From NCBI GenBank assembly GCA_033977065.1, contig JAXCHI010000004.1, positions 284,724 through 348,723 of the forward strand: DNA of 64,000 bases, in the 5' to 3' direction. The notes below the pieces were generated by a model. It did not search any database and was not told the DNA's origin. It worked only from the letters and a program-made list of their open reading frames with translations. Shown one piece after another: positions 1 to 64,000 of the stretch (positions are counted from its first letter, which is position 1; the number at the start of each line of letters is the position of its first letter). The DNA comes from Candidatus Algichlamydia australiensis (GTDB lineage: Bacteria; Chlamydiota; Chlamydiia; Chlamydiales; JAJFMI01). Position numbers and translations under genes: made by a program.

Positions 1-2117
1 TCCGCTTTCTTAAAGTGGGGACCTAAAACAAAGGGTTTGTAACCGCGAACGGTGTTTTCACCACCCAAGAAGAAGAGTTCACTAAGAGGGATATCTTCTG
101 CTCTGCCGCCTCCAAATGGGTAGAGGAAGAGTGCATCGCAACGGAACTTAAAGGTTCCGAGGCGCCAAACAGGGTAGTAGTAGCTGTTTAAGTAGGTCAG
201 CTTAGCAATGGGAAAGTCTTGTGGGCCAGATTCACGTCCTGAGCGACGGTGCTCCCAAAGAAGTTCTGCTTCTCCACCAGCGCGCAATCCTCGATGAGGC
301 TTGAAAGGATTATCAATGGAGTTAAAGTTTAGCGAGAGGCCAAATCCTGTCACAATCCCGCTATTTTGCTCCTGGTTTTGTGCTTTTGGACCAGCACTCT
401 TATCGACATCGATGTCACTCCAGCGCAGGCGATACTTCGATCCAAAGGTCCAGAAGTTTGTAATTGGGTAACTGGCGTAGAGATCGGTACCGAATGTGTC
501 GATGTGGTAGTCGCTTGAGGTTAGCTCTGAGTGTGAATAGTTGAAATCAAATCCCACACGCCACGGAGTGTCATTAAAGTAGGGATCCAACCAGGAGATG
601 ACATAGTTGCTCTGCTTTTTACCAAAGCTGATGCGCATATGAGCAAACTCTCCATTTCCACGGACGGCTTTTAGTCCCTCTTTATGAATGCGACCAAGGC
701 CTGCAATATTAAAATTGTTTTCAGTTAGATCAAGTCCACCGAAGATACTATCAGTGCTACTAAAACCTGCAAAGAGACTGGCGCTTCCTGTTGTGGTCTC
801 TTCAACTTCAATGTTGACGTCGCGGTAGTTGGGGCCTAATGCTTGGTCTTCTGGCGAGCGAACGGCGTAGACATTGACACATTTGAAAAAGCCAACAGCT
901 TCCAAGCGGCGTTTTGTTGCTTCCAGTTTGCGGCTATCAAAAATAGCGCCAGGATCAAGCAGCGATTCGCGCAAAATGACGTTGGACCCCGTTGCAGTAT
1001 TTCCTAAAACGCGAACTAAGCCGACGTGATACTGCTCCCCCTCCTCAACTGTGAAGTGGACATCGTACTTTGGCTCAAACGCAGAGAGCTGCATGGTGTA
1101 TTGGATATTGGCTTCGATGTACCCCTTAGATCCATATAAATTTTTCAATGCCTGTACGCTCTCTCGTACATTGTTCGGGGAGTAATCATCACCCGATTTA
1201 ATAAGAAGAGCTTTTTCAATCTCCTCATCACTAAAGAGCTCATTTCCTTTGAATGAGACATCTCCAAAATGGTAGAGCTCGCCTTTGCTTGCAGCGATTG
1301 TAATGATGAGACGATGAGTCTCAGGGTCTTCAGAGGTCTGAATGTCAATGTTCGCATCGGCGTACCCCTGATTTTGGAGGTAGTCGATGATCATCAAACG
1401 GTCGTGATCGATATGGTCCTGGTTGTAGATGCCCTGCTGGGTCAAAAAACTGGTGAAGAGATTGTATTTTTTAGTTGCAATCATCTTGAGGATGTCGCTC
1501 TCTTCTTTCTTTGTTAGGCCTTCAAATTGTACCTTGCTAATTCGCCCAGAGCGTCCCTCACAAACAATAATATTGATGAGAACTTCATTGTTTTCCGGTT
1601 TTGGAAGGATAGTGTATTGCAGTTCTGCTTCAAAGTACCCTTTCTTTATGTAGAACTCTTTAATCTTGTTAAAGCCCTCATTAAAATCGGCTCGATTGAA
1701 AATTTGACCCGGTTTAATGGCGAGTTTTCTCTGCAATTTTTGTGTAGAGAAGCACTCATTTCCAAACCACTTAATATTGCTAATGACAGGTTTTTGCCAG
1801 AGACGGATAGTAATAAAAAGTTCTCCACTGCAAACCTGAATTTGCGGGTCTACGCGATCAAAATCACGGCTGAGCGCTTTCAAATCTTGGTCGAAGGTAA
1901 GCTGTGAAAATGGATCGCCCTCTTTGGTGCGCATCGACGTCATCAAGGGAGTACAATCGTAGTAACCTGCAGGACCAAGTGTTTCAATTTCAATTTGGAT
2001 GCGCGCGACTTTTTTCTGCTCGTATGACTCAACTGAAGGATACGGATTGTAGTCTGAAAATGCAGGAGCAGAAGTAAGCAAAATTGTGGAAACAAAGAGC
2101 GGTAAAGTTCTTTTCAT
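1..2117 (-). CDS. bamA: Outer membrane protein assembly factor BamA/Omp85 (N-terminus at 2117; C-terminus runs off the window start)
   Basis: My own translation of the minus strand from ATG 2117 is open to position 1. It shows a signal peptide (MKRTLPLFVSTILLTSAPAFS), POTRA-like repeats, and barrel motifs (TTGSASLFAGFSS, ELFFLGGENTVRGY). It is absent from the ORF track because it is truncated by the window edge. Confidence 0.88.
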   Translation of the reverse strand, partial: MKRTLPLFVSTILLTSAPAFSDYNPYPSVESYEQKKVARIQIEIETLGPAGYYDCTPLMTSMRTKEGDPFSQLTFDQDLKALSRDFDRVDPQIQVCSGELFITIRLWQKPVISNIKWFGNECFSTQKLQRKLAIKPGQIFNRADFNEGFNKIKEFYIKKGYFEAELQYTILPKPENNEVLINIIVCEGRSGRISKVQFEGLTKKEESDILKMIATKKYNLFTSFLTQQGIYNQDHIDHDRLMIIDYLQNQGYADANIDIQTSEDPETHRLIITIAASKGELYHFGDVSFKGNELFSDEEIEKALLIKSGDDYSPNNVRESVQALKNLYGSKGYIEANIQYTMQLSAFEPKYDVHFTVEEGEQYHVGLVRVLGNTATGSNVILRESLLDPGAIFDSRKLEATKRRLEAVGFFKCVNVYAVRSPEDQALGPNYRDVNIEVEETTTGSASLFAGFSSTDSIFGGLDLTENNFNIAGLGRIHKEGLKAVRGNGEFAHMRISFGKKQSNYVISWLDPYFNDTPWRVGFDFNYSHSELTSSDYHIDTFGTDLYASYPITNFWTFGSKYRLRWSDIDVDKSAGPKAQNQEQNSGIVTGFGLSLNFNSIDNPFKPHRGLRAGGEAELLWEHRRSGRESGPQDFPIAKLTYLNSYYYPVWRLGTFKFRCDALFLYPFGGGRAEDIPLSELFFLGGENTVRGYKPFVLGPHFKKA

Positions 2118-2169
2118 ATATCTGGTCCAAATAGTAGGTAAGTACTTGAGTATATGTGTTAAACTGTAT

Positions 2170-2772
2170 TTAGATCAACTCTTGGCGGCGGATAATCGAT
2201 TGACCAAGCGTTCCCTCATCAATCCAATCAAGAGAACTTCCCATGGGAAGGCCGAGCGCGAGGCGTGTTACTTTAACATTTTCTTTTGCAAATTCTTGTT
2301 TGAGAAAAAGGGCAGTTGCATCTCCTTCAAGTGTGGCATCTAATGCGATGAGCAGCTCTTTTACACACTCTTTTTCAATGCGTTTTTTTAATTGCTCAAG
2401 TCCAAGTGTATCAGGTGTTTTTCCTTCAACAGGTGAGAGAAGACCATCAATCACGTGGTAAGCCCCTTTGAATGAACGGGTCGCTTCAATGGCAAATGCA
2501 TCTCTTGGGCTTGAAATGATGCAAAGTATATCTTTTTCTCGATAGGGAGCGTGGCAGGAAAAACAGCCCTTTTCACTTAACATCAAGCCGCACTCGCTGC
2601 AATGCAAAATCTTTTCTTGAATTTTGGCAATGGTCTCGCCAAAATCTTTGAGCTGGGTCGCATCTTCCTTTAATAGGTGAAAGGCGAAACGTTCAGCGCT
2701 CTTCTGTCCAACGCCGGGAAGTCGTTTAAGATGGGTGATTAAAATTTTTAATTCTTGCGGATAGTTCTGCAT
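2170..2772 (-). CDS. recR: Recombination protein RecR
   Basis: 200 aa. N-terminal HhH region (LKRLPGVGQKSAERFAFHLL), a C4 zinc finger (CSECG...CFSC) and a Toprim-like C-terminus. Confidence 0.95.
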   Translation of the reverse strand: MQNYPQELKILITHLKRLPGVGQKSAERFAFHLLKEDATQLKDFGETIAKIQEKILHCSECGLMLSEKGCFSCHAPYREKDILCIISSPRDAFAIEATRSFKGAYHVIDGLLSPVEGKTPDTLGLEQLKKRIEKECVKELLIALDATLEGDATALFLKQEFAKENVKVTRLALGLPMGSSLDWIDEGTLGQSIIRRQELI

Positions 2773-2830
2773 CTCCTCCCAATTATGACAAGCTTTTCAA
2801 TATTTCGCAATTCGGGTAAAATAGTCGGAT

Positions 2831-3829
2831 ATGTGTTCTACAAAAGCGAGAATCGTTGCCACGGGCGCCTATCTACCAAGTAAAATTTTGACTAACTGTG
2901 ATCTAGAACAGATGGTTGAAACTTCAGATGAGTGGATCACAACCCGCACGGGAATTAAGGAGCGTCGTATTGCTCATAATGAAGAGTTTACCTCTGACAT
3001 GGGGCTTAAAGCGGCTCAAGAAGCAATCGAAAAATCAGGGCTTTCTCCTGAAAAAATCGATCTCATTATTCTGGCTACGCACACACCGGATCACTTCTTT
3101 CCTAGTACTGCCTGTATGATTCAAAAAGAGCTTGGTGCTGTGAATGCTGCCGGATTTGATATTCAAGCGGCGTGCAGTGGCTATCTCTATGGGCTCTCTA
3201 CAGCAAAATCATTTATTGAATCAGGCGCATATAAAAACATTCTTTTAGTCGCTTCAGAAAAGCTCTCTTCAATTATTGATTATGAAGATCGCAACACCTG
3301 TGTCCTCTTTGGTGATGGCGCTTCGGCTGCTATTATTAGCCATGAAGGGGCTGGGTTACAAATTCCTCACATCTGTCTCGGCTCTGACGGCCAGCAAGAA
3401 GACCTCATTAAACTTCCTGCTGGTGGTTGCCGCAAAGTTGCCTCCCGTGAGAGCATCGAGTCGCGCGAGCACTTTCTCCGCATGGAGGGAAGAGAGGTAT
3501 TCAAACACGCTGTGCGCCGTATGGAGCAAGCGGCAAATGAGTGTTTGGAGCATGAAGGACTCACAGATAGCGATGTCAATTGGCTTATCTCACACCAAGC
3601 GAATATTCGTATTATAGACGCAATGGCAAAACGTTTTTCTATTCCTGCTGATCGCGTCTATAAAACCGTTCATAAGTATGGAAATACTTCATCATCTTCA
3701 GTGGGGATAGCCCTACATGAGCTCCTGCAAGATGGCGCTGTAAATGAGGGAGATCGTCTCCTTCTCGTCGCTTTTGGTGCGGGATTAACCTGGGGCGCAG
3801 CCCTACTTGAAAAGAGGTCAAATGGGTAA
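2831..3829 (+). CDS. fabH: 3-oxoacyl-ACP synthase III (FabH)
   Basis: 332 aa. Active-site Cys context IQAACSGYLYGL and a HQAN motif. First gene of a fab operon. Confidence 0.95.
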   Translation: MCSTKARIVATGAYLPSKILTNCDLEQMVETSDEWITTRTGIKERRIAHNEEFTSDMGLKAAQEAIEKSGLSPEKIDLIILATHTPDHFFPSTACMIQKELGAVNAAGFDIQAACSGYLYGLSTAKSFIESGAYKNILLVASEKLSSIIDYEDRNTCVLFGDGASAAIISHEGAGLQIPHICLGSDGQQEDLIKLPAGGCRKVASRESIESREHFLRMEGREVFKHAVRRMEQAANECLEHEGLTDSDVNWLISHQANIRIIDAMAKRFSIPADRVYKTVHKYGNTSSSSVGIALHELLQDGAVNEGDRLLLVAFGAGLTWGAALLEKRSNG

Positions 3830-4781
3830 GAAAATTGCCTTTATTTTCCCCGGACAGGGAGCGCAGTACCCAGGTATGGGGCGCGATTTTTATCACCAAT
3901 TTCCAGAAGTGAAAGAGATGGTGGACCGTGCAGATGAAATTCTCGGTTACTCTCTATCGGAAATGATTTTTGAGGGTTCGTCTGAAGATTTGAAGCAGAC
4001 ACGCTACTCACAGCCCGCGATCTTCATCACAAGTCTTGCTATTCTTAAAGTTATTCAAGATAAGTTCCCAGTACTTGTTCCAAGCTATACTCTCGGGTTG
4101 AGTTTAGGAGAGTACACAGCGATGGTTGCAGCAGGCATTCTCCCATTTGAAGAGGGACTAAAGCTTGTTCAAGCGCGAGCAGATGCAATGCAGAAAGCCT
4201 CTGAAGCAACACCCGGAACGATGGCAGCAGTGCTCGGATTAGATCCCGATTTAGTCGAAGAAGTTTTAGAGAAGATGCGTCCTGACAATGCGATCTGGAT
4301 TGCAAACCTGAACTGTCCCTCACAAGTTGTTATAGCGGGAACAAAAGAAGCTGTTGAAGCTGCTAATGAACCCCTCATAGAAAAAGGAGCCAAACGCGTT
4401 GTTCCTCTTAACGTCTCTGGAGCTTTTCATACGCCACTTATGCAGCCAGCTGCAGAAGAACTTGGGCAAAAAGTTGAATCAGTCACCCTTCATCAAAGTG
4501 AAACGCGCCTTCTCATGAATGCGGCGGGTGATTTTGTTGAAGACCTCGATGAAATGCGCAAACTCCTTCTTGAACAGGTGATGCAGCCCGTTCTTTGGGA
4601 AAAGTCGATTCATGCTGTGATGGAGCAGGGGATCGATCTCTTTTTAGAAGTTGGCCCTGGTAAAACTCTTTGTGGTATGCTCCGCAAAATCAATAGAGAG
4701 CTCAACACTCTCAATGTAGAAAATATCGAAGATCTCGATCGCCTAGAAGAGTATTTAATCTGTACCGTGGAGAAACAATGA
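3822..4781 (+). CDS. fabD: Malonyl-CoA:ACP transacylase (FabD)
   Basis: Motifs FIFPGQGAQY and GLSLGEY. I prefer ATG 3822 (preceded by aaagagg; ATGGGTAA overlaps the fabH stop) over the track's TTG start at 3807. Confidence 0.93.
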   Translation: MGKKIAFIFPGQGAQYPGMGRDFYHQFPEVKEMVDRADEILGYSLSEMIFEGSSEDLKQTRYSQPAIFITSLAILKVIQDKFPVLVPSYTLGLSLGEYTAMVAAGILPFEEGLKLVQARADAMQKASEATPGTMAAVLGLDPDLVEEVLEKMRPDNAIWIANLNCPSQVVIAGTKEAVEAANEPLIEKGAKRVVPLNVSGAFHTPLMQPAAEELGQKVESVTLHQSETRLLMNAAGDFVEDLDEMRKLLLEQVMQPVLWEKSIHAVMEQGIDLFLEVGPGKTLCGMLRKINRELNTLNVENIEDLDRLEEYLICTVEKQ

Positions 4782-5503
4782 AGAGACTTGAAGGAAAACG
4801 CGCTCTTGTTACAGGCGGCACCTCTGGAATTGGCAAAGCGATTGCCTTAAAATTTGCAGAAGCTGGTGCTGATGTGACAATCTTAGGCACTAATAAAGAG
4901 CGTGCAGAAGCGACTCTCAAAGAGCTAAAAGAGATCTCTTCAACTCAAAATTTTTCTGCAAAAATCGTCAACCTTTCCCAACCCGAAGAGATTCGCGCCC
5001 TTGCAAAAGAGATTGAAATTGACATCCTTGTCAACAATGCAGGCATCACTCGGGATAAACTCTTTATGGCGATGAAGGAGGATGACTGGAATGAAGTGAT
5101 CAACGTCAACCTCAATGCAATCTACCACCTCACACACGCCTTTATCAGACCTATGTTGAAAAACAAGGGAAAAATCATTAACATCTCCTCAGTAAGTGGA
5201 TTGAGTGGCAACCCGGGACAAGCTAATTATTCAGCTGCAAAAGCTGGTCTGATTGGCATGACACGTACACTCGCTCGCGAGTTGGGAGGAAAAGGCGTTA
5301 CAGTCAACTGCATCGCTCCCGGTTTTATCACAACGCCGATGACAGACAAACTTAATGAAGCGCAGCAGCAGGCAATCCTATCGAGGATCCCGCTTAAACG
5401 CTTTGGAAAACCAGAAGAAATTGCCCAAGCAGCCCTTTTCCTTGCGACTGCTGACTACATTACTGGTCAGACACTTGCAGTAGATGGAGGCATGCTGGCC
5501 TAA
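4778..5503 (+). CDS. fabG: 3-oxoacyl-ACP reductase (FabG, SDR family)
   Basis: Motifs [12 protein letters not shown] and YSAAKAG. Its start overlaps the fabD stop (ATGA). Confidence 0.93.
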
Positions 5504-5531
5504 GCTATTATTGATAACAAAGGAAAAACCT

Positions 5532-5765
5532 ATGTCCATGGAAAAAGAAGTAATCGACATCGTAGTGGAACAACTTGGTGTTGAAGAAGCAGAAGTAAAC
5601 GTTGAAAAGCGTTTTGTTGAAGATCTGAATGCCGACTCACTAGATCTTACAGAGCTGATTATGACTTTTGAAGAGAAATTCGGCCTAGAAATTGCTGAAG
5701 GTGAAGCTGAGAAGCTGAAGACCGTTGGCGATGTAGTGACCTTCATCGAGTCAAAAAAGGCTTAA
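5532..5765 (+). CDS. acpP: Acyl carrier protein
   Basis: 77 aa with the DSLD phosphopantetheine attachment motif ([13 protein letters not shown]). ATG 5532 is preceded by aaggaaaaacc. The track ORF starting at 5484 overlaps fabG and is too long. Confidence 0.95.
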
Positions 5766-5782
5766 TTTAAATTTTTTATTTT

Positions 5783-5817
5783 AAAACCCAAGTACGAGCT
5801 GTGCTTGGGTTTTTTTT
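5783..5817 (+). terminator. Rho-independent terminator downstream of acpP
   Basis: Stem cccaagtac / gtgcttggg with loop gagct, followed by a run of 8 T. Confidence 0.65.
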
Positions 5818-5820
5818 GAA

Positions 5821-5849
5821 TTGATTTTTTAATATAGTCTTGATAGTAT
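5821..5849 (+). promoter_or_regulatory. Candidate sigma-70-type promoter of Inc-like paralog 1
   Basis: TTGATT, 17 nt spacer, TAGTAT. The same architecture is conserved upstream of paralogs 2 and 3. The RBS aggaga lies 7 nt before the ATG. Confidence 0.4.
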
Positions 5850-5872
5850 TGTCCGAAAAATAGGAGAATACT

Positions 5873-7336
5873 ATGGCGAGCTCGGTTCATTCAATAAGTA
5901 ATTTAACATCATCTTTCAGAGGTTCTCAAGGACTTTTACCCCTCTCAACTTTGCAGAAAGCTGTGCAAGTGGCACCTGTAGGAATCAACGCAGGTCTTAC
6001 CGTATATAACCAACACAAAAGTACTCGGTTCTTTGTTTTTTCTCTACTTACAACGGTTGTCTCTTCACTAACAGTCTCCTCAAACAATACTTATGCCATT
6101 GGCGCTAAATTTACCTTAACAGCTGCAAACATCGCCCTCACAGTCCTTACAAAAAGTTCTCCAGTTAGAAATAAGAACCTAATTTCTCAGCAACTACCGC
6201 CACGTATCGCAAATACCGCAGAGATTCCAAATACAGCTAGCGGGTCAACTCAATCTACAGAAGTGTTGGCGAGAAAACTAGAAGAGTTTTACTCTTTTGA
6301 ATATGGTGACTCAGGATTCGAATTTGATAGGTGTAAAGCTGAACTCCAAACATTCATCGAAGGCCTCTCACCTAGGATGAAATTGGAATATTTTGCGGCA
6401 GCTCTTTATGCTCCTAATACTCCTATGATCAAAACAGCAATTGCAATTATTGGATATGAGAACAAAGACACTATTGAAGTTGATACTTATGGTACTGATA
6501 TTCTAGCTCCTATTCCTAATAACAGAAGAAATACTCTTTTCACACTTCTGGATTCTATTGCCAGAGGCAATCGGTTTAACGGACAAGGTGAACAAGTAGA
6601 CTTTGCTCTTGTTGGTGAACAAGTAGACTTTGCTCTTGTTGAGGATATATTAAAAAGCCTTTTTGAGCTGGAAAAGCAGAGTGGTCAAAGATATTTTAAT
6701 AGAAGTTATTGCAGTGTCTCATTGCTTGAAAAACTGAATGGTTTACCTCCTCAGCTTATTCTTTCCTGTCTTGAGAATGAAGATTTGGATCTTTGCAACC
6801 CTCAAGATCTATTTCCACAATCAGTTGCAAAGTTATTAGCTTATCTTCTTTCTCAAACGAGAGGAAATGTGGCTGAAGAGGTCACTAATCTCTATTCGTG
6901 TATAGAAAAATTCATTCAATTAGGCCTTGTTGAGTTTCTTTCTAAACAACAGCATGATAGCAGAGCGGTAATGGAGGGGTTAGATTCTGTATTTTACGCA
7001 ACAAATGCTTCGTTAACCGCTTTGGATACTCAAAGTTTTGAAAAAATTATTTTGGAACTTCTTGATCTAGCTAAGTTTAATAAAGATTATTGTCATAATT
7101 TTATGTTGAACTCTCTTCGATACAAAAAAGAAAACATTATAAAAGAAATTTTTAATCAAGAACCAGATAGTGTTTTTGGATTAGATATAAAATATTATAT
7201 TGAGCAACTAGAAGATACTCCTCTTAAGGCAACTATGCTTGAGCACTGGGAAAAGGGTACCGATGATCAGAAGAAACTAGAGAAGGGTTTTCTAGGTGGT
7301 TGGGCTGATGATTCGGATGGTGATTCGGATATGTAA
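5873..7336 (+). CDS. Hypothetical membrane protein, Inc-like (bilobed hydrophobic domain), paralog 1 of 3
   Basis: 487 aa. Two roughly 20 aa hydrophobic segments are separated by a short loop (FFVFSLLTTVVSSLTVSS-NNTY-AIGAKFTLTAANIALTVL). The C-terminal motif HWEKGTDDQKK is shared with paralog 2. No enzyme motif is visible. Confidence 0.75.
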   Translation: MASSVHSISNLTSSFRGSQGLLPLSTLQKAVQVAPVGINAGLTVYNQHKSTRFFVFSLLTTVVSSLTVSSNNTYAIGAKFTLTAANIALTVLTKSSPVRNKNLISQQLPPRIANTAEIPNTASGSTQSTEVLARKLEEFYSFEYGDSGFEFDRCKAELQTFIEGLSPRMKLEYFAAALYAPNTPMIKTAIAIIGYENKDTIEVDTYGTDILAPIPNNRRNTLFTLLDSIARGNRFNGQGEQVDFALVGEQVDFALVEDILKSLFELEKQSGQRYFNRSYCSVSLLEKLNGLPPQLILSCLENEDLDLCNPQDLFPQSVAKLLAYLLSQTRGNVAEEVTNLYSCIEKFIQLGLVEFLSKQQHDSRAVMEGLDSVFYATNASLTALDTQSFEKIILELLDLAKFNKDYCHNFMLNSLRYKKENIIKEIFNQEPDSVFGLDIKYYIEQLEDTPLKATMLEHWEKGTDDQKKLEKGFLGGWADDSDGDSDM

Positions 7337-7421
7337 AAATCCCTCTTTCCATATGAGGAGAAAGGAGGTAACAACTTAATTTTTAAAATCTGAGTGCAAG
7401 CCGTGCTTGAGTTTTTTTAGG

Positions 7422-7450
7422 TAGTTTTTTTAATAGAATCCTGATAAAAT
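7422..7450 (+). promoter_or_regulatory. Candidate promoter of Inc-like paralog 2 (duplicated module)
   Basis: TAGTTT, 17 nt spacer, TAAAAT. It aligns with the 5821-5849 module and is followed by the RBS caggagaatacc-ATG. Confidence 0.35.
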
Positions 7451-7473
7451 CATTTGCTAGACAGGAGAATACC

Positions 7474-8559
7474 ATGTTAAATCCGCTAAAGTTAACAAAT
7501 GATTTTACTCCAGCCCTTAAAAAGCCTTTGGAGTCTTTTTTTCCAACTTTTCTCAAGACAGCTAAAGTGGCACCGCTTGTAATCAACATAGGCTTTACAG
7601 GTCTTAACTTGTGTAGTCAAAGTAAGCAAATTTTCGCGTTCTCTTTAGCTACAACTCTCTTTTCCTCATATGCCATAACATCAAAAAACACTTACGTAAA
7701 TGCGGCAGCAGTTACTCTCACAATTGTGAATCTTGCTCTTTCCTGTTTTCCAAAATCTTTCGGGGTAAGTCACCAGCCACCAAAAAATAGGCAAATAGAA
7801 GATCAGCAAACTGAAAACCAAATGAGAACAACAGAAGGGTGGTTTGCTGATATTGAGGAATTTATGCCCAAAGGAGAAAACATAGACGAAGGAAAAGCTG
7901 CAAAATTTCAAAAGTTTATCAATCGCCTCAATCCAACAGAGAAGTTAGAATATTTTCTAGCAGCATTGAGTAACGGGTTTGAAGAAGAAGCAGTAAAAAT
8001 TCTTGGGGTTGATTGGTTTGGGGATGAAGAGAACGTAGCCGATCTATTTACTCGCCTCTTAGATAAAGCGTATCAAAGAGAACACAGCCTGGAAGTCATC
8101 ACTTCTTCTATTAAAACAATATTGGAACAACTGGTTTCTAATAAAGATTCCATTTTCGATATTTTGAAGAATAACGAAGAGTTTTGTAATAAGTTCCATG
8201 GATTGATAGAAGAGCTAGAAATAGATTGTATAGATGGAAGTGGTACACGCAACTTAAGTGCTAAAGAAATAAAAGAAAATGAAGATTTCGTCATAAGCTC
8301 TTTGAATCTCTTTAAATTTAAACAAGAGGATTATAAATTTTCCATTGTTAAAGCTGTTCTAGTGCATAAATGGAGAGTGCTAGAAAAAATCTTTGAACTT
8401 AAGCCAGATTTAGTTTTTGAAAAAGATGTTCTTAATATATTTTTTCACCTTGATGAAGATTCTGAGTTGAGGCAGAAGGCATTTGCTCATTGGGAAAAGG
8501 GTACTGATGAGCAAAAAGAATCGTCGAAAGAAATCATGAATCGCCGTTCTAAAAAATAA
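7474..8559 (+). CDS. Hypothetical membrane protein, Inc-like, paralog 2 of 3
   Basis: 361 aa. Bilobed hydrophobic region IFAFSLATTLFSSYAITS-KNTY-VNAAAVTLTIVNLALSCF. It shares FQKFINRLNPTEKLEYFLAAL and HWEKGTDEQK with paralog 1. Confidence 0.75.
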   Translation: MLNPLKLTNDFTPALKKPLESFFPTFLKTAKVAPLVINIGFTGLNLCSQSKQIFAFSLATTLFSSYAITSKNTYVNAAAVTLTIVNLALSCFPKSFGVSHQPPKNRQIEDQQTENQMRTTEGWFADIEEFMPKGENIDEGKAAKFQKFINRLNPTEKLEYFLAALSNGFEEEAVKILGVDWFGDEENVADLFTRLLDKAYQREHSLEVITSSIKTILEQLVSNKDSIFDILKNNEEFCNKFHGLIEELEIDCIDGSGTRNLSAKEIKENEDFVISSLNLFKFKQEDYKFSIVKAVLVHKWRVLEKIFELKPDLVFEKDVLNIFFHLDEDSELRQKAFAHWEKGTDEQKESSKEIMNRRSKK

Positions 8560-8577
8560 AGTTTTGCTACTCATTTT

Positions 8578-8646
8578 TTAGAGATTGCTGAAGACGAAGC
8601 TGAAAAGCTAAAGATCGTTGACGATGTAGTGATCTTCATTAAATAA
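8578..8646 (+). pseudogene. Relic of the 3' end of acpP (last ~22 codons), duplicated with the Inc-like gene unit
   Basis: tta gag att gct gaa gac gaa gct gaa aag cta aag atc gtt gac gat gta gtg atc ttc att aaa taa aligns with acpP 5689-5751. By eye about 53 of 63 nt match. It would encode LEIAEDEAEKLKIVDDVVIFIK versus [22 protein letters not shown]. There is no start codon and no upstream ACP sequence. Confidence 0.8.
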
Positions 8647-8701
8647 AAAATGTAAACTTATTATTTAAATCTGGAAAAAGCAATTTTTAGGAGGGTATTT
8701 C

Positions 8702-8730
8702 TTGTTTTTTTAGTATTGTCTTGATATAAT
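8702..8730 (+). promoter_or_regulatory. Candidate promoter of Inc-like paralog 3
   Basis: TTGTTT, 17 nt spacer, TATAAT. It aligns with the promoter modules at 5821 and 7422. Confidence 0.45.
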
Positions 8731-8752
8731 ATTAATATATTTAAAATTATAT

Positions 8753-9667
8753 ATGATTGATTCAATAAGTTTGGTAAAAAATTATTTAATTCGTTGGATT
8801 CCTTCTCCTACCACACATCTAACATGTGCGGTATTTAAAAAAGTGGCAGAAACATCACCACTAATAATTAATGGTTGCATCTCCTGTAAAAGCTTAGATA
8901 GTAAAAAATTTACTTTTTCACTCTTTTCTACTCTTGTTTCGCCTCTATTTTACTGCAATAACAGCTATGCAAAAGGGTTTATTCTCCTGCTGACGGTAAC
9001 GAATCTACTGTTTCATAATTTTTTTACAGGTAGCCAAGCAAAAACAAATTTTGTCTCTAAACCTGCGGTTCCTAAAAAAAATGAGGGGATAGGACAGGCC
9101 GGTGTAGATCAAATAGGCACTGTTGGGGTAGTCAGACTTTCTCGATCAGAAACGAATTCTGTCTCTAAACCCGCGATCCTTGAAAAAAATGAGGGGACAG
9201 ATAAAAATTCAGAACCAAATAAGGGGATAGGACAGGCAGATCCAAAAGATCTTTTCTCTGAGAGTGAGAAAGAAATTTTGAAACAGATTGATCCGTCACG
9301 TTTTGAACAATTTTTTAATGGTGAAATCACCGAGGCTGAGAAGCAAGTAGTTTTCGATTTTAATAGAAAAACAAATAATGCTTTATTCAATCGATTTTTA
9401 GTTCAACTTTTCAAGTATAGAGATGGGTATCCCTACCAAAATAGTTTCAGCTCAGAGTCAGAACTTCCTACTAATTTAGATAGTTTGATCTGTTCATACG
9501 ATCACGACAAATTTGCCACAGAAGAAGAGCGAAAAAGAATCTTTAGCAATACAAGATCCTTTGTAGAGAAATTTATTCACACTCGACTCAAAGGGCTGGA
9601 TGACTACGAAGAAGTTATTGCTCAATCAGTAGAGAATGCTGATTGGATGGAACAGCTAATTAAGTGA
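8753..9667 (+). CDS. Hypothetical membrane protein, Inc-like, paralog 3 of 3 (most divergent)
   Basis: 304 aa. Bilobed region FTFSLFSTLVSPLFYC-NNSY-AKGFILLLTVTNLLFHNFF. It contains an internal imperfect repeat (SKPAVPKKNEGIGQA / SKPAILEKNEG...GIGQA). Its 3' end overlaps tag convergently by 46 nt. Confidence 0.7.
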   Translation: MIDSISLVKNYLIRWIPSPTTHLTCAVFKKVAETSPLIINGCISCKSLDSKKFTFSLFSTLVSPLFYCNNSYAKGFILLLTVTNLLFHNFFTGSQAKTNFVSKPAVPKKNEGIGQAGVDQIGTVGVVRLSRSETNSVSKPAILEKNEGTDKNSEPNKGIGQADPKDLFSESEKEILKQIDPSRFEQFFNGEITEAEKQVVFDFNRKTNNALFNRFLVQLFKYRDGYPYQNSFSSESELPTNLDSLICSYDHDKFATEEERKRIFSNTRSFVEKFIHTRLKGLDDYEEVIAQSVENADWMEQLIK

Positions 9668-10194
9668 TCATTGACAAGGCCAACAGCCTGCATAAATGAG
9701 TAAATTATAGTGGGTCCAACAAAGGCCATACCGCGCTTCTGTAAATCTTTTGCTATCGCAGTGCTAATGTCTGTTTTGCAAGGGACATCTTGAGAGTTTT
9801 TCCACTTATTGACAATAGGTTTATAGTCGACATACTTCCATAGATAAGAATCAAATGAGCCAAACTCTTTCTGAATTTTAAGAAAAATTTGTGCGTTTTG
9901 GCGAGCACTAAAGATCTTTCGTCTATTGCGAATAATTGCAGGATTTAAGATGAGGTTCTCAAGATCTTGATCAGACATTTTTGCTACAGTTTCTGGATCA
10001 AAGTTATGAAAGTGTTTCCGGTAAGCTTCTCGTCTTTTCAGTATGAGTTCCCAGTTTAAACCTGCTTGAGCGCCTTCTAAAACTAGCATTTCAAAAAGGT
10101 GTCTGTCATCGTGAACAGGGATACCCCACTCTTCATCGTGGTACTTGGCGTACAATTCTTTTCCGGGGCCATCCCCAAAGCATCGTTTTTTCAT
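9622..10194 (-). CDS. tag: DNA-3-methyladenine glycosylase I
   Basis: 190 aa. The motif YHDEEWGIPVHDDRHLFEMLVLEGAQAGLNW is typical of Tag. Confidence 0.9.
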   Translation of the reverse strand: MKKRCFGDGPGKELYAKYHDEEWGIPVHDDRHLFEMLVLEGAQAGLNWELILKRREAYRKHFHNFDPETVAKMSDQDLENLILNPAIIRNRRKIFSARQNAQIFLKIQKEFGSFDSYLWKYVDYKPIVNKWKNSQDVPCKTDISTAIAKDLQKRGMAFVGPTIIYSFMQAVGLVNDHLISCSIQSAFSTD

Positions 10195-11246
10195 CCTTTA
10201 ACTTCTATCCAGAGTTTACGGCTCTCTTCTTCAGGCATAAGGTTTTGTATAAAGTGGAATTTTTTCCCATTCCGTTTGTCAAGCTCACTCATCAACCAGT
10301 GGTAGCGATCAGAGAACTCTAAGTCCTCAACGATCGTCTCTGTAGGCGGAAGGTTACACCACGTGTTGCACTGATTGATGAGATTCTCTTTTTCATAAAG
10401 ATGGTTTATGAAAGCGTAGGTAAGCTCTTCCTTGTCACTTTTTTGTGGTAAGGCAAGACTCTCTATTGAGGTAAAGATGGGACCTTCAGGAAGGACAAAG
10501 TCGACATGGGGAGCATCTTTTTCCATACGCCAAAGGTAGTAGTGTTGGGCAAGGGCAAGAGAGCAGTTGCGTGTTGCTAGGAGATAGTCGGCTCGCACTT
10601 CTACGTAAGCCTCCACAAACTCTTTTTGCGAGAGAAGAACTTCTTTGACTTCGGCTATTTGGTGCGGAGTCAGAGATTTTACTGGCCCATAGAGGTAGAA
10701 GGCGGCAAAATTAATCGCTTCGATGGGATCGTTGAGCATTACAATTCGCTTCTCGGAGTTAAAAATTTGGTCGTAGGTAAGGTGGGGCAGTGGAAGATCT
10801 TCTTTGTTAATTCCAAAACCGTAGACAACCCATTGAAGGGGAATGGAGTAGTTGTTTTCTGGGTCAAAGGCGTGTCCAAGAAGGCGAGGATTGAGGCTTT
10901 TATAAAAAGAGAGTTTACTGCGGTCAATTTCTTTGAGTAAACCCTCTTTTTTTAGAAGCGGTATTGCGTAGTCAGACGGGATAATCAGGTCAAAACCTCT
11001 TCCTTTTGTCGCCTTCATTTTCGTGAGCATCTCTTCGTTCGAGCCATAGCAGTGAAGACGCACCTTTGCATGATACTTTTCTTCAAAGGAGTGAATGGTT
11101 CGTTCATCGATAGAGTCAGCCCAGCCAAAGATGTGTAGGGTGTTGCTACTATCCCCTTTAAAAAGGAGGATCTTGGGCCATGAGAGGAGGAGAAAGGAGG
11201 CGGCTACCCAGGCAGTGATGGAGAAAAATTTATAAAAACCGCGCAT
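10191..11246 (-). CDS. potD: Spermidine/putrescine ABC transporter substrate-binding protein
   Basis: 351 aa with a signal anchor and PotD-like motifs (YGSNEEMLTKM, FDLIIPSDYAI). Last gene of a 4-gene ABC operon. Confidence 0.82.
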   Translation of the reverse strand: MRGFYKFFSITAWVAASFLLLSWPKILLFKGDSSNTLHIFGWADSIDERTIHSFEEKYHAKVRLHCYGSNEEMLTKMKATKGRGFDLIIPSDYAIPLLKKEGLLKEIDRSKLSFYKSLNPRLLGHAFDPENNYSIPLQWVVYGFGINKEDLPLPHLTYDQIFNSEKRIVMLNDPIEAINFAAFYLYGPVKSLTPHQIAEVKEVLLSQKEFVEAYVEVRADYLLATRNCSLALAQHYYLWRMEKDAPHVDFVLPEGPIFTSIESLALPQKSDKEELTYAFINHLYEKENLINQCNTWCNLPPTETIVEDLEFSDRYHWLMSELDKRNGKKFHFIQNLMPEEESRKLWIEVKG

Positions 11247-12022
11247 CAGTAGATCCTCGTTCGTATTTTTGGAGAGAAGAAGAGAAGCACAAGGAGGGAA
11301 CTAAGAAGCAGCAGAAGGGTAGAGAGGGCGTTTACAACGGGTGAGATGCCTTGGCGGATCATACTGAGAAGATAGAGAGAGAGCGTTTGTATAGAATTAC
11401 CAGCACAAAAATAGGAGAGGATAAAGTCATCGAATGAGATGACAAAGACAAGCAGTCCAGTAGCGATAAGAGAGGGACGTAAAAGGGGTAAAGTAATTTT
11501 GAAAAAGGTTGTCCAAGGAGTAGCACCGAGATCAAGTGAAGCCTCTTTTAGCTTGGGATCAAGATCGCTATAGCGAGTGTAGAGGATGGGGATAGCAAAG
11601 CCGAGTCCTAAGATTGTATGAGAGACGATGAGTGTGGGCATGCCGAAAGGGATATCAAGCAGAGAGAAGTAGCTAAGGAGACTAACAGCAAGAACGGTCT
11701 CTGGAACGATGAGTGAGCCAAAAAAGAGGGGGAGAAGGCGTCTCCCTTTCTTACTCCCACTATCCAAAAAATAGATCAGCAGTGTGCTTAAAAAAAGACT
11801 TAAAAGAGTGGTGATACTAGCAATTTTTAGAGAATTAAAAAATGATTCCCAAAGGTCGTAGGAGCGGAAAAGTTCACGGTACCAGTTCAGTGTAAAGCCG
11901 TGCCAAGGTGCTGGAAAAGTTTTTGTGTTAAATGAGAAGGCCACAAGCACCAAGATAGGGAGATAGAGGAAGAGAAATGTTCCGAAAACATGGAGTTTGT
12001 GAAGCGCCTTTTTCCTGATCAT
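11246..12022 (-). CDS. potC: Polyamine ABC transporter permease
   Basis: 258 aa polytopic protein with the EAA-loop motif EASLDLGATPWTTFFKITLP. Confidence 0.82.
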   Translation of the reverse strand: MIRKKALHKLHVFGTFLFLYLPILVLVAFSFNTKTFPAPWHGFTLNWYRELFRSYDLWESFFNSLKIASITTLLSLFLSTLLIYFLDSGSKKGRRLLPLFFGSLIVPETVLAVSLLSYFSLLDIPFGMPTLIVSHTILGLGFAIPILYTRYSDLDPKLKEASLDLGATPWTTFFKITLPLLRPSLIATGLLVFVISFDDFILSYFCAGNSIQTLSLYLLSMIRQGISPVVNALSTLLLLLSSLLVLLFFSPKIRTRIY

Positions 12023-12876
12023 CGCAACCTCACAATAGTTTTATTGATTTTTTTAAAGAGGATATAAAATCCGCCAGAGAAGAGAAGAAGAATAATCGAG
12101 CTGACAACAGTGAAAGCAGCACCCATTCCTTCAGTATGTTCTCCTAGAATATATTGTGAGATGACGTTGCCAACAAAGTAAATGCGGTCGCCTCCCATAA
12201 GTTCAGGGATCACAAACTCACCAAAGGCAGGAATAAAGACGAGGAAAAAGCCGGTGCGGATGGCGGGAAGCGAGAGGGGAAGCATGATGCTGCGAAAAGT
12301 TTGTTGAGGGGTAGCGCCAAGGTCAAGGGAAGCTTCGATAAGTTTACTGTCGAAGCGCTCTAAGCTAGCGTAGATGGGAAGGACCATAAAGGGGAGATAG
12401 TAGTAAACCATCATGAGCATGGTTGCAAAAGGAGAGTTGAGCAGGTGAAGGGGTTCAGAAGTGATCCCCAAATTTAGTAAGAGGTTGTTGAGAAACCCTT
12501 GACGTTCAAGAACAAAAAACCAGGCGTAGATGTGAAGCAAAAAGTTGGTCCAAAAGGGAACAATCAACATGAAGAGAAGGAGGCTTTTGATTTTTTTGGC
12601 GTAGAAAGCCATATAGTGGGCAAGGGGATAGGCGATGATTAAAGAGATCCCGGCTGTTAGAGTGGCAATGCCAAGCGAGTTCCCAATAATTTTAAAATAG
12701 ACAGGTGAGAGAACGGCAGAAAAATGGCTGAGAGTGAGCCCAGCAAAATAGCCTTCCCCAGATAAGCTCATAACACTAGAAAGAATCAAAAGAAAAAGAG
12801 GAATGTAGAAGAAAAGAATTTGCCAGATAAAGGCGCCTGAACCGAGGCCGAATGGAAGAGTGCTGCTTTTTTCCAT
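12019..12876 (-). CDS. potB: Polyamine ABC transporter permease
   Basis: 285 aa polytopic protein with the EAA-loop motif EASLDLGATPQQTFRSIMLP. Confidence 0.82.
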   Translation of the reverse strand: MEKSSTLPFGLGSGAFIWQILFFYIPLFLLILSSVMSLSGEGYFAGLTLSHFSAVLSPVYFKIIGNSLGIATLTAGISLIIAYPLAHYMAFYAKKIKSLLLFMLIVPFWTNFLLHIYAWFFVLERQGFLNNLLLNLGITSEPLHLLNSPFATMLMMVYYYLPFMVLPIYASLERFDSKLIEASLDLGATPQQTFRSIMLPLSLPAIRTGFFLVFIPAFGEFVIPELMGGDRIYFVGNVISQYILGEHTEGMGAAFTVVSSIILLLFSGGFYILFKKINKTIVRLR

Positions 12877-12879
12877 GCC

Positions 12880-13974
12880 TCAATGCTCCAATAGTACGAC
12901 ATTTTCCCGTTGCCAGTAGAGGTAGACCTTATCGTCATAATCGATATCCTCATGCGGAAAATGCTCTTCATTCTGTTCAAAAACTTGCAGCATTGTACCG
13001 CTTCCAAGCTTCACGTTATACTGCGTTGATCTGCCGTAATAAACGATCGACTGCACACTGCCTTCAACTTGATTGGAAAAATCTTTTGCGGGCTTTTTAG
13101 AGATAAAGATTTTTTCTGGTCTCAGGCTCATCACTACGCTCCCTCCATTGGCCATCCAAGGTTTTTTCTGCGGTACATAGACCTTTAAGCTACCGAGTCC
13201 CTCTACCTCAACTTCAGGGTCAAGCTCAATATTGCGCATAACCCCGTTTAAAATATTTGTTGTTCCAACAAATTTTGCAACAAATGAGGAGACGGGAAAT
13301 TCATAAATCTCTTTTGGTGTACCAATCTGTTCGATTTCGCCATCAGAATTCATAATGGCCATCTGATCGGCTACAGTGAGCGCCTCAAACTGGTCATGGG
13401 TGACGTAGACAAAAGTTGTTTTGAGCTTGTCCTGCAGCTCGATTAACTCAACAAGCATCTTCTCGCGAAGTTTATAATCGAGTGCTGCAAGCGGCTCATC
13501 GAGAAGAAGAACATCGGGCTCGTTGATGATGGCGCGACCAATCGCCACTCGCTGCTGCTGGCCTCCTGATAGCTCTGATGGAAGTTTCTCTACCTGTTTT
13601 TCCAAGTGAAAAGCGCGCACAATACGCATCACTCTTTTTTGAATTTCATCCTTGGAAAGTCCCTGAATGACAAGGGAGTAGGCGATGTTGTCAAAGACGT
13701 TAAGGTGCGGGAATAAAGCATAATTTTGAAAAACAATATGAATACGACGTTTATTGATCGGAAGGTGTGTGATCTCCTTTTCTCCAATCGTAATCGTTCC
13801 GCTATCGACCTCCTCAAAGCCGCCAATGAGGCGCAAAAGCGTGGTCTTACCGCAGCCGCTTGGGCCGAGAAGAGCAAAAAATTTGCCAGAGGGGATAGTT
13901 AAGTGAATTTTTGAGAGGATCTTCCCGCTGTTGCCGTACGATTTTGTTACATTTTTCAAGTTAATGCTTCGCAT
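12880..13974 (-). CDS. potA: Polyamine ABC transporter ATP-binding protein
   Basis: 364 aa. Walker A GPSGCGKTT, signature LSGGQQQRVA, Walker B LLLDEP, and a C-terminal TOBE-like region. Confidence 0.88.
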   Translation of the reverse strand: MRSINLKNVTKSYGNSGKILSKIHLTIPSGKFFALLGPSGCGKTTLLRLIGGFEEVDSGTITIGEKEITHLPINKRRIHIVFQNYALFPHLNVFDNIAYSLVIQGLSKDEIQKRVMRIVRAFHLEKQVEKLPSELSGGQQQRVAIGRAIINEPDVLLLDEPLAALDYKLREKMLVELIELQDKLKTTFVYVTHDQFEALTVADQMAIMNSDGEIEQIGTPKEIYEFPVSSFVAKFVGTTNILNGVMRNIELDPEVEVEGLGSLKVYVPQKKPWMANGGSVVMSLRPEKIFISKKPAKDFSNQVEGSVQSIVYYGRSTQYNVKLGSGTMLQVFEQNEEHFPHEDIDYDDKVYLYWQRENVVLLEH

Positions 13975-14158
13975 TCTGCTATTTTACTCTTTCAAGGCAA
14001 TTTTCATAAACAGTAAATATTTTCTTACACGTTTAATATTTGTAAAATGTTTTATTTGTTTTTTAATCTATTAAGATGGTTCGTTTTTTTGAAAAATATA
14101 TAGGTTTCTATGTTAAAGACTGTCTTTGAATTAAATGCTCAAAGTTCATTCGTTGGCA

Positions 14159-14322
14159 ATGAACCTATCCAACTAAACATGCTTTTGCCTTTTTCCAGAT
14201 TTTTGGCTGGATTTTGAGCTATTTTTTCAAACAACTTAATTAAGTTGTTTTCAAAAAGATCCCAAAATCCTTCTCAAAACTGAGAAAAAATTTCAAAAGC
14301 AGCTTTAGTTGGATAGGTTCAT
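14159..14322. repeat. 164 bp long imperfect palindrome (MITE-like or structured element) in the potA / trxB divergent intergenic region
   Basis: The terminal arms atgaacctatccaactaaa...gcttttg and caaaagc...tttagttggataggttcat are reverse complements. The centre aacaacttaattaagttgtt is a perfect palindrome. The interior arms pair imperfectly. Confidence 0.8.
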
Positions 14323-14392
14323 ATTTTAGGGAGGGTTGAATAAACCCTTAGTTATTGCATTTTACTCGTGATTCCCAAACAATGTGGGAGTA

Positions 14393-15343
14393 ATGGAAAA
14401 GTACAAACTCATCATCGTGGGATCTGGCCCAGCTGGACACACTGCGGCAATTTATGCAGCACGTGCAAACTTAAATCCTCTTCTCTATGAAGGTTTTTTT
14501 TCAGGAACACCTGGAGGGCAGCTCACGACAACAACAGACGTGGAAAACTACCCTGGATTTCCGGAGGGAATTACTGGTCCTGCTCTCATGGACAACTTTC
14601 GCAAACAAGCGGCACGCTTTGGTACGACGATCTTGACAGAAGATGTGGAGTCCATTGACTTTTCCAAACGGCCATTTGTTGTGAAAGGAAAGAAGACTAT
14701 TGCGGAAGCTGAGACAGTGATCATTGCCACAGGAGCAACAGCCAAGCGCTTAGATATTCCCGGTGCAGGTGAGGGAGAGTTTTGGCAAAAAGGGGTAACA
14801 GCGTGTGCGGTTTGTGACGGTGCGGCTCCCATTTTTCGTGAAAAGGATCTCTATGTAGTCGGGGGAGGCGATACCGCAATTGAAGAGGCGGTTTTTCTCA
14901 CCAAATTTGGTAAAAAGGTCTATATTGTTCATCGCCGTGATGAACTGCGTGCGTCAAAAATTATGGCAGAGCGCGCTCTTAACCATCCTAAAATTGAGAT
15001 TGTTTGGAACAACGTTGTCGTGAACGTCGCAGGTGATGATGTTGTGCGTGAGGTAACGTTAAAAAATACACAGACAGGTGAGGAACAGAAACGCGAAGCA
15101 GGAGGGCTCTTTTTTGCAATTGGCCACCAGCCCAATACCGCGTTTTTGGGAGGAGCTTTAGCAACGGATGAGACGGGTTATCTAAAAGTAGAACCATTTT
15201 CTACAAATACTTCTGTAGAAGGTGTTTTTGCTGCAGGAGATGTCTCAGATCATAAATATCGTCAGGCAGTGACTGCTGCTGGCTCTGGTTGTATGGCGGC
15301 TCTTGATGCAGAGAGGTATTTAGTTTCAAAAGGATTAGCATAA
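14393..15343 (+). CDS. trxB: Thioredoxin-disulfide reductase
   Basis: Motifs [16 protein letters not shown], the redox-active CAVCDG, and [11 protein letters not shown] prefer ATG 14393 to the GTG at 14384. Confidence 0.93.
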
Positions 15344-16147
15344 GTGCTGCGTCGCATTTTTTTTATCCTTTTTCCTTTAACTCTCTTTAGTTTGCATTAC
15401 GATCCTTGGTTTGGACAGACTTGGCTCTTCTACCTAACACCCTCTTACACCTATGACCACTATCCAGATGTTGACAATGGGACGCGGAAATACTCCTCAG
15501 ATGATAACCTTATAAAAGGAAATTTAAATTTCTCTTTTCTCCCGCAATGGGATATTCAGTTTGAGGGAATTTTTGCTTCTACACAAAAGCTCTCTTGGGG
15601 CATGCAAGCAATTGGCACTTCGCTGCGCTATCTCCAGTGTAACGATGTAGAAGGGGATCCAGTGAGTTTAACCTTTAATGGCTCGCTTTTTTATGTTCCT
15701 GTGCGTTCACAAAAAGATCCCAGCACTCCCTTTCATGCAACGCTTAACTTAGAGCTCGGAGCCGCTCTTGGAAAAGAGATCGATAAAATTTATAATTGGC
15801 GCTATCGCTTTTGGGGTTATGGAGGAATAGGGGTGGCTAATCGCGGTGCTCCTTGGGCGCGCGGAATTCTTGCGCTCGATGCGCGTATCTACACCCAGCA
15901 TCTCTTCCGCCTCTTTGGCCATGGCTATTTTGGTATGGGAGGTGTTGAGGAGGTCAACATCGATCGCTTGCGCGGTTATGCTAATATTGCTCACCAGTCC
16001 GTCGACTTAGGTCTGCGCTACGCTTACGAATTCGAAATTTGGGGGAATTTTTCCGTCGAGTATTTTTATCGTGTTTTTGCGCATAGTTTCCCAGAATGCA
16101 TGCATTCTATCACTGTAGCTTATACCCTTCCTTTCTCCCTTTTCTGA
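15344..16147 (+). CDS. Hypothetical outer-membrane beta-barrel-like protein
   Basis: 267 aa. It has an N-terminal signal-like segment, alternating aromatic/polar strands, and a terminal F (YTLPFSLF). The GTG start abuts the trxB stop. Confidence 0.55.
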   Translation: MLRRIFFILFPLTLFSLHYDPWFGQTWLFYLTPSYTYDHYPDVDNGTRKYSSDDNLIKGNLNFSFLPQWDIQFEGIFASTQKLSWGMQAIGTSLRYLQCNDVEGDPVSLTFNGSLFYVPVRSQKDPSTPFHATLNLELGAALGKEIDKIYNWRYRFWGYGGIGVANRGAPWARGILALDARIYTQHLFRLFGHGYFGMGGVEEVNIDRLRGYANIAHQSVDLGLRYAYEFEIWGNFSVEYFYRVFAHSFPECMHSITVAYTLPFSLF

Positions 16148-16266
16148 TTCGTATCCTTCTCGCTTCGCAAAATCGAAAAACGTTCGCCACGCCGTGTTAT
16201 CTACACTGTCGCGGCGAACGTTTTCCGATTTTGCTTTGCGATAAGAATCCGCTAGGCCGCTTCGCG
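16146..16266. repeat. Family-A hairpin repeat, copy 1
   Basis: gattcgtatcc..cgcaaaatcgaaaaacgttcgcc pairs with ggcgaacgttttccgattttgctttgcgataagaatc, followed by the tail cgctaggccgcttcgcg. It is homologous to 34674-34788. Confidence 0.8.
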
Positions 16267-16290
16267 CATGTAAAGGGGAATTATTTTGAG

Positions 16291-16857
16291 TTAGTTGAAA
16301 AGAGTGAATACGTTGCGATTGAGATCATCAATAATCTCACGATTCATCACTTGCATGTTCATTTCTAGCGCTCGTGTGCTGCTCTTTGCATTCTGATACC
16401 AGACATATCCATTGTCTTCAGCTGTACGATATTTTTTTTTGAAAATAACTTTACCATCTCTTTTGACTTTAATTTTTAGGGTCATACGGCCGTTGTAATG
16501 CTTGCCCGTATCACAGTAGAGATCGTAAATATTTCCTTGTATTTCTGTTTCTGCATTGCTCCCAGAGCCAGTGACAGTGTAGCCAGAGCGCTCTAACTCT
16601 TCTCGAAGGGAGCTTGTGGCCCACTTGACTACGTCATTTCGAGCTACAAGTTTTACTGTCGGGATATTGTAATCGTTGCGGAAATGTCCCACGAGGTCTT
16701 TTGCGTGGCGTGAGTCTTTAAAATCGAGAAGTTTTATAACAACGGAATTTTTTGGTTGCTCTTCAAGTAGAGGTTCATAAGTAAGGGTTGTTCTGTTTGT
16801 ACTGCAGCTTGTAAATAGTGTAGTTATCGTTCCAAGGATTAAAATAGTACTTTTCAT
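16291..16857 (-). CDS. Putative lipoprotein
   Basis: MKSTILILGTITTLFTSCSTN carries a lipobox (LFTSC). I prefer ATG 16857 to the track start at 16893. Confidence 0.65.
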   Translation of the reverse strand: MKSTILILGTITTLFTSCSTNRTTLTYEPLLEEQPKNSVVIKLLDFKDSRHAKDLVGHFRNDYNIPTVKLVARNDVVKWATSSLREELERSGYTVTGSGSNAETEIQGNIYDLYCDTGKHYNGRMTLKIKVKRDGKVIFKKKYRTAEDNGYVWYQNAKSSTRALEMNMQVMNREIIDDLNRNVFTLFN

Positions 16858-16937
16858 ACAAAAATAATCGCATGATAAAGGGGTTGTTGTCAATTACTTA
16901 AGGAAACAAGGGGGTGCCAACTTGAATATCAATTAAC

Positions 16938-17888
16938 CTAGAAGTAATAAAAGTATTCGAGAATAGCGCTGACAAAAGCTTCCGAGTTGCGGCCAGCAAC
17001 TGTAAACCAGGCGCCACCTGCCATACTCATGTTTTGATTAAAGTTGTATTCTAAGCTAGGAGCTAAACTGAGTTGTTCGGAAGAGGGAAGCCCTACTTTT
17101 GCAGGCAAGCCATCGAGAGTCACACCGCGATCTCCCTTAAAAGAAGCGCTGTTTGTATGCAAGTAGAATACATTTGTACCTATTTCCCAATGTTTATCAA
17201 GAGTCACTTCTACTCCAAGGCTGGCGACATACTCCATTCCAGGGTTGACCCGCCCCTTTGTTTCAAAACCGCCACCGTAAACGTTAAAACCACGAACGGA
17301 GAGCTCATTTGGAAAGAGTGTCCAGATATTGAGATTAATGTTGAAAGGGTGTTTCGGAAAGGTATAGAAGATTTTTTGCCATACTGCTATGAGATAGGTG
17401 GTAACAGAGCCACTCCCACTTGCATCACTTAAGTTTTTTTCGGGGTTTAGTTTTTCAAATTTTCCTGTAGGATAAGTCTGCCCCACTACGATGCGGAAAT
17501 CGGGTATCCATGTATCTTTGATATCACTTGAGATTTGAAAGCCAAAGAGTGCCCAAGTATCTTCATAACGCCAAGAAGAGAAACCATCGATATGAGTGTA
17601 GAATCCTCCAACAATTAAATTGAAATCGATAAAATCCGTAATTCCTGTTTCTAAACTTAAAATAAGTTCAACTTCATTGACATTTTTCTGGTTTTGTTTT
17701 TTCCAGTTGCTATCGTAGGCACCGTAGAAATGTGTAACAAAAAATAAGGGTTCAAAAACAAGGCGTCCAGGCGCTGCATTTTGCGAGTAAAAATTGAGGA
17801 GAGTGCCCGCATAAATCGGCTTATACTCCTCATCCTGATCAGCCATTAACTGCAAACTAAAAAAAAGAAAAAAAAGCCACTTCTTCAA
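16938..17888 (-). CDS. Putative outer-membrane beta-barrel protein
   Basis: 316 aa with a signal peptide (MKKWLFFLFFSLQLMA), an alternating beta-strand pattern, and the C-terminal YFYYF. Confidence 0.6.
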   Translation of the reverse strand: MKKWLFFLFFSLQLMADQDEEYKPIYAGTLLNFYSQNAAPGRLVFEPLFFVTHFYGAYDSNWKKQNQKNVNEVELILSLETGITDFIDFNLIVGGFYTHIDGFSSWRYEDTWALFGFQISSDIKDTWIPDFRIVVGQTYPTGKFEKLNPEKNLSDASGSGSVTTYLIAVWQKIFYTFPKHPFNINLNIWTLFPNELSVRGFNVYGGGFETKGRVNPGMEYVASLGVEVTLDKHWEIGTNVFYLHTNSASFKGDRGVTLDGLPAKVGLPSSEQLSLAPSLEYNFNQNMSMAGGAWFTVAGRNSEAFVSAILEYFYYF

Positions 17889-17969
17889 CTGCTACTCACA
17901 AAGAATTTATACGGACTATACACGATTTGCCTATTTGTGCTACAGTCTCGCAATTACAATGGAGAAATT

Positions 17970-36446: not shown

Positions 36447-37382
36447 ATGAGTAATTCAATAGATCGTTACGATGTTGCAACATACGCACTAAATCTTGGT
36501 TTTGCTGCCGCGTCTGCTTGCGAGCACTCCCGTATAGGCAATGTATTAAGTAAATGGCGTATAAGTTTATTACTACTTGGAGCAACAACCTATGCTTTTA
36601 ATTATGTCCAATTTATTAGGACATTGTCCGATGACTTAAAAGATCAATTTAATCCTCACAAAAGCGAAGTCGATAACGATTTTTTTAAGTTCTCGCTTGC
36701 AATTACACCTATTTTTGCCGCTTTCTTGCTTCCAGTTGCTTGCCATTATTTGGGAAAGAGAGTAACTCACGCATTTCCTAGGGTTCAGTTGCAAGCGCCT
36801 AAGGGCTGTACTGCAGAATGGCTAGCTCCCTCTACATTTCACAACTTGGTTCAAGGATTTGCAGTGTCAAATGCACTTTTAAATCTTGCTGCAACTTTTG
36901 GTGGAAATGCGCACTCAAGATTATCTACAGGAGTTTTGTCTCTATTACACTTTGGCACAATACCTACACTTGCAAGTGGAAATCTAATTGAAGCGACTAC
37001 CACAAGAGATCATAGTGATGGAAAAACACAGTTCCTTTTCAGCTATATTTTTCGAGTAAAAAAACCTACTGATCCCTTGACCATAAGTGAAAGTGGTACA
37101 GTTTATTCCTATTCAAAAGTTATAGAAAATTTTTATAAAAATATTCAACAAATTAAACTTGATGATAGCACAGTTGAATGCTCTGAAAAAGCGATACCAA
37201 TTGTTGTTGGTGTGAATCCAACAATCACTAAAATCGTGAAATTGATTACCTATCACTTAACAGTTGCCAAAGACCTTATACCTGAAAAACTCAAAGGCTT
37301 TTCTCAACTCACTGCTTTTGTAAAAGATACGGGGCCCTTTGTTCCCAACGTCATCAAGGCAGCATCTATTGTGCCTTTGTAG
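36447..37382 (+). CDS. Hypothetical membrane protein, tandem paralog B
   Basis: 311 aa, with the same length class and N-terminal pattern as 35491-36432. Its RBS is ggaga. Its 3' end overlaps the uvrA 3' end by 17 nt. Confidence 0.6.
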   Translation: MSNSIDRYDVATYALNLGFAAASACEHSRIGNVLSKWRISLLLLGATTYAFNYVQFIRTLSDDLKDQFNPHKSEVDNDFFKFSLAITPIFAAFLLPVACHYLGKRVTHAFPRVQLQAPKGCTAEWLAPSTFHNLVQGFAVSNALLNLAATFGGNAHSRLSTGVLSLLHFGTIPTLASGNLIEATTTRDHSDGKTQFLFSYIFRVKKPTDPLTISESGTVYSYSKVIENFYKNIQQIKLDDSTVECSEKAIPIVVGVNPTITKIVKLITYHLTVAKDLIPEKLKGFSQLTAFVKDTGPFVPNVIKAASIVPL

Positions 37383-40300
37383 GTGAAATGATGTTTACTA
37401 CCTTTCCACCTTTCTCACCAGCTCCAGGCCCTAGCTCGATTTGGTAGTCAGCCGATTCGATGATATCGGAGTTGTGCTCGATCATAATAATGGTATGACC
37501 GCTATCGACAATTTTATGGAAAATTTTGAGGAGTTTTTCGATGTCGACACTGTGCAGGCCGATAGTCGGTTCGTCAAAGAGGTAGAGGGTGTGGCGTTTG
37601 GCTGGACGGACGAGTTCGCGAGAGAGACGCAGGCGCTGCGCTTCTCCGCCAGAGAGCGTTTGCACGCGCTGGCCTAAGGTGAGGTAGCCAAGTCCCACTT
37701 CTACTAAAACTTTTAGTGTCTTTTGAATTTTCGGAATTTTTGGGAGGAAGTCAATCGCTTCATTTACGGTGAGGTTGAGCAGTTGCCCGAGGTTTTTTCC
37801 TTTGTAGGTCACCTCAAGGGGAAGGGGAGCGAGGCGATTGCCATTACAGCTGTCACAGGTGATGGTCACAGCCGGCATTAGCTGTAGCTGGATTTTGCGT
37901 GTTCCCAGGCCCCAACACTTGCGACACATGCCTTTCATGTGGTTGTAGCTAAAATGGTAGGCTTTCAGGTTGCGCATGCGCGCTTCGGGTAGTTCAGCAA
38001 AAAAGCGGCGCAGAGGTGTAAGAAGATCGGAATAGGTGGTGATGTCAGCACGTGCAGTGTGTCCAATAGGAGATTGGTCAAGTGCAATGCATTTTTCGAT
38101 TTGCTTAAGCCCTGAGATTTTGCTTCCATGAATGGTAATGGTGTCGGGGGGTTGCCTATGCGTAAGCGCTTTTTCGACAGCTGGCCGTAGTAGGTGGTGC
38201 ATCAGCGTCGATTTTCCCGATCCTGAGACACCGGTAATGCAGGTAAAAATGTGCAGGGGAATGTCTAGAGAGATATTTTTAAGATTGTGCAGCGAAGCGT
38301 TTTCAATTTTTAAAACTTTTTTGGTAGGTTTGCGGTATTTGCAATCCACAGCGCTCTTTTCTCCAGAGAGGTAGGCGCCAGTAAGCGATTTCGGATCGCG
38401 TTTGATTTGCGCAATAGAGCCTTGTGCAATGATCTGCCCCCCTTTTTTTCCCGCTTCTGGGCCAAAATCGATGAGATAGTCGGCTGTGTTAATAGTAAGA
38501 GGGTCGTGCTCAACAAGAAGGAGAGTATTGCCGCTTTTACAGAGTTTTTTTAGTGCGCGGTTGAGTAGCGCGTTATTTTGCGGATGCAAGCCGATAGTGG
38601 GTTCGTCTAAAACATAGAGGCAGCCAGTTAGACCAGATCCAAGCTGACGCGCTAAATGAATGCGCTGTGTCTCCCCACCTGAAAGTGTAGGTGCGCTACG
38701 AGAGAGCGCGAGATACTCAAGTCCGATTTCCATCATAAATTTTAGGCGATGATCGATCTGCGAGAGCGTCTCATCGAGAAGGTTTTTCTTCTCTTTTGGA
38801 AGGGAGAGTTTTTTCAAGAATTGTACTGTTTGTGAGATGGGAAGCTCACACACCTCTGGAAGGGTTTTTCCTGCAACTTTTACCCCTCGTGCAAGGGGAT
38901 TCAAGCGCGCTCCGTTGCAGCTTGGACAGGGAGACTCGTCCATGTGTGGCAAGATCTCTTTGCGTAAATTATTTTTTGCCGCCTTTGCTCGCTTAGCAAA
39001 GAGCGTTTCAAAGCCGATCCATTTAAAAGAAATTTCTGCAAAAGTAAAGCTCTTTTCGCTACCTCTCATTAATAGTTTTTGCTGCTTATCTGAGAGGTCA
39101 CAGAGAGGGGTGTTGGGATCAATTTCTTCTTTTTCAAGAAATGCCTCAAAAAGCTCTAAAGCTTCATCAGAGAGACGATCTTTGCAGAGATAGTAGAAGA
39201 GTGTGATGGGAGGGCAACGCATGATTTTAGGAAAGCGAGTAAGATCTGCGCCCCACTGAATGCCAAGTCCCTGACAGTCAGGGCACATGCCCTCTTCAGA
39301 ATTGAAAGAGAAGGTGTGGGGTTTAATTTGGGGGTAGGAGCGTCCCGTTGAAGGAACCGCGAATTCTAAGTTAAAGAAAAGATCTTGATCATCAAGGGCT
39401 GCAATCAGTTTTCCTTCTCCACGCTCGCTCGCAAGGGAGACGGCCTCAAAGAGGCGTGGAGTGATGTCAGGTTTGATTACGATCCGATCGATGACAAGAT
39501 GGAACTCCTGTTTGACTCCGCGTGAGAAGGGGATTTCATCTTCCAAATCATAGGTCGTGCCATTGAGCCGCACGCGGCGAAACCCTTCTGCTTTGAGTCG
39601 CATAAGAAGAGAGGAAAAGTCTTCTCCATGCCGAAGAGTGAGTGGGGCTAAAATTTGCACACGCGTCTTTTCTGGAAGCTCTTGCAACTTCTTGCAAACA
39701 AACTCTTTGGTAATTGCTACAATTTTTTCACCCGTCTCAGGACAGAATGCTTCACCCAAATGCGCGTAAAGCAGGCGCAAATAGTCATAGACTTCTGTCA
39801 TGGTCCCAATCGTTGAGCGTGGATTGCCTGCGTGGCGCTTCTGTTCAATAGAAATTGCTGGAGATAGGCCCTCAATCAACTCTAATTTTGGCTTGGCCAT
39901 CTGCTTGACAAACTGGCGTGCGTAAGAGGGGAGAGACTCAATATAGCGACGCTGCCCTTCAGCATAAATTGTCTCAAAAGCAAGCGAACTCTTCCCCGAC
40001 CCAGAAGGTCCCGTACAAACCGTCATTTTGCCGCGCGGAATTGTGAGATCAATTCCTTTTAAATTATTTTGTTCTGCTCCCTTCACTACAATCTCTGTAT
40101 GCTTTGAGACTCTCTTTTTAGATGGTGCGCTGACTCTCTTTTTCTCCCCCAGCGCAATCCCAGTTGCCGTCTTTGCTTTGATGATCTGTTCCGGTGTGCC
40201 CTCAGCAAGAACATTTCCATCCTCCAAATCGATGACCCAATCGGCTACCTTGATCAAATCCAAATTGTGCTCAATAACAAGGACTGTATTGCCTTCGCTC

Positions 40301-42936
40301 ACAAGTCGCTCCAAAATGCGCAGCAAGCGGTCAATATCGCGAAAATGGAGACCTGTTGTCGGTTCATCTAAGATGTAAAGAGTTTGTCCCGTCGAGGGGC
40401 GAATGAGCTCTTTGGCAAGCTTGATGCGCTGCGCCTCCCCACCAGAAAGCGTGGTGGAGCTCTGGCCGATTTTCATGTAGCCGAGACCCACGTCGTTGAG
40501 AAGTTGCAATTTTTTGCGAATATTAGGAATTGCATCAAAGAACTCCAACCCTTCTCGCACACTCAAGCGCATCACGTCGTAGATCGATTTTCCCTTGTAA
40601 AGAACAGAGAGCGTTTTGGGATCAAAACGACGCCCGTCACAGAGAGGACAAGTTGCAAAACTATCCTCTAAAAAGTCCATATCGATACGTATCTGACCCA
40701 TTCCAGAGCATTTAGGACACGACCCCTCGCGCACATTAAAACTAAAACGACCTGAAGAAAACCCTTGCGCCTTAGCATCGGGAAGCGAAGCAAAGAGATT
40801 GCGAATATCGTCGAACAACTTCACATAAGTCGCAGGATTGGAACGCGGCGTGCGGCCAATGGGCGTTTGATCGATTGCAATAACCTTGTCCAGATGCTCG
40901 ATGCCCTCTAATGCCTTGTGCTTGGCGGGGCGTAGCAGCGATCGCTGTAATTTATTGGAAAGAGCAGGGTAGAGCGTATCAATAATCAGCGAAGATTTTC
41001 CCGCACCTGAGATTCCTGTTACTGCAACAAAAAGTCCAAGAGGAATTTCCGCATCCATCTTTTGCAAATTATTCGCCTCAGCGCCTCTGATCACTAGCCT
41101 TTTTTCTGTAGGCTTGCGGCGGCTTTTCGGAGTTGCAACTTTTTCTTTTCCCGAGAGGTAAGCACCCGTAACAGAGCGCGGGCTCTTGATCAGATCAGCC
41201 GGCTTGCCTTGTGCCACAATCTCACCGCCTTCAACACCTGCACCAGGACCCACATCGACAATCTCATCGGCCGCATAAATCGTCTCCTCATCGTGCTCAA
41301 CCACAATCACCGTGTTGCCTTGATCGCGCAAGTTCAAAAGCGTGCGAATGAGGCGCTCATTATCTGTCGGGTGCAAGCCAATTGAAGGCTCATCTAAAAT
41401 ATACGTAGTCCCAATCAGCCCCGCTCCAATTTGTGAAGCGAGGCGCACACGCTGCGCTTCGCCACCTGAGAGCGTTGCTGAAGTCCGCTCTAAAGAAATA
41501 TAGTGCAGGCCGACATCAAGGAGAAAATGCAGACGCCTCTGCAACTCCTTAATCATCTCAGCCCCGACTTTTTTCTCCATTTTGGAGAGCTTAAGCGCAT
41601 CAAAAAAATTTGCCGCCTCAGCAATTGTCATACTCGTGATATCGTGAATTGTCTTTTTTCCAAGCGTTGTCACCCGAGGGTAAGAGCGAATGCGCGCGCC
41701 CAGGCAGTCAGGACAGACCTGTTCGCTCATCATCTCTAGCATCCGCTGCTTGTACTTTTCGCTCTTAGCTTCATTAAAGCGTTTTTTAACCTCATGTAAA
41801 ACGCCCTTCCACTCCACATATTCAATCCAGCGCTTCTTAGACTTTGGATGGACAAACGTCATCTTCGTCCAGCGCTCCTCCGTCCCATGCAGAAAAATAT
41901 GCTTGGCACTCTTTGAAAGCTTTTTCCAAGGCTTCTTTACATTAAAATCAAAAATGCGGCCTAAATTGCGATAGATATTGCCCCAGAGTACCGTCTCAAA
42001 ACTGCCCGCAATTGCGATGCAGTCCTCACTAATACTCTTCTCTTCATCGATGATTTTTTCCTCATCAAAGACAAGAGTCGTGCCCAAACCCGAACAAGCC
42101 GGACACATGCCTTTCGGATGGTTAAAAGAGAAATCTTGCGGTTCAAGCGGGGGATAAGAAATTCCCGATTTAGCTGAATGCGCATGCGTAGAAAAAAGAT
42201 GTTCCTTGCCACTCTCCACTTCAAGACAGCTCATCACACCCTTGCCTAGCTCAAGAGCGCTACTTACCGCCTCTTTCAACCGCCCACGGTTTTCACGATC
42301 AACCTTCAATCGATCAACCACTAGATCGACATCGTGTGAGACACTTTTTTTAAGCGACATACCCTCTTCTAGCTCAACAATCTCGCCATCGACACGCACC
42401 CGCATGAACCCTTTGCGAAGTAGCTCCGCAAAATCTTCCTTAAACTCGCCCTTTTTACCCTTTGCAAACGGCGCCAATACAATTAGCTTTGTACCTGCCT
42501 TCAACTCACTAATCTGCTCTAAAATTTGCGTATTGCTCTGCGGCGTGACACGCTCCCCACTCTCCGGACAGTGCGCCACACCAATCCGCGCAAAAAGTAC
42601 CCGCAAATAGTCATAAATTCCCGTAATCGTCCCGACAGTTGACCTCGGACTCTTGTGCGTGGTCTTCTGCTCAATGGAAATTGTGGGAGAAATCCCGGTA
42701 ATCAGCTCCGCATCAGGCTTAGGGATATCGCCCATATACCGTCGCGCATACGTAGATAAAGATTCAATATAACGGCGCTGCCCTTCAGCATAGATCGTAT
42801 CAAACGCCAGCGAGCTTTTGCCTGAGCCAGAGACCCCGGTAAAGACAATCAATTGTCCCGGCTTTAGCTCTAAAGAAACTTTTTTAAGGTTATGTACAGA
42901 AACTTTTTGAAGTTGGATCTTAGGACTTTCGCTCAT
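37366..42936 (-). CDS. uvrA: Excinuclease ABC subunit A, double-length (two complete UvrA units fused)
   Basis: 1856 aa. GVSGSGKSSLAFDTIYAEGQRRYIESLS near residue 35 recurs as GPSGSGKSSLAFETIYAEGQRRYIESLP near residue 960. There are four ABC signature/Walker sets and zinc-finger Cys pairs. Confidence 0.95.
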   Translation of the reverse strand: MSESPKIQLQKVSVHNLKKVSLELKPGQLIVFTGVSGSGKSSLAFDTIYAEGQRRYIESLSTYARRYMGDIPKPDAELITGISPTISIEQKTTHKSPRSTVGTITGIYDYLRVLFARIGVAHCPESGERVTPQSNTQILEQISELKAGTKLIVLAPFAKGKKGEFKEDFAELLRKGFMRVRVDGEIVELEEGMSLKKSVSHDVDLVVDRLKVDRENRGRLKEAVSSALELGKGVMSCLEVESGKEHLFSTHAHSAKSGISYPPLEPQDFSFNHPKGMCPACSGLGTTLVFDEEKIIDEEKSISEDCIAIAGSFETVLWGNIYRNLGRIFDFNVKKPWKKLSKSAKHIFLHGTEERWTKMTFVHPKSKKRWIEYVEWKGVLHEVKKRFNEAKSEKYKQRMLEMMSEQVCPDCLGARIRSYPRVTTLGKKTIHDITSMTIAEAANFFDALKLSKMEKKVGAEMIKELQRRLHFLLDVGLHYISLERTSATLSGGEAQRVRLASQIGAGLIGTTYILDEPSIGLHPTDNERLIRTLLNLRDQGNTVIVVEHDEETIYAADEIVDVGPGAGVEGGEIVAQGKPADLIKSPRSVTGAYLSGKEKVATPKSRRKPTEKRLVIRGAEANNLQKMDAEIPLGLFVAVTGISGAGKSSLIIDTLYPALSNKLQRSLLRPAKHKALEGIEHLDKVIAIDQTPIGRTPRSNPATYVKLFDDIRNLFASLPDAKAQGFSSGRFSFNVREGSCPKCSGMGQIRIDMDFLEDSFATCPLCDGRRFDPKTLSVLYKGKSIYDVMRLSVREGLEFFDAIPNIRKKLQLLNDVGLGYMKIGQSSTTLSGGEAQRIKLAKELIRPSTGQTLYILDEPTTGLHFRDIDRLLRILERLVSEGNTVLVIEHNLDLIKVADWVIDLEDGNVLAEGTPEQIIKAKTATGIALGEKKRVSAPSKKRVSKHTEIVVKGAEQNNLKGIDLTIPRGKMTVCTGPSGSGKSSLAFETIYAEGQRRYIESLPSYARQFVKQMAKPKLELIEGLSPAISIEQKRHAGNPRSTIGTMTEVYDYLRLLYAHLGEAFCPETGEKIVAITKEFVCKKLQELPEKTRVQILAPLTLRHGEDFSSLLMRLKAEGFRRVRLNGTTYDLEDEIPFSRGVKQEFHLVIDRIVIKPDITPRLFEAVSLASERGEGKLIAALDDQDLFFNLEFAVPSTGRSYPQIKPHTFSFNSEEGMCPDCQGLGIQWGADLTRFPKIMRCPPITLFYYLCKDRLSDEALELFEAFLEKEEIDPNTPLCDLSDKQQKLLMRGSEKSFTFAEISFKWIGFETLFAKRAKAAKNNLRKEILPHMDESPCPSCNGARLNPLARGVKVAGKTLPEVCELPISQTVQFLKKLSLPKEKKNLLDETLSQIDHRLKFMMEIGLEYLALSRSAPTLSGGETQRIHLARQLGSGLTGCLYVLDEPTIGLHPQNNALLNRALKKLCKSGNTLLLVEHDPLTINTADYLIDFGPEAGKKGGQIIAQGSIAQIKRDPKSLTGAYLSGEKSAVDCKYRKPTKKVLKIENASLHNLKNISLDIPLHIFTCITGVSGSGKSTLMHHLLRPAVEKALTHRQPPDTITIHGSKISGLKQIEKCIALDQSPIGHTARADITTYSDLLTPLRRFFAELPEARMRNLKAYHFSYNHMKGMCRKCWGLGTRKIQLQLMPAVTITCDSCNGNRLAPLPLEVTYKGKNLGQLLNLTVNEAIDFLPKIPKIQKTLKVLVEVGLGYLTLGQRVQTLSGGEAQRLRLSRELVRPAKRHTLYLFDEPTIGLHSVDIEKLLKIFHKIVDSGHTIIMIEHNSDIIESADYQIELGPGAGEKGGKVVNIISPTKAQ

Positions 42937-42994
42937 AGGGGGAAGTATAAGAGATTTCTGTACTTTTATGCGAATTTAGATTATATTACTTCTT

Positions 42995-44545
42995 ATGAAT
43001 ATCGTGCCAGTAAGTCTAGAAGCAACTAAAAATTATTTTAATATAGATCGCGCAGGATGGAGCCAAACAGCAGGGAAGGTGAGTTCCTTTATCTTCTCAC
43101 ATAAGAGGGGGCTGTTGGGGTTGACTCTTATTCTCTTCCCATTTGTACTTGTCGCAAAGAAATATTATAACATTACAGACGTGTGGCCTCATCAAGTATT
43201 AATTGCGAATATTTTATATTCTTTACGTAATTATGTGCCGGAAAATTATCGCGTAGGGATTGAGCGGTATGTTGGTGAAGTCTATCCGGCAAATAAATTC
43301 TCTGAAGAAGATAGGGAAGAATTACAAGAGTGGGTTAATCAAGCACAACCTAGGCAAGCACAAGCTAGAGTAATTGGAATAATTGATTCTCAGGAATCAC
43401 GTCAGAGACTTATGAACTGTTTGCTACGAGGTAGTAAGGAACTGGAGTATGCACCTTCAAGTTTTTTAGAATTAAACGTTTTTGATAAGCTTTCGCACCT
43501 CCAGTCAATAGAATTTAATTCAGATGAAAAACTGGATCTTCCAGAGAAGATTCTAAATTTAAAAAATCTGCGTAGTTTGCGACTTGAAAATTTTAGAATT
43601 CCAGAAAATTTTGAATTTGAAAGACTTTCTAAAATCCAACAGCTTTCTCTAATTAAGTGCGATATTTCAAATGATGTACACTTGGAAAAACTCTTTTTTT
43701 TAAAAAAACTTCGTATTTCCGAATCTAAACTTGAAGCATTACCTTTTTTACCATTAAAAAATTTAGTTACATTAGATCTTTATTCCCTTGATCTTGCTGT
43801 TATTCCTGAATGGATCGGAGGTTTATCAAAATTAGCTAGTTTAACATTGACTAAATGCGCAGCTTTAAAAAGCCTACCAGAAGAAATTTATCGGCTGCCA
43901 AAGGGATGCAAAATAAACATATGGGCTTCTGGACTGGCTCATGCCCCTATTTTTGAGCAGACGACAAAAGAAGGTTATTCAGGACCTAAATTCTCTACAG
44001 AAAGTAGGACTAGTTCTTTCCCTTTTAGAAAGACTCCTTTTTTAAGATTTGGAGCTAGCTGGCTTGATGTAGTCAAAGAGCTTGACAAATGGATTCATGT
44101 AAATAAGGAGAATTCTCTTAGCCGTATAAGATTTCGAGATGAAATCATAAATAGAAGTTTTATTTTTGAGAATTTTAGTCAGGGTGACGAACTAGAGAAT
44201 AAAGCATACATTGACATGTTGGCATTTATTTTGAAAAAGAGTCGAGACACGGGTAAACCTTTTCAATCTTATTTTGAGTTTTGCCCAAGAAGCGTTGTTG
44301 AGTATGAAAGAACTCTCGAAATATTGGAATATATAGCAGATAAATATGCAGGCTCATACACAATGGCATTTTATAACTATAATCATCTGCCACTAGAAAT
44401 AGATTTTGAAAAATTAGGAGGGTTGCTTTATCAAAGAGAACGTTGCAGTAGGTTGTCGATTGAAGGATTTACCTTACGAAACTTCGGTTATCTCGATAGT
44501 CTACCGATCGAAAAATTATCTCTAGAAAATTGTGAAATTTTGTAA
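42995..44545 (+). CDS. Leucine-rich-repeat protein with an N-terminal TM anchor, paralog 1
   Basis: 516 aa. The TM segment is LLGLTLILFPFVLVA. LRRs include LKNLRSLRLENFRIPENFEFERLSKIQQLSL and LVTLDLYSLDLAVIPEWIGGLSKLASLTL. Confidence 0.8.
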   Translation: MNIVPVSLEATKNYFNIDRAGWSQTAGKVSSFIFSHKRGLLGLTLILFPFVLVAKKYYNITDVWPHQVLIANILYSLRNYVPENYRVGIERYVGEVYPANKFSEEDREELQEWVNQAQPRQAQARVIGIIDSQESRQRLMNCLLRGSKELEYAPSSFLELNVFDKLSHLQSIEFNSDEKLDLPEKILNLKNLRSLRLENFRIPENFEFERLSKIQQLSLIKCDISNDVHLEKLFFLKKLRISESKLEALPFLPLKNLVTLDLYSLDLAVIPEWIGGLSKLASLTLTKCAALKSLPEEIYRLPKGCKINIWASGLAHAPIFEQTTKEGYSGPKFSTESRTSSFPFRKTPFLRFGASWLDVVKELDKWIHVNKENSLSRIRFRDEIINRSFIFENFSQGDELENKAYIDMLAFILKKSRDTGKPFQSYFEFCPRSVVEYERTLEILEYIADKYAGSYTMAFYNYNHLPLEIDFEKLGGLLYQRERCSRLSIEGFTLRNFGYLDSLPIEKLSLENCEIL

Positions 44546-44583
44546 TTTTCAGACTTTTTCAAAAAAAATATTATAATATCCCT

Positions 44584-44655
44584 AAAGCCAATCAATTGTC
44601 CCATTTTTAGCTGCAAATAAATTTTTTTAAGTTGGACCTTAGGACCTTCGCTCAT
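44584..44655 (-). pseudogene. Relic of the uvrA 5' end (first ~24 codons), duplicated with the LRR gene unit
   Basis: The minus-strand atgagcgaaggtcctaaggtccaacttaaaaaaatttatttgcagctaaaaatgggacaattgattggcttt aligns with uvrA codons 1-32, with a 24 nt internal deletion. The flanking promoter region is also duplicated. Confidence 0.8.
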
Positions 44656-44712
44656 AGAGGAAGTATAAGAGATTTCTGTACTTTTATGCGAATTTAGATT
44701 ATACTACTTCTT

Positions 44713-46281
44713 ATGAATATCGTGCCAGTAAGTCTAGAAGCAACTAAAAATTATTTTAGCATAGATCGTGCAGGATGGAGCCAAACAGCACGACATGTGG
44801 GTTCCTTTGTGTTAAGCCACAAAAGGGAGCTGTTGGGAATTACCATTGCTTTCCTTGCGGTTGCTGGGGCTGCATCATTCGTTTATCAACAATATACAGA
44901 TGTTTGGCCGCATCAACTGTTTATTGCAAATCTCTTGTACCCCTTACGCAATTTCGTTCCGCAAAAAATAAAAGGAGGAATTGAAAGGTATAACAGCGAA
45001 GTCTATCCGGTGCACAAATTTACAGAAGAAGATCGACAAGAATTGCAAAATTGGGTGGAAAGAGTTCCCCTTGGTGTACATCACATGGGCGGAGCTAGAA
45101 GGGAGATCCGCGAAACTATAATGGAAGAGGTTCTTGCCGGTAAAAAGAGCCTGTCGAAGGAAGTTCCAGTAAATTTTTTACGGCTAAACGTGTTTGATAA
45201 ACTTTCCCATCTTCAAAAAATAAAAATTGTTTCGGGAGGAACGAAAATCGATCTACCTGAAGCGATCAAAAAATTAAAAAATCTCCAAACCTTACATCTA
45301 AACAAGTTAATAATTCCCGAAGATTTTCAATTTGCAGAATTTCCTAAATTGGAGTGCCTTTCTTTAGAATTTTGTGACGTTCCGTGTGGCCTTCAACTAG
45401 AGAATCTTAAGCATTTAAAGAAGCTTAGTCTTAGTTATAATTGTACACTTGGTGCACTCCCTTCAATTCCATCGAAAAATTTAGTATCGTTGGAGCTTTG
45501 TTGCACACTTTTGGCTTCTGTTCCAACTGCAGTCGGGGGCTTCTCAAAGTTAACTTTTTTAGATTTGAGCCATAATAGAGAAATGAAAAGCCTACCTGAG
45601 GAAATTTATCAATTATCAAAGAAATGTAAAATATTAATAGGGTGGTCTGCTATTGCTCTTGCGCCTGTCTTTCAAGAGATAATAAAAGAAGGCTATTCAG
45701 GGCCTCAATTTTTTGTTAATAGCACGCCTATTGATGAAGGCGATTATCATCTTCCTTTATCTGAAAATAAAAGTCATTCATTTTTGTCATTGGGATCTAA
45801 TTGGCTTGAAATAGTCAGAGAGCTTGATAAACTTGTTCATGACAACGTCCCTCTTCATAGATCTTTTCGAGAAAAAATTATACATAACAAATTGACCGAT
45901 TATAAATTTAGGCTAGGGGAGCATATGCGACAAGATAAGAAAGTTATCGACATGCTGGTATATATTTCGAATAACTGCGAAGCAGGAAGCCCAATACGTA
46001 ACTGTCACTTTCAATTTGAACCAATGTGTGTTTCAGATACGGAACAATCCATTAAAATAGCAAATTATATTATCGATAATTACAAAGAAAAATATTCATT
46101 CTCATTTAGGAAGCTTGGCCCCAGACCTCTAGAGATAAATTTAAGAGAATTGGTGGGCCTAGCGAATCAAACAGAACTCTGTAGTAGCCTGTCGATTAAA
46201 GGATTTACCTTGAGGAATTTTGATTATTTGGACACTTTATCGGTAGAAAAGCTTTCAATAGAAGATTGTGAAATTTTGTAA
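44713..46281 (+). CDS. Leucine-rich-repeat protein with an N-terminal TM anchor, paralog 2
   Basis: 522 aa, collinear with paralog 1. Of its first 26 codons, 25 are identical at the protein level, and it has the same C-terminal ending, C(E)IL. Confidence 0.8.
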   Translation: MNIVPVSLEATKNYFSIDRAGWSQTARHVGSFVLSHKRELLGITIAFLAVAGAASFVYQQYTDVWPHQLFIANLLYPLRNFVPQKIKGGIERYNSEVYPVHKFTEEDRQELQNWVERVPLGVHHMGGARREIRETIMEEVLAGKKSLSKEVPVNFLRLNVFDKLSHLQKIKIVSGGTKIDLPEAIKKLKNLQTLHLNKLIIPEDFQFAEFPKLECLSLEFCDVPCGLQLENLKHLKKLSLSYNCTLGALPSIPSKNLVSLELCCTLLASVPTAVGGFSKLTFLDLSHNREMKSLPEEIYQLSKKCKILIGWSAIALAPVFQEIIKEGYSGPQFFVNSTPIDEGDYHLPLSENKSHSFLSLGSNWLEIVRELDKLVHDNVPLHRSFREKIIHNKLTDYKFRLGEHMRQDKKVIDMLVYISNNCEAGSPIRNCHFQFEPMCVSDTEQSIKIANYIIDNYKEKYSFSFRKLGPRPLEINLRELVGLANQTELCSSLSIKGFTLRNFDYLDTLSVEKLSIEDCEIL

Positions 46282-46445
46282 TTTTCAGATTTCCTAAAAA
46301 ATATTTTAATATCCCTAAAGGCAATCAACTTTCCTAGATTCAATTATAACGAAAGTTAGTGAATTCAGATCAGAAGAGCTTTAATCCTATTGGAAGTATT
46401 GGGAATCTCTATACTTTATTACAAGTTCATGTTAAAATGTTCTCT

Positions 46446-47402
46446 ATGAATGCTACAAATTTAACTGAAACAAGTCTAAAAATATCAAAAAATATTTTTA
46501 ATTTTGATCATGCTGCATGGAGCCAGACGGCAGAGAAAGTGGGCTCTTTTTTCCATTCACACAGATTTCTAATGGCTAAAATAGTGTTGGGAGTGACTCT
46601 TTTAAATATTGTTACTATTATGGGCGCTGGATCTCTGATATATAGAAAAATGCGAGGTGTTTGGCCACATCAAGTACTTACTGCAAATATTTTATATCCT
46701 CTTCGTAATTATACACCTGAAAGTTGGAAAACAATCATTGAGAACTATAATGACGAAATCAACCCGGCAAATAAATTTACAGCAGAAGACAGAGAAGAAC
46801 TACAAGAGTGGGTTGATCAAGCAGAAGAGCGACCTGATAGAGGTGCAGGGATTCCTGATTCTCGGGATTTACGCCAAGGACTCATGAATCGTGTGCTAGA
46901 AGGAAAGAAGAATTTAGATTTTTATTTACGTAGGCCTTTAAACTATTGGGAGCAGGGGGGGCTTCCTGATGAAAGAGAAATAGTTGTTCCTCTAAGTTTT
47001 TTAGATTTAAAAGTATTTAATAAATTATCTCATATTTCTGATATTAGCATTAAATCAAATGAAAAACGCGATCCACCAGAGGAGATTTTAGATCTAAAAA
47101 ATCTTCGTAGTTTGACTCTTATAAATTGTACAATACCAGAAAACTTTGAGTTTGAAAAACTCCCTAAATTGGAAAAACTTTTCTTTTGGCGGTGCGATAT
47201 TCCAGATATTTTGTATTTGAAAAAGGTAAGCAATTTGCATCAAATTGGTATTGCAAATTGTACAATACCAGAAAACCTTCAGTTTGAAGAACCCTCTAAA
47301 TTTGAAAAACTTTTCATTGTTGATTGCAATATTCCAGATATTACGTTTTTGGAAGGGTTAAGCCATTTGCGTGGAATTGATATTGAAGATTGTATAATTT
47401 AA
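46446..47402 (+). CDS. Leucine-rich-repeat protein with an N-terminal TM anchor, paralog 3 (shorter, ends inside the LRR region)
   Basis: By alignment to the paralog N-termini (MNATNLTETSLKISKNIFNFDHAAWSQTAEKV vs MNIVPVSLEATKNYFNIDRAGWSQTAGKV), the start is ATG 46446 rather than 46359. It lacks the ~200 aa C-terminal region of paralogs 1 and 2. Confidence 0.7.
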   Translation: MNATNLTETSLKISKNIFNFDHAAWSQTAEKVGSFFHSHRFLMAKIVLGVTLLNIVTIMGAGSLIYRKMRGVWPHQVLTANILYPLRNYTPESWKTIIENYNDEINPANKFTAEDREELQEWVDQAEERPDRGAGIPDSRDLRQGLMNRVLEGKKNLDFYLRRPLNYWEQGGLPDEREIVVPLSFLDLKVFNKLSHISDISIKSNEKRDPPEEILDLKNLRSLTLINCTIPENFEFEKLPKLEKLFFWRCDIPDILYLKKVSNLHQIGIANCTIPENLQFEEPSKFEKLFIVDCNIPDITFLEGLSHLRGIDIEDCII

Positions 47403-47473
47403 ATTGCCATTCTGTAACCTAGAGGATCTTCCGCTTCAGATTACAGTTTTTTGTATAGTATTTGTTAGTTCAA

Positions 47474-47517
47474 CTGAAGTTGCTACCCAGTTTCTCCTAT
47501 AGAGAGGGGGATTTTTT
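47474..47517. repeat. Family-C repeat, half copy
   Basis: ctgaagttgctacccagtttctcctatagagagggggatttttt matches the reverse complement of 54931-54985 (ctcaagttgccactcagtttctcctatggagagagggattttt). Confidence 0.7.
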
Positions 47518-47617
47518 CTTTGCATATTCTCCGCAGATAATTAATCATATTAAATAATTGAATTCTTGTAACTTATCGCTTTTTTAGTTAAAATATTCCC
47601 ATAACAAGGTTACTCCT

Positions 47618-48310
47618 ATGCTAACTGTAAATGAATACTTTAATCACTCTTGTACGCTCGCCAACGCAGGAAAAGAGCGCCTGGTCTCCTATTTTAAACC
47701 TGTATCAAGCTATGCAGAAACGTTTTTTAGTGAAGGAGCGAAAGAGACAATTGCTAAAAATCGCGTTCTAATTATAACAGTTCTTTCAATTACAGCCCTA
47801 GGATTAACAGGGCTATCTGTTTATTACATTGCAAAGCGGGTCTTCAGTAAAACAACTTCCGATGCCAAACCTTCTCTTAAGAGGAGCCCAGAGTATGACA
47901 AAAATACAGGCAGGTATTCTAGTGCCGGGTGCTCTTTTGCTCTTCCTAATGGAATAAATCCCAAAGAGGAGGAGATAACATTTATCCTTCCGAGTGGTGT
48001 AAAGCTGACGTTTTTTCAATATAAAGACCGTACAAAGTCCACAATTGATGATGACTTGAGCGCGTATACTACTCATTATCAGAAAGGCTTGAATCAAGAA
48101 CCCAAAAAAGGTTCTCTTGATAACGGACTTAAGTATCTCGCAATCTCTCCGATTCATGTTGAAGGAAATCCCTATTTAAAATCCTATACTATCTACAACG
48201 GAGAGGATAGATATAGGTTTACGGCGACTCATATAGAGCAAGCAAAGATAAAAGAGAGTATTGAAATGAATGCAATTTTAGAATCATTTACCCTTACTAA
48301 GGAGAGCTAA
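47618..48310 (+). CDS. Hypothetical single-TM protein, family member 1 of 3
   Basis: 230 aa. The pattern FFSEGAKETIAKNRVLIITVLSITALGLTGLSVYYI is shared with the next two genes. Confidence 0.65.
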   Translation: MLTVNEYFNHSCTLANAGKERLVSYFKPVSSYAETFFSEGAKETIAKNRVLIITVLSITALGLTGLSVYYIAKRVFSKTTSDAKPSLKRSPEYDKNTGRYSSAGCSFALPNGINPKEEEITFILPSGVKLTFFQYKDRTKSTIDDDLSAYTTHYQKGLNQEPKKGSLDNGLKYLAISPIHVEGNPYLKSYTIYNGEDRYRFTATHIEQAKIKESIEMNAILESFTLTKES

Positions 48311-48311
48311 A

Positions 48312-49016
48312 ATGGCAGCTATAGGAACTACACTTTCCATAGCAGGGAGCGCTGCTCAAGCTTTACCTGGAGCAAACACTAACCAAGCAAAGACAATTGC
48401 TAACAGATTCTTCAACAATGATATAAAAAAAACATTTGTGCAAAACCGCACTCTTATTTTCGCTACTCTTACAGTAGTAACTTTGTCATCTACTGTACTC
48501 GCTATCTATTTTGTTTATCAAAAAAATGTAACCCTCAATAAAACAGATAAAGAAAATGAGTTCACGATTCAAATCAGTGGAAATCGTGTTTCTGTTTCTC
48601 CCTCAGGTTTTACTTTTCAGATTCCTTCAAGTACAAAACAACACGCAAATCAGAAATTTTTGCTACCTGAAGATTTAACACTACAATTTTCAGTCTCTAA
48701 GACGAACAAGAGCATTGGTGATTATGTGGAAGAATTTAAAGATAATGCATGTTCAGGAAAGACGGAAAAACCGATAAGTGTAAATGGAAGATTAAGAACT
48801 TCATACGCAGGAGAGTTTGTTCCACAATTGTTTAGCGTTAATGGGGTTCAGGTTCTAGAACGTCGCCCTAAAAAAGTGCTTGAGGGAGTGTTTGAGCGGA
48901 GCTATTACATAGTAGGTGCAGGTCGCCTCTACCTACTAAAATTTTCTCACGAAAGTGATCCGTCAAAACTAGAAACTTTACAAAATGTTTTAAAATCAAT
49001 AGTTTTTCATAATTAG
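48312..49016 (+). CDS. Hypothetical single-TM protein, family member 2 of 3
   Basis: 234 aa with FFNNDIKKTFVQNRTLIFATLTVVTLSSTVLAIYFV. Its ATG lies 1 nt after the previous stop and has the RBS aaggagag. Confidence 0.65.
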   Translation: MAAIGTTLSIAGSAAQALPGANTNQAKTIANRFFNNDIKKTFVQNRTLIFATLTVVTLSSTVLAIYFVYQKNVTLNKTDKENEFTIQISGNRVSVSPSGFTFQIPSSTKQHANQKFLLPEDLTLQFSVSKTNKSIGDYVEEFKDNACSGKTEKPISVNGRLRTSYAGEFVPQLFSVNGVQVLERRPKKVLEGVFERSYYIVGAGRLYLLKFSHESDPSKLETLQNVLKSIVFHN

Positions 49017-49025
49017 AGACTTAAG

Positions 49026-49748
49026 GTGACAACTGTAGGAAATATTATTACAGAAGCAAGCAAAGCCACTCAGGGTTTACCTGCAGCAAAAATGGACCGA
49101 GCGAGTTTTGTTGCTAGTACGTTTTTTAGCGGAGGTATGCGCAACTTTATTGCTGAGAATAGATCATTCGTTATTGCGCTTTCTGCAGCCACGCTATTTG
49201 GTACAGCTTATTTAGTTCATAAAATGATATCTGAAAAAACTGGAGTTAAGTATAACATCCAATTTGACCTTCCTGACGGAGTAAAAAAGGCTGATTTAGA
49301 AAAATCTATCAATCTGGAAGTGGCCAAAGAGAGTGCAAAAAAAGAAATTACCGCTCGTCAAAAAGATGGCATTGTTTTTACTGATGAAGAAATAGCCTTT
49401 CTTTGTGCCGATCTGATAGAAATACAGCTATTTAAAAAGCCTAGTGCAAAAGAGTTATATGTATTTTGTTCCATCCAAAGCAGAGATCAAACGTTTGATT
49501 TTTCACAAATTCATACTGTTTGGACGAAATTCTATGGAAAAGATTTTGTAGAATCAACGCTCTTAACTTTGACAAGTGGGGAAAAAGCCGTCCGTTTTAG
49601 GGTGTCAGGTAAAGAAGCTTCTGAAATTGTCATGATTGAGAAAGGGGGGTTCTTTTACGGGCTCTGTTTTCCTTCTTCTGAAGTTCAGCTATTAACGTTT
49701 CGGGCTGATGTAACAAATCTGATCAATTCAATCACATTTCCCGAATAA
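49026..49748 (+). CDS. Hypothetical single-TM protein, family member 3 of 3
   Basis: 240 aa with a GTG start and FFSGGMRNFIAENRSFVIALSAATLFGTAYLV. Confidence 0.6.
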   Translation: MTTVGNIITEASKATQGLPAAKMDRASFVASTFFSGGMRNFIAENRSFVIALSAATLFGTAYLVHKMISEKTGVKYNIQFDLPDGVKKADLEKSINLEVAKESAKKEITARQKDGIVFTDEEIAFLCADLIEIQLFKKPSAKELYVFCSIQSRDQTFDFSQIHTVWTKFYGKDFVESTLLTLTSGEKAVRFRVSGKEASEIVMIEKGGFFYGLCFPSSEVQLLTFRADVTNLINSITFPE

Positions 49749-49798
49749 AATTCTGAATAGAAGCAAAAAGCGTTTTCTGTAATTAGCTCAAAAGTCTG

Positions 49799-50025
49799 TT
49801 TAGGGGTGTTCTCTTAATTTATGAATTTGAGGGGTGGTTTTCTTTTTAGAAGAAATTTATTATAGAGGGTAAAAGCAGCTTGATAAAACTCAAGTTACTA
49901 CCTAGTCTCTCCAGAAGGGGATGGGGGTAGCAACTTGAGTTTGATAAAATCGGTGAAATCTGAATAGCAAATCTACTCAGAAAGAAAACCGAACAGCAAG
50001 TTCAAAAATTCAGAGAACACCTCAA
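49799..50025. repeat. ~227 bp long imperfect palindrome with a family-C core, abutting the pyk start codon
   Basis: The outer arms are tttaggggtgttctcttaattt and aaattcagagaacacctcaaa. The inner arms are ggttttcttttt and agaaagaaaacc. The core is aaactcaagttactacc-tagtctctccagaaggggatgg-ggtagcaacttgagttt. Confidence 0.75.
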
Positions 50026-51825
50026 ATGCACCGTAGAACAAAAATTGTTTGTACTATAGGCCCCGCCGTCAGCAGCGAAGAGAAGATCGATCAGCTGATT
50101 TCCGCAGGAATGAATGTGGCGCGCTTAAACTTTAGCCATGGGACCCGTGAGGATCACGCGAAAACAATTGCTAATTTAAAAAAACTGCGTAAAAAGCGTG
50201 AAATTCCTCTAGCTATCATGCTGGATACGAAAGGACCTGAGATTCGTGTAGGCAAGTTAATCCAAGAGCAGCTTGAGTTAAAGAAGAGAGACAAACTTAA
50301 GCTAGTAAAAGGTGAGGCAAAAGAGAGCTTAGAGGTGCCAATTACGCCCGCTTCTGTTGTAGATGATTTAGAAGAGGGAATGCATGTACTCTTTGATGAT
50401 GGCTACATCAGTGCAAAGGTTATAGAGAAAAGCAAAGACTTTGTAACAGTTCAAATAGAGAATCCTGGCGTTCTGCTTAGCAATAAAGGAATCAATATCC
50501 CCCATGAAAATATTGATTTACCTGCGATGACAGAACAGGATATGGCAGACATTCGGTTTGGGTGTGAGCAGGATGTGGATATTATTGCCGCATCGTTTAT
50601 TCGCTCTGCAGAGCATATTCTTGAGATCAAACAGCTGCTGGCAAAAGAGAAGGCGCAGGATATCATGGTCATGGCCAAGATAGAGAGCGCTGAGGGGGTC
50701 AACCACTTTGACTCTATTCTCCAGGCAGCAGATGGAATTATGGTAGCAAGGGGCGATCTAGGCGTAGAATTGCCTCTTAAAGATGTGCCGCGCTTGCAGA
50801 AAATGATGATTCGTAAGTGCTACCATTCAGGCAAGTCTGTGATCATTGCGACGCAAATGCTAGAGTCGATGATCACAAATCCAAGACCGACGCGAGCAGA
50901 AGTCTCTGATGTAGCCAATGCGATCTATGATAGTGCATCTGCTGTGATGCTCTCAGGAGAGACCGCTGTTGGTAAGTACCCAATTGAAGCGGTTAAAATG
51001 ATGCGCAGCGTAATTGAAGAGGCTGAGAGCGATTTTGACTACCGCAGTTTTTTCTACAGTGACACAAGAGGGGATTTTTATGATGTGGCGACTTCTGTTG
51101 GCTTAGCATCGGTAAAAACAGCCTATGCGATCGATGCAAAAGCTATTTTTGTCTTTACTCATAGTGGTAATGCGGCGCGTACTATTGCCCGTTTGCGACC
51201 TTATCAGCCGATCATTGCACTCTCTCCTACACAGAAAACTTATCATCAGATGGGCGTAAATTGGGGGGTCGTCCCATTTTTTGGTGAGGTTAAGGATTTG
51301 AAGAGCGGATTCGCCACTCTGAGCTGTTTTGCACTGAAGAAAAAGCTTACGCGCTATGGAGATTTGGTAGTCGTTTCAGCAGGATCGCCCTTTGGGATTT
51401 CAGGAACAACTAATACAATGATTGTGGAAAATATTGGAGATGTTCTAGTGCGTGGGTACGCGACAAAAAAAGGCAAACGCACAGTTGGGAAAGTGCTCAT
51501 TGTGCTCTCTACAGAAAATAAAAGACAGTACCATATACAAGGCAAAGTTGCGGTGCTCACTGCTTGTGATACAGAGTATGAGAAGCTTCTGCATGGAACA
51601 GCTGGAATCATTTTACAGAATCATCCAGACGATTTAGAGTCGGAAAAATGTGCCAAGGCACTGGCAAAAAACCTTAATGTTCCTCTGATCACGCGTGCTG
51701 ATAACGCCTCCACAATTCTGCAAGAAGGACAACTGGTCACTCTTGATCCGCAAAAAGGTCTTGTTTTCAAAGGATCGTTTTCAACAGACGATGAGATGAT
51801 TCATCAAGTTTGTTGTGATGATTGA
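50026..51825 (+). CDS. pyk: Pyruvate kinase with a C-terminal PEP-utilising-enzyme mobile-domain-like extension
   Basis: 599 aa with RRTKIVCTIGPA, NFSHG and MVARGDLGVE. The last ~115 aa (GKVAVLTACD...GIILQNHPD...LVTLDPQKGLVF) resemble the swivelling domain found in Bacillus-type PK. Confidence 0.9.
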   Translation: MHRRTKIVCTIGPAVSSEEKIDQLISAGMNVARLNFSHGTREDHAKTIANLKKLRKKREIPLAIMLDTKGPEIRVGKLIQEQLELKKRDKLKLVKGEAKESLEVPITPASVVDDLEEGMHVLFDDGYISAKVIEKSKDFVTVQIENPGVLLSNKGINIPHENIDLPAMTEQDMADIRFGCEQDVDIIAASFIRSAEHILEIKQLLAKEKAQDIMVMAKIESAEGVNHFDSILQAADGIMVARGDLGVELPLKDVPRLQKMMIRKCYHSGKSVIIATQMLESMITNPRPTRAEVSDVANAIYDSASAVMLSGETAVGKYPIEAVKMMRSVIEEAESDFDYRSFFYSDTRGDFYDVATSVGLASVKTAYAIDAKAIFVFTHSGNAARTIARLRPYQPIIALSPTQKTYHQMGVNWGVVPFFGEVKDLKSGFATLSCFALKKKLTRYGDLVVVSAGSPFGISGTTNTMIVENIGDVLVRGYATKKGKRTVGKVLIVLSTENKRQYHIQGKVAVLTACDTEYEKLLHGTAGIILQNHPDDLESEKCAKALAKNLNVPLITRADNASTILQEGQLVTLDPQKGLVFKGSFSTDDEMIHQVCCDD

Positions 51826-51847
51826 TTCTATTTGTTAAGCTAATTGC

Positions 51848-52297
51848 ATGTTTGTACAGTCGTATGTCGAATTAAATGAAACAGAAAGTCTTGTCTATTA
51901 TTTAAAAACAGCAGATGATTTTGATCCCACATCTCAAAGTGCTGTAGCGGCACTTTGGACTGCTTTCGAAAAGAGTTATTTTGACGTTCAGGATGTTTTA
52001 ATGAAGCAAGGCGTTGCAAATGCTGATTATCGAGATGATGAAGGAAATCACCCTATTCATCTTTTAGCAGAAAAGGGCAATACCTCTGTAGGCGTCTGTT
52101 TACAAAATGGAATTCCTATAGATCTTGAAAATAGTGCTGGAATGACACCTCTACAATTGGCTGTTGCCCATAACCAGAAAGATATGGTTCAGTATTTGAT
52201 TAATAATAAGGCGAAGATTCCTGATAATGAGACAGATCAAAAGATCCAAGAGCTGCTTCAGGAAAAACCGCATCACTTTTGTTGCCACCTTTTATAA
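51848..52297 (+). CDS. Ankyrin-repeat protein
   Basis: 149 aa. GNHPIHLLAEKGNTSVGVCLQNG and GMTPLQLAVAHNQKDMVQYLINN are ANK consensus-like. Confidence 0.75.
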   Translation: MFVQSYVELNETESLVYYLKTADDFDPTSQSAVAALWTAFEKSYFDVQDVLMKQGVANADYRDDEGNHPIHLLAEKGNTSVGVCLQNGIPIDLENSAGMTPLQLAVAHNQKDMVQYLINNKAKIPDNETDQKIQELLQEKPHHFCCHLL

Positions 52298-52349
52298 AAA
52301 TTGTGTAGAGTGGCCCTATAAATCTAATTTTTCCTTATTACTTTCTTTT

Positions 52350-52910
52350 ATGGGATTTGCAAATATACAGTCACTCGTTTTAGTTCGTCACGGTGAGGGC
52401 GAGCATAATGTAAAAGGGATCTGGTCGCAAACGGCCCCTCTCACAGAGGTGGGTGTGGAGCAAGTTTTTCAGACAGGTAAAGATCTTTTGGAGCAGGGTC
52501 TCTCGAGTGAAAAAGTTTCTGTTGTCTATGTTTCACCTATGCCTCGTACGCGTCAGACAGCGCAGGCGCTTATTGATTCTGGAGTCATTCGAGAGGAGCA
52601 GCTTGTTTTTGATGAGCGGCTGGCTGAGATCGATGCTGGCTCACTCGAGGGAGAAAAATTTCGCCCTTGGGGAGATGCCGATCTTTGGGATTTGCCTTTT
52701 GCTGAAGAGGTCGGTGGGGAGACGCTAGCGCAGGTGCGCGATCGTATCGGAAGTTTTCTTTCTGAGCTCTCTAAGCAGGAATTTGAACACCATGTTTTTG
52801 TGATTTCTCACGGCTCTCCGTTACGAGAGTTGCTGGGGCTACTTGGGCATGAGCGCATCAAGTTGAATACAGCAGAAGCCAAAATCATCCCAAAACCGCC
52901 AAAGCACTAA
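52350..52910 (+). CDS. Histidine phosphatase (phosphoglycerate mutase) family protein
   Basis: The RHG motif (LVLVRHGEGEHN) and ISHGSPLR are present. I prefer ATG 52350 to the track start at 52227. Confidence 0.8.
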   Translation: MGFANIQSLVLVRHGEGEHNVKGIWSQTAPLTEVGVEQVFQTGKDLLEQGLSSEKVSVVYVSPMPRTRQTAQALIDSGVIREEQLVFDERLAEIDAGSLEGEKFRPWGDADLWDLPFAEEVGGETLAQVRDRIGSFLSELSKQEFEHHVFVISHGSPLRELLGLLGHERIKLNTAEAKIIPKPPKH

Positions 52911-53550
52911 TTCCGGCTGTTTCAGCTCGTAAAACATGCCTGCTCAGGCGCACCCCTGTAGCAAATTCACGAAGTTGTGTAAGTTCATTTTCAGAAAAAC
53001 CTCCTTCGGGTCCGATGTAAATCGTCGTATTTCCTTTGGCAGCAGTGAGAGGAGGCGCATTAGGATCGAGATCACCAAAGAGTGCTTTGCCTTTAGCCTC
53101 TGGAAAGGTAGAAAAAACTTCAATTTTGGGAAGGTAGAGGCGCTTGCACTGCTTAAGTGCACTGATGGTAGCGGTTTCAAGTCTCGCAAGATGGTTAGAG
53201 GAGAGTTTTTGTCTTTCTGAGTGATCGGAAGCAAAGAGGTGAAAAGCAGTAGCCCCGAGCTCTGTTCCCTTTTCAATGAGCCACTCCAAGCGGCTCTGTT
53301 TGATGAGGGCTGCTGCCAGAACAATTTTGGGTGCGGGTTCCTGCTGCTTTTCGCAGGCGGTAATTTCTACAATTGTTTCGTGTTTATTTGAGGAGAAGAG
53401 AGTGCCTTGCGCGAGAGTTCCTTTGCCATCAACAAGTTCAAGATGATCTCCTTTTTTGCCGCGCATCACACGCGTAAGGTGATGAGCTTCTGCTCCCGAT
53501 AGGATAGACTTTCCCTTCTGCAGTTTTTCTGTCACATAATAGCGATTCAT
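52885..53550 (-). CDS. rsmE: 16S rRNA (uracil1498-N3)-methyltransferase RsmE
   Basis: Motifs MNRYYV..., AHHLTRVMR and IYIGPEGGFSENE. The ATGA overlap with the upstream gene's stop supports the start at 53550. Confidence 0.85.
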   Translation of the reverse strand: MNRYYVTEKLQKGKSILSGAEAHHLTRVMRGKKGDHLELVDGKGTLAQGTLFSSNKHETIVEITACEKQQEPAPKIVLAAALIKQSRLEWLIEKGTELGATAFHLFASDHSERQKLSSNHLARLETATISALKQCKRLYLPKIEVFSTFPEAKGKALFGDLDPNAPPLTAAKGNTTIYIGPEGGFSENELTQLREFATGVRLSRHVLRAETAGISALAVLG

Positions 53551-54743
53551 ATATGTTCTTCCCTGCATATTGCGAGTTTCAAGATCTTATCAAAGGAGGG
53601 CTCTTGTGCTAAGATGAGTTTGGGGGTAGCAAGTTCTATTAAATCTTTTTTTGTTAGTACTTCAAAAGCCGCTTGGCGTTTCCAATGACGTGTAATGTTT
53701 TCTTTAGAAAAATTAAAGACAAGTTTAAATCGGTAATCTTTGCGGTAGGGATCGTATGCCAGGTGTTCAAAGCCGTTTTGAGGTGTGGGGCACATAAGAG
53801 TGAGAAAAGCGCGCGGGTAGATGGTGCGAAAGGTTTGCATCCAAGGCTCCCATTTAGGTGCAATGATGAGAATGGAATCGTGGCGAAAGCGGTAGTAGAC
53901 GTTTTTTGGGCTCTCTTGCTTCCAGCGATTGTGTTGCCAGAGCCACTGCTCGGGGCAGGTTTTGATAGAAGTTTCAAAGATTTGTAGCGCCTCCTTCATC
54001 ATGCGCTCAGTCTCTTCATTCATCGGTTTGGATTTATCAGGCCAAATAGGATCACTGTAGGTGATTTCGTAGGTGACGCCTACGCGTTTTGTAGTAGCGA
54101 CCATGATGGGGCAACCGGTTTTATAGGAGAGGAGTGCGGGCGCTGTTGAGGTAAAGGCGCGTCTGCCAAGAAAAGAGCTGGAAAAGTCGCTATCGGGAAA
54201 GCCTTGGTCACCAACGATTCCAAGGAACTTTCCAGCTTTTAGACCGCGCAAGCCCTCTTTGATCGCAAGCTTAGGTGGGACAATTGTGCCGCCAAACTTT
54301 TCGCGCATCTGTACGATCCACTCATAAACTTTTTTCTGTTTAATAGGCCTTCCAATAGCAACACCGGGCATGCGTTGGGTACCTTCTAAAAAAAGAACTT
54401 CCCAGTTGGCTTGGTGACCGCAGAAGAAGATGATACCTTGCCCTTTAGCAATGAGCGCAGCAGCTGGTTCTGGATTTGTGCAGCACGCCCACTTAAAGCT
54501 TTTTCTATGGGCAAATTTGGGATACTCAAGAGCGCAAGTGAGGAGGTTGGCAAAGGAAGCTTTGGCTATACGTCGAATCTCTTTAGGGCTCAGCTTAAGG
54601 TCTGTAGCGAGGGCGAGATTGGAGAGTGCGCGCTTGCGCCACTTAGGAATGGCGCAGTAGGCAATGGGGGCGAAGCCGTGGCTTAAAAGATTGATAAGCC
54701 ATTGTGGGGTAATCGCAAGAGGTGTGGTTAGGAGTTTAAACAT
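53547..54743 (-). CDS. Lipid A biosynthesis acyltransferase-like (LpxL/HtrB, LPLAT family) with an extra C-terminal region
   Basis: 398 aa. It has a HQANWE (HX4E) motif and an N-terminal membrane anchor typical of the family. Confidence 0.7.
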   Translation of the reverse strand: MFKLLTTPLAITPQWLINLLSHGFAPIAYCAIPKWRKRALSNLALATDLKLSPKEIRRIAKASFANLLTCALEYPKFAHRKSFKWACCTNPEPAAALIAKGQGIIFFCGHQANWEVLFLEGTQRMPGVAIGRPIKQKKVYEWIVQMREKFGGTIVPPKLAIKEGLRGLKAGKFLGIVGDQGFPDSDFSSSFLGRRAFTSTAPALLSYKTGCPIMVATTKRVGVTYEITYSDPIWPDKSKPMNEETERMMKEALQIFETSIKTCPEQWLWQHNRWKQESPKNVYYRFRHDSILIIAPKWEPWMQTFRTIYPRAFLTLMCPTPQNGFEHLAYDPYRKDYRFKLVFNFSKENITRHWKRQAAFEVLTKKDLIELATPKLILAQEPSFDKILKLAICREEHI

Positions 54744-54818
54744 GGTAGGGTAAAATCGATTCTACCCTATAGGCAGTTCTATTTTCAATGGATAGAATAC
54801 AAAACAAGGGAGTGTCTT

Positions 54819-54985
54819 CGAAACTCAAGTTGCTACCCCTTTCCCCCTTTGGAGAGACCCTTTTTGCGATCTACTTAGTTTAAAATTTCAGAAATGCTTG
54901 ATAAACATTCCTTCAATTTGAAACGAAACATCTCATCAAAAATCCCTCTCTCCATAGGAGAAACTGAGTGGCAACTTGAGTTTCG
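54819..54985. repeat. Family-C long palindromic element (expanded copy)
   Basis: The arms are cgaaactcaagttgc and gcaacttgagtttcg. The inner inverted pair is cccctttggagagaccc and ccctctctccataggag. Confidence 0.75.
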
Positions 54986-55046
54986 AATTAAAATAGAGTC
55001 CAAAAATTGGCCAAAATAATTGAAAATCTTTCTCTTGATGAGGAGT

Positions 55047-55455
55047 CTAGTACTCTGTAACAGAAAATTTTAGCATTATTTTTACGTCAAAGCCTTCGCA
55101 TAAAAATGGATCCCAAACGTGAAAAGTAAAGCGATTGTATGTGATTGAAAAAGCTGTCTAGACCTTGCAAAGTTTTCTGCAAAACAAAAAAAACAGCCGC
55201 GCAAGCGACGTGAAAGGGGCCCCTCCCGAAACAAAGTGGAGGGTGGGGAATGAACGCGCGATGCGCTCGATGGCTTCAGATTGGCTTTGAAAAATTGCGG
55301 TGCAGGAGGAAGAAGTAGTGCTTTGCACGGTTTTCCGACGAAACGCAATTTGGCATGCCAAGATGAAGCTCAAAGGGCAGCGGGGATTTGCCCGACTGTC
55401 TCTATTGGCTGTTTTTTTAAATTAAACACTAAGATTTTCTGTTACAGAGTACTAG
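55047..55455. mobile_element. 409 bp non-coding element bounded by 27 bp terminal inverted repeats (MITE-like)
   Basis: The left end ctagtactctgtaacagaaaattttag is the reverse complement of the right end ctaagattttctgttacagagtactag, with 1 mismatch. The interior holds GC-rich hairpins and a family-B repeat. There is no credible ORF. Confidence 0.65.
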
Positions 55456-55530
55456 GTTCCAAAAATAAAATCATGTTTTCGAAAATTAAAGATTGTTGAT
55501 AAGATTGAGCTGATCAAAGTGGAGGTAAGC

Positions 55531-56232
55531 ATGAAAAAGAAGATTACTGTAGCGGTACTTTCAGTACCATTTCTATTTGTCCCTCTTGCTGCGGATTCCG
55601 TACCAAGTGAAAAAAGCATGGTAGAAAACTTTTGGGAGCTTATTGGTCTTCAAACAGAGAGTTCTAAAAAGGAAGTTGGGTTGCTCATTCAAGAAATTGC
55701 TGAGCTGAGACAAAAAAATGAGAAGTTGCGCATGCGTGATGAATGGTTGCGTAATCGATTAAAAGGATTTGAAGAGGGGTCTTGTGAAGCGCTTAAAGAA
55801 AATAGGTCTCTAAAGACCCGATGTGGAGAATTAGAAATGATAAATGCAGACCTTATAAATCAATTACATAAGCAGGATCTTGAACTTAACAAATTGAATT
55901 TTATCGGTTGCGAGATAGGATCTTCTTCTGTGGAAGATATGACAGATGAAGAGCTTGAGAGGGAGTGTAAAGAGCTTAGCAAGAGAAGAAGGGCGCTTAT
56001 CGGAAAGCACAAGGAGATCTGGATAAGGCATAGGGATATCTCTAATGAGTTATTTTTAAGAGAGTGTGAAGATATGGATTTGCAAGAGGAGCGCGAAGGA
56101 ATGAAAGAGCAAATCAAGAAGCTAGAAAAGAAAATTGCAAAGAACAAAGCAGTTTATGATACGCAAGAGGCCTTGTTTAAAGGCGAGATAGAGAGTCTTC
56201 AATCAAAGCTTCAGGAGGAAGAGACGCAGTAA
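55531..56232 (+). CDS. Secreted coiled-coil protein
   Basis: The RBS ggagg is present. The signal peptide is MKKKITVAVLSVPFLFVPLAA. The rest is E/K/L-rich with heptad character. Confidence 0.65.
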   Translation: MKKKITVAVLSVPFLFVPLAADSVPSEKSMVENFWELIGLQTESSKKEVGLLIQEIAELRQKNEKLRMRDEWLRNRLKGFEEGSCEALKENRSLKTRCGELEMINADLINQLHKQDLELNKLNFIGCEIGSSSVEDMTDEELERECKELSKRRRALIGKHKEIWIRHRDISNELFLRECEDMDLQEEREGMKEQIKKLEKKIAKNKAVYDTQEALFKGEIESLQSKLQEEETQ

Positions 56233-56234
56233 AC

Positions 56235-57314
56235 TTATCTCACAAATTGAAAACTTGAGTTTTCTAAACATATTTTAGTTAATGCGCTTAACTGGTTTTC
56301 GAATGTATACGATTTCACTGTATTACGGATCTTTTTGGCGCGCTCTTCTGTTTTAGGACGGGTAAGAGCTTTCTGTAGGGCTGCGAGAAGAGAGTCTTGT
56401 GAAGTGAGGTCCTCAATAATAATCCCTGTTTCTGGAGTGAGGACTTCATGACCACCATTGGTTTTTGACGTTACGACAGTAAGGCCCATAGCGAGGGCTT
56501 CGACGGTGGTATTGGCGAAGGGGTCGTAGAGTGTGGGAAGAACGAGGCAGTCAGCTTTTTGGTAGAAGGTTTGGATGTCAACACGTTTTCCAAAAAATTG
56601 GACTTGGTTTTGAATTTTTAACTTTTCTGCGAGTTGTAGGTAGTGAGTGAGGTTGCGATCATAGCCAACAACTGAGAGTTGCCAATCTTTTTGGGAGAGG
56701 TGGGCAAGTGCGAGCAGAAGCAGGTCAAGACCTTTGCGTTTAAAGCCAGAACCCACAAAGAGAAAATGAAACTTTTCATTGGATTTATAGGAGGGAGTCA
56801 GCTCGTTCCACTCAACTCCGTTGTAGATTACACTGATTTTTTCCTCAGGAATACTGTAGTGCTGCAAAATCTCTTGTTTGACCATTTGTGAGTTTGTAAT
56901 GAGTCTTTTCAAGCGGGGATTTTCAAACGATTTTTTCTCAAGATCTAGTAGTAGACGATGGAGAGGGTTAAGAGGAAAGGTAAGGGTTTTGTAGAGGGGC
57001 TCAAAGCGTTTACGATGATTCAAATAGGCGGCATGGCAGCCGTTGCCTGCACGAATATGGGTTGCCATGCGAATGCGGTCCATTGTGAAGATGCAGTTGT
57101 AGCTGCTTCGGGCAAGATGGTCACTGCAGGCGCGGTCAAAATTTTTGATATTTTGGAATGAGAGAGGTTTTCTTTTAAGGTGCAGACTATCTGCTGTAAT
57201 GAGGGTAACACGGCAGCCTGCGTCTTCAAAAGCTCTCTTGATTCGCCGCGCTTGCTTTTCTAATCCTCCTGCAAAACCAAAAGAGGTTTTAATCAGTGCA
57301 ACAGAGGTCTTCAT
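56235..57314 (-). CDS. Glycosyltransferase, GT-B fold (family 4/1, LPS-core type)
   Basis: 359 aa with FLFVGSGFKRKG and EALAMGLTVVTSKTNGGHEV. Confidence 0.8.
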   Translation of the reverse strand: MKTSVALIKTSFGFAGGLEKQARRIKRAFEDAGCRVTLITADSLHLKRKPLSFQNIKNFDRACSDHLARSSYNCIFTMDRIRMATHIRAGNGCHAAYLNHRKRFEPLYKTLTFPLNPLHRLLLDLEKKSFENPRLKRLITNSQMVKQEILQHYSIPEEKISVIYNGVEWNELTPSYKSNEKFHFLFVGSGFKRKGLDLLLLALAHLSQKDWQLSVVGYDRNLTHYLQLAEKLKIQNQVQFFGKRVDIQTFYQKADCLVLPTLYDPFANTTVEALAMGLTVVTSKTNGGHEVLTPETGIIIEDLTSQDSLLAALQKALTRPKTEERAKKIRNTVKSYTFENQLSALTKICLENSSFQFVR

Positions 57315-58548
57315 GAGCTTCGTTAATCGTAATCATTTTTTCGTGTTGGTAGATGTCGAGTTCAAATTTTGAGCTGTCAGCTCGGTAGAGCTGGAAGCGG
57401 TTCATGTAGCTGCGAAAGCGATTGCGTAGATACTCCTCGCGCATTTTAGGGTTAGCAAAGCCACCCTTGTCCTGCATGCTATTTCCCATGGCCAGCGTAA
57501 TGTAGCGGTTTTCTAGTTCACGCGGGTTGATGAATTGTACACTCCAATCAAAGCTATTGTGGTGGCCGGGACCAACAATCACGGTAATTTCAAGGTGGTT
57601 TTGTACAGTTTGTAAAAAGAGTTCGCTAACCCCTTTTGTATACAAATCTTCTTTGATCAGTTTTACCCCATTGACCTCTTTCACAAGTGGAGATGTTGCA
57701 AGTTGTAATTTCCCTTTTTTCAAGGTACGTGCAGAGCGCAGGGGGTAATAGAGATTGATCTGAATAGGTGCTTTTACAGGAAGGAGTTCGGTGCGTATGA
57801 AGTCGATGTGTAGAGCTTCATTTTTTTTGTCAGCAATATCAATAGGGGCAGCTGAGACATCAGGAAGGTAGATCTGTTTCCAGTGTTGAGGTATGTCAAA
57901 GGAGATAACGTCAGTCTGGCCATTATGTTCGCTCACTTTTAGCTCATCGAGCTCACCATGAGTGATATCCCCTAAGTTAAAGGTAAGCTTTACACCGCGC
58001 GATTTGTAGCGTGAAATGATATCTTCAGGTCCGCGCAACATAACATGGGCGCGATAGGGCCAAACATCAACAAATTGGTATCCTTTCGGAGAATCTCCCT
58101 TTGGCTCTGTAATGACTACCGGAATTTTTTCACGGATAAGCCTCTTTGGTTTCAGGGCAAGTGTAACGGGGTTTACGCGCTTGATTCCTGTGAGGTTGGA
58201 GTTGGGATCAGTTGCTACAACATTTTTTTTATTGATTTTTTCAATCCACTCAGAAGTATGGCCATGCCCATCAATAAGAATTTCTAGATCTTGCTCGCTG
58301 ATTTTGTCTAAAAGTATCCTGTTACCAGTGATATTTAGATCTAATCGACGAGAGAGTACACCTCCAGTATTCATTCCTTCGACTGTGATACCTTCAGGCA
58401 AGTTGACAATGCGAACACCAACATTGTGAAGCATTTTTGTTTTCGTTAGCGATTGGTTTACCACGAACCAAACAATAACTGCGAGAATAAGGGAGAGGAT
58501 CTTTCTCTGCCAATTAGCGATAAAAATCTTATTACACAACTCTTTCAT
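57289..58548 (-). CDS. YbbR-domain protein (CdaR-like regulator of diadenylate cyclase)
   Basis: 419 aa with the N-terminal anchor RKILSLILAVIVWFVV and repeated beta-rich YbbR-like modules. It is translationally coupled downstream of cdaA. Confidence 0.7.
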   Translation of the reverse strand: MKELCNKIFIANWQRKILSLILAVIVWFVVNQSLTKTKMLHNVGVRIVNLPEGITVEGMNTGGVLSRRLDLNITGNRILLDKISEQDLEILIDGHGHTSEWIEKINKKNVVATDPNSNLTGIKRVNPVTLALKPKRLIREKIPVVITEPKGDSPKGYQFVDVWPYRAHVMLRGPEDIISRYKSRGVKLTFNLGDITHGELDELKVSEHNGQTDVISFDIPQHWKQIYLPDVSAAPIDIADKKNEALHIDFIRTELLPVKAPIQINLYYPLRSARTLKKGKLQLATSPLVKEVNGVKLIKEDLYTKGVSELFLQTVQNHLEITVIVGPGHHNSFDWSVQFINPRELENRYITLAMGNSMQDKGGFANPKMREEYLRNRFRSYMNRFQLYRADSSKFELDIYQHEKMITINEAHEDLCCTD

Positions 58549-59342
58549 CTGTTGAGGAGTGCCTTGAGTTTAAAAGTTGCTTTTGTTTTTGGTTTGACCG
58601 GAGGATTGAATACGCTTCGTATAATTCCGCTAAAACGATCAATTTTTACACCGCGGGTCATAATGCCGTCACGCGCAATGGAGACTTTTCCTGTCTCTTC
58701 AGAGATTACGATAACAAGAGCATCACTAATTTGGCTAATACCAAGACCTGCTCTATGACGCGTTCCCATCAAACGCGAGAGGTGTCCAATATCTTCTGCA
58801 AGTGGGAGGATTACAGCGGCAGCAACAATAGAGAGATCGCGTACGATGATCGCTCCATCATGTAAGGGGGTTGTCGTTTTGAAGATGGATTCAACTAATT
58901 CTGATGAGAAGGTCGCATTGAGCATCACGGCTTTTTGTGCGTATTCATCTAAAGTATCTTCATTTTCAATAACAATAATCGCACCAATGCGTTTGTCTGC
59001 CATGCGATAGGTTGAAGTAGCAAGCTGGTCTAAAAAACGGTCAAACTCTGTGATCTCTTTGTAACGTTTCCCTTTGAGACTTAAGCGAGATAGCGCAACG
59101 CGCAGTTCGGGCTGAAAAATAATGAGTATGGCGATAACGGCAACACTAGAGACGTTGATCATGAGTTGATGAAGAACAGGGAAATTCAATAGAGAAGAGA
59201 AAGCATAGACACTTAAGAACGCAAAAAGACCGAGAATAAGGTCCATCGATCTTGTATTCCAAAAGAAAGAGAGGATGTAGTTGATCATGACTGCAATGAT
59301 CAGGATTTCGATGAATGGAGTAATGTGGGTGTAGAAATACAT
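58545..59342 (-). CDS. cdaA: Diadenylate cyclase CdaA/DacA
   Basis: 265 aa with three N-terminal TM helices, LHDGAIIVRD, and GTRHRAGLGIS. Confidence 0.9.
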   Translation of the reverse strand: MYFYTHITPFIEILIIAVMINYILSFFWNTRSMDLILGLFAFLSVYAFSSLLNFPVLHQLMINVSSVAVIAILIIFQPELRVALSRLSLKGKRYKEITEFDRFLDQLATSTYRMADKRIGAIIVIENEDTLDEYAQKAVMLNATFSSELVESIFKTTTPLHDGAIIVRDLSIVAAAVILPLAEDIGHLSRLMGTRHRAGLGISQISDALVIVISEETGKVSIARDGIMTRGVKIDRFSGIIRSVFNPPVKPKTKATFKLKALLNR

Positions 59343-59418
59343 CTTAATTCGATCTTACATGAAGCTGTAAAAAAAAACATCATTTGTGCATGATGGAAAA
59401 AAAATTTTGGTACTACTA

Positions 59419-60786
59419 ATGGACGTTGTAATTCTAGCTCGAATTCAATTTGCGATGACGATCGCATTTCACTATCTTTTCCCCCCATTAAGCATTGGCC
59501 TCTCATTAATGCTTGTCATCATGGAAGGGCTCTATCTCAAAACAAAGAATCCTCTTTATAAACGGATGACCCAATTCTGGATGCGCATCTTTGCTATCTC
59601 TTTTGCGCTCGGAGTTGCGACAGGAATTGTCATGAGTTTTTCTTTTGGAACAAACTGGGCTCGCTATTCGCGTTTTGTTGGAGATGTCTTTGGAAGCGCC
59701 TTGGCAGCAGAGGGAGTTTTCGCCTTTTTTTTAGAGGCTGGATTTATTGGTCTAATGCTTTTTGGTTGGAACCGTGTGAAGCCAGGAGTGCACTACTTTT
59801 CGACAATTATGGTCAGTCTGGGGGCACATTTTAGCGCCGTTTGGATCGTGATTGCTAACTCTTGGATGCAAACACCCGCTGGATTCAAAATTGTGGGTGA
59901 AGGACTCGATGCAAAAGCGATCATCACAGACTTTTGGGCGATGGTCTTCAACCCCTCTTCTATGGAGCGGCTCTTCCACGTAATTATGGGTTGTTGGCTT
60001 ACAGGAAGTTTTATTATTGTCTCTGTCGCTGCTTACTATATTATCAAAAGGCGCCATCTTGACTTTTCTCGGGCTACAATGAAAATTGGGTTAATTACAG
60101 GGATGGCCGGACTTTTGTTACAGCTCTATTCTGGAGATCAGACGGCTCGCGGTGTAGCAAAGAACCAGCCAGAGAAGCTCGCAACTCTTGAAGGTGTTTT
60201 TAAAACAGAAGAGTACACCCCATTTAATCTGATAGGGTGGGTCGATATGACGAAGAAGAAAGTTTATGGAATTAGTGTTCCTGGTGGCTTAAGCTTCCTT
60301 GTCTACCATAAATTTAAGCCAGCTGTTCCAGGACTTGATAATTTCCCAGAAAAGGATTGGCCTAATGTACCGGTGGTATTTCAAACTTATCATATTATGA
60401 TCATGATGTGGGGAGCGATGTTTTTACTCGCAATGCTTGGCATCATTTATTGGAGAAGAGGGACCCTTTGGAATTCTAAGTGGACGTTGCGCGCTATGGT
60501 ACTCTCTATTGGTGCCCCTTATATCGCCAATCAGGCGGGTTGGTTTACAGCAGAGATGGGTCGCCAACCATGGATTGTTTACCACCTACTCCGTACAGCT
60601 GAAGGAGTTTCAAAATCTGTTGCTAGCAATCAAATTTTGGGATCGATCCTTATGTTTATTGTGATCTATTCGTTTCTTTTTGCCCTTTTTATCTACCTCA
60701 TGGACCACAAAATTAAAAAAGGTCCTGATGAAGAGGGAGCTGATGAAAAATTGTATTCTGATCCGATTCTAGAAGGAGGAAACTGA
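59419..60786 (+). CDS. cydA: Cytochrome bd ubiquinol oxidase subunit I
   Basis: Motifs LARIQFAMTIAFHYLFPPLSIG and GWFTAEMGRQPW. I prefer ATG 59419 to the GTG at 59386. Confidence 0.92.
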   Translation: MDVVILARIQFAMTIAFHYLFPPLSIGLSLMLVIMEGLYLKTKNPLYKRMTQFWMRIFAISFALGVATGIVMSFSFGTNWARYSRFVGDVFGSALAAEGVFAFFLEAGFIGLMLFGWNRVKPGVHYFSTIMVSLGAHFSAVWIVIANSWMQTPAGFKIVGEGLDAKAIITDFWAMVFNPSSMERLFHVIMGCWLTGSFIIVSVAAYYIIKRRHLDFSRATMKIGLITGMAGLLLQLYSGDQTARGVAKNQPEKLATLEGVFKTEEYTPFNLIGWVDMTKKKVYGISVPGGLSFLVYHKFKPAVPGLDNFPEKDWPNVPVVFQTYHIMIMMWGAMFLLAMLGIIYWRRGTLWNSKWTLRAMVLSIGAPYIANQAGWFTAEMGRQPWIVYHLLRTAEGVSKSVASNQILGSILMFIVIYSFLFALFIYLMDHKIKKGPDEEGADEKLYSDPILEGGN

Positions 60787-61814
60787 TGAGCTTAGAACTC
60801 TTACAAAATCTTTGGTATTTAGTGCTCTGTGGAGCTGTGGTGTTGTACACAATTTTGGACGGTTTTGATATGGGAGTAGGTGCTCTCTATCTCTTTCCAA
60901 AGGCTGATCGAGATCGCCGAATTTTTTTGAATGCGATTGGCCCTGTTTGGGATGGCAATGAAGTCTGGCTTGTCATTGTAGGGGGAGGTCTCTTCGCTGG
61001 ATTCCCCGCAGTCTACGCTTCAGTCTTTTCTGGCTTCTACAACCTTCTTATGCTCTTTCTAGCGGGTATTATTTTTCGCGCAGTGGCGATTGAGTTTCGA
61101 TCTAAACACATCTCTAAACGTTGGCGTAGCATGTGGGACTACTTCTTTAGTTTTTCGAGCATCGTTATCGCTTTTGGACTAGGAGTTGTTCTCGGAAATC
61201 TGATTCTTGGAGTGCCTCTCGATAGTAATGGGGACTTTATTCAGGAATTTGGATACATTGTGCGCCCATACGCAATCTTAGTGGGTGTTTTCTCAGTTGC
61301 TCTCTTTACCATGCATGGTGGCATCTACCTTTTAATGAAAACAGAAGATGAACTGCACGAGCGCCTGCGCTCATGGATGCGTTACATTATTCCCGTGTTT
61401 TTTATTTTGTACCTTGCTGTCTCTTTCATGACCTGGATTGAAGTGCCTTCGATGGTACAACCGATGTTTGACCATCCCTACCTTTTTGCTGTACCTACTT
61501 TGACACTACTTCTTTTTGCTAACGTTTGCCGACAAGTGTACAAGCGCAATGATGGCTGGGCCTTTCTCTCCTCATCTGGAGCGATTGCGACCTTTTTTGC
61601 TCTTTATGGGATTGGAAATTATCCTGTCATCATTCGCTCAACTGTCGACCCAGTAAACAATAGTTTGACAGTTTTTAACGCCTCTTCATCAATCGAGACG
61701 TTAAAAGTGATTATGATTGTGGTGCTCATTGGCTTGCCTCTTGTCTTTGCTTACGGCATTTGGGTGTACAAGATTTTTAGAGGGAAGGTTAAGCTTGACG
61801 CCAACAGCTATTAG
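60786..61814 (+). CDS. cydB: Cytochrome bd ubiquinol oxidase subunit II
   Basis: 342 aa with YTILDGFDMGVG and GPVWDGNEVWL. Its start overlaps the cydA stop. Confidence 0.92.
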   Translation: MSLELLQNLWYLVLCGAVVLYTILDGFDMGVGALYLFPKADRDRRIFLNAIGPVWDGNEVWLVIVGGGLFAGFPAVYASVFSGFYNLLMLFLAGIIFRAVAIEFRSKHISKRWRSMWDYFFSFSSIVIAFGLGVVLGNLILGVPLDSNGDFIQEFGYIVRPYAILVGVFSVALFTMHGGIYLLMKTEDELHERLRSWMRYIIPVFFILYLAVSFMTWIEVPSMVQPMFDHPYLFAVPTLTLLLFANVCRQVYKRNDGWAFLSSSGAIATFFALYGIGNYPVIIRSTVDPVNNSLTVFNASSSIETLKVIMIVVLIGLPLVFAYGIWVYKIFRGKVKLDANSY

Positions 61815-61838
61815 AAAAAAGTTATTTGGACTCACCTT

Positions 61839-61928
61839 GACATGCCAAATAGCGTTTCAGAGGAAGGCCGTGCAGAGCACTGCTCCTTCCTCTTGCACCG
61901 CAATTTTTCTAGTAGTCAATCTGAGCCC
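61839..61928. repeat. Family-B repeat, copy 2 (inverted relative to 55271-55360)
   Basis: The reverse complement gggctcagattgactactagaaaaattgcggtgcaagaggaaggagcagtgctctgcacggccttcctctgaaacgctatttggcatgtc aligns with 55271-55360 at roughly 80% identity by eye. Confidence 0.75.
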
Positions 61929-61973
61929 ACTAGTCGCTTTACGTAGAGAGGATTTTTTTGAAAATTATAGGGA

Positions 61974-62417
61974 CTATTTCGTTGGATCGTGAACTGTAAG
62001 CAGTTTACCTTTTCCATATTCGAGTATTTTATTGTCACATGTTACTAAGGCTGCGTTTTGTTCTTGGGCTGAAGCCATAAGTATTCTATCAACAGGATCA
62101 CCGTGAACTTCTCCGGCTAGGCGCGTGCTTTGTATGGCAATTTTTGGAGTTAGCTCACAAATGTTAATTCCAGCTGAATCTAACGCCTGGTCAACCCATT
62201 CCATAGGGTCCATATCTAAGCTGAGTCTTTTTTTCTCGACGAGCATGCCTATCTCCCAGACAGACATAGGAGAAACAAGTACTCTTTGCTCTAATAAAGC
62301 AACTTTTAAGCTATCCCGAAAATGTTTTTTAAGCATGGAGTGTCCTGTCATTGTCCAAATTAAAATGTGGGTATCCAAAATAATTTTATTTTTTTTGATT
62401 TCTTTAATTACTGGCAT
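61974..62417 (-). CDS. vapC: Type II toxin, PIN-domain VapC family
   Basis: IILDTHILIW (a PIN acidic residue near the N-terminus) and DRILMASAQEQNAALVTCD are present. ATG 62417 overlaps the antitoxin stop by 14 nt. Confidence 0.85.
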   Translation of the reverse strand: MPVIKEIKKNKIILDTHILIWTMTGHSMLKKHFRDSLKVALLEQRVLVSPMSVWEIGMLVEKKRLSLDMDPMEWVDQALDSAGINICELTPKIAIQSTRLAGEVHGDPVDRILMASAQEQNAALVTCDNKILEYGKGKLLTVHDPTK

Positions 62418-62634
62418 CCCACACCTCATCAATTGGATTAATGATATCGCCATGATAATGGACCGTTCCCTTCAGTTTGCCAAATATTTCTTCTTCTTTT
62501 TCGTCGATTGGCCCGATTTGAGCTATCGGCACGTTTCGTTTTGTAATCACAATTTTTCTACGAGTGCGGCTAACTCTATCCATCACCTTTAAGCATTCTG
62601 CTTTAAATTTGCCTGCTGGCATTTTTTCTGACAT
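62404..62634 (-). CDS. Type II antitoxin, Phd/YefM-like
   Basis: 76 aa. The N-terminal FKAECLKVMDRVSRTRRKIVITKRNVPIAQI pattern is typical of this family. It lies immediately upstream of vapC. Confidence 0.8.
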   Translation of the reverse strand: MSEKMPAGKFKAECLKVMDRVSRTRRKIVITKRNVPIAQIGPIDEKEEEIFGKLKGTVHYHGDIINPIDEVWDASN

Positions 62635-62657
62635 AATATAAACCTTTTTTAAAGACT

Positions 62658-62679
62658 ATGGTCATAATACCATGGTCAT
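62658..62679 (-). promoter_or_regulatory. Candidate operator/promoter of the TA operon
   Basis: A direct repeat of ATGGTCAT sits at 62658-62665 and 62672-62679 around the palindrome accatggt. On the minus strand it overlaps a TTGATT, ~18 nt spacer, TATTAT promoter. Confidence 0.5.
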
Positions 62680-62949
62680 GAATAAAAAATCAAATTTTTA
62701 AAACTCACTAATTATCAAAACCTTAAATGTTAAGGAAGGTTTGAATAACTGCTGTACTGATAGCATGAGGCGAAAATTCTAAAAAAAAGTTATTTGGAGA
62801 CCGTAAATGACTGGATATAGTTATTAGAGGTTGAAAATAATCTTTTCTAGGATTTTTCGGCCGTAAGATCTACGGATGAGTTGTTTAGACCTTTCTTAAA
62901 GTGGAAATTGTTGTAGAAAAACTGTTTTGTTTAAAAGAGGTTATTCAAT

Positions 62950-63001
62950 ACTCAAGTTGCTACCCAACTTATCCAGAAGGGGAAGGGGTAGTAACTTAAG
63001 T
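62950..63001. repeat. Family-C hairpin repeat (short copy)
   Basis: actcaagttgctaccc, loop aacttatccagaaggggaag, gggtagtaacttaagt. The loop motif tccagaagggga is the same as at 49905-49925. Confidence 0.75.
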
Positions 63002-63020
63002 TGGGTAATGATTTCATAAT

Positions 63021-63254
63021 TTAAAAAAAGTGCAAAGCTCCATAGAAAATACGGGCAGCTAAAAGAACAAAAAACACACTTACAACCCTTCGCACAGAAA
63101 AGAAGGGTGAGAGTTTTTTAAAATCAAAAAGCTGGATGCTTAAACACAAAAAAATGGACGATAGCAACAGCCTAAAAAAGAGCACAAGGACCATACCCGG
63201 AATACTTACTAGAAAACCTCCAAACAATTTCTTTTCCTCTTCAACCTTTTGCAA
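63021..63254 (-). CDS. Possible small membrane protein
   Basis: 77 aa with two hydrophobic helices. It overlaps the upstream small ORF by 14 nt. Coding status is uncertain. Confidence 0.35.
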   Translation of the reverse strand: MQKVEEEKKLFGGFLVSIPGMVLVLFFRLLLSSIFLCLSIQLFDFKKLSPFFSVRRVVSVFFVLLAARIFYGALHFF

Positions 63255-63495
63255 AAATAGCGCACAATGTTTGACAAACTAGCACGGCAAGGGGAGATAC
63301 ATCTGGGTTTTCATTGCACTTATTCATGCAGTCAACAAAAGTCACAGCTTCTGCTCCGTTAATCATAGAAGTCGCAGCAATTGTGATAGCTGGAACAGCA
63401 TAAGTTCCTACGTTTTTAATTACTTGATCTTTTGAAACAGCCGGAACGTAACTTCCTGCTCTTTGCACATAACCTGATAGGGCGTCAAAACTCAT
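63241..63495 (-). CDS. Small hypothetical Cys-containing protein
   Basis: 84 aa starting at ATG 63495, which has a strong RBS (caggaggttcgaa-ATG). It contains a hydrophobic stretch, AVPAITIAATSMI, and 4 Cys in the C-terminal half. Confidence 0.5.
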   Translation of the reverse strand: MSFDALSGYVQRAGSYVPAVSKDQVIKNVGTYAVPAITIAATSMINGAEAVTFVDCMNKCNENPDVSPLAVLVCQTLCAIFAKG

Positions 63496-63610
63496 TTCGA
63501 ACCTCCTGTTTTTTCCTTTTAAACGAAAATGTACAAAAAATACCACAAACAGTCAAGTGATTTTAATTGAATCTTGATCTGCAGTCATAAAAATACATTC
63601 ACGATCATGT

Positions 63611-64000
63611 CTATTCGAGGATTTTGCTAAAAGCCAGAGGCTCTGAGGCTAAAACAAAGGCTGTTGGAGGAAAGTGCTCTGTACGTGTAAGAAGTTTTTG
63701 GTAGTACTCTCCATAAGATTCCGGGGTTTCATCTAGGAGAGGGGGGCGCAGACCAAGAAAAATAAGATCAGCACCAGAGGAGGACTTTCGCATTGCTTCG
63801 GCAAAGAGATCGCCTTGAGCAAGGATCACTTCAGGTGTCAGAGGCAGGCGGCCATTGCAGGAGAGTTCGCGCAGCTTTTCTAAACTCTGCTCGCGGCTTT
63901 TTTCGTTGAAAATGGCGGTTTTCAGGTGGAGTTTTGCTCCGCGCCATTTTCCACTTGTGCGAAGCATGTGTGCAAAAAGAAGCATCAGTTCAGAGTTTTG
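63611..64000 (-). CDS. C-terminal part of a cation:chloride cotransporter (SLC12-like) / amino-acid permease family protein; N-terminus lies outside the window
   Basis: The frame is open to position 64000. LLFAHMLRTSGKWRGAKLHLKTAI resembles the SLC12 C-terminal domain pattern (LLxPYLL..W..CKIR). The call is weak. Confidence 0.45.
   Translation of the reverse strand, partial: QNSELMLLFAHMLRTSGKWRGAKLHLKTAIFNEKSREQSLEKLRELSCNGRLPLTPEVILAQGDLFAEAMRKSSSGADLIFLGLRPPLLDETPESYGEYYQKLLTRTEHFPPTAFVLASEPLAFSKILE

Follow-up and report, generated by a model that had tools for sequence, protein, structure and literature searches.

Chlamydial inclusion-membrane (Inc) proteins have been delimited by restriction to Chlamydiae without a conserved prokaryotic domain, by geometry (two helices of 15–32 residues and a loop of fewer than 30, with loops of 3–22 residues in known members; PMC3048545) and by hydrophobicity, taken either as a transmembrane (TM) prediction from Polyphobius or TMHMM or as a Kyte–Doolittle hydrophobic domain of at least 40 residues (PMC3048545, PMC3290821), while the IncA Pfam model misses most of them (Dehoux 2011, PMC3048545). 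In Chlamydia pneumoniae, C. caviae and C. felis, expanded Inc families and hot spots are made up of low-identity tandem paralogs that keep the position of their module while some copies lose part (PMC3290821 section 3.4; PMC3048545). The TM substrates of type III secretion systems (T3SS) occupy a niche of intermediate hydrophobicity, with dGapp peaking at about −1 kcal/mol (PMC6110835); Tir, SseF/SseG and the translocators carry one or two TM-like segments only, below the threshold for inner-membrane targeting, and a polar, poorly charged N-terminus (Krampen 2018, PMC6110835).

We compared with these systems an array of three genes, p1, p2 and p3, on contig_4 of Candidatus Algichlamydia australiensis Cla049, a chlamydia of Cladocopium with a complete T3SS and single-cell inclusions (PMC11317633). 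The window is the whole stretch of 64,000 nucleotides that was analysed. Like Inc proteins (Dehoux 2011, PMC3048545; Lutter 2012, PMC3290821), the products are Chlamydia-specific, pair two predicted N-proximal helices across an Asn-rich turn of four residues with charged flanks, are alpha-helical in their remainder, fall within the Inc length range and are encoded by clustered consecutive genes in an organism with a T3SS and an inclusion; unlike classical Incs, their lobes are much less hydrophobic, they have no sequence relation to a known Inc and they do not match Pfam IncA. We put at even chances the complete statement that the array expanded in this lineage alone, within the slot between acpP and the convergent tag/potDCBA genes, and that its products are Inc-like and secreted; its parts differ in strength, as set out below.

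Three tandem genes behind acpP

The array follows acpP, the final gene of a fabH-fabD-fabG-acpP block (Table 1), and open reading frames (ORFs) lie exactly where a sequence-only reading of the window had placed three genes. It is not an assembly artefact, because L001, assembled independently in Logan from the same sample, agrees with the locus at 100% identity across 10.8 kb. Two points of gene calling concern p3, for which the NCBI pipeline starts at GTG 8843 to give 274 aa and whose 3′ end overlaps tag by 46 nt.

Table 1. Features of the array and its surroundings, with positions counted from the first nucleotide of the window
Feature	Position	Strand	Details
acpP, acyl carrier protein	5532–5765	+	Pfam PP-binding, 2e-12; gene call in L001
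acpP intrinsic terminator	5783–5819	+	13–14 bp hairpin and T-run; terminator scan
Putative promoter box 1	5821–5849	+	TTGATT, 17 nt, TGaTAGTAT (extended −10)
Ribosome-binding site before p1	5862–5866	+	AGGAG; read off the sequence
Paralog 1 (p1)	5873–7336	+	487 aa; EFCAOE_07035 / SNF33_07000
Perfect in-frame tandem duplication in p1	6587–6640	+	27 nt; GEQVDFALV twice; also in L001
Spacer 2	7380–7473	+	copies spacer 1 beginning at the acpP stop codon
Spacer 2 hairpin, decayed	7397–7409	+	5 bp; −7.5 kcal/mol, z −0.5
Putative spacer 2 promoter	7422–7427 and 7442–7450	+	TAGTTT, 17 nt, TGaTAAAAT
Ribosome-binding site before p2	7463–7467	+	AGGAG
Paralog 2 (p2)	7474–8559	+	361 aa; EFCAOE_07040
acpP 3′-end fragment, decaying	8578–8650	+	22 codons and stop, LEIAEDEAEKLKIVDDVVIFIK; in frame with the p2 stop codon
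Putative promoter box 3	8702–8730	+	TTGTTT, 17 nt, TGaTATAAT; best −10 hexamer of the three
Paralog 3 (p3)	8753–9667	+	304 aa; EFCAOE_07045
tag, 3-methyladenine DNA glycosylase	9622–10194	−	Pfam Adenine_glyco, 1.5e-79; right border of the slot
potD-potC-potB-potA	10191–13974	−	gene table; beyond tag

By sequence comparison p1, p2 and p3 are tandem paralogs, as had been proposed. The relationship of p1 to p2 extends along the full length (BLASTP 1e-20), and p3 shares with p1 (4e-6) and p2 (3e-5) its N-terminal ~70–90 residues alone; the C-terminal part of p3 is unrelated to p1 and p2, unalignable and rich in repeats, with internal copies at 9039–9092 and 9147–9200. The layout of p1 runs from a polar N-terminus through a helix–turn–helix (aa 51–93, nt 6023–6151) to an all-alpha C-terminal part that ends with an HWEKGTD motif.

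Beyond the array the family is an orphan. Among about 15 billion proteins we found no relatives of p1–p3, and a word-indexed search with p1 and with a three-protein profile, together with an exhaustive HMMER profile search, returned self-hits only from 5.8 billion clusters and 1.84 billion representatives, apart from a spurious repeat protein, P0004. No above-threshold match emerged in Pfam, NCBIfam or PDB, Pfam IncA (PF04156) gave none at E ≤ 1, and weak matches to PspM/Rv2743c, ZSWIM and TsoY were dismissed as compositional. Orthologs of known unrelated function, which the sequence-only reading had named as grounds for abandoning an Inc assignment, did not appear in the protein, Pfam, NCBIfam or PDB searches. 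Thus p1–p3 are Chlamydiae-restricted and, like Incs, free of a conserved prokaryotic domain. In the describing paper these genes figure only as unique hypothetical proteins (orthogroup OG0010961 and singleton EFCAOE_07045), and no protein is named as an Inc.

Reiterated DNA and the growth of the array

The clearest trace of how the array grew lies ahead of p3, where a decayed copy of the acpP 3′ end had been proposed. Positions 8579–8650 match the final ~24 codons of acpP (5686–5757) at 60 of 72 positions (83%), with a blastn E value of 1.4e-16 in a search within the window and a local alignment score of 84 against 16.9 ± 2.8 in 500 dinucleotide shuffles (z 24). The changes lie mostly on the fragment side (10 of 13), mainly from GC to AT. 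No trace of an acpP tail was found at the p1/p2 junction, covering the C-terminal tail of p1 and the left of spacer 2 (z −0.3).

The remainder of the post-acpP spacer recurs in part. Spacers 1 and 2 are 73% identical across 97 nt (blastn E 4.5e-10, z 14.6), so the proposed reiteration before p2 holds for promoter and ribosome-binding site, whereas the terminator, which behind acpP folds at −18.7 kcal/mol (z −5.6; 0 of 200 shuffles), is reduced there to a 5-bp hairpin. Before p3 the acpP fragment and the promoter box stand, and spacer 3 resembles spacer 1 at z 4.8; in its terminator region the similarity is insignificant (z 1.5) and no stable fold forms (−3.4 kcal/mol, z +1.4), and no AGGAG or other Shine–Dalgarno sequence precedes p3. 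A promoter box of 25 nt is present in three copies, starting at 5821, 7422 and 8702, a match that shuffles never gave. Promoter activity would rest on this conservation, because a consensus scan found sites no more frequently than in shuffled sequence. The one sign of structured RNA in the spacers was a sub-threshold Rfam match to Mu-gpT-DE, which overlies the p2 ribosome-binding site at 26 of 49 bits and was judged a chance hit.

These losses raise the question of whether the array, or at least p3, is a functionless, decaying by-product of duplication. Its GC content is 30–39% against 43–46% in the flanks, p1 carries a fresh 27-nt duplication, and p3, repeat-rich in its C-terminal part, has neither ribosome-binding site nor terminator copy and runs into tag. 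Against this, all three ORFs (304–487 codons) are intact in DNA of such composition despite saturated synonymous sites, and by our own arithmetic 304 stop-free codons would arise by chance with a probability of ~1e-10. In the aligned blocks dN (0.42–0.66) is well below the saturated dS; the promoter box has been conserved before each gene, and the best −10 hexamer belongs to p3. We regard decay as very improbable, and genes maintained as such as the better reading.

Head-to-tail paralogs, reiterated flanks and a junction fragment of the upstream gene, the marks of tandem segmental duplication, are all found here. Judged from the sequence, the spacer copies would go back to local segmental duplications that started from the 3′ end of acpP, other explanations being hardly possible, and we hold a duplication origin of the array to be highly probable. 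The proposal that a unit of acpP tail, terminator, promoter and gene was simply reiterated fared less well, given a p1/p2 junction without the tail and the disparate ages of fragment and genes. The fragment has accumulated ~0.16 substitutions per site on its own lineage while synonymous sites between the paralogs are saturated, and it looks several-fold younger than the gene copies. Use of the same codon at conserved residues is 24–29% for p3 versus p1 and p2 and 54% for p1 versus p2, to be read against ~40–44% at saturation and ~70% for copies as old as the fragment. The equal ages that a single event predicts were thus not found; one-step duplication of the unit is too simple, and extra events or gene conversion are needed. 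A young conversion patch running from the acpP tail through the −10 region was considered and rejected: the tail alone is well conserved (83%, against 42–67% in the adjoining spacer).

We therefore favour no single event but a series, in which an ancestral gene directly 3′ of acpP would have been copied through local tandem segmental duplications with at least one left breakpoint inside acpP, ~24 codons before its stop, and a further one at the stop codon itself, so that every new copy would have inherited the post-acpP promoter. The fragment at 8579–8650 would be the fossil of one such junction. Decay, and probably also gene conversion or a second rearrangement, would later have blurred the units, with p1, p2 and p3 kept as putative separate transcription units, each behind its own extended −10 box.

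A predicted helical hairpin of marginal hydrophobicity

All three proteins share a predicted hairpin. Two moderately hydrophobic stretches of 18–20 residues are joined through SNNTY, SKNTY and CNNSY loops, with a 4-residue turn whose Asn has high turn propensity and with Lys/Arg on both flanks. AlphaFold2 on the three-sequence alignment placed the helices of p1 at residues 51–69 and 74–93 (DSSP), with equivalent positions in p2 and p3, and the rest of the protein as all-helical, in a low-confidence model (pLDDT 43.6); the describing paper reported similarly low values for these genes (42.3 and 34.0). Two helices and a loop of four residues are the geometry of an Inc, and in this respect the claim of a hallmark Inc topology stood.

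Its other half, paired hydrophobic segments, was borne out only marginally. A Kyte–Doolittle 19-residue mean of at least 1.6 is reached by one of the six lobes (range 0.9–1.6), and the best pairs score 1.47, 1.32 and 0.91 in p1, p2 and p3, against at least 1.8 in polytopic window proteins and 1.28 in soluble FabD. With a rebuilt dG predictor calibrated on window proteins, dGapp is estimated at +1.3 to +2.6 kcal/mol per lobe, which is closer to the soluble range of +2 to +4 than to the −1 at which TM substrates of the T3SS peak (PMC6110835), and compares with −1.7 to −3.6 in bona fide inner-membrane proteins of the window; predicted Inc-like ORFs at other chlamydial loci are clearly more hydrophobic (best segments −2.8 to +0.9). 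Standard thresholds would not call the helices of p1–p3 transmembrane, and the first lobe of p3 fails even a relaxed dGapp test.

Such values invite the alternative that p1–p3 are soluble, as secreted effectors or cytoplasmic proteins, and that the helix–turn–helix is a packed hairpin of a soluble all-alpha domain: the estimated dGapp of each helix falls at the bottom of the soluble range (PMC6110835), a single lobe passes the Kyte–Doolittle threshold, FabD has a similar pair score and the remainder is predicted all-helical. Yet none of about 45 soluble window ORFs shows two such segments within 10 residues, and of the 60 long window ORFs only p1, p2 and those for bona fide membrane proteins have tight segment pairs with dGapp below 2.7. 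Along the helices it is polar residues, gathered on one face (S57/T61/S64; T83/N86), that are invariant and hydrophobic ones that vary, whereas a soluble core would show the opposite; as far as sequence can tell, this is a membrane-protein-like pattern, and the hairpin is moreover bounded by basic residues at both ends. A soluble hairpin seems to us unlikely, although it is the most probable of the alternatives.

An unsecreted hairpin in the chlamydial inner membrane, N-in/C-in, would agree with the positive-inside rule in having positive charges at both flanks, and the sub-threshold hairpin matches to the two-TM protein PspM/Rv2743c (Pfam E 0.02, NCBIfam E 0.13) point the same way. However, all bona fide inner-membrane proteins of the window are far more hydrophobic than p1–p3, whose targeting by SRP/Sec would accordingly be inefficient (PMC6110835), and orphan status, fast divergence and tandem expansion typify host-interaction genes rather than envelope housekeeping. 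We consider an envelope location improbable.

Several features point instead to an Inc-like secreted protein. By the share of polar uncharged residues among their first 25, p1–p3 rank 1st, 3rd and 8th of the 60 ORFs, p1 has one charged residue there, and neither a Sec-type signal nor a conserved prokaryotic domain was detected in the three proteins (Pfam, NCBIfam). The shared N-terminal module would thus comprise ~25 polar, poorly charged residues followed by helix, N-rich turn and helix, flanked by basic residues and bearing a conserved Ser/Thr/Asn face, ahead of a fast-diverging all-alpha C-terminal part. In the most likely reading of their function, p1–p3 would be type III secreted host-interaction proteins, fixed in the inclusion membrane by the hairpin and exposing both termini to the host cytosol. 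They resemble Tir, SseF/SseG and the translocators in segment number, sub-threshold hydrophobicity and N-terminus, but differ in that their segments are about 2–3 kcal/mol less favourable (PMC6110835) and no chaperone gene is evident beside the array. We give an Inc-like mode of action slightly less than an even chance, and Inc membership is plausible but unproven because the hydrophobicity of the hairpin is marginal. A bolder version is possible but doubtful: that a hairpin too weakly hydrophobic for standard Inc predictors inserts through a Ser/Thr/Asn helix–helix interface and oligomerisation, in a family that arose and diversifies in an alga-infecting chlamydia and would supply the first algal-inclusion Inc candidates. 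On that version the Inc repertoires of environmental chlamydiae would be systematically under-counted.

The acpP–potD slot and the meaning of the array

Gene order around the slot is kept in the relatives L084, L086 and L087 (recR, fabHDG-acpP, a slot of 0.77–0.99 kb, potDCBA, trxB), against 4.4 kb of slot in Ca. Algichlamydia australiensis. In Simkaniaceae relatives the slot is short and variable and often holds unrelated hairpin-type ORFs. Those of L084 (11081–11578) and L086 (11010–11513) are, like p1–p3, lineage-restricted and without a Pfam domain, with paired moderately hydrophobic, Ser/Thr-rich segments; they differ in lying on the opposite strand, in their 165–167 aa and in having two hairpins. 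Homology is undetectable (hhalign probability 0.4%), and BLASTP of p1–p3 against other slot ORFs gave no match. In L003, which of the relatives with data is the closest (FabD 83% identical), homology ends at the acpP stop and a HigB-like ORF comes next. In a comparison of 14 chlamydial loci, hairpin-type ORFs were over-represented directly after acpP (5 of 27 versus 8 of 220; Fisher p 0.0075). The suggestion of an ancient Inc hotspot therefore receives limited support from the variable slot and this enrichment, but the occupants are unrelated to one another, and no incB/incC-like ORFs were found beyond transporter-like genes in L010, L014 and L020.

Low-identity tandem paralogs, a retained module position and copies that lose part are shared with the Inc expansions of Chlamydia (PMC3290821, PMC3048545), from which this array differs in a junction that is still readable, through a housekeeping-gene fragment and promoter copies, and in being a one-genome family. 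As both tandem Inc expansion and Inc hot spots are familiar phenomena, the array does not overturn current understanding. Regardless of function, the locus is a clean example of effector-type gene-family growth in reduced genomes, by a route in which duplication begins inside an essential upstream gene, brings the promoter with it and deposits a pseudogene fragment that can be dated; that fragment and genes differ in age is a hint of gene conversion or of successive rounds of expansion and contraction. To our knowledge, Ca. Algichlamydia australiensis is the first and only chlamydia known in a photosynthetic host. If p1–p3 are secreted inclusion-membrane proteins, they would be candidates for host-specific adaptation to a dinoflagellate, and marginally hydrophobic hairpins would be escaping current Inc screens.

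Reiterated DNA around three tandem genes

Three tandem genes, paralogs 1–3 (p1–p3), follow acpP on the forward strand. Window positions 3361–14187 match at 100% identity a Logan contig that was assembled independently from run SRR26803925. The p1 protein is identical to NCBI protein SNF33_07000 of Candidatus Algichlamydia australiensis, and EFCAOE_07045 (contig_4:293476–294390, 915 nt, + strand; Table S12, PMC11317633) is an exact fit to p3, which places the window at contig_4:284724–348723. In Maire et al. 2024 (PMC11317633), p1 and p2 form the species-unique orthogroup OG0010961, all three products are classed as hypothetical and their AlphaFold models are unusable, and no chlamydial inclusion-membrane (Inc) proteins are named. 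The 3′ end of p3 overlaps the convergent tag gene tail to tail by 46 nt (window 9622–9667).

Genes at the acpP locus, in window coordinates
Gene	Position	Strand	Locus tag
recR	2170–2772	-	
fabH	2831–3829	+	
fabD	3807–4781	+	
fabG	4778–5503	+	
acpP	5532–5765	+	
p1	5873–7336	+	EFCAOE_07035
p2	7474–8559	+	EFCAOE_07040
p3	8753–9667	+	EFCAOE_07045
tag	9622–10194	-	
potD/C/B/A-like ABC genes	10191–13974	-	

The features described in the sequence-only reading were all found in the DNA, with corrections to the terminator, the p3 ribosome-binding site and the junction remnant. The proposed copy of the acpP tail is real: the last ~24 codons (5686–5757) recur between p2 and p3 at 8579–8650 with 60 of 72 bases identical (E 1.4e-16 within the 64-kb window) and a local score of 84, against 16.9 ± 2.8 for dinucleotide shuffles. 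The spacer before p1 (spacer 1; 97 nt, running from the stop codon of acpP up to the ATG) is likewise reiterated before p2 (spacer 2) at 73% identity (E 4.5e-10, z 14.6), and the ribosome-binding site, AGGAGAATAC, is identical in the two. Its supposed recurrence before p3 did not hold, as no Shine–Dalgarno sequence is present there; NCBI starts p3 at GTG 8843 and not at ATG 8753. After acpP itself the terminator hairpin is strong (−18.7 kcal/mol, z −5.6), and its reiteration was borne out only before p2, where the copy has shrunk to a stem of 5 bp (−7.5 kcal/mol, z −0.5); spacer 3, preceding p3, contains no hairpin and no significant similarity to the acpP terminator region. The promoter, also claimed to recur, falls within a 25-nt box, TTGnTTTTTTAnTAnnnTCyTGATA, that precedes all three genes and is absent elsewhere. 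We read this box as a putative promoter with an extended −10 element in each copy (TTGATT, TAGTTT and TTGTTT, 17 nt, then TGaTAGTAT, TGaTAAAAT and TGaTATAAT for p1, p2 and p3) and predict transcription starts ~7 nt after positions 5849, 7450 and 8730, while a generic consensus promoter scan performed no better at the array spacers than on shuffles.

Two further observations concern the ends of p2. A sub-threshold Rfam match to Mu-gpT-DE RNA over its 5′ untranslated region and ribosome-binding site (7439–7476; 26.3 bits against a gathering score of 49, E 0.007) was judged a chance match. The acpP fragment lies in the p2 reading frame, with 28 sense codons between the TAA at 8557–8559 and the TAA that ends the fragment (window 8557–8646); read-through of the p2 stop codon would add SFATHFLEIAEDEAEKLKIVDDVVIFIK, and the shared frame may be chance (1 in 3).

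History of the array and of its slot

The p1/p2 junction carries no acpP remnant (z −0.3), which means that the duplications had two or more distinct breakpoints on the left, within acpP in one case and at the acpP stop codon in another. Polarised with acpP of the nearest relative that has sequence data (L003; FabD 83%, JGI 3300003886), the 13 changes separating fragment and source fall to the fragment in 10 cases and to acpP in 2, with 1 ambiguous; G-to-A and C-to-T predominate among those on the fragment, and synonymous changes are not in excess. The fragment is thus in neutral decay, at about 0.16 substitutions per site. Gene copies coeval with it should use the same codon at ~70% of conserved residues, against ~40–44% at saturation; the observed counts are 5/21 for p3 and p1, 7/24 for p3 and p2, and 46/85 for p1 and p2. 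The spacer adjoining the fragment is only 42–67% identical to spacer 1, against 83% for the fragment and its source (8579–8752 versus 5686–5872). Codon use and spacer divergence therefore put the age of the fragment several-fold below that of the paralogs on either side. Growth by simple reiteration of a unit of acpP tail, terminator, promoter and gene, as had been proposed, does not accommodate this age difference, which calls for gene conversion or a second rearrangement: either the fragment has undergone repeated conversion by acpP, or a later cycle of expansion and deletion made the junction anew. In the most economical order, an older duplication with its breakpoint in acpP would have separated p3 from the ancestor of p1 and p2, and a later one with its breakpoint at the acpP stop codon would have given p1 and p2, an order that fits the greater similarity of these two and the fragment's location downstream of p2. 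A perfect tandem duplication of 27 nt within p1 (6587–6640), in frame and encoding GEQVDFALV twice, is found in both assemblies and shows that the array is still unstable.

In L003, nucleotide homology ends exactly at the acpP stop codon, so the array is specific to the Algichlamydia lineage; the next called gene there (3178–3456, in region 2844–3479) resembles, on visual inspection, a HigB/RelE-type toxin. A further related strain, with FabD 86% identical, is represented in SRR26803926. Among the Simkaniaceae, three relatives (L084, L086 and L087; FabD 52–55% identical) share the order lpxD-ompH-bamA-recR (−), fabH-fabD-fabG-acpP (+), gap, potD-C-B-A (−), trxB (+), with an acpP–potD gap of 0.77–0.99 kb as against 4.4 kb in the window, where it holds p1–p3 and tag. 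This gap is a variable slot. It lacks tag in all three relatives; two of them encode a homologous ORF of 165/167 residues (L084 11081–11578 and L086 11010–11513, both −; 44% identical) in which moderately hydrophobic segments form two pairs, and the slot of the third, L087, contains a dodecin gene plus a hairpin ORF that was not called (11342–11758, +). None of these slot ORFs is related to p1–p3, and neither the homologous pair nor the hairpin ORF has a Pfam domain. In three loci from other chlamydial orders (L024, L020 and L014), unrelated ORFs have strong bilobed blocks. An ORF counts as hairpin-type here if it has a loop of ≤30 residues and 2–4 segments whose estimated membrane-insertion energy (dGapp) is < 1. 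Such ORFs account for 5 of 27 among the first two ORFs after acpP and 8 of 220 other ORFs across 14 loci (Fisher p 0.0075), a count that uses mechanically called ORFs, includes the non-independent L084 and L086, and applies a threshold that p1 and p2 themselves fail. The suggestion of an ancient Inc hotspot gains limited support from this enrichment, as a slot in recurrent use.

Other parts of the window also carry tandem families. Positions 42995–47402 encode three leucine-rich-repeat paralogs (516/522/347 aa, 41–48% identical), each with an N-terminal transmembrane-like segment, and the spacer DNA following copies one and two is reiterated as well (TAATTTTCAGAyTT...AATATCCCTAAAGsCAATCAA). 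These paralogs are the counterparts of the species-unique OG0007647, annotated ‘disease resistance protein’ (PMC11317633). Three ORFs at 47618–49748 (230/234/240 aa) are distant paralogs (BLASTP 4e-8 to 5e-4) without a Pfam match, each with one transmembrane-like segment at about residues 46–76, and are probably the singletons EFCAOE_07245–07255 of Maire et al. 2024 (PMC11317633). A minus-strand ORF of 1,856 aa (37366–42936) is a double-length UvrA, the complete domain set being present twice.

The encoded proteins and their N-terminal hairpin

The p1 and p2 proteins align over their full length (BLASTP 1e-20, 26% identity) apart from a ~120-residue insertion in p1, and p3 shares only residues ~22–95 with them (BLASTP 4e-6 to p1, 3e-5 to p2), its C-terminal two thirds being unrelated and internally repetitive. 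The imperfect repeats of p3 (window 9039–9237; 9039–9092/9147–9200, 83%; 9079–9099/9217–9237, 95%) encode ...SKPA..KNEG.. and NKGIGQA motifs. A p1–p3 profile found only p1–p3 (HMMER; 1.84 billion sequences representing about 15 billion proteins), a word-indexed protein search recovered only the same three, and Pfam, NCBIfam and PDB gave no match above threshold. The predicted AlphaFold2 model, all-helical with helices at 51–69 and 74–93, has a pLDDT of 43.6 and is useless for fold comparison. The frames of 304–487 codons are intact in DNA of 30–39% GC, in which by our arithmetic a stop codon is expected every ~14 codons, and synonymous sites are saturated between copies, whereas dN is 0.42–0.66 (aligned blocks); the frames have therefore been kept open by long selection.

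The bilobed geometry noted earlier is upheld: two predicted helices of 18–20 residues (lobes) flank a 4-residue turn (NNTY/KNTY/NNSY) rich in Asn, a residue of high turn propensity, with K/R residues on both sides of the hairpin. The arrangement is like the helical-hairpin picture of Incs in Dehoux et al. 2011. Invariant helix positions are F54, F56, S57, L58, T61, S64, L82, T83 and N86; S57/T61/S64 (i, i+4, i+7) and T83/N86 lie on one helical face and the hydrophobic positions vary, an inside-out conservation that would resemble membrane helix–helix interfaces.

Hydrophobicity is marginal. The Kyte–Doolittle 19-residue mean reaches 1.6 in one of six lobes, and the best 18-residue pairs score 1.47, 1.32 and 0.91 (p1, p2, p3), compared with 1.8–2.3 in the window's polytopic membrane proteins and 1.28 in soluble FabD. 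A re-implementation of the Hessa dG predictor, calibrated on window proteins (permeases −1.7 to −3.6; soluble enzymes mostly +2 to +5, ranges that agree with those quoted by Krampen et al. 2018), places the lobes at a dGapp of +1.3 to +2.6 kcal/mol. Type III secreted transmembrane substrates peak at ~−1 and soluble proteins lie at +2 to +4, the secreted ones being selected below the threshold of inner-membrane targeting (Krampen et al. 2018, PMC6110835); predicted Inc-like ORFs of other chlamydial loci have best segments of −2.8 to +0.9. These values bear on the main rival, that p1–p3 are soluble, whether secreted or not, which we consider rather unlikely: among 60 long window ORFs, two segments below +2.7 within 10 residues are confined to p1, p2 and genuine membrane proteins. 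Such pairs are absent from all of the roughly 45 soluble ORFs, and p3 lacks one too. The paired transmembrane segments expected from the sequence-only reading are therefore putative, and by standard thresholds the outcome comes close to the absence of a paired prediction that would refute that reading.

A candidate mechanism and its setting

The composition of the N-termini is compatible with a type III signal and weakly suggestive of one, the S/T/P/N/Q content of the first 25 residues ranking 1st, 3rd and 8th of 60 ORFs and that stretch of p1 having a single charged residue. In the mechanism we propose, the fab–acpP transcript would end at its strong terminator and each paralog would be transcribed from its own extended −10 promoter, with p2–p3 read-through possible because the hairpin copies have decayed. 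The products would be exported by the type III secretion system through their polar N-termini; a weakly hydrophobic hairpin would avoid capture by the bacterial membrane and insert into the inclusion membrane, perhaps as an oligomer via its Ser/Thr/Asn face, and the divergent helical C-terminal domains would face the host cytosol. We give this scheme as a whole an even chance.

It is well documented that Inc genes expand in tandem and gather in inc ‘hot spots’ and that most Incs are orphans (Lutter 2012, PMC3290821; Dehoux 2011, PMC3048545). The locus is a new genome-specific family of this general kind, a candidate and not one to be filed as an Inc family. Two of its details are of some interest: a hairpin whose estimated hydrophobicity falls short of Inc-screen acceptance, and a duplication junction that is readable inside an essential gene.

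Follow-up and report, generated by a model that had tools for sequence, protein, structure and literature searches.

A lineage-specific accessory region between uvrA and pyk of Candidatus Algichlamydia australiensis with two tandem families of putative membrane-tethered proteins

The window analyzed here, a stretch of 64,000 nucleotides, derives from Candidatus Algichlamydia australiensis, a member of the Simkaniaceae and symbiont of the dinoflagellate Cladocopium (coral algae). Within it, the divergent genes uvrA (37366–42936, minus strand; a 1856-aa double UvrA with the Pfam domains UvrA_inter, UvrA_DNA-bind, and ABC_tran) and pyk (50026–51825, plus strand; pyruvate kinase, 599 aa, with PK and PK_C) are separated by an interval of 7,089 bp (42937–50025). 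The original prediction had placed six same-strand ORFs in this interval, all of which are indeed present on the plus strand, and had described it as AT-rich, which agrees with a GC content of 35.5 % as compared to 42.9 % in the remaining window and with a windowed analysis, in which the interval was the lowest among 570 sliding 7.09-kb windows. The composition steps sharply at both borders, and GC3 of the island genes is 0.23–0.34 versus 0.36–0.52 in core genes, a low value that the remaining orphan ORFs of the window all have in common.

The first three genes, here termed LRR1 (SNF33_07190/EFCAOE_07230; 42995–44545, plus strand, 516 aa), LRR2 (SNF33_07195/EFCAOE_07235; 44713–46281, plus strand, 522 aa), and LRR3 (SNF33_07200/EFCAOE_07240; 46446–47402, plus strand, 318 aa), are 48–54 % identical in pairwise comparison, in keeping with their assignment to one tandem family. 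LRR1 consists of an N-terminal tail, a single transmembrane (TM) segment (residues 39–57), a helical N-domain, about seven cysteine-type leucine-rich repeats (LRRs; residues ~150–320), and a C-terminal alpha/beta region; LRR2 has the same architecture, whereas the C-terminal half is missing from LRR3. The start of LRR3 at ATG 46446 was assigned by paralogue alignment and agrees with the 318-aa NCBI protein, while the mechanically called ORF begins at GTG 46359 within a uvrA remnant (see below). The LRR identity of the trio holds up: Pfam cut-offs were reached by LRR2 (LRR_4, 33.8 bits, and LRR_8, 31.2 bits, cut-off 27; LRR_14, 40.0 bits, cut-off 40) and LRR1 (LRR_R13L1-DRL21, 27 bits, cut-off 27), and LRR3, although below them (23.3 bits), is 48 % identical to LRR1. 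Furthermore, the AF2 model of LRR1 contains a solenoid (residues 130–320) at pLDDT 82–93, and a fold search with it gave 110 PDB matches at E ≤1e-3, the best 50 of which were all LRR proteins; the LRR structures of XopL, IpaH2.5, and SspH1 were among the matches. By tandem LxxLxLxx(N/C)xL repeats and modeled curved solenoid, the proteins are thus assigned to the LRR superfamily. Among curated bacterial NCBIfam models, the LRR region matched XopL, XopAE, and XopAC best (E 1e-10 to 1e-12), with scores of 31–45 bits over the LRR region only against whole-protein cut-offs of 450–600, which does not place the proteins in these families. F-box, BTB, and RING domains are absent by Pfam (full-length proteins, E ≤0.1; isolated N-domains, E ≤10), and a profile search of PDB sequences returned no F-box protein.

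The spaces between these genes preserve traces of how the array has grown. The duplication units measure 1.72–1.74 kb, and each took along the first ~33 codons (~100 nt) of uvrA. Remnant 1 (44583–44660, minus strand) is 84 % identical to 42840–42941 and encodes MSEGPKVQLKK-IYLQLKMGQLIGF, that is, UvrA residues 1–11 and 20–32 with eight codons deleted; next to it comes a second version of the spacer that lies between uvrA and LRR1. The more decayed remnant 2 (46316–46390, minus strand) has 67 % identity and in-frame stops. These remnants show that the trio arose in place through two duplications: a founder gene for an N-terminally membrane-anchored LRR protein beside uvrA was duplicated twice together with the uvrA codons and a shared promoter spacer, which gave rise to LRR1 and LRR2 and, in shortened form, LRR3. 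All three are putative transcription units of their own. LRR3 carries an additional tandem duplication (47123–47386, plus strand; 2×132 nt) that yields two 44-aa double-LRR units with 80 % identity. Whole-gene dN/dS values of 0.31–0.43 between the paralogues at dS >1 (LRR1 vs. LRR2: 0.35 at dS 1.2) place all three genes under purifying selection, and the N-domain behind the TM segment is strongly conserved between LRR1 and LRR2 (dN/dS 0.13). The lower dS of 0.49 in the first 60 codons of this pair reflects homogenisation of their 5′ ends.

The remaining three genes encode small single-TM (sTM) proteins: sTM1 (SNF33_07205/EFCAOE_07245; 47618–48310, plus strand, 230 aa), which opens a tightly packed three-gene operon, sTM2 (SNF33_07210/EFCAOE_07250; 48312–49016, plus strand, 234 aa), and sTM3 (SNF33_07215/EFCAOE_07255; 49026–49748, plus strand, 240 aa), the most divergent paralogue. 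Their spacing is operon-like (1 and 9 nt), and despite only 20–27 % identity they match one another significantly (E 1e-9 to 1e-4 in a database of 173 ORFs), which upholds their treatment as one family; the operon consists of old, highly diverged paralogues, each a putative small single-pass membrane protein. By Kyte–Doolittle analysis, all six island proteins have one hydrophobic segment of ~19–24 aa located 39–70 residues from the N-terminus. This accords with the proposed TM anchor in the three LRR proteins and with the single TM per sTM protein, the latter being borderline in sTM3. Positive-inside counting on the sequences gave no consistent topology. The motif preceding the TM segment had been given as FF-x9-NR; its actual spacing is FF-x10-NR. 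In sTM2, it lies between the N-terminal tail and the TM segment (residues 47–69), followed by the C-terminal domain (85–234).

It is this C-terminal domain that provides a new lead. The best AF2 model of sTM2 has a mean pLDDT of 62 (the C-domain mostly 70–87; the other four models 47–51), and a Foldseek search of the PDB with the C-domain returned PsbP/CyanoP as the top 14 matches (E 5e-6 to 1e-4); almost all of the top 45 belong to the PsbP/Mog1 superfamily (best E 4.6e-6, TM-score ≤0.57, for a moderate-confidence model). PsbP/CyanoP are followed by BT_1490, LpqN, SciW/EagT6, Tsi3, DcrB, PA94, and Mog1, as well as MTC28. Judging from this one model of one paralogue, the sTM C-terminal domain is probably an alpha-beta-alpha sandwich of PsbP/Mog1/DcrB type, a fold whose hallmarks include a hairpin at the N-terminus and a helix at the C-terminus. 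The likeness to the PsbP/CyanoP/Mog1/DcrB/DUF1795 superfamily is one of fold in a moderate-confidence model and not sequence-level membership: Pfam gave no match to the isolated C-domains at E ≤10, PsbP PF01789 included, a profile search of PDB sequences did not find PsbP, and hhalign against plant PsbP gave a probability of 0.5 %, its sole aligned segment being the N-terminal hairpin, the register of which is as expected.

A dispersed palindrome with the core GGTAGCAACTTGAGTTT (nine matches vs. 0.29 expected) brackets the sTM block. Its half copy (47471–47521, plus strand), downstream of LRR3, contains a terminator-like stem (47492–47511) followed by a T-run and alone shows no strong fold (z 0.03), while the full copy (49880–49948) does fold (z −4.5). 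Both had been predicted to lie at the end of the island, which is true of the full copy; the half copy sits at the LRR/sTM boundary. The full copy is the inner part of a nested inverted repeat (49800–50026, plus strand; 227 nt, z −6.8; arms 49800–49845 and 49981–50026), the right arm of which ends on the A of the pyk ATG. Its outer arms occur once in the window, and Rfam gave no real match (one chance miRNA-precursor, E 0.9, 22.5 bits vs. a gathering score of 195). LRR3 and sTM1 are set apart by the terminator-like hairpin, by 215 nt of spacer, and by a promoter-like site (47566–47594) that precedes sTM1, an arrangement which indicates that the LRR and sTM families are separate transcription units.

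The original prediction had described the island as inserted between uvrA and pyk, with reference to the adjacency of these genes in Chlamydia trachomatis. We compared the best 80 other chlamydial pyk loci, fetched with pyk and including no Chlamydiaceae, 49 of which were informative in that uvrA (54–63 % identical) lies near pyk. In 27 of these 49, both genes are direct divergent neighbors with a gap of 27–153 bp, which supports the adjacency as ancestral in environmental chlamydiae; the gap is 79 bp in Simkania sp. and 153 bp in SZAS-8, the relative with the top pyk identity (63 %). The other 22 carry 0.3–6.5 kb of cargo that is unrelated, mostly orphan and Pfam-negative, often made up of tandem paralogues, and almost always AT-richer than its own locus; homologues of the six island proteins were not found among it. 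Because these 22 loci hold such unrelated, mostly orphan cargo, the uvrA–pyk gap is a recurrent hotspot for accessory genes across environmental chlamydiae. It resembles the plasticity zone of the Chlamydiaceae, a chromosomal site between conserved genes that gathers lineage-specific cargo of host-interaction type, typically including phospholipase D. Like this zone, the gap is a defined site with conserved flanks and lineage-specific cargo (a phospholipase D gene in the case of locus L030), but it is a different site, much smaller (≤7 kb), and located here in environmental chlamydiae.

Searches of 5.8 billion (word-indexed) and 1.84 billion (exhaustive) proteins gave no homologue of either family outside its own genome; in the former set, the nearest matches were generic LRR proteins at E 5e-10 or weaker. 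The six genes are accordingly not core genes. Nor is the island wholly undescribed, as had been claimed: Maire et al. (2024) tabulated the LRR trio as the species-specific orthogroup OG0007647 and the three sTM genes as singletons, all six with low-confidence structures (PMC11317633, Tables S11 and S12). They were, however, never discussed there.

How such a region came about can be weighed against these data. The interval had been called an inserted island, and the compositional steps at both borders, the absence of the six genes from all relatives, and the dispersed palindromes flanking the sTM block would be in line with a block from another organism placed between uvrA and pyk. However, the 64-kb window is devoid of tRNA genes, the six proteins contain no integrase, transposase, or other mobility domain (Pfam), and a repeat search of the window revealed no flanking direct repeat or target-site duplication; PADLOC defence-system models matched none of the six proteins. 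A donor-like homologue is likewise missing from the protein searches, and the LRR array grew by duplication in situ instead of arriving as a block. Since low GC3 is common to every orphan of the window, it furthermore marks young or fast-evolving genes and not a single foreign block. The island therefore deviates in composition and gene content without the mobility hallmarks of a classical horizontally acquired genomic island, and we regard horizontal transfer of the block as improbable. Fast-evolving duplicated ORFans under relaxed selection, left with little or no function at a permissive intergenic site, would likewise have low GC3, and the truncated LRR3, the leftover uvrA fragments, and the heterogeneous cargo at this site in other lineages fit such evolutionary debris; non-adaptive birth-and-death contributes to such families according to Domman et al. 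(PMC4209131). Yet all six frames are intact despite saturated synonymous divergence, the dN/dS values of the LRR genes and above all of the N-domain are low, and the tight spacing of the sTM genes has been kept, all of which makes this explanation, too, an improbable one.

With respect to function, the closest precedents are the lineage-specific LRR families described by Domman et al. (2014), which form tandem arrays, are under purifying selection, and carry type III signals functional in a Shigella assay (PMC4209131). The island LRR family shares with NEX1 (Neochlamydia) and PEX1 (Protochlamydia) the occurrence in environmental chlamydiae, lineage specificity, tandem duplication, purifying selection, and a conserved, unassigned region that follows the N-terminal part and precedes the LRRs. 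It differs in having just three members, in lacking F-box, BTB, and RING domains as well as any sequence homology to NEX1/PEX1, in its N-tail, single TM, and novel helical domain, in the additional 190-aa C-terminal region of LRR1 and LRR2, and in belonging to a Simkaniaceae symbiont of a photosynthetic host instead of the Parachlamydiaceae. Likeness to the Xanthomonas type III effectors XopL/XopAE/XopAC and to IpaH and SspH concerns the LRR domain; the island proteins have no E3-ligase (NEL, XL-box) or other catalytic domain and add a membrane anchor. Chlamydial inclusion membrane (Inc) proteins likewise have an N-tail of tens of residues before a hydrophobic segment, and their genes are species-specific, often clustered, AT-rich, and free of known homologues; however, the bilobed hydrophobic domain of Incs spans ~40–60 aa, and the lone segment of ~19–24 residues in each island protein does not match this classical Inc layout.

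Both families may be regarded as putative membrane-tethered protein-binding modules at a membrane interface. By analogy with the experimentally secreted LRR families of the Parachlamydiaceae, we tentatively prefer a type III reading, to which we give slightly less than an even chance: the N-terminal tails of ~40 residues would direct type III secretion, after which the proteins would be anchored in the inclusion or another host-facing membrane, where the LRR solenoids may bind host proteins. Alternatively, the proteins might be envelope proteins instead of effectors, held by an N-terminal signal-anchor with the LRR and PsbP/DcrB-like domains in the periplasm and with roles in envelope biogenesis or stress. 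With one TM segment and a large C-terminal domain, the proteins are laid out like standard bitopic proteins of the inner membrane, and the sTM2 fold neighbors behind PsbP include the bacterial envelope proteins DcrB, LpqN, BT_1490, Tsi3, and MTC28. In bacteria, most proteins with the PsbP/Mog1/DcrB fold are either periplasmic or lipoproteins; this favors an envelope location of the sTM proteins in particular, for which a place in the envelope facing the periplasm is equally plausible. CyanoP, moreover, is lumenal and lipid-tethered at its N-terminus (PMC12661325), whereas sTM2 would be tethered there by a TM helix. For both families together, we nevertheless consider an envelope role rather unlikely: confinement to one species is not expected of envelope housekeeping proteins, the N-tails of 39–70 residues exceed the need of a signal-anchor, and the chlamydial LRR proteins so far tested carry type III signals (PMC4209131).

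The original prediction had also raised the idea that both families work together. The three members of each adjoin on one strand, and SciW and EagT6 are among the sTM2 fold matches (E 1e-3 to 5e-3, TM-score 0.43–0.56, target-normalised). Eag/SciW-type chaperones bind N-terminal TM helices of secreted toxins, so that three PsbP/DUF1795-fold sTM proteins could be imagined as chaperones, one for each TM-anchored LRR protein. Eag chaperones are soluble, however, whereas the sTM proteins have a TM segment of their own; the two families sit in separate transcription units and differ in age (20–27 % vs. 48–54 % identity among paralogues), and the PsbP fold matches are 100-fold better than those to Eag. 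Such a coupled module is hence extremely unlikely. Hardly less speculative is a reading that takes the PsbP likeness literally. To our knowledge, Ca. A. australiensis is the sole chlamydial symbiont known from a photosynthetic host, and the sTM proteins might be membrane-tethered PsbP/CyanoP-like proteins, either evolved or captured, that are secreted to act on the thylakoid-lumen machinery of the dinoflagellate; the target would be the assembly or repair of photosystem II, processes in which CyanoP and PsbP-like proteins take part. The peridinin plastid of the host is of red lineage. As a subunit of PSII, PsbP is a feature of the green lineage and not of the red (PMC12661325), and we consider this mimicry very improbable. 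The genome paper sought such genes and, on this reading, would have missed the three sTM genes because its models of these small proteins had pLDDT values of 31–42 (PMC11317633).

Summed up, the balance of probability tips slightly towards a lineage-specific accessory region in the ancestral uvrA–pyk gap, taken as a whole with the history of the LRR and sTM genes and the functions proposed for them. The island itself is real and would be a mostly ordinary case of how chlamydiae build host-interaction gene families; it adds a variant to the known lineage-specific expansion of chlamydial repeat proteins. If the mimicry of PsbP should prove true, the sTM proteins would be the first bacterial effectors to mimic a photosynthesis factor.

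Six open reading frames on the + strand fill the 7,089 bp between uvrA (37366-42936, - strand) and pyk (50026-51825, + strand), which confirms the coordinates (42937-50025) at which the original prediction had placed a six-gene island. The first three encode leucine-rich-repeat (LRR) proteins (LRR1-3) and the last three small single-transmembrane (TM) proteins (sTM1-3). Each of the six carries, as had been proposed, a single membrane-spanning type of segment, here hydrophobic over ~19-24 residues and starting 39-70 residues from the N-terminus. The suspected AT-richness also held: the GC content of the island is 35.5 % as opposed to 42.9 % elsewhere in the window, a minimum among all windows of 7.09 kb, and GC3 of its genes is 0.23-0.34 versus 0.36-0.52 in core genes. 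No tRNA genes were found within the 64-kb window, no mobility genes in the island, and no match of the island proteins to PADLOC defence-system models.

For comparison, 80 chlamydial pyk loci, each with 10 kb of flanking sequence to either side, were taken from the species representatives of GTDB, and the uvrA N-terminus was located in every one. uvrA and pyk are direct divergent neighbours in 27 of them, with gaps of 27-153 bp, which bears out the ancestral adjacency on which the idea of an insertion was built; among them are the complete chromosome of a Simkania sp. (79 bp) and SZAS-8 (153 bp), whose pyk shows the greatest identity to that of the window (63 %). Another 22 loci retain the orientation with uvrA and pyk 0.3-6.5 kb apart, and adjacency is lost in roughly ten, counted among those with enough upstream sequence. 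The gap in the window is the largest. The cargo of the 22 filled gaps is heterogeneous and most of its ORFs lack a Pfam domain, the exceptions including a TPR protein with a DUF7945 protein, two Legionella-type outer-membrane proteins, a phospholipase D, a SulP transporter, an epimerase, and an AAA/DUF4143 protein. It is nearly always more AT-rich than its own locus and often consists of a local tandem paralogue pair. No homology was found between the six proteins of the window and the uvrA-pyk gap cargo of other lineages. In environmental chlamydiae, the divergent uvrA/pyk gap behaves as a hotspot that recurrently takes up accessory genes, and the island is a real, lineage-specific occupant of this hotspot between ancestrally adjacent genes, encoding eukaryote-like and orphan membrane proteins.

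Tandem or shared cargo was seen in the pyk loci L006, L007, L008, L031, L038, L064, and L068; L064, for example, has a pair of Legionella_OMP genes, and L038 has two pairs of orphans. An orphan family without Pfam match, ~550-600 aa long, is common to L007, L008, and L031 (E 1e-34 to 1e-88) and may be an older resident of the site.

LRR1-3 are clear paralogues (48-50 % identity). The repeats attain the Pfam cut-offs in LRR1 and LRR2, and the solenoid is modelled confidently in LRR1 (pLDDT 82-93 at residues 130-320), with only LRR structures among the PDB matches listed; the three LRR paralogues of the original prediction are thereby substantiated. The homologous start of LRR3 is the ATG at 46446, giving 318 aa as in the NCBI annotation; the mechanical GTG start at 46359 falls inside a decayed uvrA fragment. 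Beyond the locus, a full-length LRR2 search returned only LRR1 and generic LRR proteins from plants, cyanobacteria, and metagenomes (E 5e-10 or weaker), and a chimeric profile that joined the N-terminal to the C-terminal domain, with the LRRs left out, recovered only the three paralogues. Against NCBIfam, the LRR region gave sub-threshold matches to the type III effectors XopL, XopAE, and XopAC (31-45 bits, with cut-offs of 450-600). A stretch of the N-domain ('VWPHQVLIANILYSL') resembles the F-box pattern LPxEILxxIxxxL by eye; this candidate was rejected because neither Pfam at E values up to 10 nor a PDB profile supported it. As such a domain is absent, the proteins are not members of the F-box/BTB-LRR families, nor are they Incs in the defined sense, since the bilobed hydrophobic domain is absent.

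The direct repeats between the LRR genes extend beyond the gene borders. The first ~33 codons of uvrA (42840-42941, - strand) recur at 44583-44660 (remnant 1), where they are 84 % identical and lack 24 nt, and again in a more decayed form at 46316-46390 (remnant 2; 67 % identity), and the 58-nt spacer between uvrA and LRR1 is also repeated after the uvrA-derived stretch. Remnant 1 still translates as MSEGPKVQLKK-IYLQLKMGQLIGF, where authentic UvrA starts MSESPKIQLQKVSVHNLKKVSLELKPGQLIVF; remnant 2 contains stop codons. As the uvrA 5' end and the spacer are repeated, the founder LRR gene must already have stood beside uvrA. It was then duplicated twice in place as a unit of 1.72-1.74 kb that included the upstream region; arrival of the array as a block is inconsistent with the duplicated uvrA 5' end and spacer. 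The paralogues are old (dS above 1) and under purifying selection, with dN/dS of 0.31-0.43 overall and 0.13 in the post-TM N-domain of LRR1 versus LRR2. Between LRR1 and LRR2, the upstream region together with the first 60 codons (42941-43175 versus 44659-44893) shows 84-90 % nucleotide identity (dS 0.49), compared with a dS above 1.2 in the remainder of the genes, which points to 5' gene conversion or to constraint acting on a promoter and N-terminal signal that they share. In LRR3, the C-terminal half has been lost and a double LRR unit has been duplicated internally (2 x 132 nt). An independent short-read assembly (pyk locus L001) contains a Logan contig, SRR26803925_13542, that matches sTM1-3, pyk, and the downstream genes exactly and ends inside LRR3; because it breaks there, support for the repeated LRR array comes only from the long-read MAG.

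The transcription layout, read from consensus scans only, separates the two families. A separate copy of the upstream region precedes each of the LRR genes; behind LRR3 come a terminator-like hairpin, a spacer of 215 nt, and a promoter-like site (47566-47594), and sTM1-3, with spacers of 1 and 9 nt, show an operon layout. The LRR and sTM families are linked by position alone. The palindrome family is real, with nine matches to its 17-nt core GGTAGCAACTTGAGTTT versus 0.29 expected. It had been placed at the end of the island as a half and a full copy; this applies to the full copy (49880-49948), which folds strongly (z -4.5), and not to the half copy (47471-47511), which lies at the LRR/sTM boundary and supplies the terminator-like stem and T-run. 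The palindrome, whose core surrounds a CTCTCC...GGGGA centre, is dispersed between genes: further copies lie at 54821-54983, where a 129-nt insert separates the arms, and at 62948-63003, with weaker matches at 7367 and 32967. The half and full copies lie on either side of the sTM operon, inverted relative to each other. A nested inverted repeat of 227 nt (49800-50026) folds far better than shuffled sequences (z -6.8), and its outer arms are unique within the window. Its right arm extends precisely to the A of the pyk ATG, so that a transcript reading through from the sTM operon would have the translation-start region of pyk sequestered. A structured RNA family was dismissed here, as Rfam gave no real match, only a chance miRNA-precursor one (E 0.9) far below the gathering score.

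The small proteins sTM1-3 are weak but real paralogues (20-27 % identity, mutual E 1e-9 to 1e-4 in a 173-ORF database). The conserved module ascribed to them is present as an FF/NR motif followed by one hydrophobic segment, with a spacing of x10 rather than the x9 proposed (FF-x10-NR). Their profile matched nothing beyond itself in a word-indexed search of 5.8 billion proteins or when 1.84 billion representatives were scanned exhaustively with HMMER, NCBIfam gave no match, and the database searches yielded one spurious TM-segment match besides the proteins themselves. An AF2 model of sTM2, built from an alignment of the three paralogues, reached a mean pLDDT of 62 (one of five models was this good), with values mostly of 70-87 in the C-terminal domain (residues 85-234). 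In a Foldseek search of this model against the PDB, the first 14 matches were PsbP or CyanoP (E 4.6e-6 to 1.2e-4, target-normalised TM-score up to 0.57, 13-20 % identity), and the later ones (BT_1490, the PsbP-like NDH subunit PNSL1, LpqN, SciW/EagT6, Tsi3, DcrB, PA94, and Mog1) belong to the same alpha-beta-alpha sandwich superfamily. The consistent list speaks for the fold class, provided that the sTM2 model is right. A tie to PsbP at the sequence level found no support: Pfam was negative even at E values up to 10, the sTM profile found no PsbP among PDB sequences, and hhalign against three PDB-verified plant PsbP sequences aligned only the N-terminal hairpin (GFTFQIPSS versus GFKLLVPSKW; P = 0.11). 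Because sequence-level support is absent, a PsbP/Mog1-like fold of the C-terminal domain is only probable, by a modest degree.

We infer that both families are membrane-tethered binding modules. In Parachlamydiaceae, LRR families are tandemly expanded and under purifying selection, and their N-termini are functional type III signals when assayed in Shigella (PMC4209131). By analogy, the LRR proteins would most likely be exported by type III secretion and displayed towards the host, a tentative assignment. Its main rival is that the proteins, especially the small ones, face the periplasm as envelope proteins, which appears rather doubtful. Bacterial members of the PsbP/Mog1 fold superfamily are mostly periplasmic or lipoproteins, which favours an envelope location of the small proteins. 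Positive-inside charge counts from the sequences disagree between paralogues. That the two families cooperate, for example, if the small proteins served the LRR proteins as chaperones of the Eag type by binding their TM helices, would be compatible with the weak fold matches; however, the small proteins carry their own TM segment and the families form separate transcription units, and this is very improbable. PsbP-like proteins in an algal symbiont would make an attractive, low-probability reading. Direct PsbP mimicry is unlikely, because the plastid of the dinoflagellate host is of the red lineage and PsbP is a PSII subunit of the green lineage. The latter role is a green-lineage invention, and CyanoP is a lumenal PSII assembly factor that is lipid-tethered at its N-terminus (PMC12661325).

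Further orphan genes lie nearby. Two at 35491-36432 and 36447-37382 (+; 313 and 311 aa, GC3 0.27-0.31), with one TM each at about residues 80-110, are the species-specific singletons EFCAOE_07215 and 07220 of the genome paper; neither matches a Pfam or NCBIfam model, and they are paralogues neither of one another nor of any island gene. As they lie across uvrA from the island, uvrA is embedded between orphan genes. Directly 3' of pyk, a 149-aa ankyrin-repeat gene (51848-52297, +; GC3 0.28) leaves pyk flanked on both sides by eukaryote-like repeat genes; only one of the 80 loci has even a weak match (L040, 31 % identity over 85 aa), ~4 kb downstream of its pyk on the opposite strand. A second AT-rich patch (5873-9667, +; 34-37 % GC) holds three consecutive orphan ORFs (487, 361, and 304 aa; GC3 0.27-0.30) without a convincing Pfam domain and may be another species-specific cluster.

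Ca. Algichlamydia australiensis, a deep-branching member of the Simkaniaceae, lives in symbiosis with the dinoflagellate Cladocopium, which is photosynthetic (Maire et al. 2024, PMC11317633). It is the first chlamydia demonstrated in a photosynthetic host, this coral-symbiont alga, and its species-specific genes are therefore an obvious place to search for host adaptations. LRR2 is 100 % identical to the NCBI protein SNF33_07195 of the metagenome-assembled genome, and the sTM1-3 coordinates agree exactly with the published contig_4 annotation (window coordinate = contig_4 coordinate minus 284,723). In the genome paper, the LRR trio (EFCAOE_07230, 07235, and 07240) forms OG0007647, one of 20 orthogroups unique to the species, with one member annotated 'disease resistance protein K13459' (AlphaFold pLDDT 62.7), and sTM1-3 (EFCAOE_07245, 07250, and 07255) are among 189 singletons (pLDDT 31-42, without structural match); its text discusses neither trio and counts ankyrin, WD40, and TPR proteins, not LRR proteins (PMC11317633). 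The module is thus not undescribed in the full sense of the original prediction: the six genes are already catalogued as species-specific, whereas locus, history, and structural assignment were not previously given. Lineage-specific expansion of repeat proteins in chlamydiae is a general pattern already well known, so that the result is useful to a specialist rather than surprising. Six anonymous 'hypothetical proteins' of supplementary tables become a defined locus with a reconstructed history, in which a founder LRR gene beside uvrA underwent two in situ duplications next to a separate, older operon. The PsbP/Mog1-like fold offers a concrete, testable structural lead for the small proteins, and the uvrA/pyk gap provides comparative genomics with a fixed landmark for finding lineage-specific host-interaction genes.

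Follow-up and report, generated by a model that had tools for sequence, protein, structure and literature searches.

The near-identical DNA shared by the first two of three tandem LRR genes in 'Candidatus Algichlamydia australiensis' is probably an ectopic gene-conversion tract between repeat units 1 and 2 of the array, whose right-hand boundary is sharp and whose left-hand boundary adjoins a 24-nt indel. The genes lie in a 64,000-nucleotide stretch of the MAG of this organism, here called the window, and a preliminary description of that stretch had offered two explanations for the shared block: gene conversion, or a leader and opening ~26 codons kept under strong constraint, at the place where type III secretion signals reside. 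The first of these is now supported by near-identical silent, intergenic and pseudogene sites, by the lack of DNA identity in the third gene and by conflicting site patterns; taken together with the RNA results, these fit conversion, while constraint alone fits them poorly. That a secretion signal should account for the nucleotide identity finds no such support.

The three LRR genes, all on the forward strand, are g1 (42995-44545, 516 aa), g2 (44713-46281, 522 aa) and g3 (46446-47402, 318 aa), the last of them truncated and without the identity block. Their proteins are 100% identical to SNF33_07190, SNF33_07195 and SNF33_07200, respectively, all encoded on one 497-kb contig. Algichlamydia australiensis belongs to the Simkaniaceae and lives as a symbiont of the dinoflagellate Cladocopium, and its MAG was assembled with long and short reads (PMC11317633). 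The genome paper names ankyrin, WD40 and TPR proteins, and LRR proteins are absent from it (PMC11317633); the LRR locus itself is previously undescribed, and its three lineage-restricted genes are additions to the gene list of that paper. Divergent from g1, on the reverse strand, lies uvrA (37366-42936), a 1856-aa ORF encoding a fused double UvrA, whose N-terminus MSESPKIQLQKVSVHNLKKVSLELKPGQLIVFTGVSGSGKSS has a Walker A motif; a 58-nt intergenic region (42937-42994) is common to the two genes. Each repeat unit comprises an antisense uvrA 5' end of about 33 codons, a short intergenic region, an LRR gene and roughly 40-50 nt of 3' flank, and the units start 1743 and 1733 nt apart. The array is an old tandem triplication, each unit including the uvrA 5' end. 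The locus as a whole looks prone to recombination, as seen in the tandem array, in a deletion between direct repeats and in an internal tandem duplication of 132 nt in g3 (47123-47386). The tail of g3 is an internal duplicate of its earlier LRRs; a suggested homology of its end (IEDCII) to the ends of g1 (ENCEIL) and g2 (EDCEIL) was dropped, the DNA identity there being 39-40%. In general g3 resembles a decaying copy.

As first described, the block covered 42943-43072 and 44661-44790 at about 97% identity, and a gapless alignment of these segments indeed gives four differences in 130 positions (g1/g2: T/C at 42986, AT/GC at 43041-43042 and C/T at 43051). The abrupt drop reported after codon 26 is equally real: codons 1-26 of g1 (42995-43072, forward strand) match those of g2 at 75 of 78 positions and the following 78 (43073-43150) at only 46, with 18 matches in the first 30 nt past codon 26, where identity is 59-60%. 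The right edge of the tract thus falls at 43072/43073, between codons 26 and 27. To the left, however, the block exceeds its first description, extending through the intergenic region into uvrA for a total of about 160-230 bases; that it enters uvrA, and that the unit begins inside uvrA rather than at a promoter, had gone unnoticed. Its partner, made up of the unit-2 intergenic copy and g2 codons 1-26, occupies 44656-44790 on the forward strand in the alignment with unit 1. Within the intergenic region, 42941-42994 and 44659-44712 are identical at 53 of 54 positions, and over 42913-42938, which takes in uvrA codons 1-8 (42913-42936, reverse strand) as part of the high-identity tract, 24 of 26 positions agree. 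Further left, an older homology zone of unit 1 spans uvrA codons ~17-33 (42840-42888, reverse strand) and matches 44583-44631 at 41 of 49 positions. This zone is more diverged than the remaining block (8 mismatches in 49 positions vs. 6 in 158, p=0.005), and the left limit of the tract proper, the part that is 92-98% identical, is the 24-nt indel.

The discontinuity that the preliminary description proposed to look for by sliding-window identity and recombination tests was also recovered in a scan of the unit alignment. The tests were our own counterparts to GENECONV and maximum chi-square, the latter a two-breakpoint scan of the whole alignment of units 1 and 2 with 300 site permutations. The best segment was 42863-43072, with 94% identity inside vs. 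61% outside; its chi-square of 78.9 was reached in 0 of 300 permutations, the largest permuted value being 20.6. The block contains all three of the longest identical runs in the unit alignment (54, 45 and 21 nt). A second, milder patch covers the last 8 codons of g1, its stop codon and the 3' flank (44522-44605, forward strand), matching the end of g2 (46258-46338) at 69 of 84 positions, with identity of 67% before it and 49% after it; the sequence TTCAGA-18-TATAAT lies inside this patch at 44548-44577. The neighbouring trio of paralogs at 47618-49748 has no comparable identity block. A mobile element was considered and rejected, the block sequence occurring at just two homologous positions in the window.

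Of particular value is the copy of the uvrA 5' end that each duplication carried along. Upstream of g2, on the reverse strand, there is a uvrA fossil (44583-44655) that keeps its ATG, has an 8-codon deletion and reads MSEGPKVQLKKIYLQLKMGQLIGF where the real uvrA reads MSESPKIQLQKVSVHNLKKVSLELKPGQLIVF; a 55-codon ORF of this fossil runs antisense into the end of g1. A more decayed fossil upstream of g3 (46316-46364, reverse strand) is 67% identical to 42840-42888. The alignment and the spacing of motifs agree that 24 nt of the real uvrA (42889-42912, reverse strand) are absent from the fossils of both unit 2 and unit 3, the distance from the unit start TAAAG to GGAAGTAT being 101 nt in unit 1 and 76 nt in each of the others. 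The 24-nt segment sits between two imperfect direct repeats of uvrA, and the homology segments on its two sides overlap on 44612-44631. Read in the uvrA frame, the differences within the tract are S4G and I7V, and those beside the indel Q10K and V12I, all of them amino-acid changes in the fossil. Judged from its sequence, the unit-2 fossil appears to be without evident function and to code for nothing. It serves as an unusual internal neutral control for the tract.

Silent sites in the coding part give the same picture. When codons 1-26 and the rest of g1 and g2 are treated separately, as had been proposed at the outset, the silent rates are very different (pS 0.12 and dS 0.13 vs. pS 0.63 and dS 1.36), the silent sites of the gene bodies being near saturation. 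Of the 23 positions in the block where the two proteins have the same residue, 22 also agree in codon; among the 223 such positions of the body, 126 do (Fisher p=9e-5). Even the best-conserved protein stretches of the g1 and g2 bodies, which are 70-80% identical, use the same codon at only 33-71% of their same-residue positions, so protein-level selection in these genes does not yield nucleotide identity. The proteins are also moderately conserved past codon 26, yet the DNA falls to 60% identity within one codon. This low codon sharing in the body, together with the lack of an RNA structure or an Rfam family, tells against the earlier proposal in so far as it made constraint alone responsible for the nucleotide identity.

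The third gene behaves as the first reading of the sequence had it, keeping the N-terminal protein pattern and not the DNA identity: over codons 1-26 it is 54-58% identical to g1 and g2 in protein and 68-69% in DNA, and its intergenic region agrees with those of the other units at 33-35 of 58 positions. Third-position identity of g3 is mildly raised in codons 1-26 (0.69 vs. 0.41-0.53 in the body). The site patterns of the three units also conflict between block and body. Sites grouping 12|3, 13|2 and 23|1 stand at 23:2:1 in the block, whereas the shared body has them at 132:143:81 (Fisher p=1e-5 and 5e-4), and in nucleotide identity over the body g1 is as near to g3 (61%) as to g2 (60%), while the 24-nt deletion groups units 2 and 3 and leaves out unit 1. 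The comparison set consists of three paralogs from a single genome, so the case for concerted evolution rests on a within-genome comparison with an unrooted tree.

The course of events that best accommodates these observations would begin with the old tandem triplication, after which the gene bodies would have diverged to silent-site saturation. Later, one of units 1 and 2 would have had about 160 nt (42913-43072) overwritten by the other through non-reciprocal homologous recombination, presumably by a RecA-type exchange between misaligned copies that was halted on the left by the 24-nt heterology; the 49-nt left zone, at 84% identity, may be the trace of an older round of the same process. 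Unit 1 is the probable donor, since its copy has to keep uvrA functional. The nucleotide sites that bear on direction, with g3 as outgroup, split 2 to 1 and favour neither reading clearly. A slower-diverging 5' end, with its control elements and conserved N-terminus, may have stayed a substrate for recombination as the bodies escaped, and selection on promoter and N-terminus may in this way help to keep the region convertible, though it would not by itself explain the identity. Several considerations count against conversion. The block coincides with an intergenic region, an inverted repeat and an N-terminal motif that could all be constrained, the third-position identity of g3 in codons 1-26 is the mildly raised one given above, the comparison is confined to three paralogs of one genome, and the right flank, at ~60% identity, is little perfect homology from which to start a RecA-type exchange.

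Some real constraint on the leader is in fact suggested by its sequence. The inverted repeat AAGTA-N13-TACTT is found upstream of all three LRR genes (42943-42965, 44661-44683 and 46394-46416), 29-52 nt before each start codon and nowhere else in the window, where 0.34 occurrences would be expected vs. the 3 seen. A consensus fold of the three copies gives a small hairpin alone, in which the changes are one-sided and there is no two-sided compensatory change. Matches to the sigma-70 consensus at 9 of 12 positions or better are absent from the block, and a relaxed promoter scan of the intergenic region gave weak promoter-like hexamers on either strand, from which no promoter is claimed; the promoter and 5' UTR named in the preliminary description are thus putative labels. 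The leader with the first codons folds no better than shuffled sequences (z from -0.44 to +1.40), and Rfam families have no match at E<=1 over 42700-47700. A structured RNA leader or mRNA signal, which had also been envisaged for the block, was rejected on these results. It is conceivable, if unlikely, that the converted segment is a selectively maintained 'address cassette', in which a bidirectional control region, AAGTA-N13-TACTT as an operator or hairpin and a 26-residue type III signal would be kept uniform by recombination across diversifying LRR effectors of a chlamydia that infects dinoflagellates. Incidentally, antisense transcription towards the end of g1, or the 55-codon ORF there, could then be driven by the second uvrA start and promoter that the g2 side would carry.

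Long-lasting purifying selection on the nucleotides themselves, with recombination playing no part, the leader and 26 codons having been frozen since the duplication and g3 released, we regard as improbable. It draws on the facts that the block spans a shared intergenic region and an N-terminal motif kept in three proteins, that the inverted repeat is kept in three of three copies, that g3 has the look of a copy in decay, and that members of chlamydial LRR families showed functional type III signals at their N-termini when assayed in a heterologous system (PMC4209131). But it needs some 160 contiguous bases to be near-frozen, including 22 of 23 codons, 53 of 54 intergenic positions and the non-coding uvrA fossil of unit 2, while other conserved protein stretches of g1 and g2 show no codon conservation. 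Nor does it sit well with the fall to 60% within one codon despite moderate protein conservation beyond, or with leader RNA that has no significant structure and no Rfam family.

A newer structural event is about as improbable. It could be a chimera left by unequal crossover, or an older g2 body could have had the stretch running from the uvrA 5' end to codon 26 of g1 newly inserted ahead of it. Unequal exchange is expected in a tandem array, the tract nearly reaches the left end of the repeat unit, and the outcome would resemble the terminal reassortment known for type III effectors. However, unit 3 also has a decayed fossil and the same junction between 3' flank and fossil as unit 2, which marks the unit-2 fossil as old; at 84% identity the leftmost 49 nt are more diverged than the core, unlike a single fresh insertion; and a single unequal crossover should have produced two units that are identical rightwards of the breakpoint, which is not observed. 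An assembly or polishing artefact, with short reads of one copy correcting the other, is the least credible of all: the MAG does combine long and short reads (PMC11317633) and the genes are in one assembly only, but cross-mapping presupposes copies that are already similar, the tract edge is clean and in frame, and the copies keep several differences (4 of 130 positions, the indel and further mismatches leftwards), which makes it unlikely.

The LRR genes are tandem and lineage-restricted, and their products are putative membrane proteins and candidates for a part in host interaction. Pfam detects LRR families alone in them. Each protein has one hydrophobic segment of ~19-25 residues at about residues 39-59 by simple hydropathy, a crude measure, by which the bilobed hydrophobic domain of ~40-60 residues of Inc proteins is absent. 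The N-terminal ~26 residues, which carry the motif common to all three proteins, are 35% S/T/N/Q/P, with 2 acidic and 2 basic residues. The AlphaFold model of g1 is confident for residues ~140-320 only, with pLDDT below 50 for residues 1-62. Matches of g1 in the PDB, both by sequence and by fold, are to generic LRR proteins (Leptospira LIC proteins, SHOC2 and internalins) and in the LRR part only; Foldseek with the g1 model likewise returned generic LRR proteins and gave no clue to N- or C-terminal modules. The NEL domain (PF14496) has no match in the three proteins at E<=0.1, and no F-box, BTB or U-box domain was detected in them by Pfam, so the genes are not assignable to the IpaH/SspH effectors or to NEX1/PEX1. 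A word-indexed search of 5.8 billion clustered proteins with g1 found the three paralogs and generic LRR proteins only, and a HMMER profile of the N-terminal 155 residues run against 1.84 billion representatives found the three paralogs and a spurious repeat protein, P0017. Degenerate DNA patterns scanned against genome and metagenome contigs gave chance matches in unrelated taxa. The window's own copies were not recovered in these scans, and the Algichlamydia genome is thus apparently outside the contig collections scanned. The protein collections and the contig scans yielded no orthologue or second strain, and the genes are in one assembly only.

Classic cases of conversion between bacterial paralogs are tufA and tufB in Salmonella and babA and babB in Helicobacter pylori, near-identical at their ends around divergent middles. 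The tract described here is like these in being short, sharply bounded and near-identical, with silent and non-coding sites homogenised, and in being incongruent with the rest of the gene. It is unlike them in that it spans the start of a divergent uvrA and a fossil of it, in that a single genome offers no comparison of within-genome with between-genome identity, and in that there is no evidence here of ongoing phase or antigenic variation. In kind the event is ordinary ectopic conversion between tandem paralogs, with no new mechanism; Santoyo & Romero 2005 (cited in PMC4209131) review the process in bacteria. The event would mean that the genome of this chlamydial symbiont of coral-associated dinoflagellates, described only recently, undergoes active homologous recombination.

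Closer in lineage are NEX1 of Neochlamydia and PEX1 of Protochlamydia, lineage-specific chlamydial families of LRR effectors (Domman et al. 2014, PMC4209131), tested members of which show functional type III signals (PMC4209131). Within NEX1a, no segment was flagged as recombinant more often than the N-terminal part, for which the authors could not exclude purifying selection (PMC4209131). Conserved N-termini of effector families often pose this difficulty of telling recombination from purifying selection. The proteins described here resemble NEX1 and PEX1 in being chlamydial, lineage-restricted, tandem LRR proteins in which the N-terminal part is conserved and the C-terminal LRRs vary; they are unlike them in lacking F-box, BTB and U-box domains, in numbering three only, in having a hydrophobic segment after the N-terminus and in having no sequence relative outside the genome except for generic LRR matches. 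In contrast to NEX1a, silent sites and a pseudogene fossil here separate conversion from selection, which makes the locus a clean test case of an effector N-terminus where the two can be told apart. The Salmonella LRR effectors SspH1, SspH2 and SlrP have a common N-terminal translocation domain. In type III effectors more widely, promoters and N-terminal signals are reportedly subject to terminal reassortment, as argued by Stavrinides, Ma and Guttman in 2006. The LRR genes of Algichlamydia are similar to both in that an upstream region and an N-terminal segment are common to proteins with differing remainders. They differ from SspH1, SspH2 and SlrP in having no NEL ligase domain, and from terminal reassortment in that the LRR proteins are putative substrates and that the module has been exchanged between homologous tandem copies rather than joined to unrelated genes.

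The decayed antisense copies of the 5' end of uvrA, which lie on the minus strand upstream of g2 (44583-44655) and g3 (46316-46364), the second and third of the tandem LRR genes, and which each correspond to the first ~25 uvrA codons, show that the tandem duplication unit started inside uvrA. The fossil in unit 2 has retained its ATG, from which a 55-codon ORF (44655..44488) opens in antisense and reaches into the end of g1. Missing from both fossils, and hence common to units 2 and 3, are the 24 nt (8 codons) found in uvrA at 42889-42912; this segment is flanked in uvrA by AAGAAACTTTTTTAAG and CAGAAACTTTTTGAAG, a pair of imperfect direct repeats, and because of that position the deletion was probably produced by slippage between them. 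The uvrA gene itself (37366-42936) is a double-length fused gene encoding 1856 aa; its internal repeats can be recognised in the DNA (repeat families D7 and D10).

The inverted repeat AAGTA-N13-TACTT is found upstream of g1 (42943-42965), g2 (44661-44683) and g3 (46394-46416), with arms identical in all three copies and a deviating spacer in that of g3. These three occurrences, all 5' of LRR genes, are the only ones in the 64 kb, where 0.34 would be expected, and the element is a candidate for an operator or a 5' hairpin.

A second patch of identity between g1 and g2, milder than the near-identical tract at their 5' ends, spans their last 8 codons, stop codon and 3' flank (44522-44605 vs. 46258-46338; 69/84 identical). 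It includes a promoter-like site, TTCAGA-18-TATAAT (44548-44577), whose orientation would be toward g2. Of the three LRR genes, only g3 is followed by a terminator-like hairpin that has a T run (47492-47521), the sole one in the array; the three genes may therefore be co-transcribed.

A 15-nt tandem repeat in g1 (43340-43368; CAAGCACAACCTAGG, 1.9 copies) codes for a QPRQAQAR stretch that is missing in g2 and g3. In turn, g3 is without the C-terminal ~200 residues present in g1 and g2 and carries an internal tandem duplication of 132 nt (47123-47386; 2.1 copies, 80% identical) in which two LRRs are duplicated.

Another tandem paralog trio follows at 47618-49748. Its three products (230, 234 and 240 aa) have no Pfam match, and in each of them a single hydrophobic segment spans residues ~47-68. 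DNA identity among these paralogs is 37-43%, and DNA comparison found no identity block between them. Over 42000-50000, G+C is lowered to 0.34-0.37 in the LRR array and this trio; the housekeeping genes that flank them have about 0.42-0.48.

Follow-up and report, generated by a model that had tools for sequence, protein, structure and literature searches.

How does the beginning of a housekeeping gene come to lie between two members of a tandem array, and what does it record of the way in which that array was built? The question is raised by the spacer between the first two LRR genes of Candidatus Algichlamydia australiensis, a deep-branching Simkaniaceae-related chlamydia whose host is the dinoflagellate Cladocopium (PMC11317633). 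We analysed a window of 64,000 nucleotides from contig JAXCHI010000004.1 (assembly GCA_033977065.1, positions 284,724 to 348,723 of the forward strand), and all coordinates given here are those of this window; the genome is metagenome-assembled. The genes surrounding the spacer are arranged as follows:

37366-42936, minus strand: uvrA, 1856 aa, a double UvrA typical of Chlamydiota and the parent of the relic (ORF list, translated N-terminus)
42937-42994: divergent intergenic region between uvrA and LRR1, 58 nt, read from the sequence
42995-44545, plus strand: LRR gene 1, 516 aa, SNF33_07190
44546-44712: LRR1-LRR2 spacer, 167 nt, the site of the finding
44713-46281, plus strand: LRR gene 2, 522 aa, SNF33_07195
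upstream of 46446: LRR2-LRR3 spacer, 164 nt
46446-47402, plus strand: LRR gene 3, 318 aa as annotated, SNF33_07200; alternative upstream ATG at 46437
47618-49748: three small paralogous proteins, each with one hydrophobic (predicted membrane) segment
50026-51825: pyk, beyond the small-protein block

The three LRR proteins were matched to their SNF33 entries at 100% identity by protein search, whilst none of the three small paralogous proteins at 47618-49748 gave a Pfam match. The block of LRR and membrane-protein genes is AT-rich, with a GC content of 0.34-0.36 compared to approximately 0.42-0.47 in its surroundings.

Read from left to right, the LRR1-LRR2 spacer (junction 1) consists of the 3' flank of the first unit, uvrA nucleotides 97 to 1 on the minus strand and a copy of the intergenic region, which leads directly into the start of LRR2:

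42840-42936, minus strand: donor segment, uvrA nucleotides 1-97 (codons 1-32 plus 1 nt), from the alignments
42874-42888 and 42898-42912: two 15-nt direct repeats within the donor, 24 nt spacing, read from the sequence
44546-44582, plus strand: 3' flank of the duplicated unit, ending at the right breakpoint
44583-44655, minus strand: uvrA 5' relic 1, 73 nt, equal to uvrA nucleotides 1-97 less 24, ATG kept
44656-44712: duplicated intergenic/promoter region, 57 nt, copy of 42938-42994

The relic has the same orientation as uvrA and is identical to it at 41 of 49 positions to the left of the gap (the distal part) and at 25 of 27 positions to the right of it (the proximal part). Alignment of the uvrA-coding part with junction 1 gave a local score of 68, compared to 15.8 ± 2.5 for shuffled sequences, of which the highest reached 29 and none of 1000 attained the observed value. 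A sequence-only reading of this DNA had assigned 44584-44655 to the start of uvrA including its ATG and had named shuffled controls as the check: the similarity lies far above these controls, and the alignment bears out the assignment whilst moving its end one base further left (44583, corresponding to position 42840 in uvrA). The same reading took the next 57 nt for a copy of the uvrA-LRR1 intergenic region, which is also the case, with 44656-44712 being identical to the 58-nt region 42937-42994 at 54 of 57 positions with one 1-nt indel. With the frame kept, the relic translates as MSEGPKVQLKK followed, after the gap, by IYLQLKMGQLIGF, to be compared with MSESPKIQLQKVSVHNLKKVSLELKPGQLIVFTG in UvrA; the 24-nt deletion is in frame, and because of this the relic can still be read across it (MSEGPKVQLKK/IYLQLKMGQLIGF). 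From the relic ATG an ORF of 55 codons (44488-44655) extends, in antisense orientation, into the end of LRR1: the approximately 31 extra stop-free codons are unremarkable in AT-rich DNA, with an estimated chance probability of about 0.1.

The gap in the relic corresponds to exactly one 24-nt period of the direct repeats (AGAAACTTTTTTAAG at 42874-42888 and AGAAACTTTTTGAAG at 42898-42912, 14 of 15 positions matching), with one repeat copy being retained in the relic. Comparison with other chlamydial UvrA proteins provides the polarity of this change: the VxVHNLK segment is ungapped in 79 of 79 alignable N-termini, and hence it is the relic that has undergone a deletion rather than uvrA that has gained an insertion. 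Judged by its pattern, the loss of one period between direct repeats is the signature of slippage or of recombination between short repeats. A 24-nt deletion between direct repeats had been part of the earlier reading, and the deletion itself stands; the repeat that was named for it ('caac-tt / taac-ctt') has to be replaced by the actual repeat, which is longer (15 nt).

The homology between uvrA and junction 1 ends exactly at TAAAG: to the left of this motif uvrA continues as ...GACCCCGG, whilst junction 1 continues as ...TAATATCCC, which prolongs the 3' flank of LRR1. This places the left breakpoint within codon 33 of uvrA, following nucleotide 97 (between 42839 and 42840), and the right breakpoint between 44582 and 44583, 37 nt past the LRR1 stop codon. 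The units follow one another head-to-tail with start-to-start spacings of 1743 and 1733 nt, and homology extends along the whole of the units. The earlier proposal of a tandem duplication of about 1.72 kb with its left breakpoint in uvrA is thus supported by the junction alignments, from which a unit of approximately 1.74 kb (42840-44582) was obtained. The original sequence to the right of the right breakpoint, in which any microhomology at the join would lie, was lost with the truncation of gene 3. The reading that we favour, with a probability of roughly 0.8, is that the relic in the spacer marks the join point of a head-to-tail tandem segmental duplication that was later partly overwritten by gene conversion.

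The spacer in front of LRR3 (junction 2) allows the age of this seam to be judged relative to the third copy:

46282-46315, plus strand: 3' flank of unit 2, with the same seam as 44546-44582
46316-46388, minus strand: uvrA 5' relic 2, full length, decayed, ATG lost
46389-46445: decayed intergenic/promoter copy, 33-34 of 57 positions identical to the other two copies

Compared to uvrA, relic 2 retains 33 of 49 and 15 of 27 positions. The stretch 46313-46337 scores 23 against uvrA, with shuffles at 10.3 ± 1.8 (0 of 2000 reaching the score), so that the shorter trace reported at 46313-46334 is real; it is, though, one end of a full-length decayed relic and not a shorter one. The remainder of the relic aligns between junctions 2 and 1 ungapped and in register at 29 of 54 positions (shuffles 15.0 ± 3.2; 0 of 5000), compared to only 11-18 identical positions when the register is shifted by 1-2 nt. 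The 3' flank together with the first 22 nt of the relic gave a score of 68 between the two junctions (shuffles 14.7 ± 2.7; 0 of 2000), the stop codon and 3' flank of unit 1 (44543-44582) are identical to those of unit 2 at 34 of 37 positions, and the boundary ...ATATCCC/TAAAG... is common to both junctions. As relic 2 is collinear with relic 1 without gaps, both the seam and the 24-nt deletion are common to the two junctions. On this comparison of sequences, the seam would have been made once and the deletion would have come next, with the third copy being derived from units that already carried both.

These results bear on the alternative in which the uvrA fragment is no original seam but was pasted later into a pre-existing LRR1-LRR2 spacer, through ectopic conversion or patch repair that copied the uvrA 5' end, the promoter and the LRR1 5' end over the front of LRR2. 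Such an event would explain why fragment and promoter look far younger than the genes that they separate. However, junction 2 has the identical boundary and the same deletion and yet is heavily decayed, and therefore the seam is old and predates the separation of units 2 and 3; furthermore, a patch event requires homology on its left side, which only a relic already in place would supply. We consider late pasting to be very improbable. Still less credence, to the point of being negligible, is given to the relic as an artefact, either of chance similarity in AT-rich sequence or of mis-assembly or short-read polishing of a long-read assembly. The genome is indeed assembled from a metagenome, and polishing can homogenise near-identical repeats. 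Chance, however, is excluded by the shuffle controls at both junctions, the units differ at approximately 40% of positions and are therefore no collapsed or expanded copies, the best-conserved island described below still contains 8 differences in 162 nt with exact repeats of at most 54 nt, and the assembly is a hybrid of long and short reads in 7 contigs (PMC11317633). An assembly artefact is thus an unlikely origin of the array.

Favouring a tandem duplication, we turn to the divergence of its units, which is highly uneven. Units 1 and 2 are approximately 60% identical overall, with longest exact repeats of 54 and 45 nt. In a sliding comparison identity is 82-83% in the distal relic and 94-98% around 42900-43050, past which (from approximately 43050) it falls to 88%, 77% and 65%, then ranges from 42 to 73% in the gene body and is 72-84% at the 3' end, where a second island pairs 44423-44604 with 46159-46337. 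Put briefly, 94-98% over 42900-43050 stands against 50-65% in the gene bodies. One short segment stands out:

44629-44790: 5' island, probably homogenised, paired with 42910-43072 at approximately 95% identity, comprising the proximal relic, the intergenic region and LRR codons 1-26

Within the first 26 codons LRR1 and LRR2 show 3 nucleotide differences, whilst from codon 27 onwards nearly every codon differs. The same base is found at 11 of 12 fourfold-degenerate sites in codons 1-29 but at only 39 of 75 in the rest of the genes, where composition would lead to an expectation of 31%; the F81 distance between units 1 and 2 is approximately 0.05 in the island compared to approximately 0.78 in the gene bodies. 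When all three units are considered, units 1 and 2 agree at 66 of 76 informative sites in 42840-43074, after which the pattern is mixed, with agreement of units 1 and 3 predominating in 43330-43679 (79 versus 42 sites). A maximum-chi-square analysis placed a breakpoint at 43069-43073 (0 of 5000 permutations) and a second change near 43687 (48 of 5000). In unit 3 identity over the corresponding region is only 58-66%, and neither the ATG nor either of the two -10-like boxes survives there. The distal relic, with 41 of 49 positions (84%), is intermediate, although its difference from the proximal part is not significant (Fisher p = 0.48).

In the light of these patterns, the 5' island is most likely a gene-conversion tract, in which the uvrA 5' end, promoter and LRR1 5' end would have been homogenised with the relic, promoter and LRR2 5' end. 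Later conversion is preferred because a fragment without function, had it diverged for as long as the gene bodies, should hardly align any more, relic 2 being a case in point. The best-kept part begins just proximal to the deletion, which would fit a tract halted at the 24-nt heterology: a tract donated by uvrA across this point would have restored the 24 nt, and hence it must stop at the deletion, or else an identical deletion must have arisen anew. We also considered and rejected one tract extending over the entire relic, as it conflicts with an old, common 24-nt deletion other than under such recurrence. Thus, the suggestion that the relic dates the growth of the array cannot be upheld: divergence is approximately 5% in an island of approximately 160 nt compared to approximately 48% at the fourfold sites of the gene bodies, and with divergence as uneven as this the good state of the relic is due to homogenisation at a later time, or to constraint, and does not tell when the duplication took place.

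Constraint is the strongest competitor to conversion. Here the island, relic included, would have been kept by purifying selection on function: the LRR promoter and its upstream elements would reach as far as codons 1-9 of uvrA, and a nucleotide-level signal (for example for type III secretion or translation) would lie in the 5' UTR and the first 26 codons. In addition, a divergent antisense transcript or a 55-aa peptide may be produced from the relic. The position of the island, centred on the intergenic region and start codon, is as this explanation would have it, and junction 1 has kept both its minus-strand TATAAT and the ATG of the relic; moreover, the 58-nt region is too short for two full divergent promoters with leaders, and elements of these probably overlap the coding starts. 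On the other hand, exact runs of 54 and 45 nt together with 11 of 12 identical fourfold sites exceed what selection on promoters or proteins usually achieves, and the corresponding region of unit 3 shows no comparable conservation, so that the constraint would not be general. In addition, mosaic site patterns elsewhere in the genes show exchange between copies, the 55-codon ORF has not been kept at junction 2, and searches for an RNA family or stable structure gave none. We therefore regard constraint as an unlikely explanation for the island, albeit one that carries more weight than either of the two considered before.

Potential promoter elements were located in and around the duplicated region. 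A perfect minus-strand TATAAT lies at 42985-42980, 44 nt upstream of the uvrA ATG, and is kept at 44703-44698 but lost at junction 2; on the plus strand TATAAG at 42946-42951 is also kept at junction 1, and both motifs are candidate -10 boxes only. A consensus scan called no full sigma-70-type site in 42937-42994, whilst it did call a sigma-70-like TTCAGA-N18-TATAAT in the conserved 3' flank (44548-44577); promoter-like sites are not enriched in the region, with 19 found compared to 16.0 ± 4.4 in shuffles. No Rfam family was matched at E<=1 over 42500-50100. When both junctions, the minus strand of the relic and the sequence downstream of LRR3 were folded as RNA, this resulted in z values of +1.70, +0.36, +1.15 and -0.08, with no structured RNA indicated, and no intrinsic terminator was found at the junctions. 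Given the spacer of only 58 nt, the divergent promoters probably overlap the coding starts, and because of such an overlap a successful duplicate would have had to start inside uvrA. The relic itself is most likely without a function of its own, what mattered being the complete promoter that was carried along, although antisense or divergent transcription from it is possible on the basis of the retained motifs.

A more far-reaching version of the functional argument, which we hold to be doubtful and less probable than constraint in general, would see relic and promoter island as near-identical because together they form a portable bidirectional promoter cassette. Taken with all its consequences, this would mean that the LRR promoter needs uvrA codons 1-9, with only duplications that include the uvrA fragment yielding expressed copies; that at junction 1 the copied uvrA promoter and ATG fire a transcript or 55-aa peptide antisense to the 3' end of LRR1; and that expression of neighbouring array members is coupled.

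Returning to duplication followed by conversion, we propose the following course of events. An ancestral LRR gene would have come to lie head-to-head with uvrA within the normally short uvrA-pyk intergenic region. A segment of approximately 1.74 kb, starting at uvrA nucleotide 97, spanning the 58-nt promoter region and the whole LRR gene and ending 37 nt beyond the LRR stop codon, would then have been duplicated head-to-tail, which would have put a uvrA 5' fragment and a full copy of the promoter ahead of the new LRR gene. The fragment presumably then lost 24 nt by slippage or recombination between the two 15-nt direct repeats, and a later unequal exchange between units may have generated the third copy, which inherited both seam and deletion. 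Thereafter the copies would have diverged almost to saturation, until most recently some 160-210 nt around the promoter were homogenised between units 1 and 2, probably by gene conversion, the putative tract reaching from the proximal relic across the intergenic region to LRR codon 26 and ending near the 24-nt heterology. Within this account the homology, both breakpoints, the direction of the 24-nt change, the seam common to both junctions, the unevenness of the divergence and the lineage-specific location of the block are shown, whereas the sequence of steps, the choice of conversion over constraint and any activity of the promoter are inferred.

The genomic setting of the array was compared across related Chlamydiota using a GTDB genome scan with the UvrA N-terminus, which returned 80 loci at 50-64% identity from a collection that does not include the source genome. 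In 58 of these 80 loci uvrA and pyk are divergent neighbours, with their starts lying within approximately 330 nt of each other in 40, whilst in Algichlamydia the distance between them is 7,089 nt; since uvrA and pyk adjoin divergently in most relatives, the 7.1-kb block of LRR and membrane-protein genes is lineage-specific. Homologues of LRR1-3 or of o4-o6 were found at none of the 80 uvrA loci, and neither was a uvrA relic: four blastn matches proved to be similarities between UvrA halves or short matches adjoining the query. Insertions of other kinds do occur at this site. In HK-STAS-VERR_A-4, a genome named among the closest relatives (PMC11317633), the uvrA-pyk site holds an insert of approximately 8 kb with two WD40 proteins, and in another genome an insert of approximately 4.5 kb with TPR and MORN proteins; neither the WD40 nor the TPR/MORN insert is homologous to the LRR genes. 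The uvrA-pyk intergenic region of Chlamydiota is thus a place where eukaryote-like repeat proteins accumulate repeatedly.

The products of the array are themselves restricted in distribution. LRR2 shares 48% protein identity with LRR1 and matches the Pfam families LRR_4 (33.8) and LRR_8 (31.2; cut-off 27), whilst LRR1 reaches LRR_R13L1-DRL21 with 27.0 at a cut-off of 27. The predicted structure of LRR1 has a mean pLDDT of 67.5: an LRR solenoid is modelled at pLDDT 80-93 over residues ~100-320, with the N-terminal region (one hydrophobic segment) and the C-terminal half both modelled poorly. A PDB fold search with this model retrieved only generic LRR domains, IpaH and SspH1 being matched via their LRR part only; a NEL domain (PF14496), as would be required for an LRR-NEL E3 ligase of the IpaH/SspH type, gave no Pfam match in the three LRR proteins, and F-box, BTB or U-box domains were likewise not detected in LRR1-3 by Pfam. 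LRR3 lacks the C-terminal half of LRR1 and LRR2 and contains an internal 132-nt tandem duplication (47123-47254 and 47255-47386). The end of LRR3, ...IEDCII before the stop codon, resembles ...LENCEIL at the same place; an origin of LRR3 by internal deletion instead of 3' truncation was set aside, the likeness of the ends being inseparable from generic LRR-motif similarity. A look-up of the exact LRR1 protein in public assemblies gave no record, and a word-indexed search of 5.8 billion proteins returned only the three paralogues and generic LRR matches. When the N-terminal domain was searched exhaustively with HMMER against 1.84 billion representatives, nothing was retrieved beyond the three paralogues and a spurious repetitive protein (P0017), and a metagenome scan with the alignment of the three paralogues gave no match. 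The LRR family thus appears to be confined to this array, full-length relatives being absent from the public data searched. The description of the genome names ankyrin, WD40 and TPR proteins as candidates for host interaction, with LRR proteins not among them (PMC11317633).

Several features of the locus are familiar from other systems. Tandem LRR and TPR arrays built by duplication are documented in other Chlamydiae, although relics of flanking genes at their junctions are not described there (Domman et al. 2014, PMC4209131). As in the birth-and-death arrays of the Parachlamydiaceae, the Algichlamydia proteins are lineage-specific LRR proteins that have expanded in tandem and include a degraded member, the truncated LRR3; unlike those arrays, this one is tiny (3 genes), belongs to a Simkaniaceae-related genome, encodes proteins in which F-box, BTB or U-box domains were not detected and shows an LRR N-terminal domain without relatives outside the array. 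Gene conversion and concerted evolution between bacterial paralogues have likewise been described (Santoyo and Romero 2005, as cited in PMC4209131). The Algichlamydia island resembles such cases in being a short homogenised tract that includes synonymous and non-coding sites, with sharp boundaries and a mosaic phylogenetic signal, but differs in its partners, one of which includes the start of uvrA, a housekeeping gene of essential type, the other being a pseudogene fragment of that gene.

In bacterial tandem duplications the join arises between sequences with short homology or none at all, and unequal RecA-dependent exchange subsequently leads to expansion, as is known from the Roth and Andersson literature. 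The LRR array agrees with such textbook joins in its head-to-tail units, with the end of one unit abutting the start of the next, in the truncated flanking gene at the join and in the passing of the same join to further copies. In contrast to textbook amplifications, which are recent and unstable, it is old, fixed and strongly diverged (~48% protein identity), and its uvrA-LRR join later underwent a deletion and, most likely, partial conversion. The uvrA relic is thus a clean and ordinary example of known processes of array growth and leaves the current understanding of these unchanged. Its value lies in documenting, at base-pair resolution, the steps by which probable host-interaction genes peculiar to one lineage came to form an array within a reduced genome of obligately intracellular life, through what we read as an illegitimate join in a housekeeping gene, unequal exchange, a slippage deletion and later gene conversion. 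On this reading, homologous recombination between short repeats would still be active in this chlamydial lineage; the locus also offers a caution, in that well-preserved relics at junctions do not date a duplication.

A second relic of a flanking gene is present in the same window, as had been pointed out as a parallel in the sequence-only reading: in the Inc-like array, one junction contains the 3' end of acpP for a second time, together with the signals downstream of it (8579-8650 versus 5686-5757, 83% identity). In both cases a fragment of the neighbouring housekeeping gene and intergenic signals are repeated at an internal junction of the array, which shows that the process recurs. The acpP relic differs from that of uvrA in stemming from the 3' end of a co-oriented upstream gene and not from the 5' end of a divergent one, and it is found at only one of the two junctions of the Inc-like array.

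The divergent intergenic region between uvrA and pyk, usually shorter than ~330 nt in Chlamydiota, apparently represents a recurrent insertion site. In several lineages it holds lineage-specific inserts encoding eukaryote-like repeat proteins, here listed for the window and for two related Chlamydiota uvrA loci (L033 and L020):

Window, 42937-50025: insert with LRR proteins
L033, 1954-10001: insert; HK-STAS-VERR_A-4; two WD40 paralogues
L020, 5450-10001: insert; Ga0074140; TPR and MORN proteins

Within the uvrA gene itself, a stretch of one half resembles a stretch of the other (39735-40005 versus 42561-42831, 69.6% nucleotide similarity), which is due to its fused double-UvrA architecture (1856 aa). 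The relatives have this arrangement too, with lengths of 1839-1880 aa in L033 and L020.

The LRR array is separated from pyk by three neighbouring paralogues (47618-49748), each encoding 230-240 aa, none of which gave a Pfam match: all three exhibit one hydrophobic segment close to residue 50, they are highly diverged (22-36% identity over parts) and they are spaced only 1-9 nt apart. They make up a further tandem family that is small and lineage-specific. GC content is 0.34-0.36 in the block of LRR and small-protein genes (44001-50000), compared with ~0.42-0.47 in the housekeeping genes on either side. Several intergenic regions of the window also contain a dispersed palindrome of ~60 nt (AAACTCAAGTTGCTACC...GGTAGCAACTTGAGTTT):

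49885-49947, 62947-63008 and 54821-54858: copies of the palindromic element
47448-47516 and 54938-55006: half-copies

One copy is located directly upstream of pyk, whilst a half-copy together with a T-run directly follows LRR3; as to the nature of the element, a REP/MITE-like repeat is one possibility and a shared terminator another.

Comparison of units 1 and 2, the duplicated segments carrying LRR1 and LRR2, revealed a second island of raised identity at their 3' ends (44423-44604 versus 46159-46337). Identity is 72.5% over the final 120 nt of the coding sequence as against 52.5% over the preceding 120 nt, and reaches 34/37 positions across the stop codon and 3' flank; within the relic, the decayed copy of the uvrA 5' end, 17 of the first 22 nt are identical and the remainder falls to 53%. 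A sigma-70-like TTCAGA-N18-TATAAT motif (44548-44577) is found inside this island, which may be either a further conversion tract or a conserved promoter born at the junction.

LRR3 lacks the entire C-terminal half found in LRR1 and LRR2 and contains an internal 132-nt tandem duplication (47123-47254/47255-47386; two LRR units, 80% identical). Since its final residues (...IEDCII*) resemble the LRR1/2 C-terminus, it is possible that LRR3 was shortened by internal deletion instead of 3' truncation.

The window contains a second case of a flank-gene relic where units of a tandem array meet, namely the acpP copy in the separate Inc-like array: at 8579-8650 the last ~24 acpP codons (5686-5757) are copied with 83% identity together with downstream intergenic signals, between the Inc-like genes at 7474-8559 and 8753-9667. 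At the junction of Inc-like genes 1 and 2 (7337-7473) no recognisable acpP bases were found, and a hairpin/promoter-like part is retained.

Follow-up and report, generated by a model that had tools for sequence, protein, structure and literature searches.

Three adjacent genes (A, B, and C) of Candidatus Algichlamydia australiensis Cla049 (Simkaniaceae), whose host is the dinoflagellate coral alga Cladocopium, encode a family of paralogs in which a conserved N-terminal tail and a single transmembrane (TM) helix carry diverged C-terminal domains, that of B being modeled with a known fold. We tentatively read the locus as a three-gene operon of membrane-tethered, nonenzymatic binding modules that most likely face the periplasm. 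The triplet is a modest but real lead and not a new kind of system. What were three "hypothetical proteins" can now be tested as one family of PsbP/DcrB-like binding modules tethered to the membrane. In the genome paper (Table S12), A, B, and C had been entered as singletons with no relation to one another, and their AlphaFold models were unusable (confidence of 31.4 for gene A).

We analyzed a 64,000-nucleotide stretch of the genome (the window; features in Table 1), and the triplet locus was identical in two independent assemblies. The chlamydial origin guessed in the sequence-only reading proved correct. The genes are tightly packed, exactly as the sequence-only reading had described, with gaps of 1 nt between A and B and 9 nt between B and C. 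Their codon positions follow the periodicity GC1>GC2>GC3 expected of genuine coding sequence. The GTG start of gene C is supported by the homology between B and C, which begins at residue 1. A single gene split by frameshifts was rejected, as every open reading frame (ORF) has its own complete tail and TM module.

Table 1. Coordinates of the triplet and its surroundings, counted from the first nucleotide of the window
Feature	Position	Strand	Description
Three LRR paralogs	42995-47402	+	Each with a ~35-aa N-terminal tail and one TM helix
Intergenic element, copy 1	47472-47521	+	Box AACTSAAGTTRCYACYYAGTYTCTCC, hairpin, and T-run
Promoter-like site	47566-47594	+	TTGTAA-17-TAAAAT, ~25 nt upstream of the gene A start
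Gene A	47618-48310	+	230 aa; SNF33_07205 / EFCAOE_07245
Gene A, tail	47618-47764		aa 1-49
Gene A, TM helix	47765-47833		aa 50-72
Gene A, C-terminal domain			aa 73-230
Gene B	48312-49016	+	234 aa; SNF33_07210 / EFCAOE_07250
Gene B, tail	48312-48449		aa 1-46
Gene B, TM helix	48450-48518		aa 47-69
Gene B, linker			aa 70-82
Gene B, predicted Mog1/PsbP/DcrB-like domain	48558-49013		aa 83-234; AF2 and Foldseek
Gene C	49026-49748	+	240 aa; GTG start; SNF33_07215 / EFCAOE_07255
Gene C, tail	49026-49163		aa 1-46
Gene C, TM helix	49164-49220		~aa 47-65
Gene C, C-terminal domain			aa 66-240
Structured spacer, gene C to pyk	49749-50025	+	Contains element copy 2 (49887-49927) in palindrome 49880-49948

The proposed paralogy with a common tail and TM helix was borne out statistically. 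BLASTP aligned A with B over ~190 aa (E=3e-9), B with C over residues 1 to 66 (E=2e-8), and A with C over ~50 aa (E=3e-5). The similarity of the tails is not merely an effect of the TM segment, because the pre-TM tails alone scored well above 500 shuffles (z=4.5 for A-B, 8.1 for A-C, and 13.1 for B-C). The tails (46 to 49 residues) are predicted to be helical, and they end in a motif that directly abuts the membrane. In this motif, the FF and NR pairs are invariant across the three proteins (FF36-37 and NR48-49 in A); they are separated by 10 residues (FF-x10-NR), one more than the sequence-only reading had counted (FF-x9-NR). Directly before the helix stands K/Q/E-N-R, with a single arginine in each protein. 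The motif A-x-Q-(A/G)-L-P-(G/A)-A, attributed to two of the proteins, was found in B and C only. A 19-residue Kyte-Doolittle scan agreed with one TM helix per protein: each has a single hydrophobic segment, with maxima of 2.23 in A (from residue 50), 2.01 in B (from residue 47), and 1.54 in C (from residue 47).

Beyond the helix, conservation falls off steeply. The C-terminal domains of A and B retained some similarity in the shuffle test (z=3.4; 4 of 500 shuffles scored equally well), and those of A and C (z=0.7) and of B and C (z=0.2) had no significant sequence similarity in the same test. The description as distant paralogs thus holds for the tail and TM helix of all three proteins and for the C-terminal domains of A and B, but not for those of A and C or B and C. 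The divergence of these domains had been anticipated, and such uneven conservation (z up to 13 in the tail versus ~0 in the domain) argues for selection on the tail.

The fold of B could be recovered because A, B, and C were recognized as paralogs and used as each other's alignment, the AlphaFold2 (AF2) input for B being the three paralogs themselves. One of the five models had a mean pLDDT of 62 (the remaining four had 47 to 51), and pLDDT was 70 to 87 across most of residues 83 to 234. Searched against the PDB with Foldseek, the model gave 20 matches with E<=1e-3, every one in a single fold superfamily (PsbP, CyanoP, PnsL/PPD, BT_1490, and LpqN); SciW/EagT6, Tsi3, DcrB, PA94, and Mog1 followed with E values of 1e-3 to 2e-2. 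Foldseek probabilities were ~1.0, with modest target-normalized TM-scores (0.40 to 0.57) and high RMSD. These scores were 0.54 to 0.57 for PsbP/CyanoP, 0.56 for EagT6, 0.53 for Tsi3, 0.52 for PA94, and 0.50 for DcrB. The model is usable and points to an alpha-beta-alpha sandwich of the Mog1/PsbP/DUF1795(DcrB) type with a central antiparallel sheet, so that the earlier statement that no known domain is recognizable does not hold for B. We infer from A-B homology that A shares this fold. For C, AF2 gave no usable fold (pLDDT 35), and hhalign produced a weak alignment of C with A and B (P=0.018; probability 2.6%), in which IQFDLPDGVK pairs with ITFILPSGVK and the C-terminal xxSITF with xxSFTL.

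Sequence searches returned exactly three members, in line with the small family first proposed: neither 5.8 billion clustered proteins, nor 1.84 billion representatives scanned exhaustively with HMMER, nor 80 syntenic chlamydial loci yielded a homolog beyond A, B, and C. The sole extra match of the exhaustive search, P0004 (2,728 aa; E=7e-4), was spurious, consisting of eight repeats at 3 to 6 bits each. A search of the large protein database with the N-terminal module alone is uninformative, as it returned zero matches, not even A, B, and C; a hidden Markov model of the module found no further copy among all ORFs in the window. With full-length proteins and isolated domains, Pfam gave no match to the Mog1/PsbP clan even at E<=10, and the matches to TnpW (E=0.003 to 0.06) and UL20 (E=0.23) seen with full proteins, domains, and tails were noise. 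Profile and single-domain sequence searches of the PDB reached best E values of only ~0.7 to 1.2. The sequence-only reading had set a known periplasmic housekeeping fold against its own idea of membrane-displayed or secreted variants. This objection applies only by half: the superfamily does include the periplasmic DcrB, but the proteins belong to none of its families by sequence, and the genes are lineage specific and lie in a variable insertion site.

That site is the junction of uvrA and pyk. The triplet and the three upstream leucine-rich repeat (LRR) paralogs, which form an orthogroup unique to Ca. Algichlamydia australiensis (OG0007647), constitute a 7.1-kb low-GC insertion between the two genes, with a GC3 of 0.24 to 0.31 compared with 0.42 to 0.49 in uvrA and pyk. 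In 32 of 52 relatives, uvrA directly adjoins pyk. Another chlamydia carries three RING plus ankyrin proteins at this position, and further lineages carry outer-membrane-protein paralogs. The junction is conserved across Chlamydiota and emerges as a place where lineage-specific genes, often tandem duplicates, are repeatedly inserted, making it a useful spot to seek accessory or host interaction genes in chlamydial MAGs. The triplet operon may have been born by tandem duplication within this variable accessory-gene site.

Several signals fit the operon-like packing proposed at the outset, namely, the short gaps, the presence of both a terminator-like hairpin and a promoter-like site ahead of gene A, and, within the 3' end of gene A, a strong ribosome-binding site (AAGGAG) for gene B. 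The promoter-like site is weak evidence, as 25 such sites were found across the region against 20.9 expected. Around the triplet, a terminator-like hairpin occurs only upstream of A (match at 47492-47511, then TTTTTTCTTT), and a structured spacer follows C. Copy 1 of the intergenic element looks like a terminator between the LRR genes and the triplet. The box of this dispersed element occurs three times in the window versus zero expected; the element (AACTSAAGTT...) was found in none of 80 related loci, and Rfam had no family at it. The spacer has a minimum free energy of -91.7 kcal/mol compared with -57.9 +/- 4.4 for shuffles (z=-7.7) and contains inverted repeats I1 and I7; it probably marks where the triplet transcript ends and/or a pyk leader. 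Judged from these DNA features, A, B, and C would form one transcription unit, and their products may act as a coexpressed set.

Each protein would consist of the tail, one hydrophobic helix, a short polar linker, and a domain of ~150 to 170 residues. Two features suggest that the helix is inserted by Sec/SRP with the N terminus inside and the C terminus outside: an invariant arginine borders the helix on its N-terminal side, and no signal peptide is present. The tail would then lie in the cytoplasm, and the C-terminal domain would be tethered in the periplasm of the chlamydia. The charges flanking the helix give no clear positive-inside signal, with A carrying fewer K/R residues ahead of the helix than behind it. 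A Sec signal peptide or lipoprotein was ruled out, since the hydrophobic segment starts only at residues 47 to 50 and there is no lipobox; a Tat signal peptide was ruled out by the single arginine, the missing AxA site, and the overlong helix. An anti-sigma factor-like architecture was also rejected, given that no profile matched and that, to our knowledge, chlamydiae lack ECF sigma factors. We know of no catalytic activity for the Mog1/PsbP/DcrB fold. Bacterial proteins with this fold usually bind proteins or ligands or act as scaffolds while held on the external side of the cytoplasmic membrane, with DcrB, LpqN, and CyanoP as lipid-anchored examples. Because conservation is higher in the tail than in the ectodomain, the tail may have a common anchoring or partner-binding function, and the ectodomains may represent diversified binding specificities.

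The main rival explanation, which we consider less likely, is type III secretion, with the proteins acting as membrane-anchored effectors. In that case, the tail would be a secretion signal and chaperone-binding region, the helix would enter the inclusion membrane or a different host membrane after export, and the PsbP/Mog1-like domain would bind host targets, with C-terminal diversity reflecting adaptation to the host. Ca. [quoted passage not shown] The first 25 residues have a composition compatible with secretion: Ser, Thr, Ala, Asn, and Gln are abundant at the N termini of B and C, and B is uncharged before K27. Secreted effector families classically have this layout too, in which the N-terminal module is conserved and the C-terminal domains vary. 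The triplet is species specific, like most inclusion membrane proteins, and lies in a low-GC accessory island beside LRR paralogs with the same tail and TM layout. Eukaryote-like repeat proteins in chlamydiae are regarded as putative mediators of host interaction. Together with the RING and ankyrin proteins at the same site elsewhere, the low GC content and the eukaryote-like LRR neighbors point toward host interaction over envelope function. Against secretion, each protein has a single helix of ~19 to 23 residues and not the bilobed domain of at least 40 residues that defines Inc proteins, and A and B have strongly hydrophobic helices (Kyte-Doolittle values of 2.0 to 2.2 over 19 residues). 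Strong hydrophobicity favors SRP capture into the bacterial membrane. A portable targeting module common to the LRR proteins and the triplet is not demonstrated, because their tails have no detectable homology (hhalign P=0.11); the triplet tail was likewise unrelated to a pair of 313- and 311-aa proteins (P=0.31).

It is very improbable that the genes are decaying or nonfunctional orphan ORFs, that is, recent duplicates that are drifting, with the tail as a remnant of ancestry. The failure of both large protein searches to find homologs, the low AlphaFold confidence for A (genome paper) and C, and the atypically low GC3 would fit such decay. Against it stand three intact ORFs of 230 to 240 codons in DNA of 36 to 38% GC, preserved start contexts such as the AAGGAG before B, conservation biased toward the tail, and a domain in B that is predicted to adopt a known fold.

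Slighter still is the chance that the proteins are host-delivered mimics of the PsbP/Mog1 fold, in which the tail would export or target them and the domains would engage, for example, photosystem II (PSII)/NDH assembly factors of the thylakoid lumen or the Ran-Mog1 system. If true, this would be the first molecular handle on chlamydial manipulation of a plastid-bearing host. Lowest of all we place plastid-directed PsbP mimics that interfere with or replace PsbP-family proteins of PSII/NDH in the algal thylakoid lumen as an adaptation to the photosynthetic host: the best 14 Foldseek matches by E value are PsbP or CyanoP (E down to 4.6e-6; identity, 13 to 20%), and a VIPP1-like unique gene was already put forward in the genome paper as hinting at an interaction with the chloroplast, but TM-scores do not separate PsbP/CyanoP from EagT6, Tsi3, PA94, and DcrB, neither the Pfam PsbP model nor any PDB chain gave a sequence match, no twin-arginine motif or plastid-targeting feature is present, the PDB heavily overrepresents PSII chains, and the fold is common among nonphotosynthetic bacteria (PMC3482391; PMC7716261). 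Were the proteins exported, which is unlikely on present evidence, finding a PsbP-like fold in a symbiont whose host is photosynthetic would stand out as a lead.

The triplet can be set beside several known systems. It resembles Inc proteins in being species specific and tandem, in having a tail of ~40 to 50 residues followed by a hydrophobic region, in its poor AlphaFold models, and in coming from a T3SS-bearing organism; it differs in having one helix per protein (a single segment above 1.0 on the 19-residue Kyte-Doolittle scale) in place of a bilobed hydrophobic domain of ~40 to 60 residues. The T6SS Eag chaperones EagT6 and SciW (DUF1795) and the immunity protein Tsi3 have the fold modeled for B (target-normalized TM-scores of 0.51 to 0.56). 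Eag proteins and Tsi3 are small modules that recognize partner proteins and are often encoded beside them (PMC3482391; PMC12881460). Unlike the triplet, Eag proteins lack a TM helix and form soluble dimers in the cytoplasm, and the ORF lists for the surroundings of the triplet (35.5 to 57.3 kb of the window) contained no T6SS, Rhs, or PAAR genes.

For B, the PsbP/CyanoP/PPD-PnsL proteins gave the highest identities as well as the best Foldseek E values (4.6e-6 to 1e-4). CyanoP is tethered to the membrane on its extracytoplasmic (lumenal) side. The triplet, however, comes from a nonphotosynthetic organism, has no PF01789 match and no twin-arginine signal, has no cysteine after the helix and thus no CyanoP-type lipobox, and its TM-scores with this family are no better than with other families of the fold. 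DcrB/DUF1795 of Salmonella and E. coli (DcrB, PDB 6e8a) and mycobacterial LpqN (6e5d) have the same sandwich as the model of B (Foldseek probability, ~1.0) and are small nonenzymatic domains on the cytoplasmic membrane, facing the periplasm or envelope (PMC7716261). Compared with these, the triplet matches no Pfam model of the clan, including PF08786. Its predicted tether is an uncleaved TM helix after a conserved tail of 46 to 49 residues, whereas theirs is a lipobox cysteine, and it is not conserved across the phylum, with its three tandem copies confined to one species.

The sequence-only reading had placed three tightly packed plus-strand ORFs, here called A, B, and C, at exactly the coordinates that we found, with intergenic gaps of 1 nt (A-B) and 9 nt (B-C). 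They correspond to SNF33_07205, SNF33_07210, and SNF33_07215 in Candidatus Algichlamydia australiensis; this member of the Simkaniaceae lives in symbiosis with the dinoflagellate Cladocopium (PMC11317633). The start of A is preceded by AAGG, that of B by AAGGAG (within the 3' end of A), and that of C by a weak GAGA alone; the GTG start of C is supported by homology to B, which starts at residue 1. In each gene, GC content is highest at the first codon position and lowest at the third, the pattern of genuine coding sequence, and the locus is base-for-base identical between two independent read-set assemblies.

Features of the triplet locus and its surroundings
Feature	Position	Strand	Remarks
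Bacterial small SRP RNA	35288-35386	-	Rfam RF00169, 63.2 bits, E = 1.3e-11
EFCAOE_07215 and EFCAOE_07220	35491-37382	+	Adjacent ORFs, 313 and 311 aa
Three tandem LRR paralogs	42995-47402	+	ORFs; 516, 522, and 347 aa as listed
Dispersed element, copy 1	47472-47521	+	Upstream of A
Terminator-like hairpin with T-run	47492-47511	+	Terminator scan; upstream of A
Promoter-like site	47566-47594	+	Between hairpin and A; scan not enriched over shuffles overall
Gene A	47618-48310	+	ORF, 230 aa
Gene B	48312-49016	+	ORF, 234 aa
Gene C	49026-49748	+	ORF, 240 aa, GTG start
C-pyk spacer	49749-50025	+	277 nt, unusually structured
Dispersed element, copy 2	49887-49927	+	Upstream of pyk
Ankyrin-repeat gene	51848-52297	+	149 aa, directly downstream of pyk
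Dispersed element, third copy	54982-54940	-	Upstream of lipid A acyltransferase-like gene

Sequence comparison indicates that the paralogy is real, covering the full length for A-B and the N-terminal module (a tail of 46 to 49 residues followed by a hydrophobic helix) in all three proteins. BLASTP similarity was E = 3e-9 across about 190 aa for A-B, E = 2e-8 for B-C (limited to residues 1 to 66), and E = 3e-5 over about 50 aa for A-C. The tails without the helix scored well above 500 shuffles (z = 4.5 for A-B, 8.1 for A-C, and 13.1 for B-C), so the similarity does not depend on the hydrophobic helix. In the C-terminal domains, weak similarity was seen for A-B (z = 3.4), and none was detectable for A-C or B-C in the shuffle test; a profile comparison of C with A plus B was marginal (P = 0.018). 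The proposal of distant paralogs is supported for the module and for A-B, but not for the C-terminal domain of C. The FF and NR of the proposed FF-x9-NR motif are among the invariant residues, although their spacing is 10 residues and not 9. Each protein has a single hydrophobic segment, beginning at residues 47 to 50.

The genome paper names the genes EFCAOE_07245, EFCAOE_07250, and EFCAOE_07255 and places them in its Table S12 among 189 genes without an orthogroup (PMC11317633), which means that OrthoFinder missed their paralogy. The same table gives AlphaFold pLDDT values of 31.4 (A), 42.5 (B), and 39.2 (C) and no structural match (PMC11317633). Among 5.8 billion clusters, a word-indexed profile search, a check of the kind suggested by the sequence-only reading, retrieved A, B, and C and nothing else. 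Exhaustively scanning 1.84 billion representatives with HMMER gave the same three and one repeat protein, which we judged spurious. The C-terminal domain of C as the sole query matched only itself, and no further copy was found within the 64-kb window.

Although no domain had been recognized by eye, B carries a PsbP/DcrB-like fold. AlphaFold2, run on B with the three paralogs as the alignment, gave a model with a mean pLDDT of 62 (most of residues 83 to 234 at 70 to 87) and the order beta-hairpin, beta-beta-beta, alpha, six beta strands, alpha. The 20 matches that Foldseek found in the PDB at E <= 1e-3 belong to a single superfamily: photosystem II PsbP (best E = 4.6e-6), CyanoP, PnsL/PPD, BT_1490, and LpqN. 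[quoted passage not shown] Because target-length TM-scores were alike across families (CyanoP, 0.57; EagT6, 0.56; PsbP, 0.54; Tsi3, 0.53; PA94, 0.52; DcrB, 0.50), we assign B to the fold and not to the PsbP family. Pfam models of the clan did not match A, B, or C even at E <= 10. The fold is a known one, and the triplet does not form a conserved housekeeping family. We infer that A shares the fold through homology to B; the model of C (pLDDT of 35) was not usable.

Scanning GTDB species genomes with pyruvate kinase yielded 80 chlamydial loci (L003 to L082). The divergent pair uvrA(-)|pyk(+) is conserved across Chlamydiota, usually with rsmE downstream. Among the 52 loci carrying both genes, the distance was <=500 nt in 32, and 17 had 1.3 to 6.9 kb of unrelated, lineage-specific genes inserted. 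The junction is a recurrent insertion site across Chlamydiota, and tandem paralogs are frequent in it: three RING plus ankyrin proteins in MAG locus L014, two Legionella_OMP-type paralogs in MAG locus L065, and orphan pairs in several others. No insert in the 80 loci resembled the triplet. The Algichlamydia gap of 7,090 nt (42936-50026) holds the three LRR paralogs and the triplet, and all six genes have a GC3 of 0.24 to 0.34, versus 0.42 to 0.49 in uvrA and pyk. Lineage-specific content, low GC3, and a variable junction place the triplet in a lineage-specific insertion at a recurrently variable site.

The LRR paralogs form OG0007647, one of 20 orthogroups confined to this species (PMC11317633); for the third, translation probably begins at an internal Met. 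Their conserved tails, about 35 aa long (xSLEATKNYFxIDRAGWSQTA), each lead into a single TM helix and show no detectable relationship to the triplet tail. On the far side of uvrA, EFCAOE_07215 and EFCAOE_07220, which the genome paper likewise reports as low-pLDDT singletons (PMC11317633), may be another overlooked tandem pair. The SRP RNA was the sole gathering-level Rfam match in the window. The ankyrin-repeat gene has a GC3 of 0.28, low as in the island genes; the mechanically listed ORF of the next gene, a histidine phosphatase, overlaps it, and the called gene begins later.

The C-pyk spacer folds at -91.7 kcal/mol versus -57.9 kcal/mol for shuffles (z = -7.7), with long-range arms (49800-49845 and 49981-50026) around an inner palindrome (49880-49948), and is a candidate terminator, pyk leader, or small RNA. 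It contains one copy of a dispersed intergenic element in which a 26-nt box (AACTSAAGTTRCYACYYAGTYTCTCC) precedes a CTCC...GGGGA hairpin; two of the three copies also have a T-run. The box occurs three times in 64 kb versus 0 expected, each copy lies 100 to 200 nt upstream of a same-strand gene start, and the triplet lies between copies 1 and 2, which are direct repeats. We found no copy in the 80 related chlamydial loci and no Rfam match.

We have demonstrated three paralogous single-pass proteins with a conserved tail and, in B, a PsbP/DcrB-like domain. The hydrophobic segment begins too far from the N terminus for a signal peptide; lipoprotein and twin-arginine signals were rejected (no lipobox, no twin arginine). 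An invariant Arg marks its N-terminal edge, and by default it would be an N-in signal anchor tethering the C-terminal domain in the periplasm. The Mog1/PsbP/DcrB-type fold is non-enzymatic and works through binding (PMC3482391, PMC12881460). From this anchor reading, the DcrB-like parallels, and the binding fold, we tentatively propose co-expressed membrane-tethered binding modules, in which the common tail would serve one function for all three proteins and specificities would have diversified among the domains.

The main rival, type III export followed by insertion in the inclusion or host membrane, seems to us less likely: neighboring genes of host-interaction type, the conserved-tail/variable-domain layout, and the polar N termini speak for it, but the helices of A and B are strongly hydrophobic, and the proteins lack the bilobed hydrophobic domain of Inc proteins. 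That the ORFs are non-functional and drifting is improbable. A plastid-directed PsbP mimic, attractive in view of the host, is very unlikely. The sequence-only observation holds up apart from minor corrections, and its interpretation, a small family of membrane-displayed or secreted variants, is partly supported, without novelty of the domain at the fold level; what is new is the sequence family and, within a known fold, an architecture that combines a conserved tail with a TM anchor and a PsbP-like domain. For the tethered binding modules that we favor, the lipid-tethered bacterial member DcrB offers a parallel to the proposed TM tethering, as do LpqN and CyanoP, which are also lipid-tethered bacterial members of this fold. 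DcrB itself has been described as membrane anchored and periplasmic (PMC7716261).
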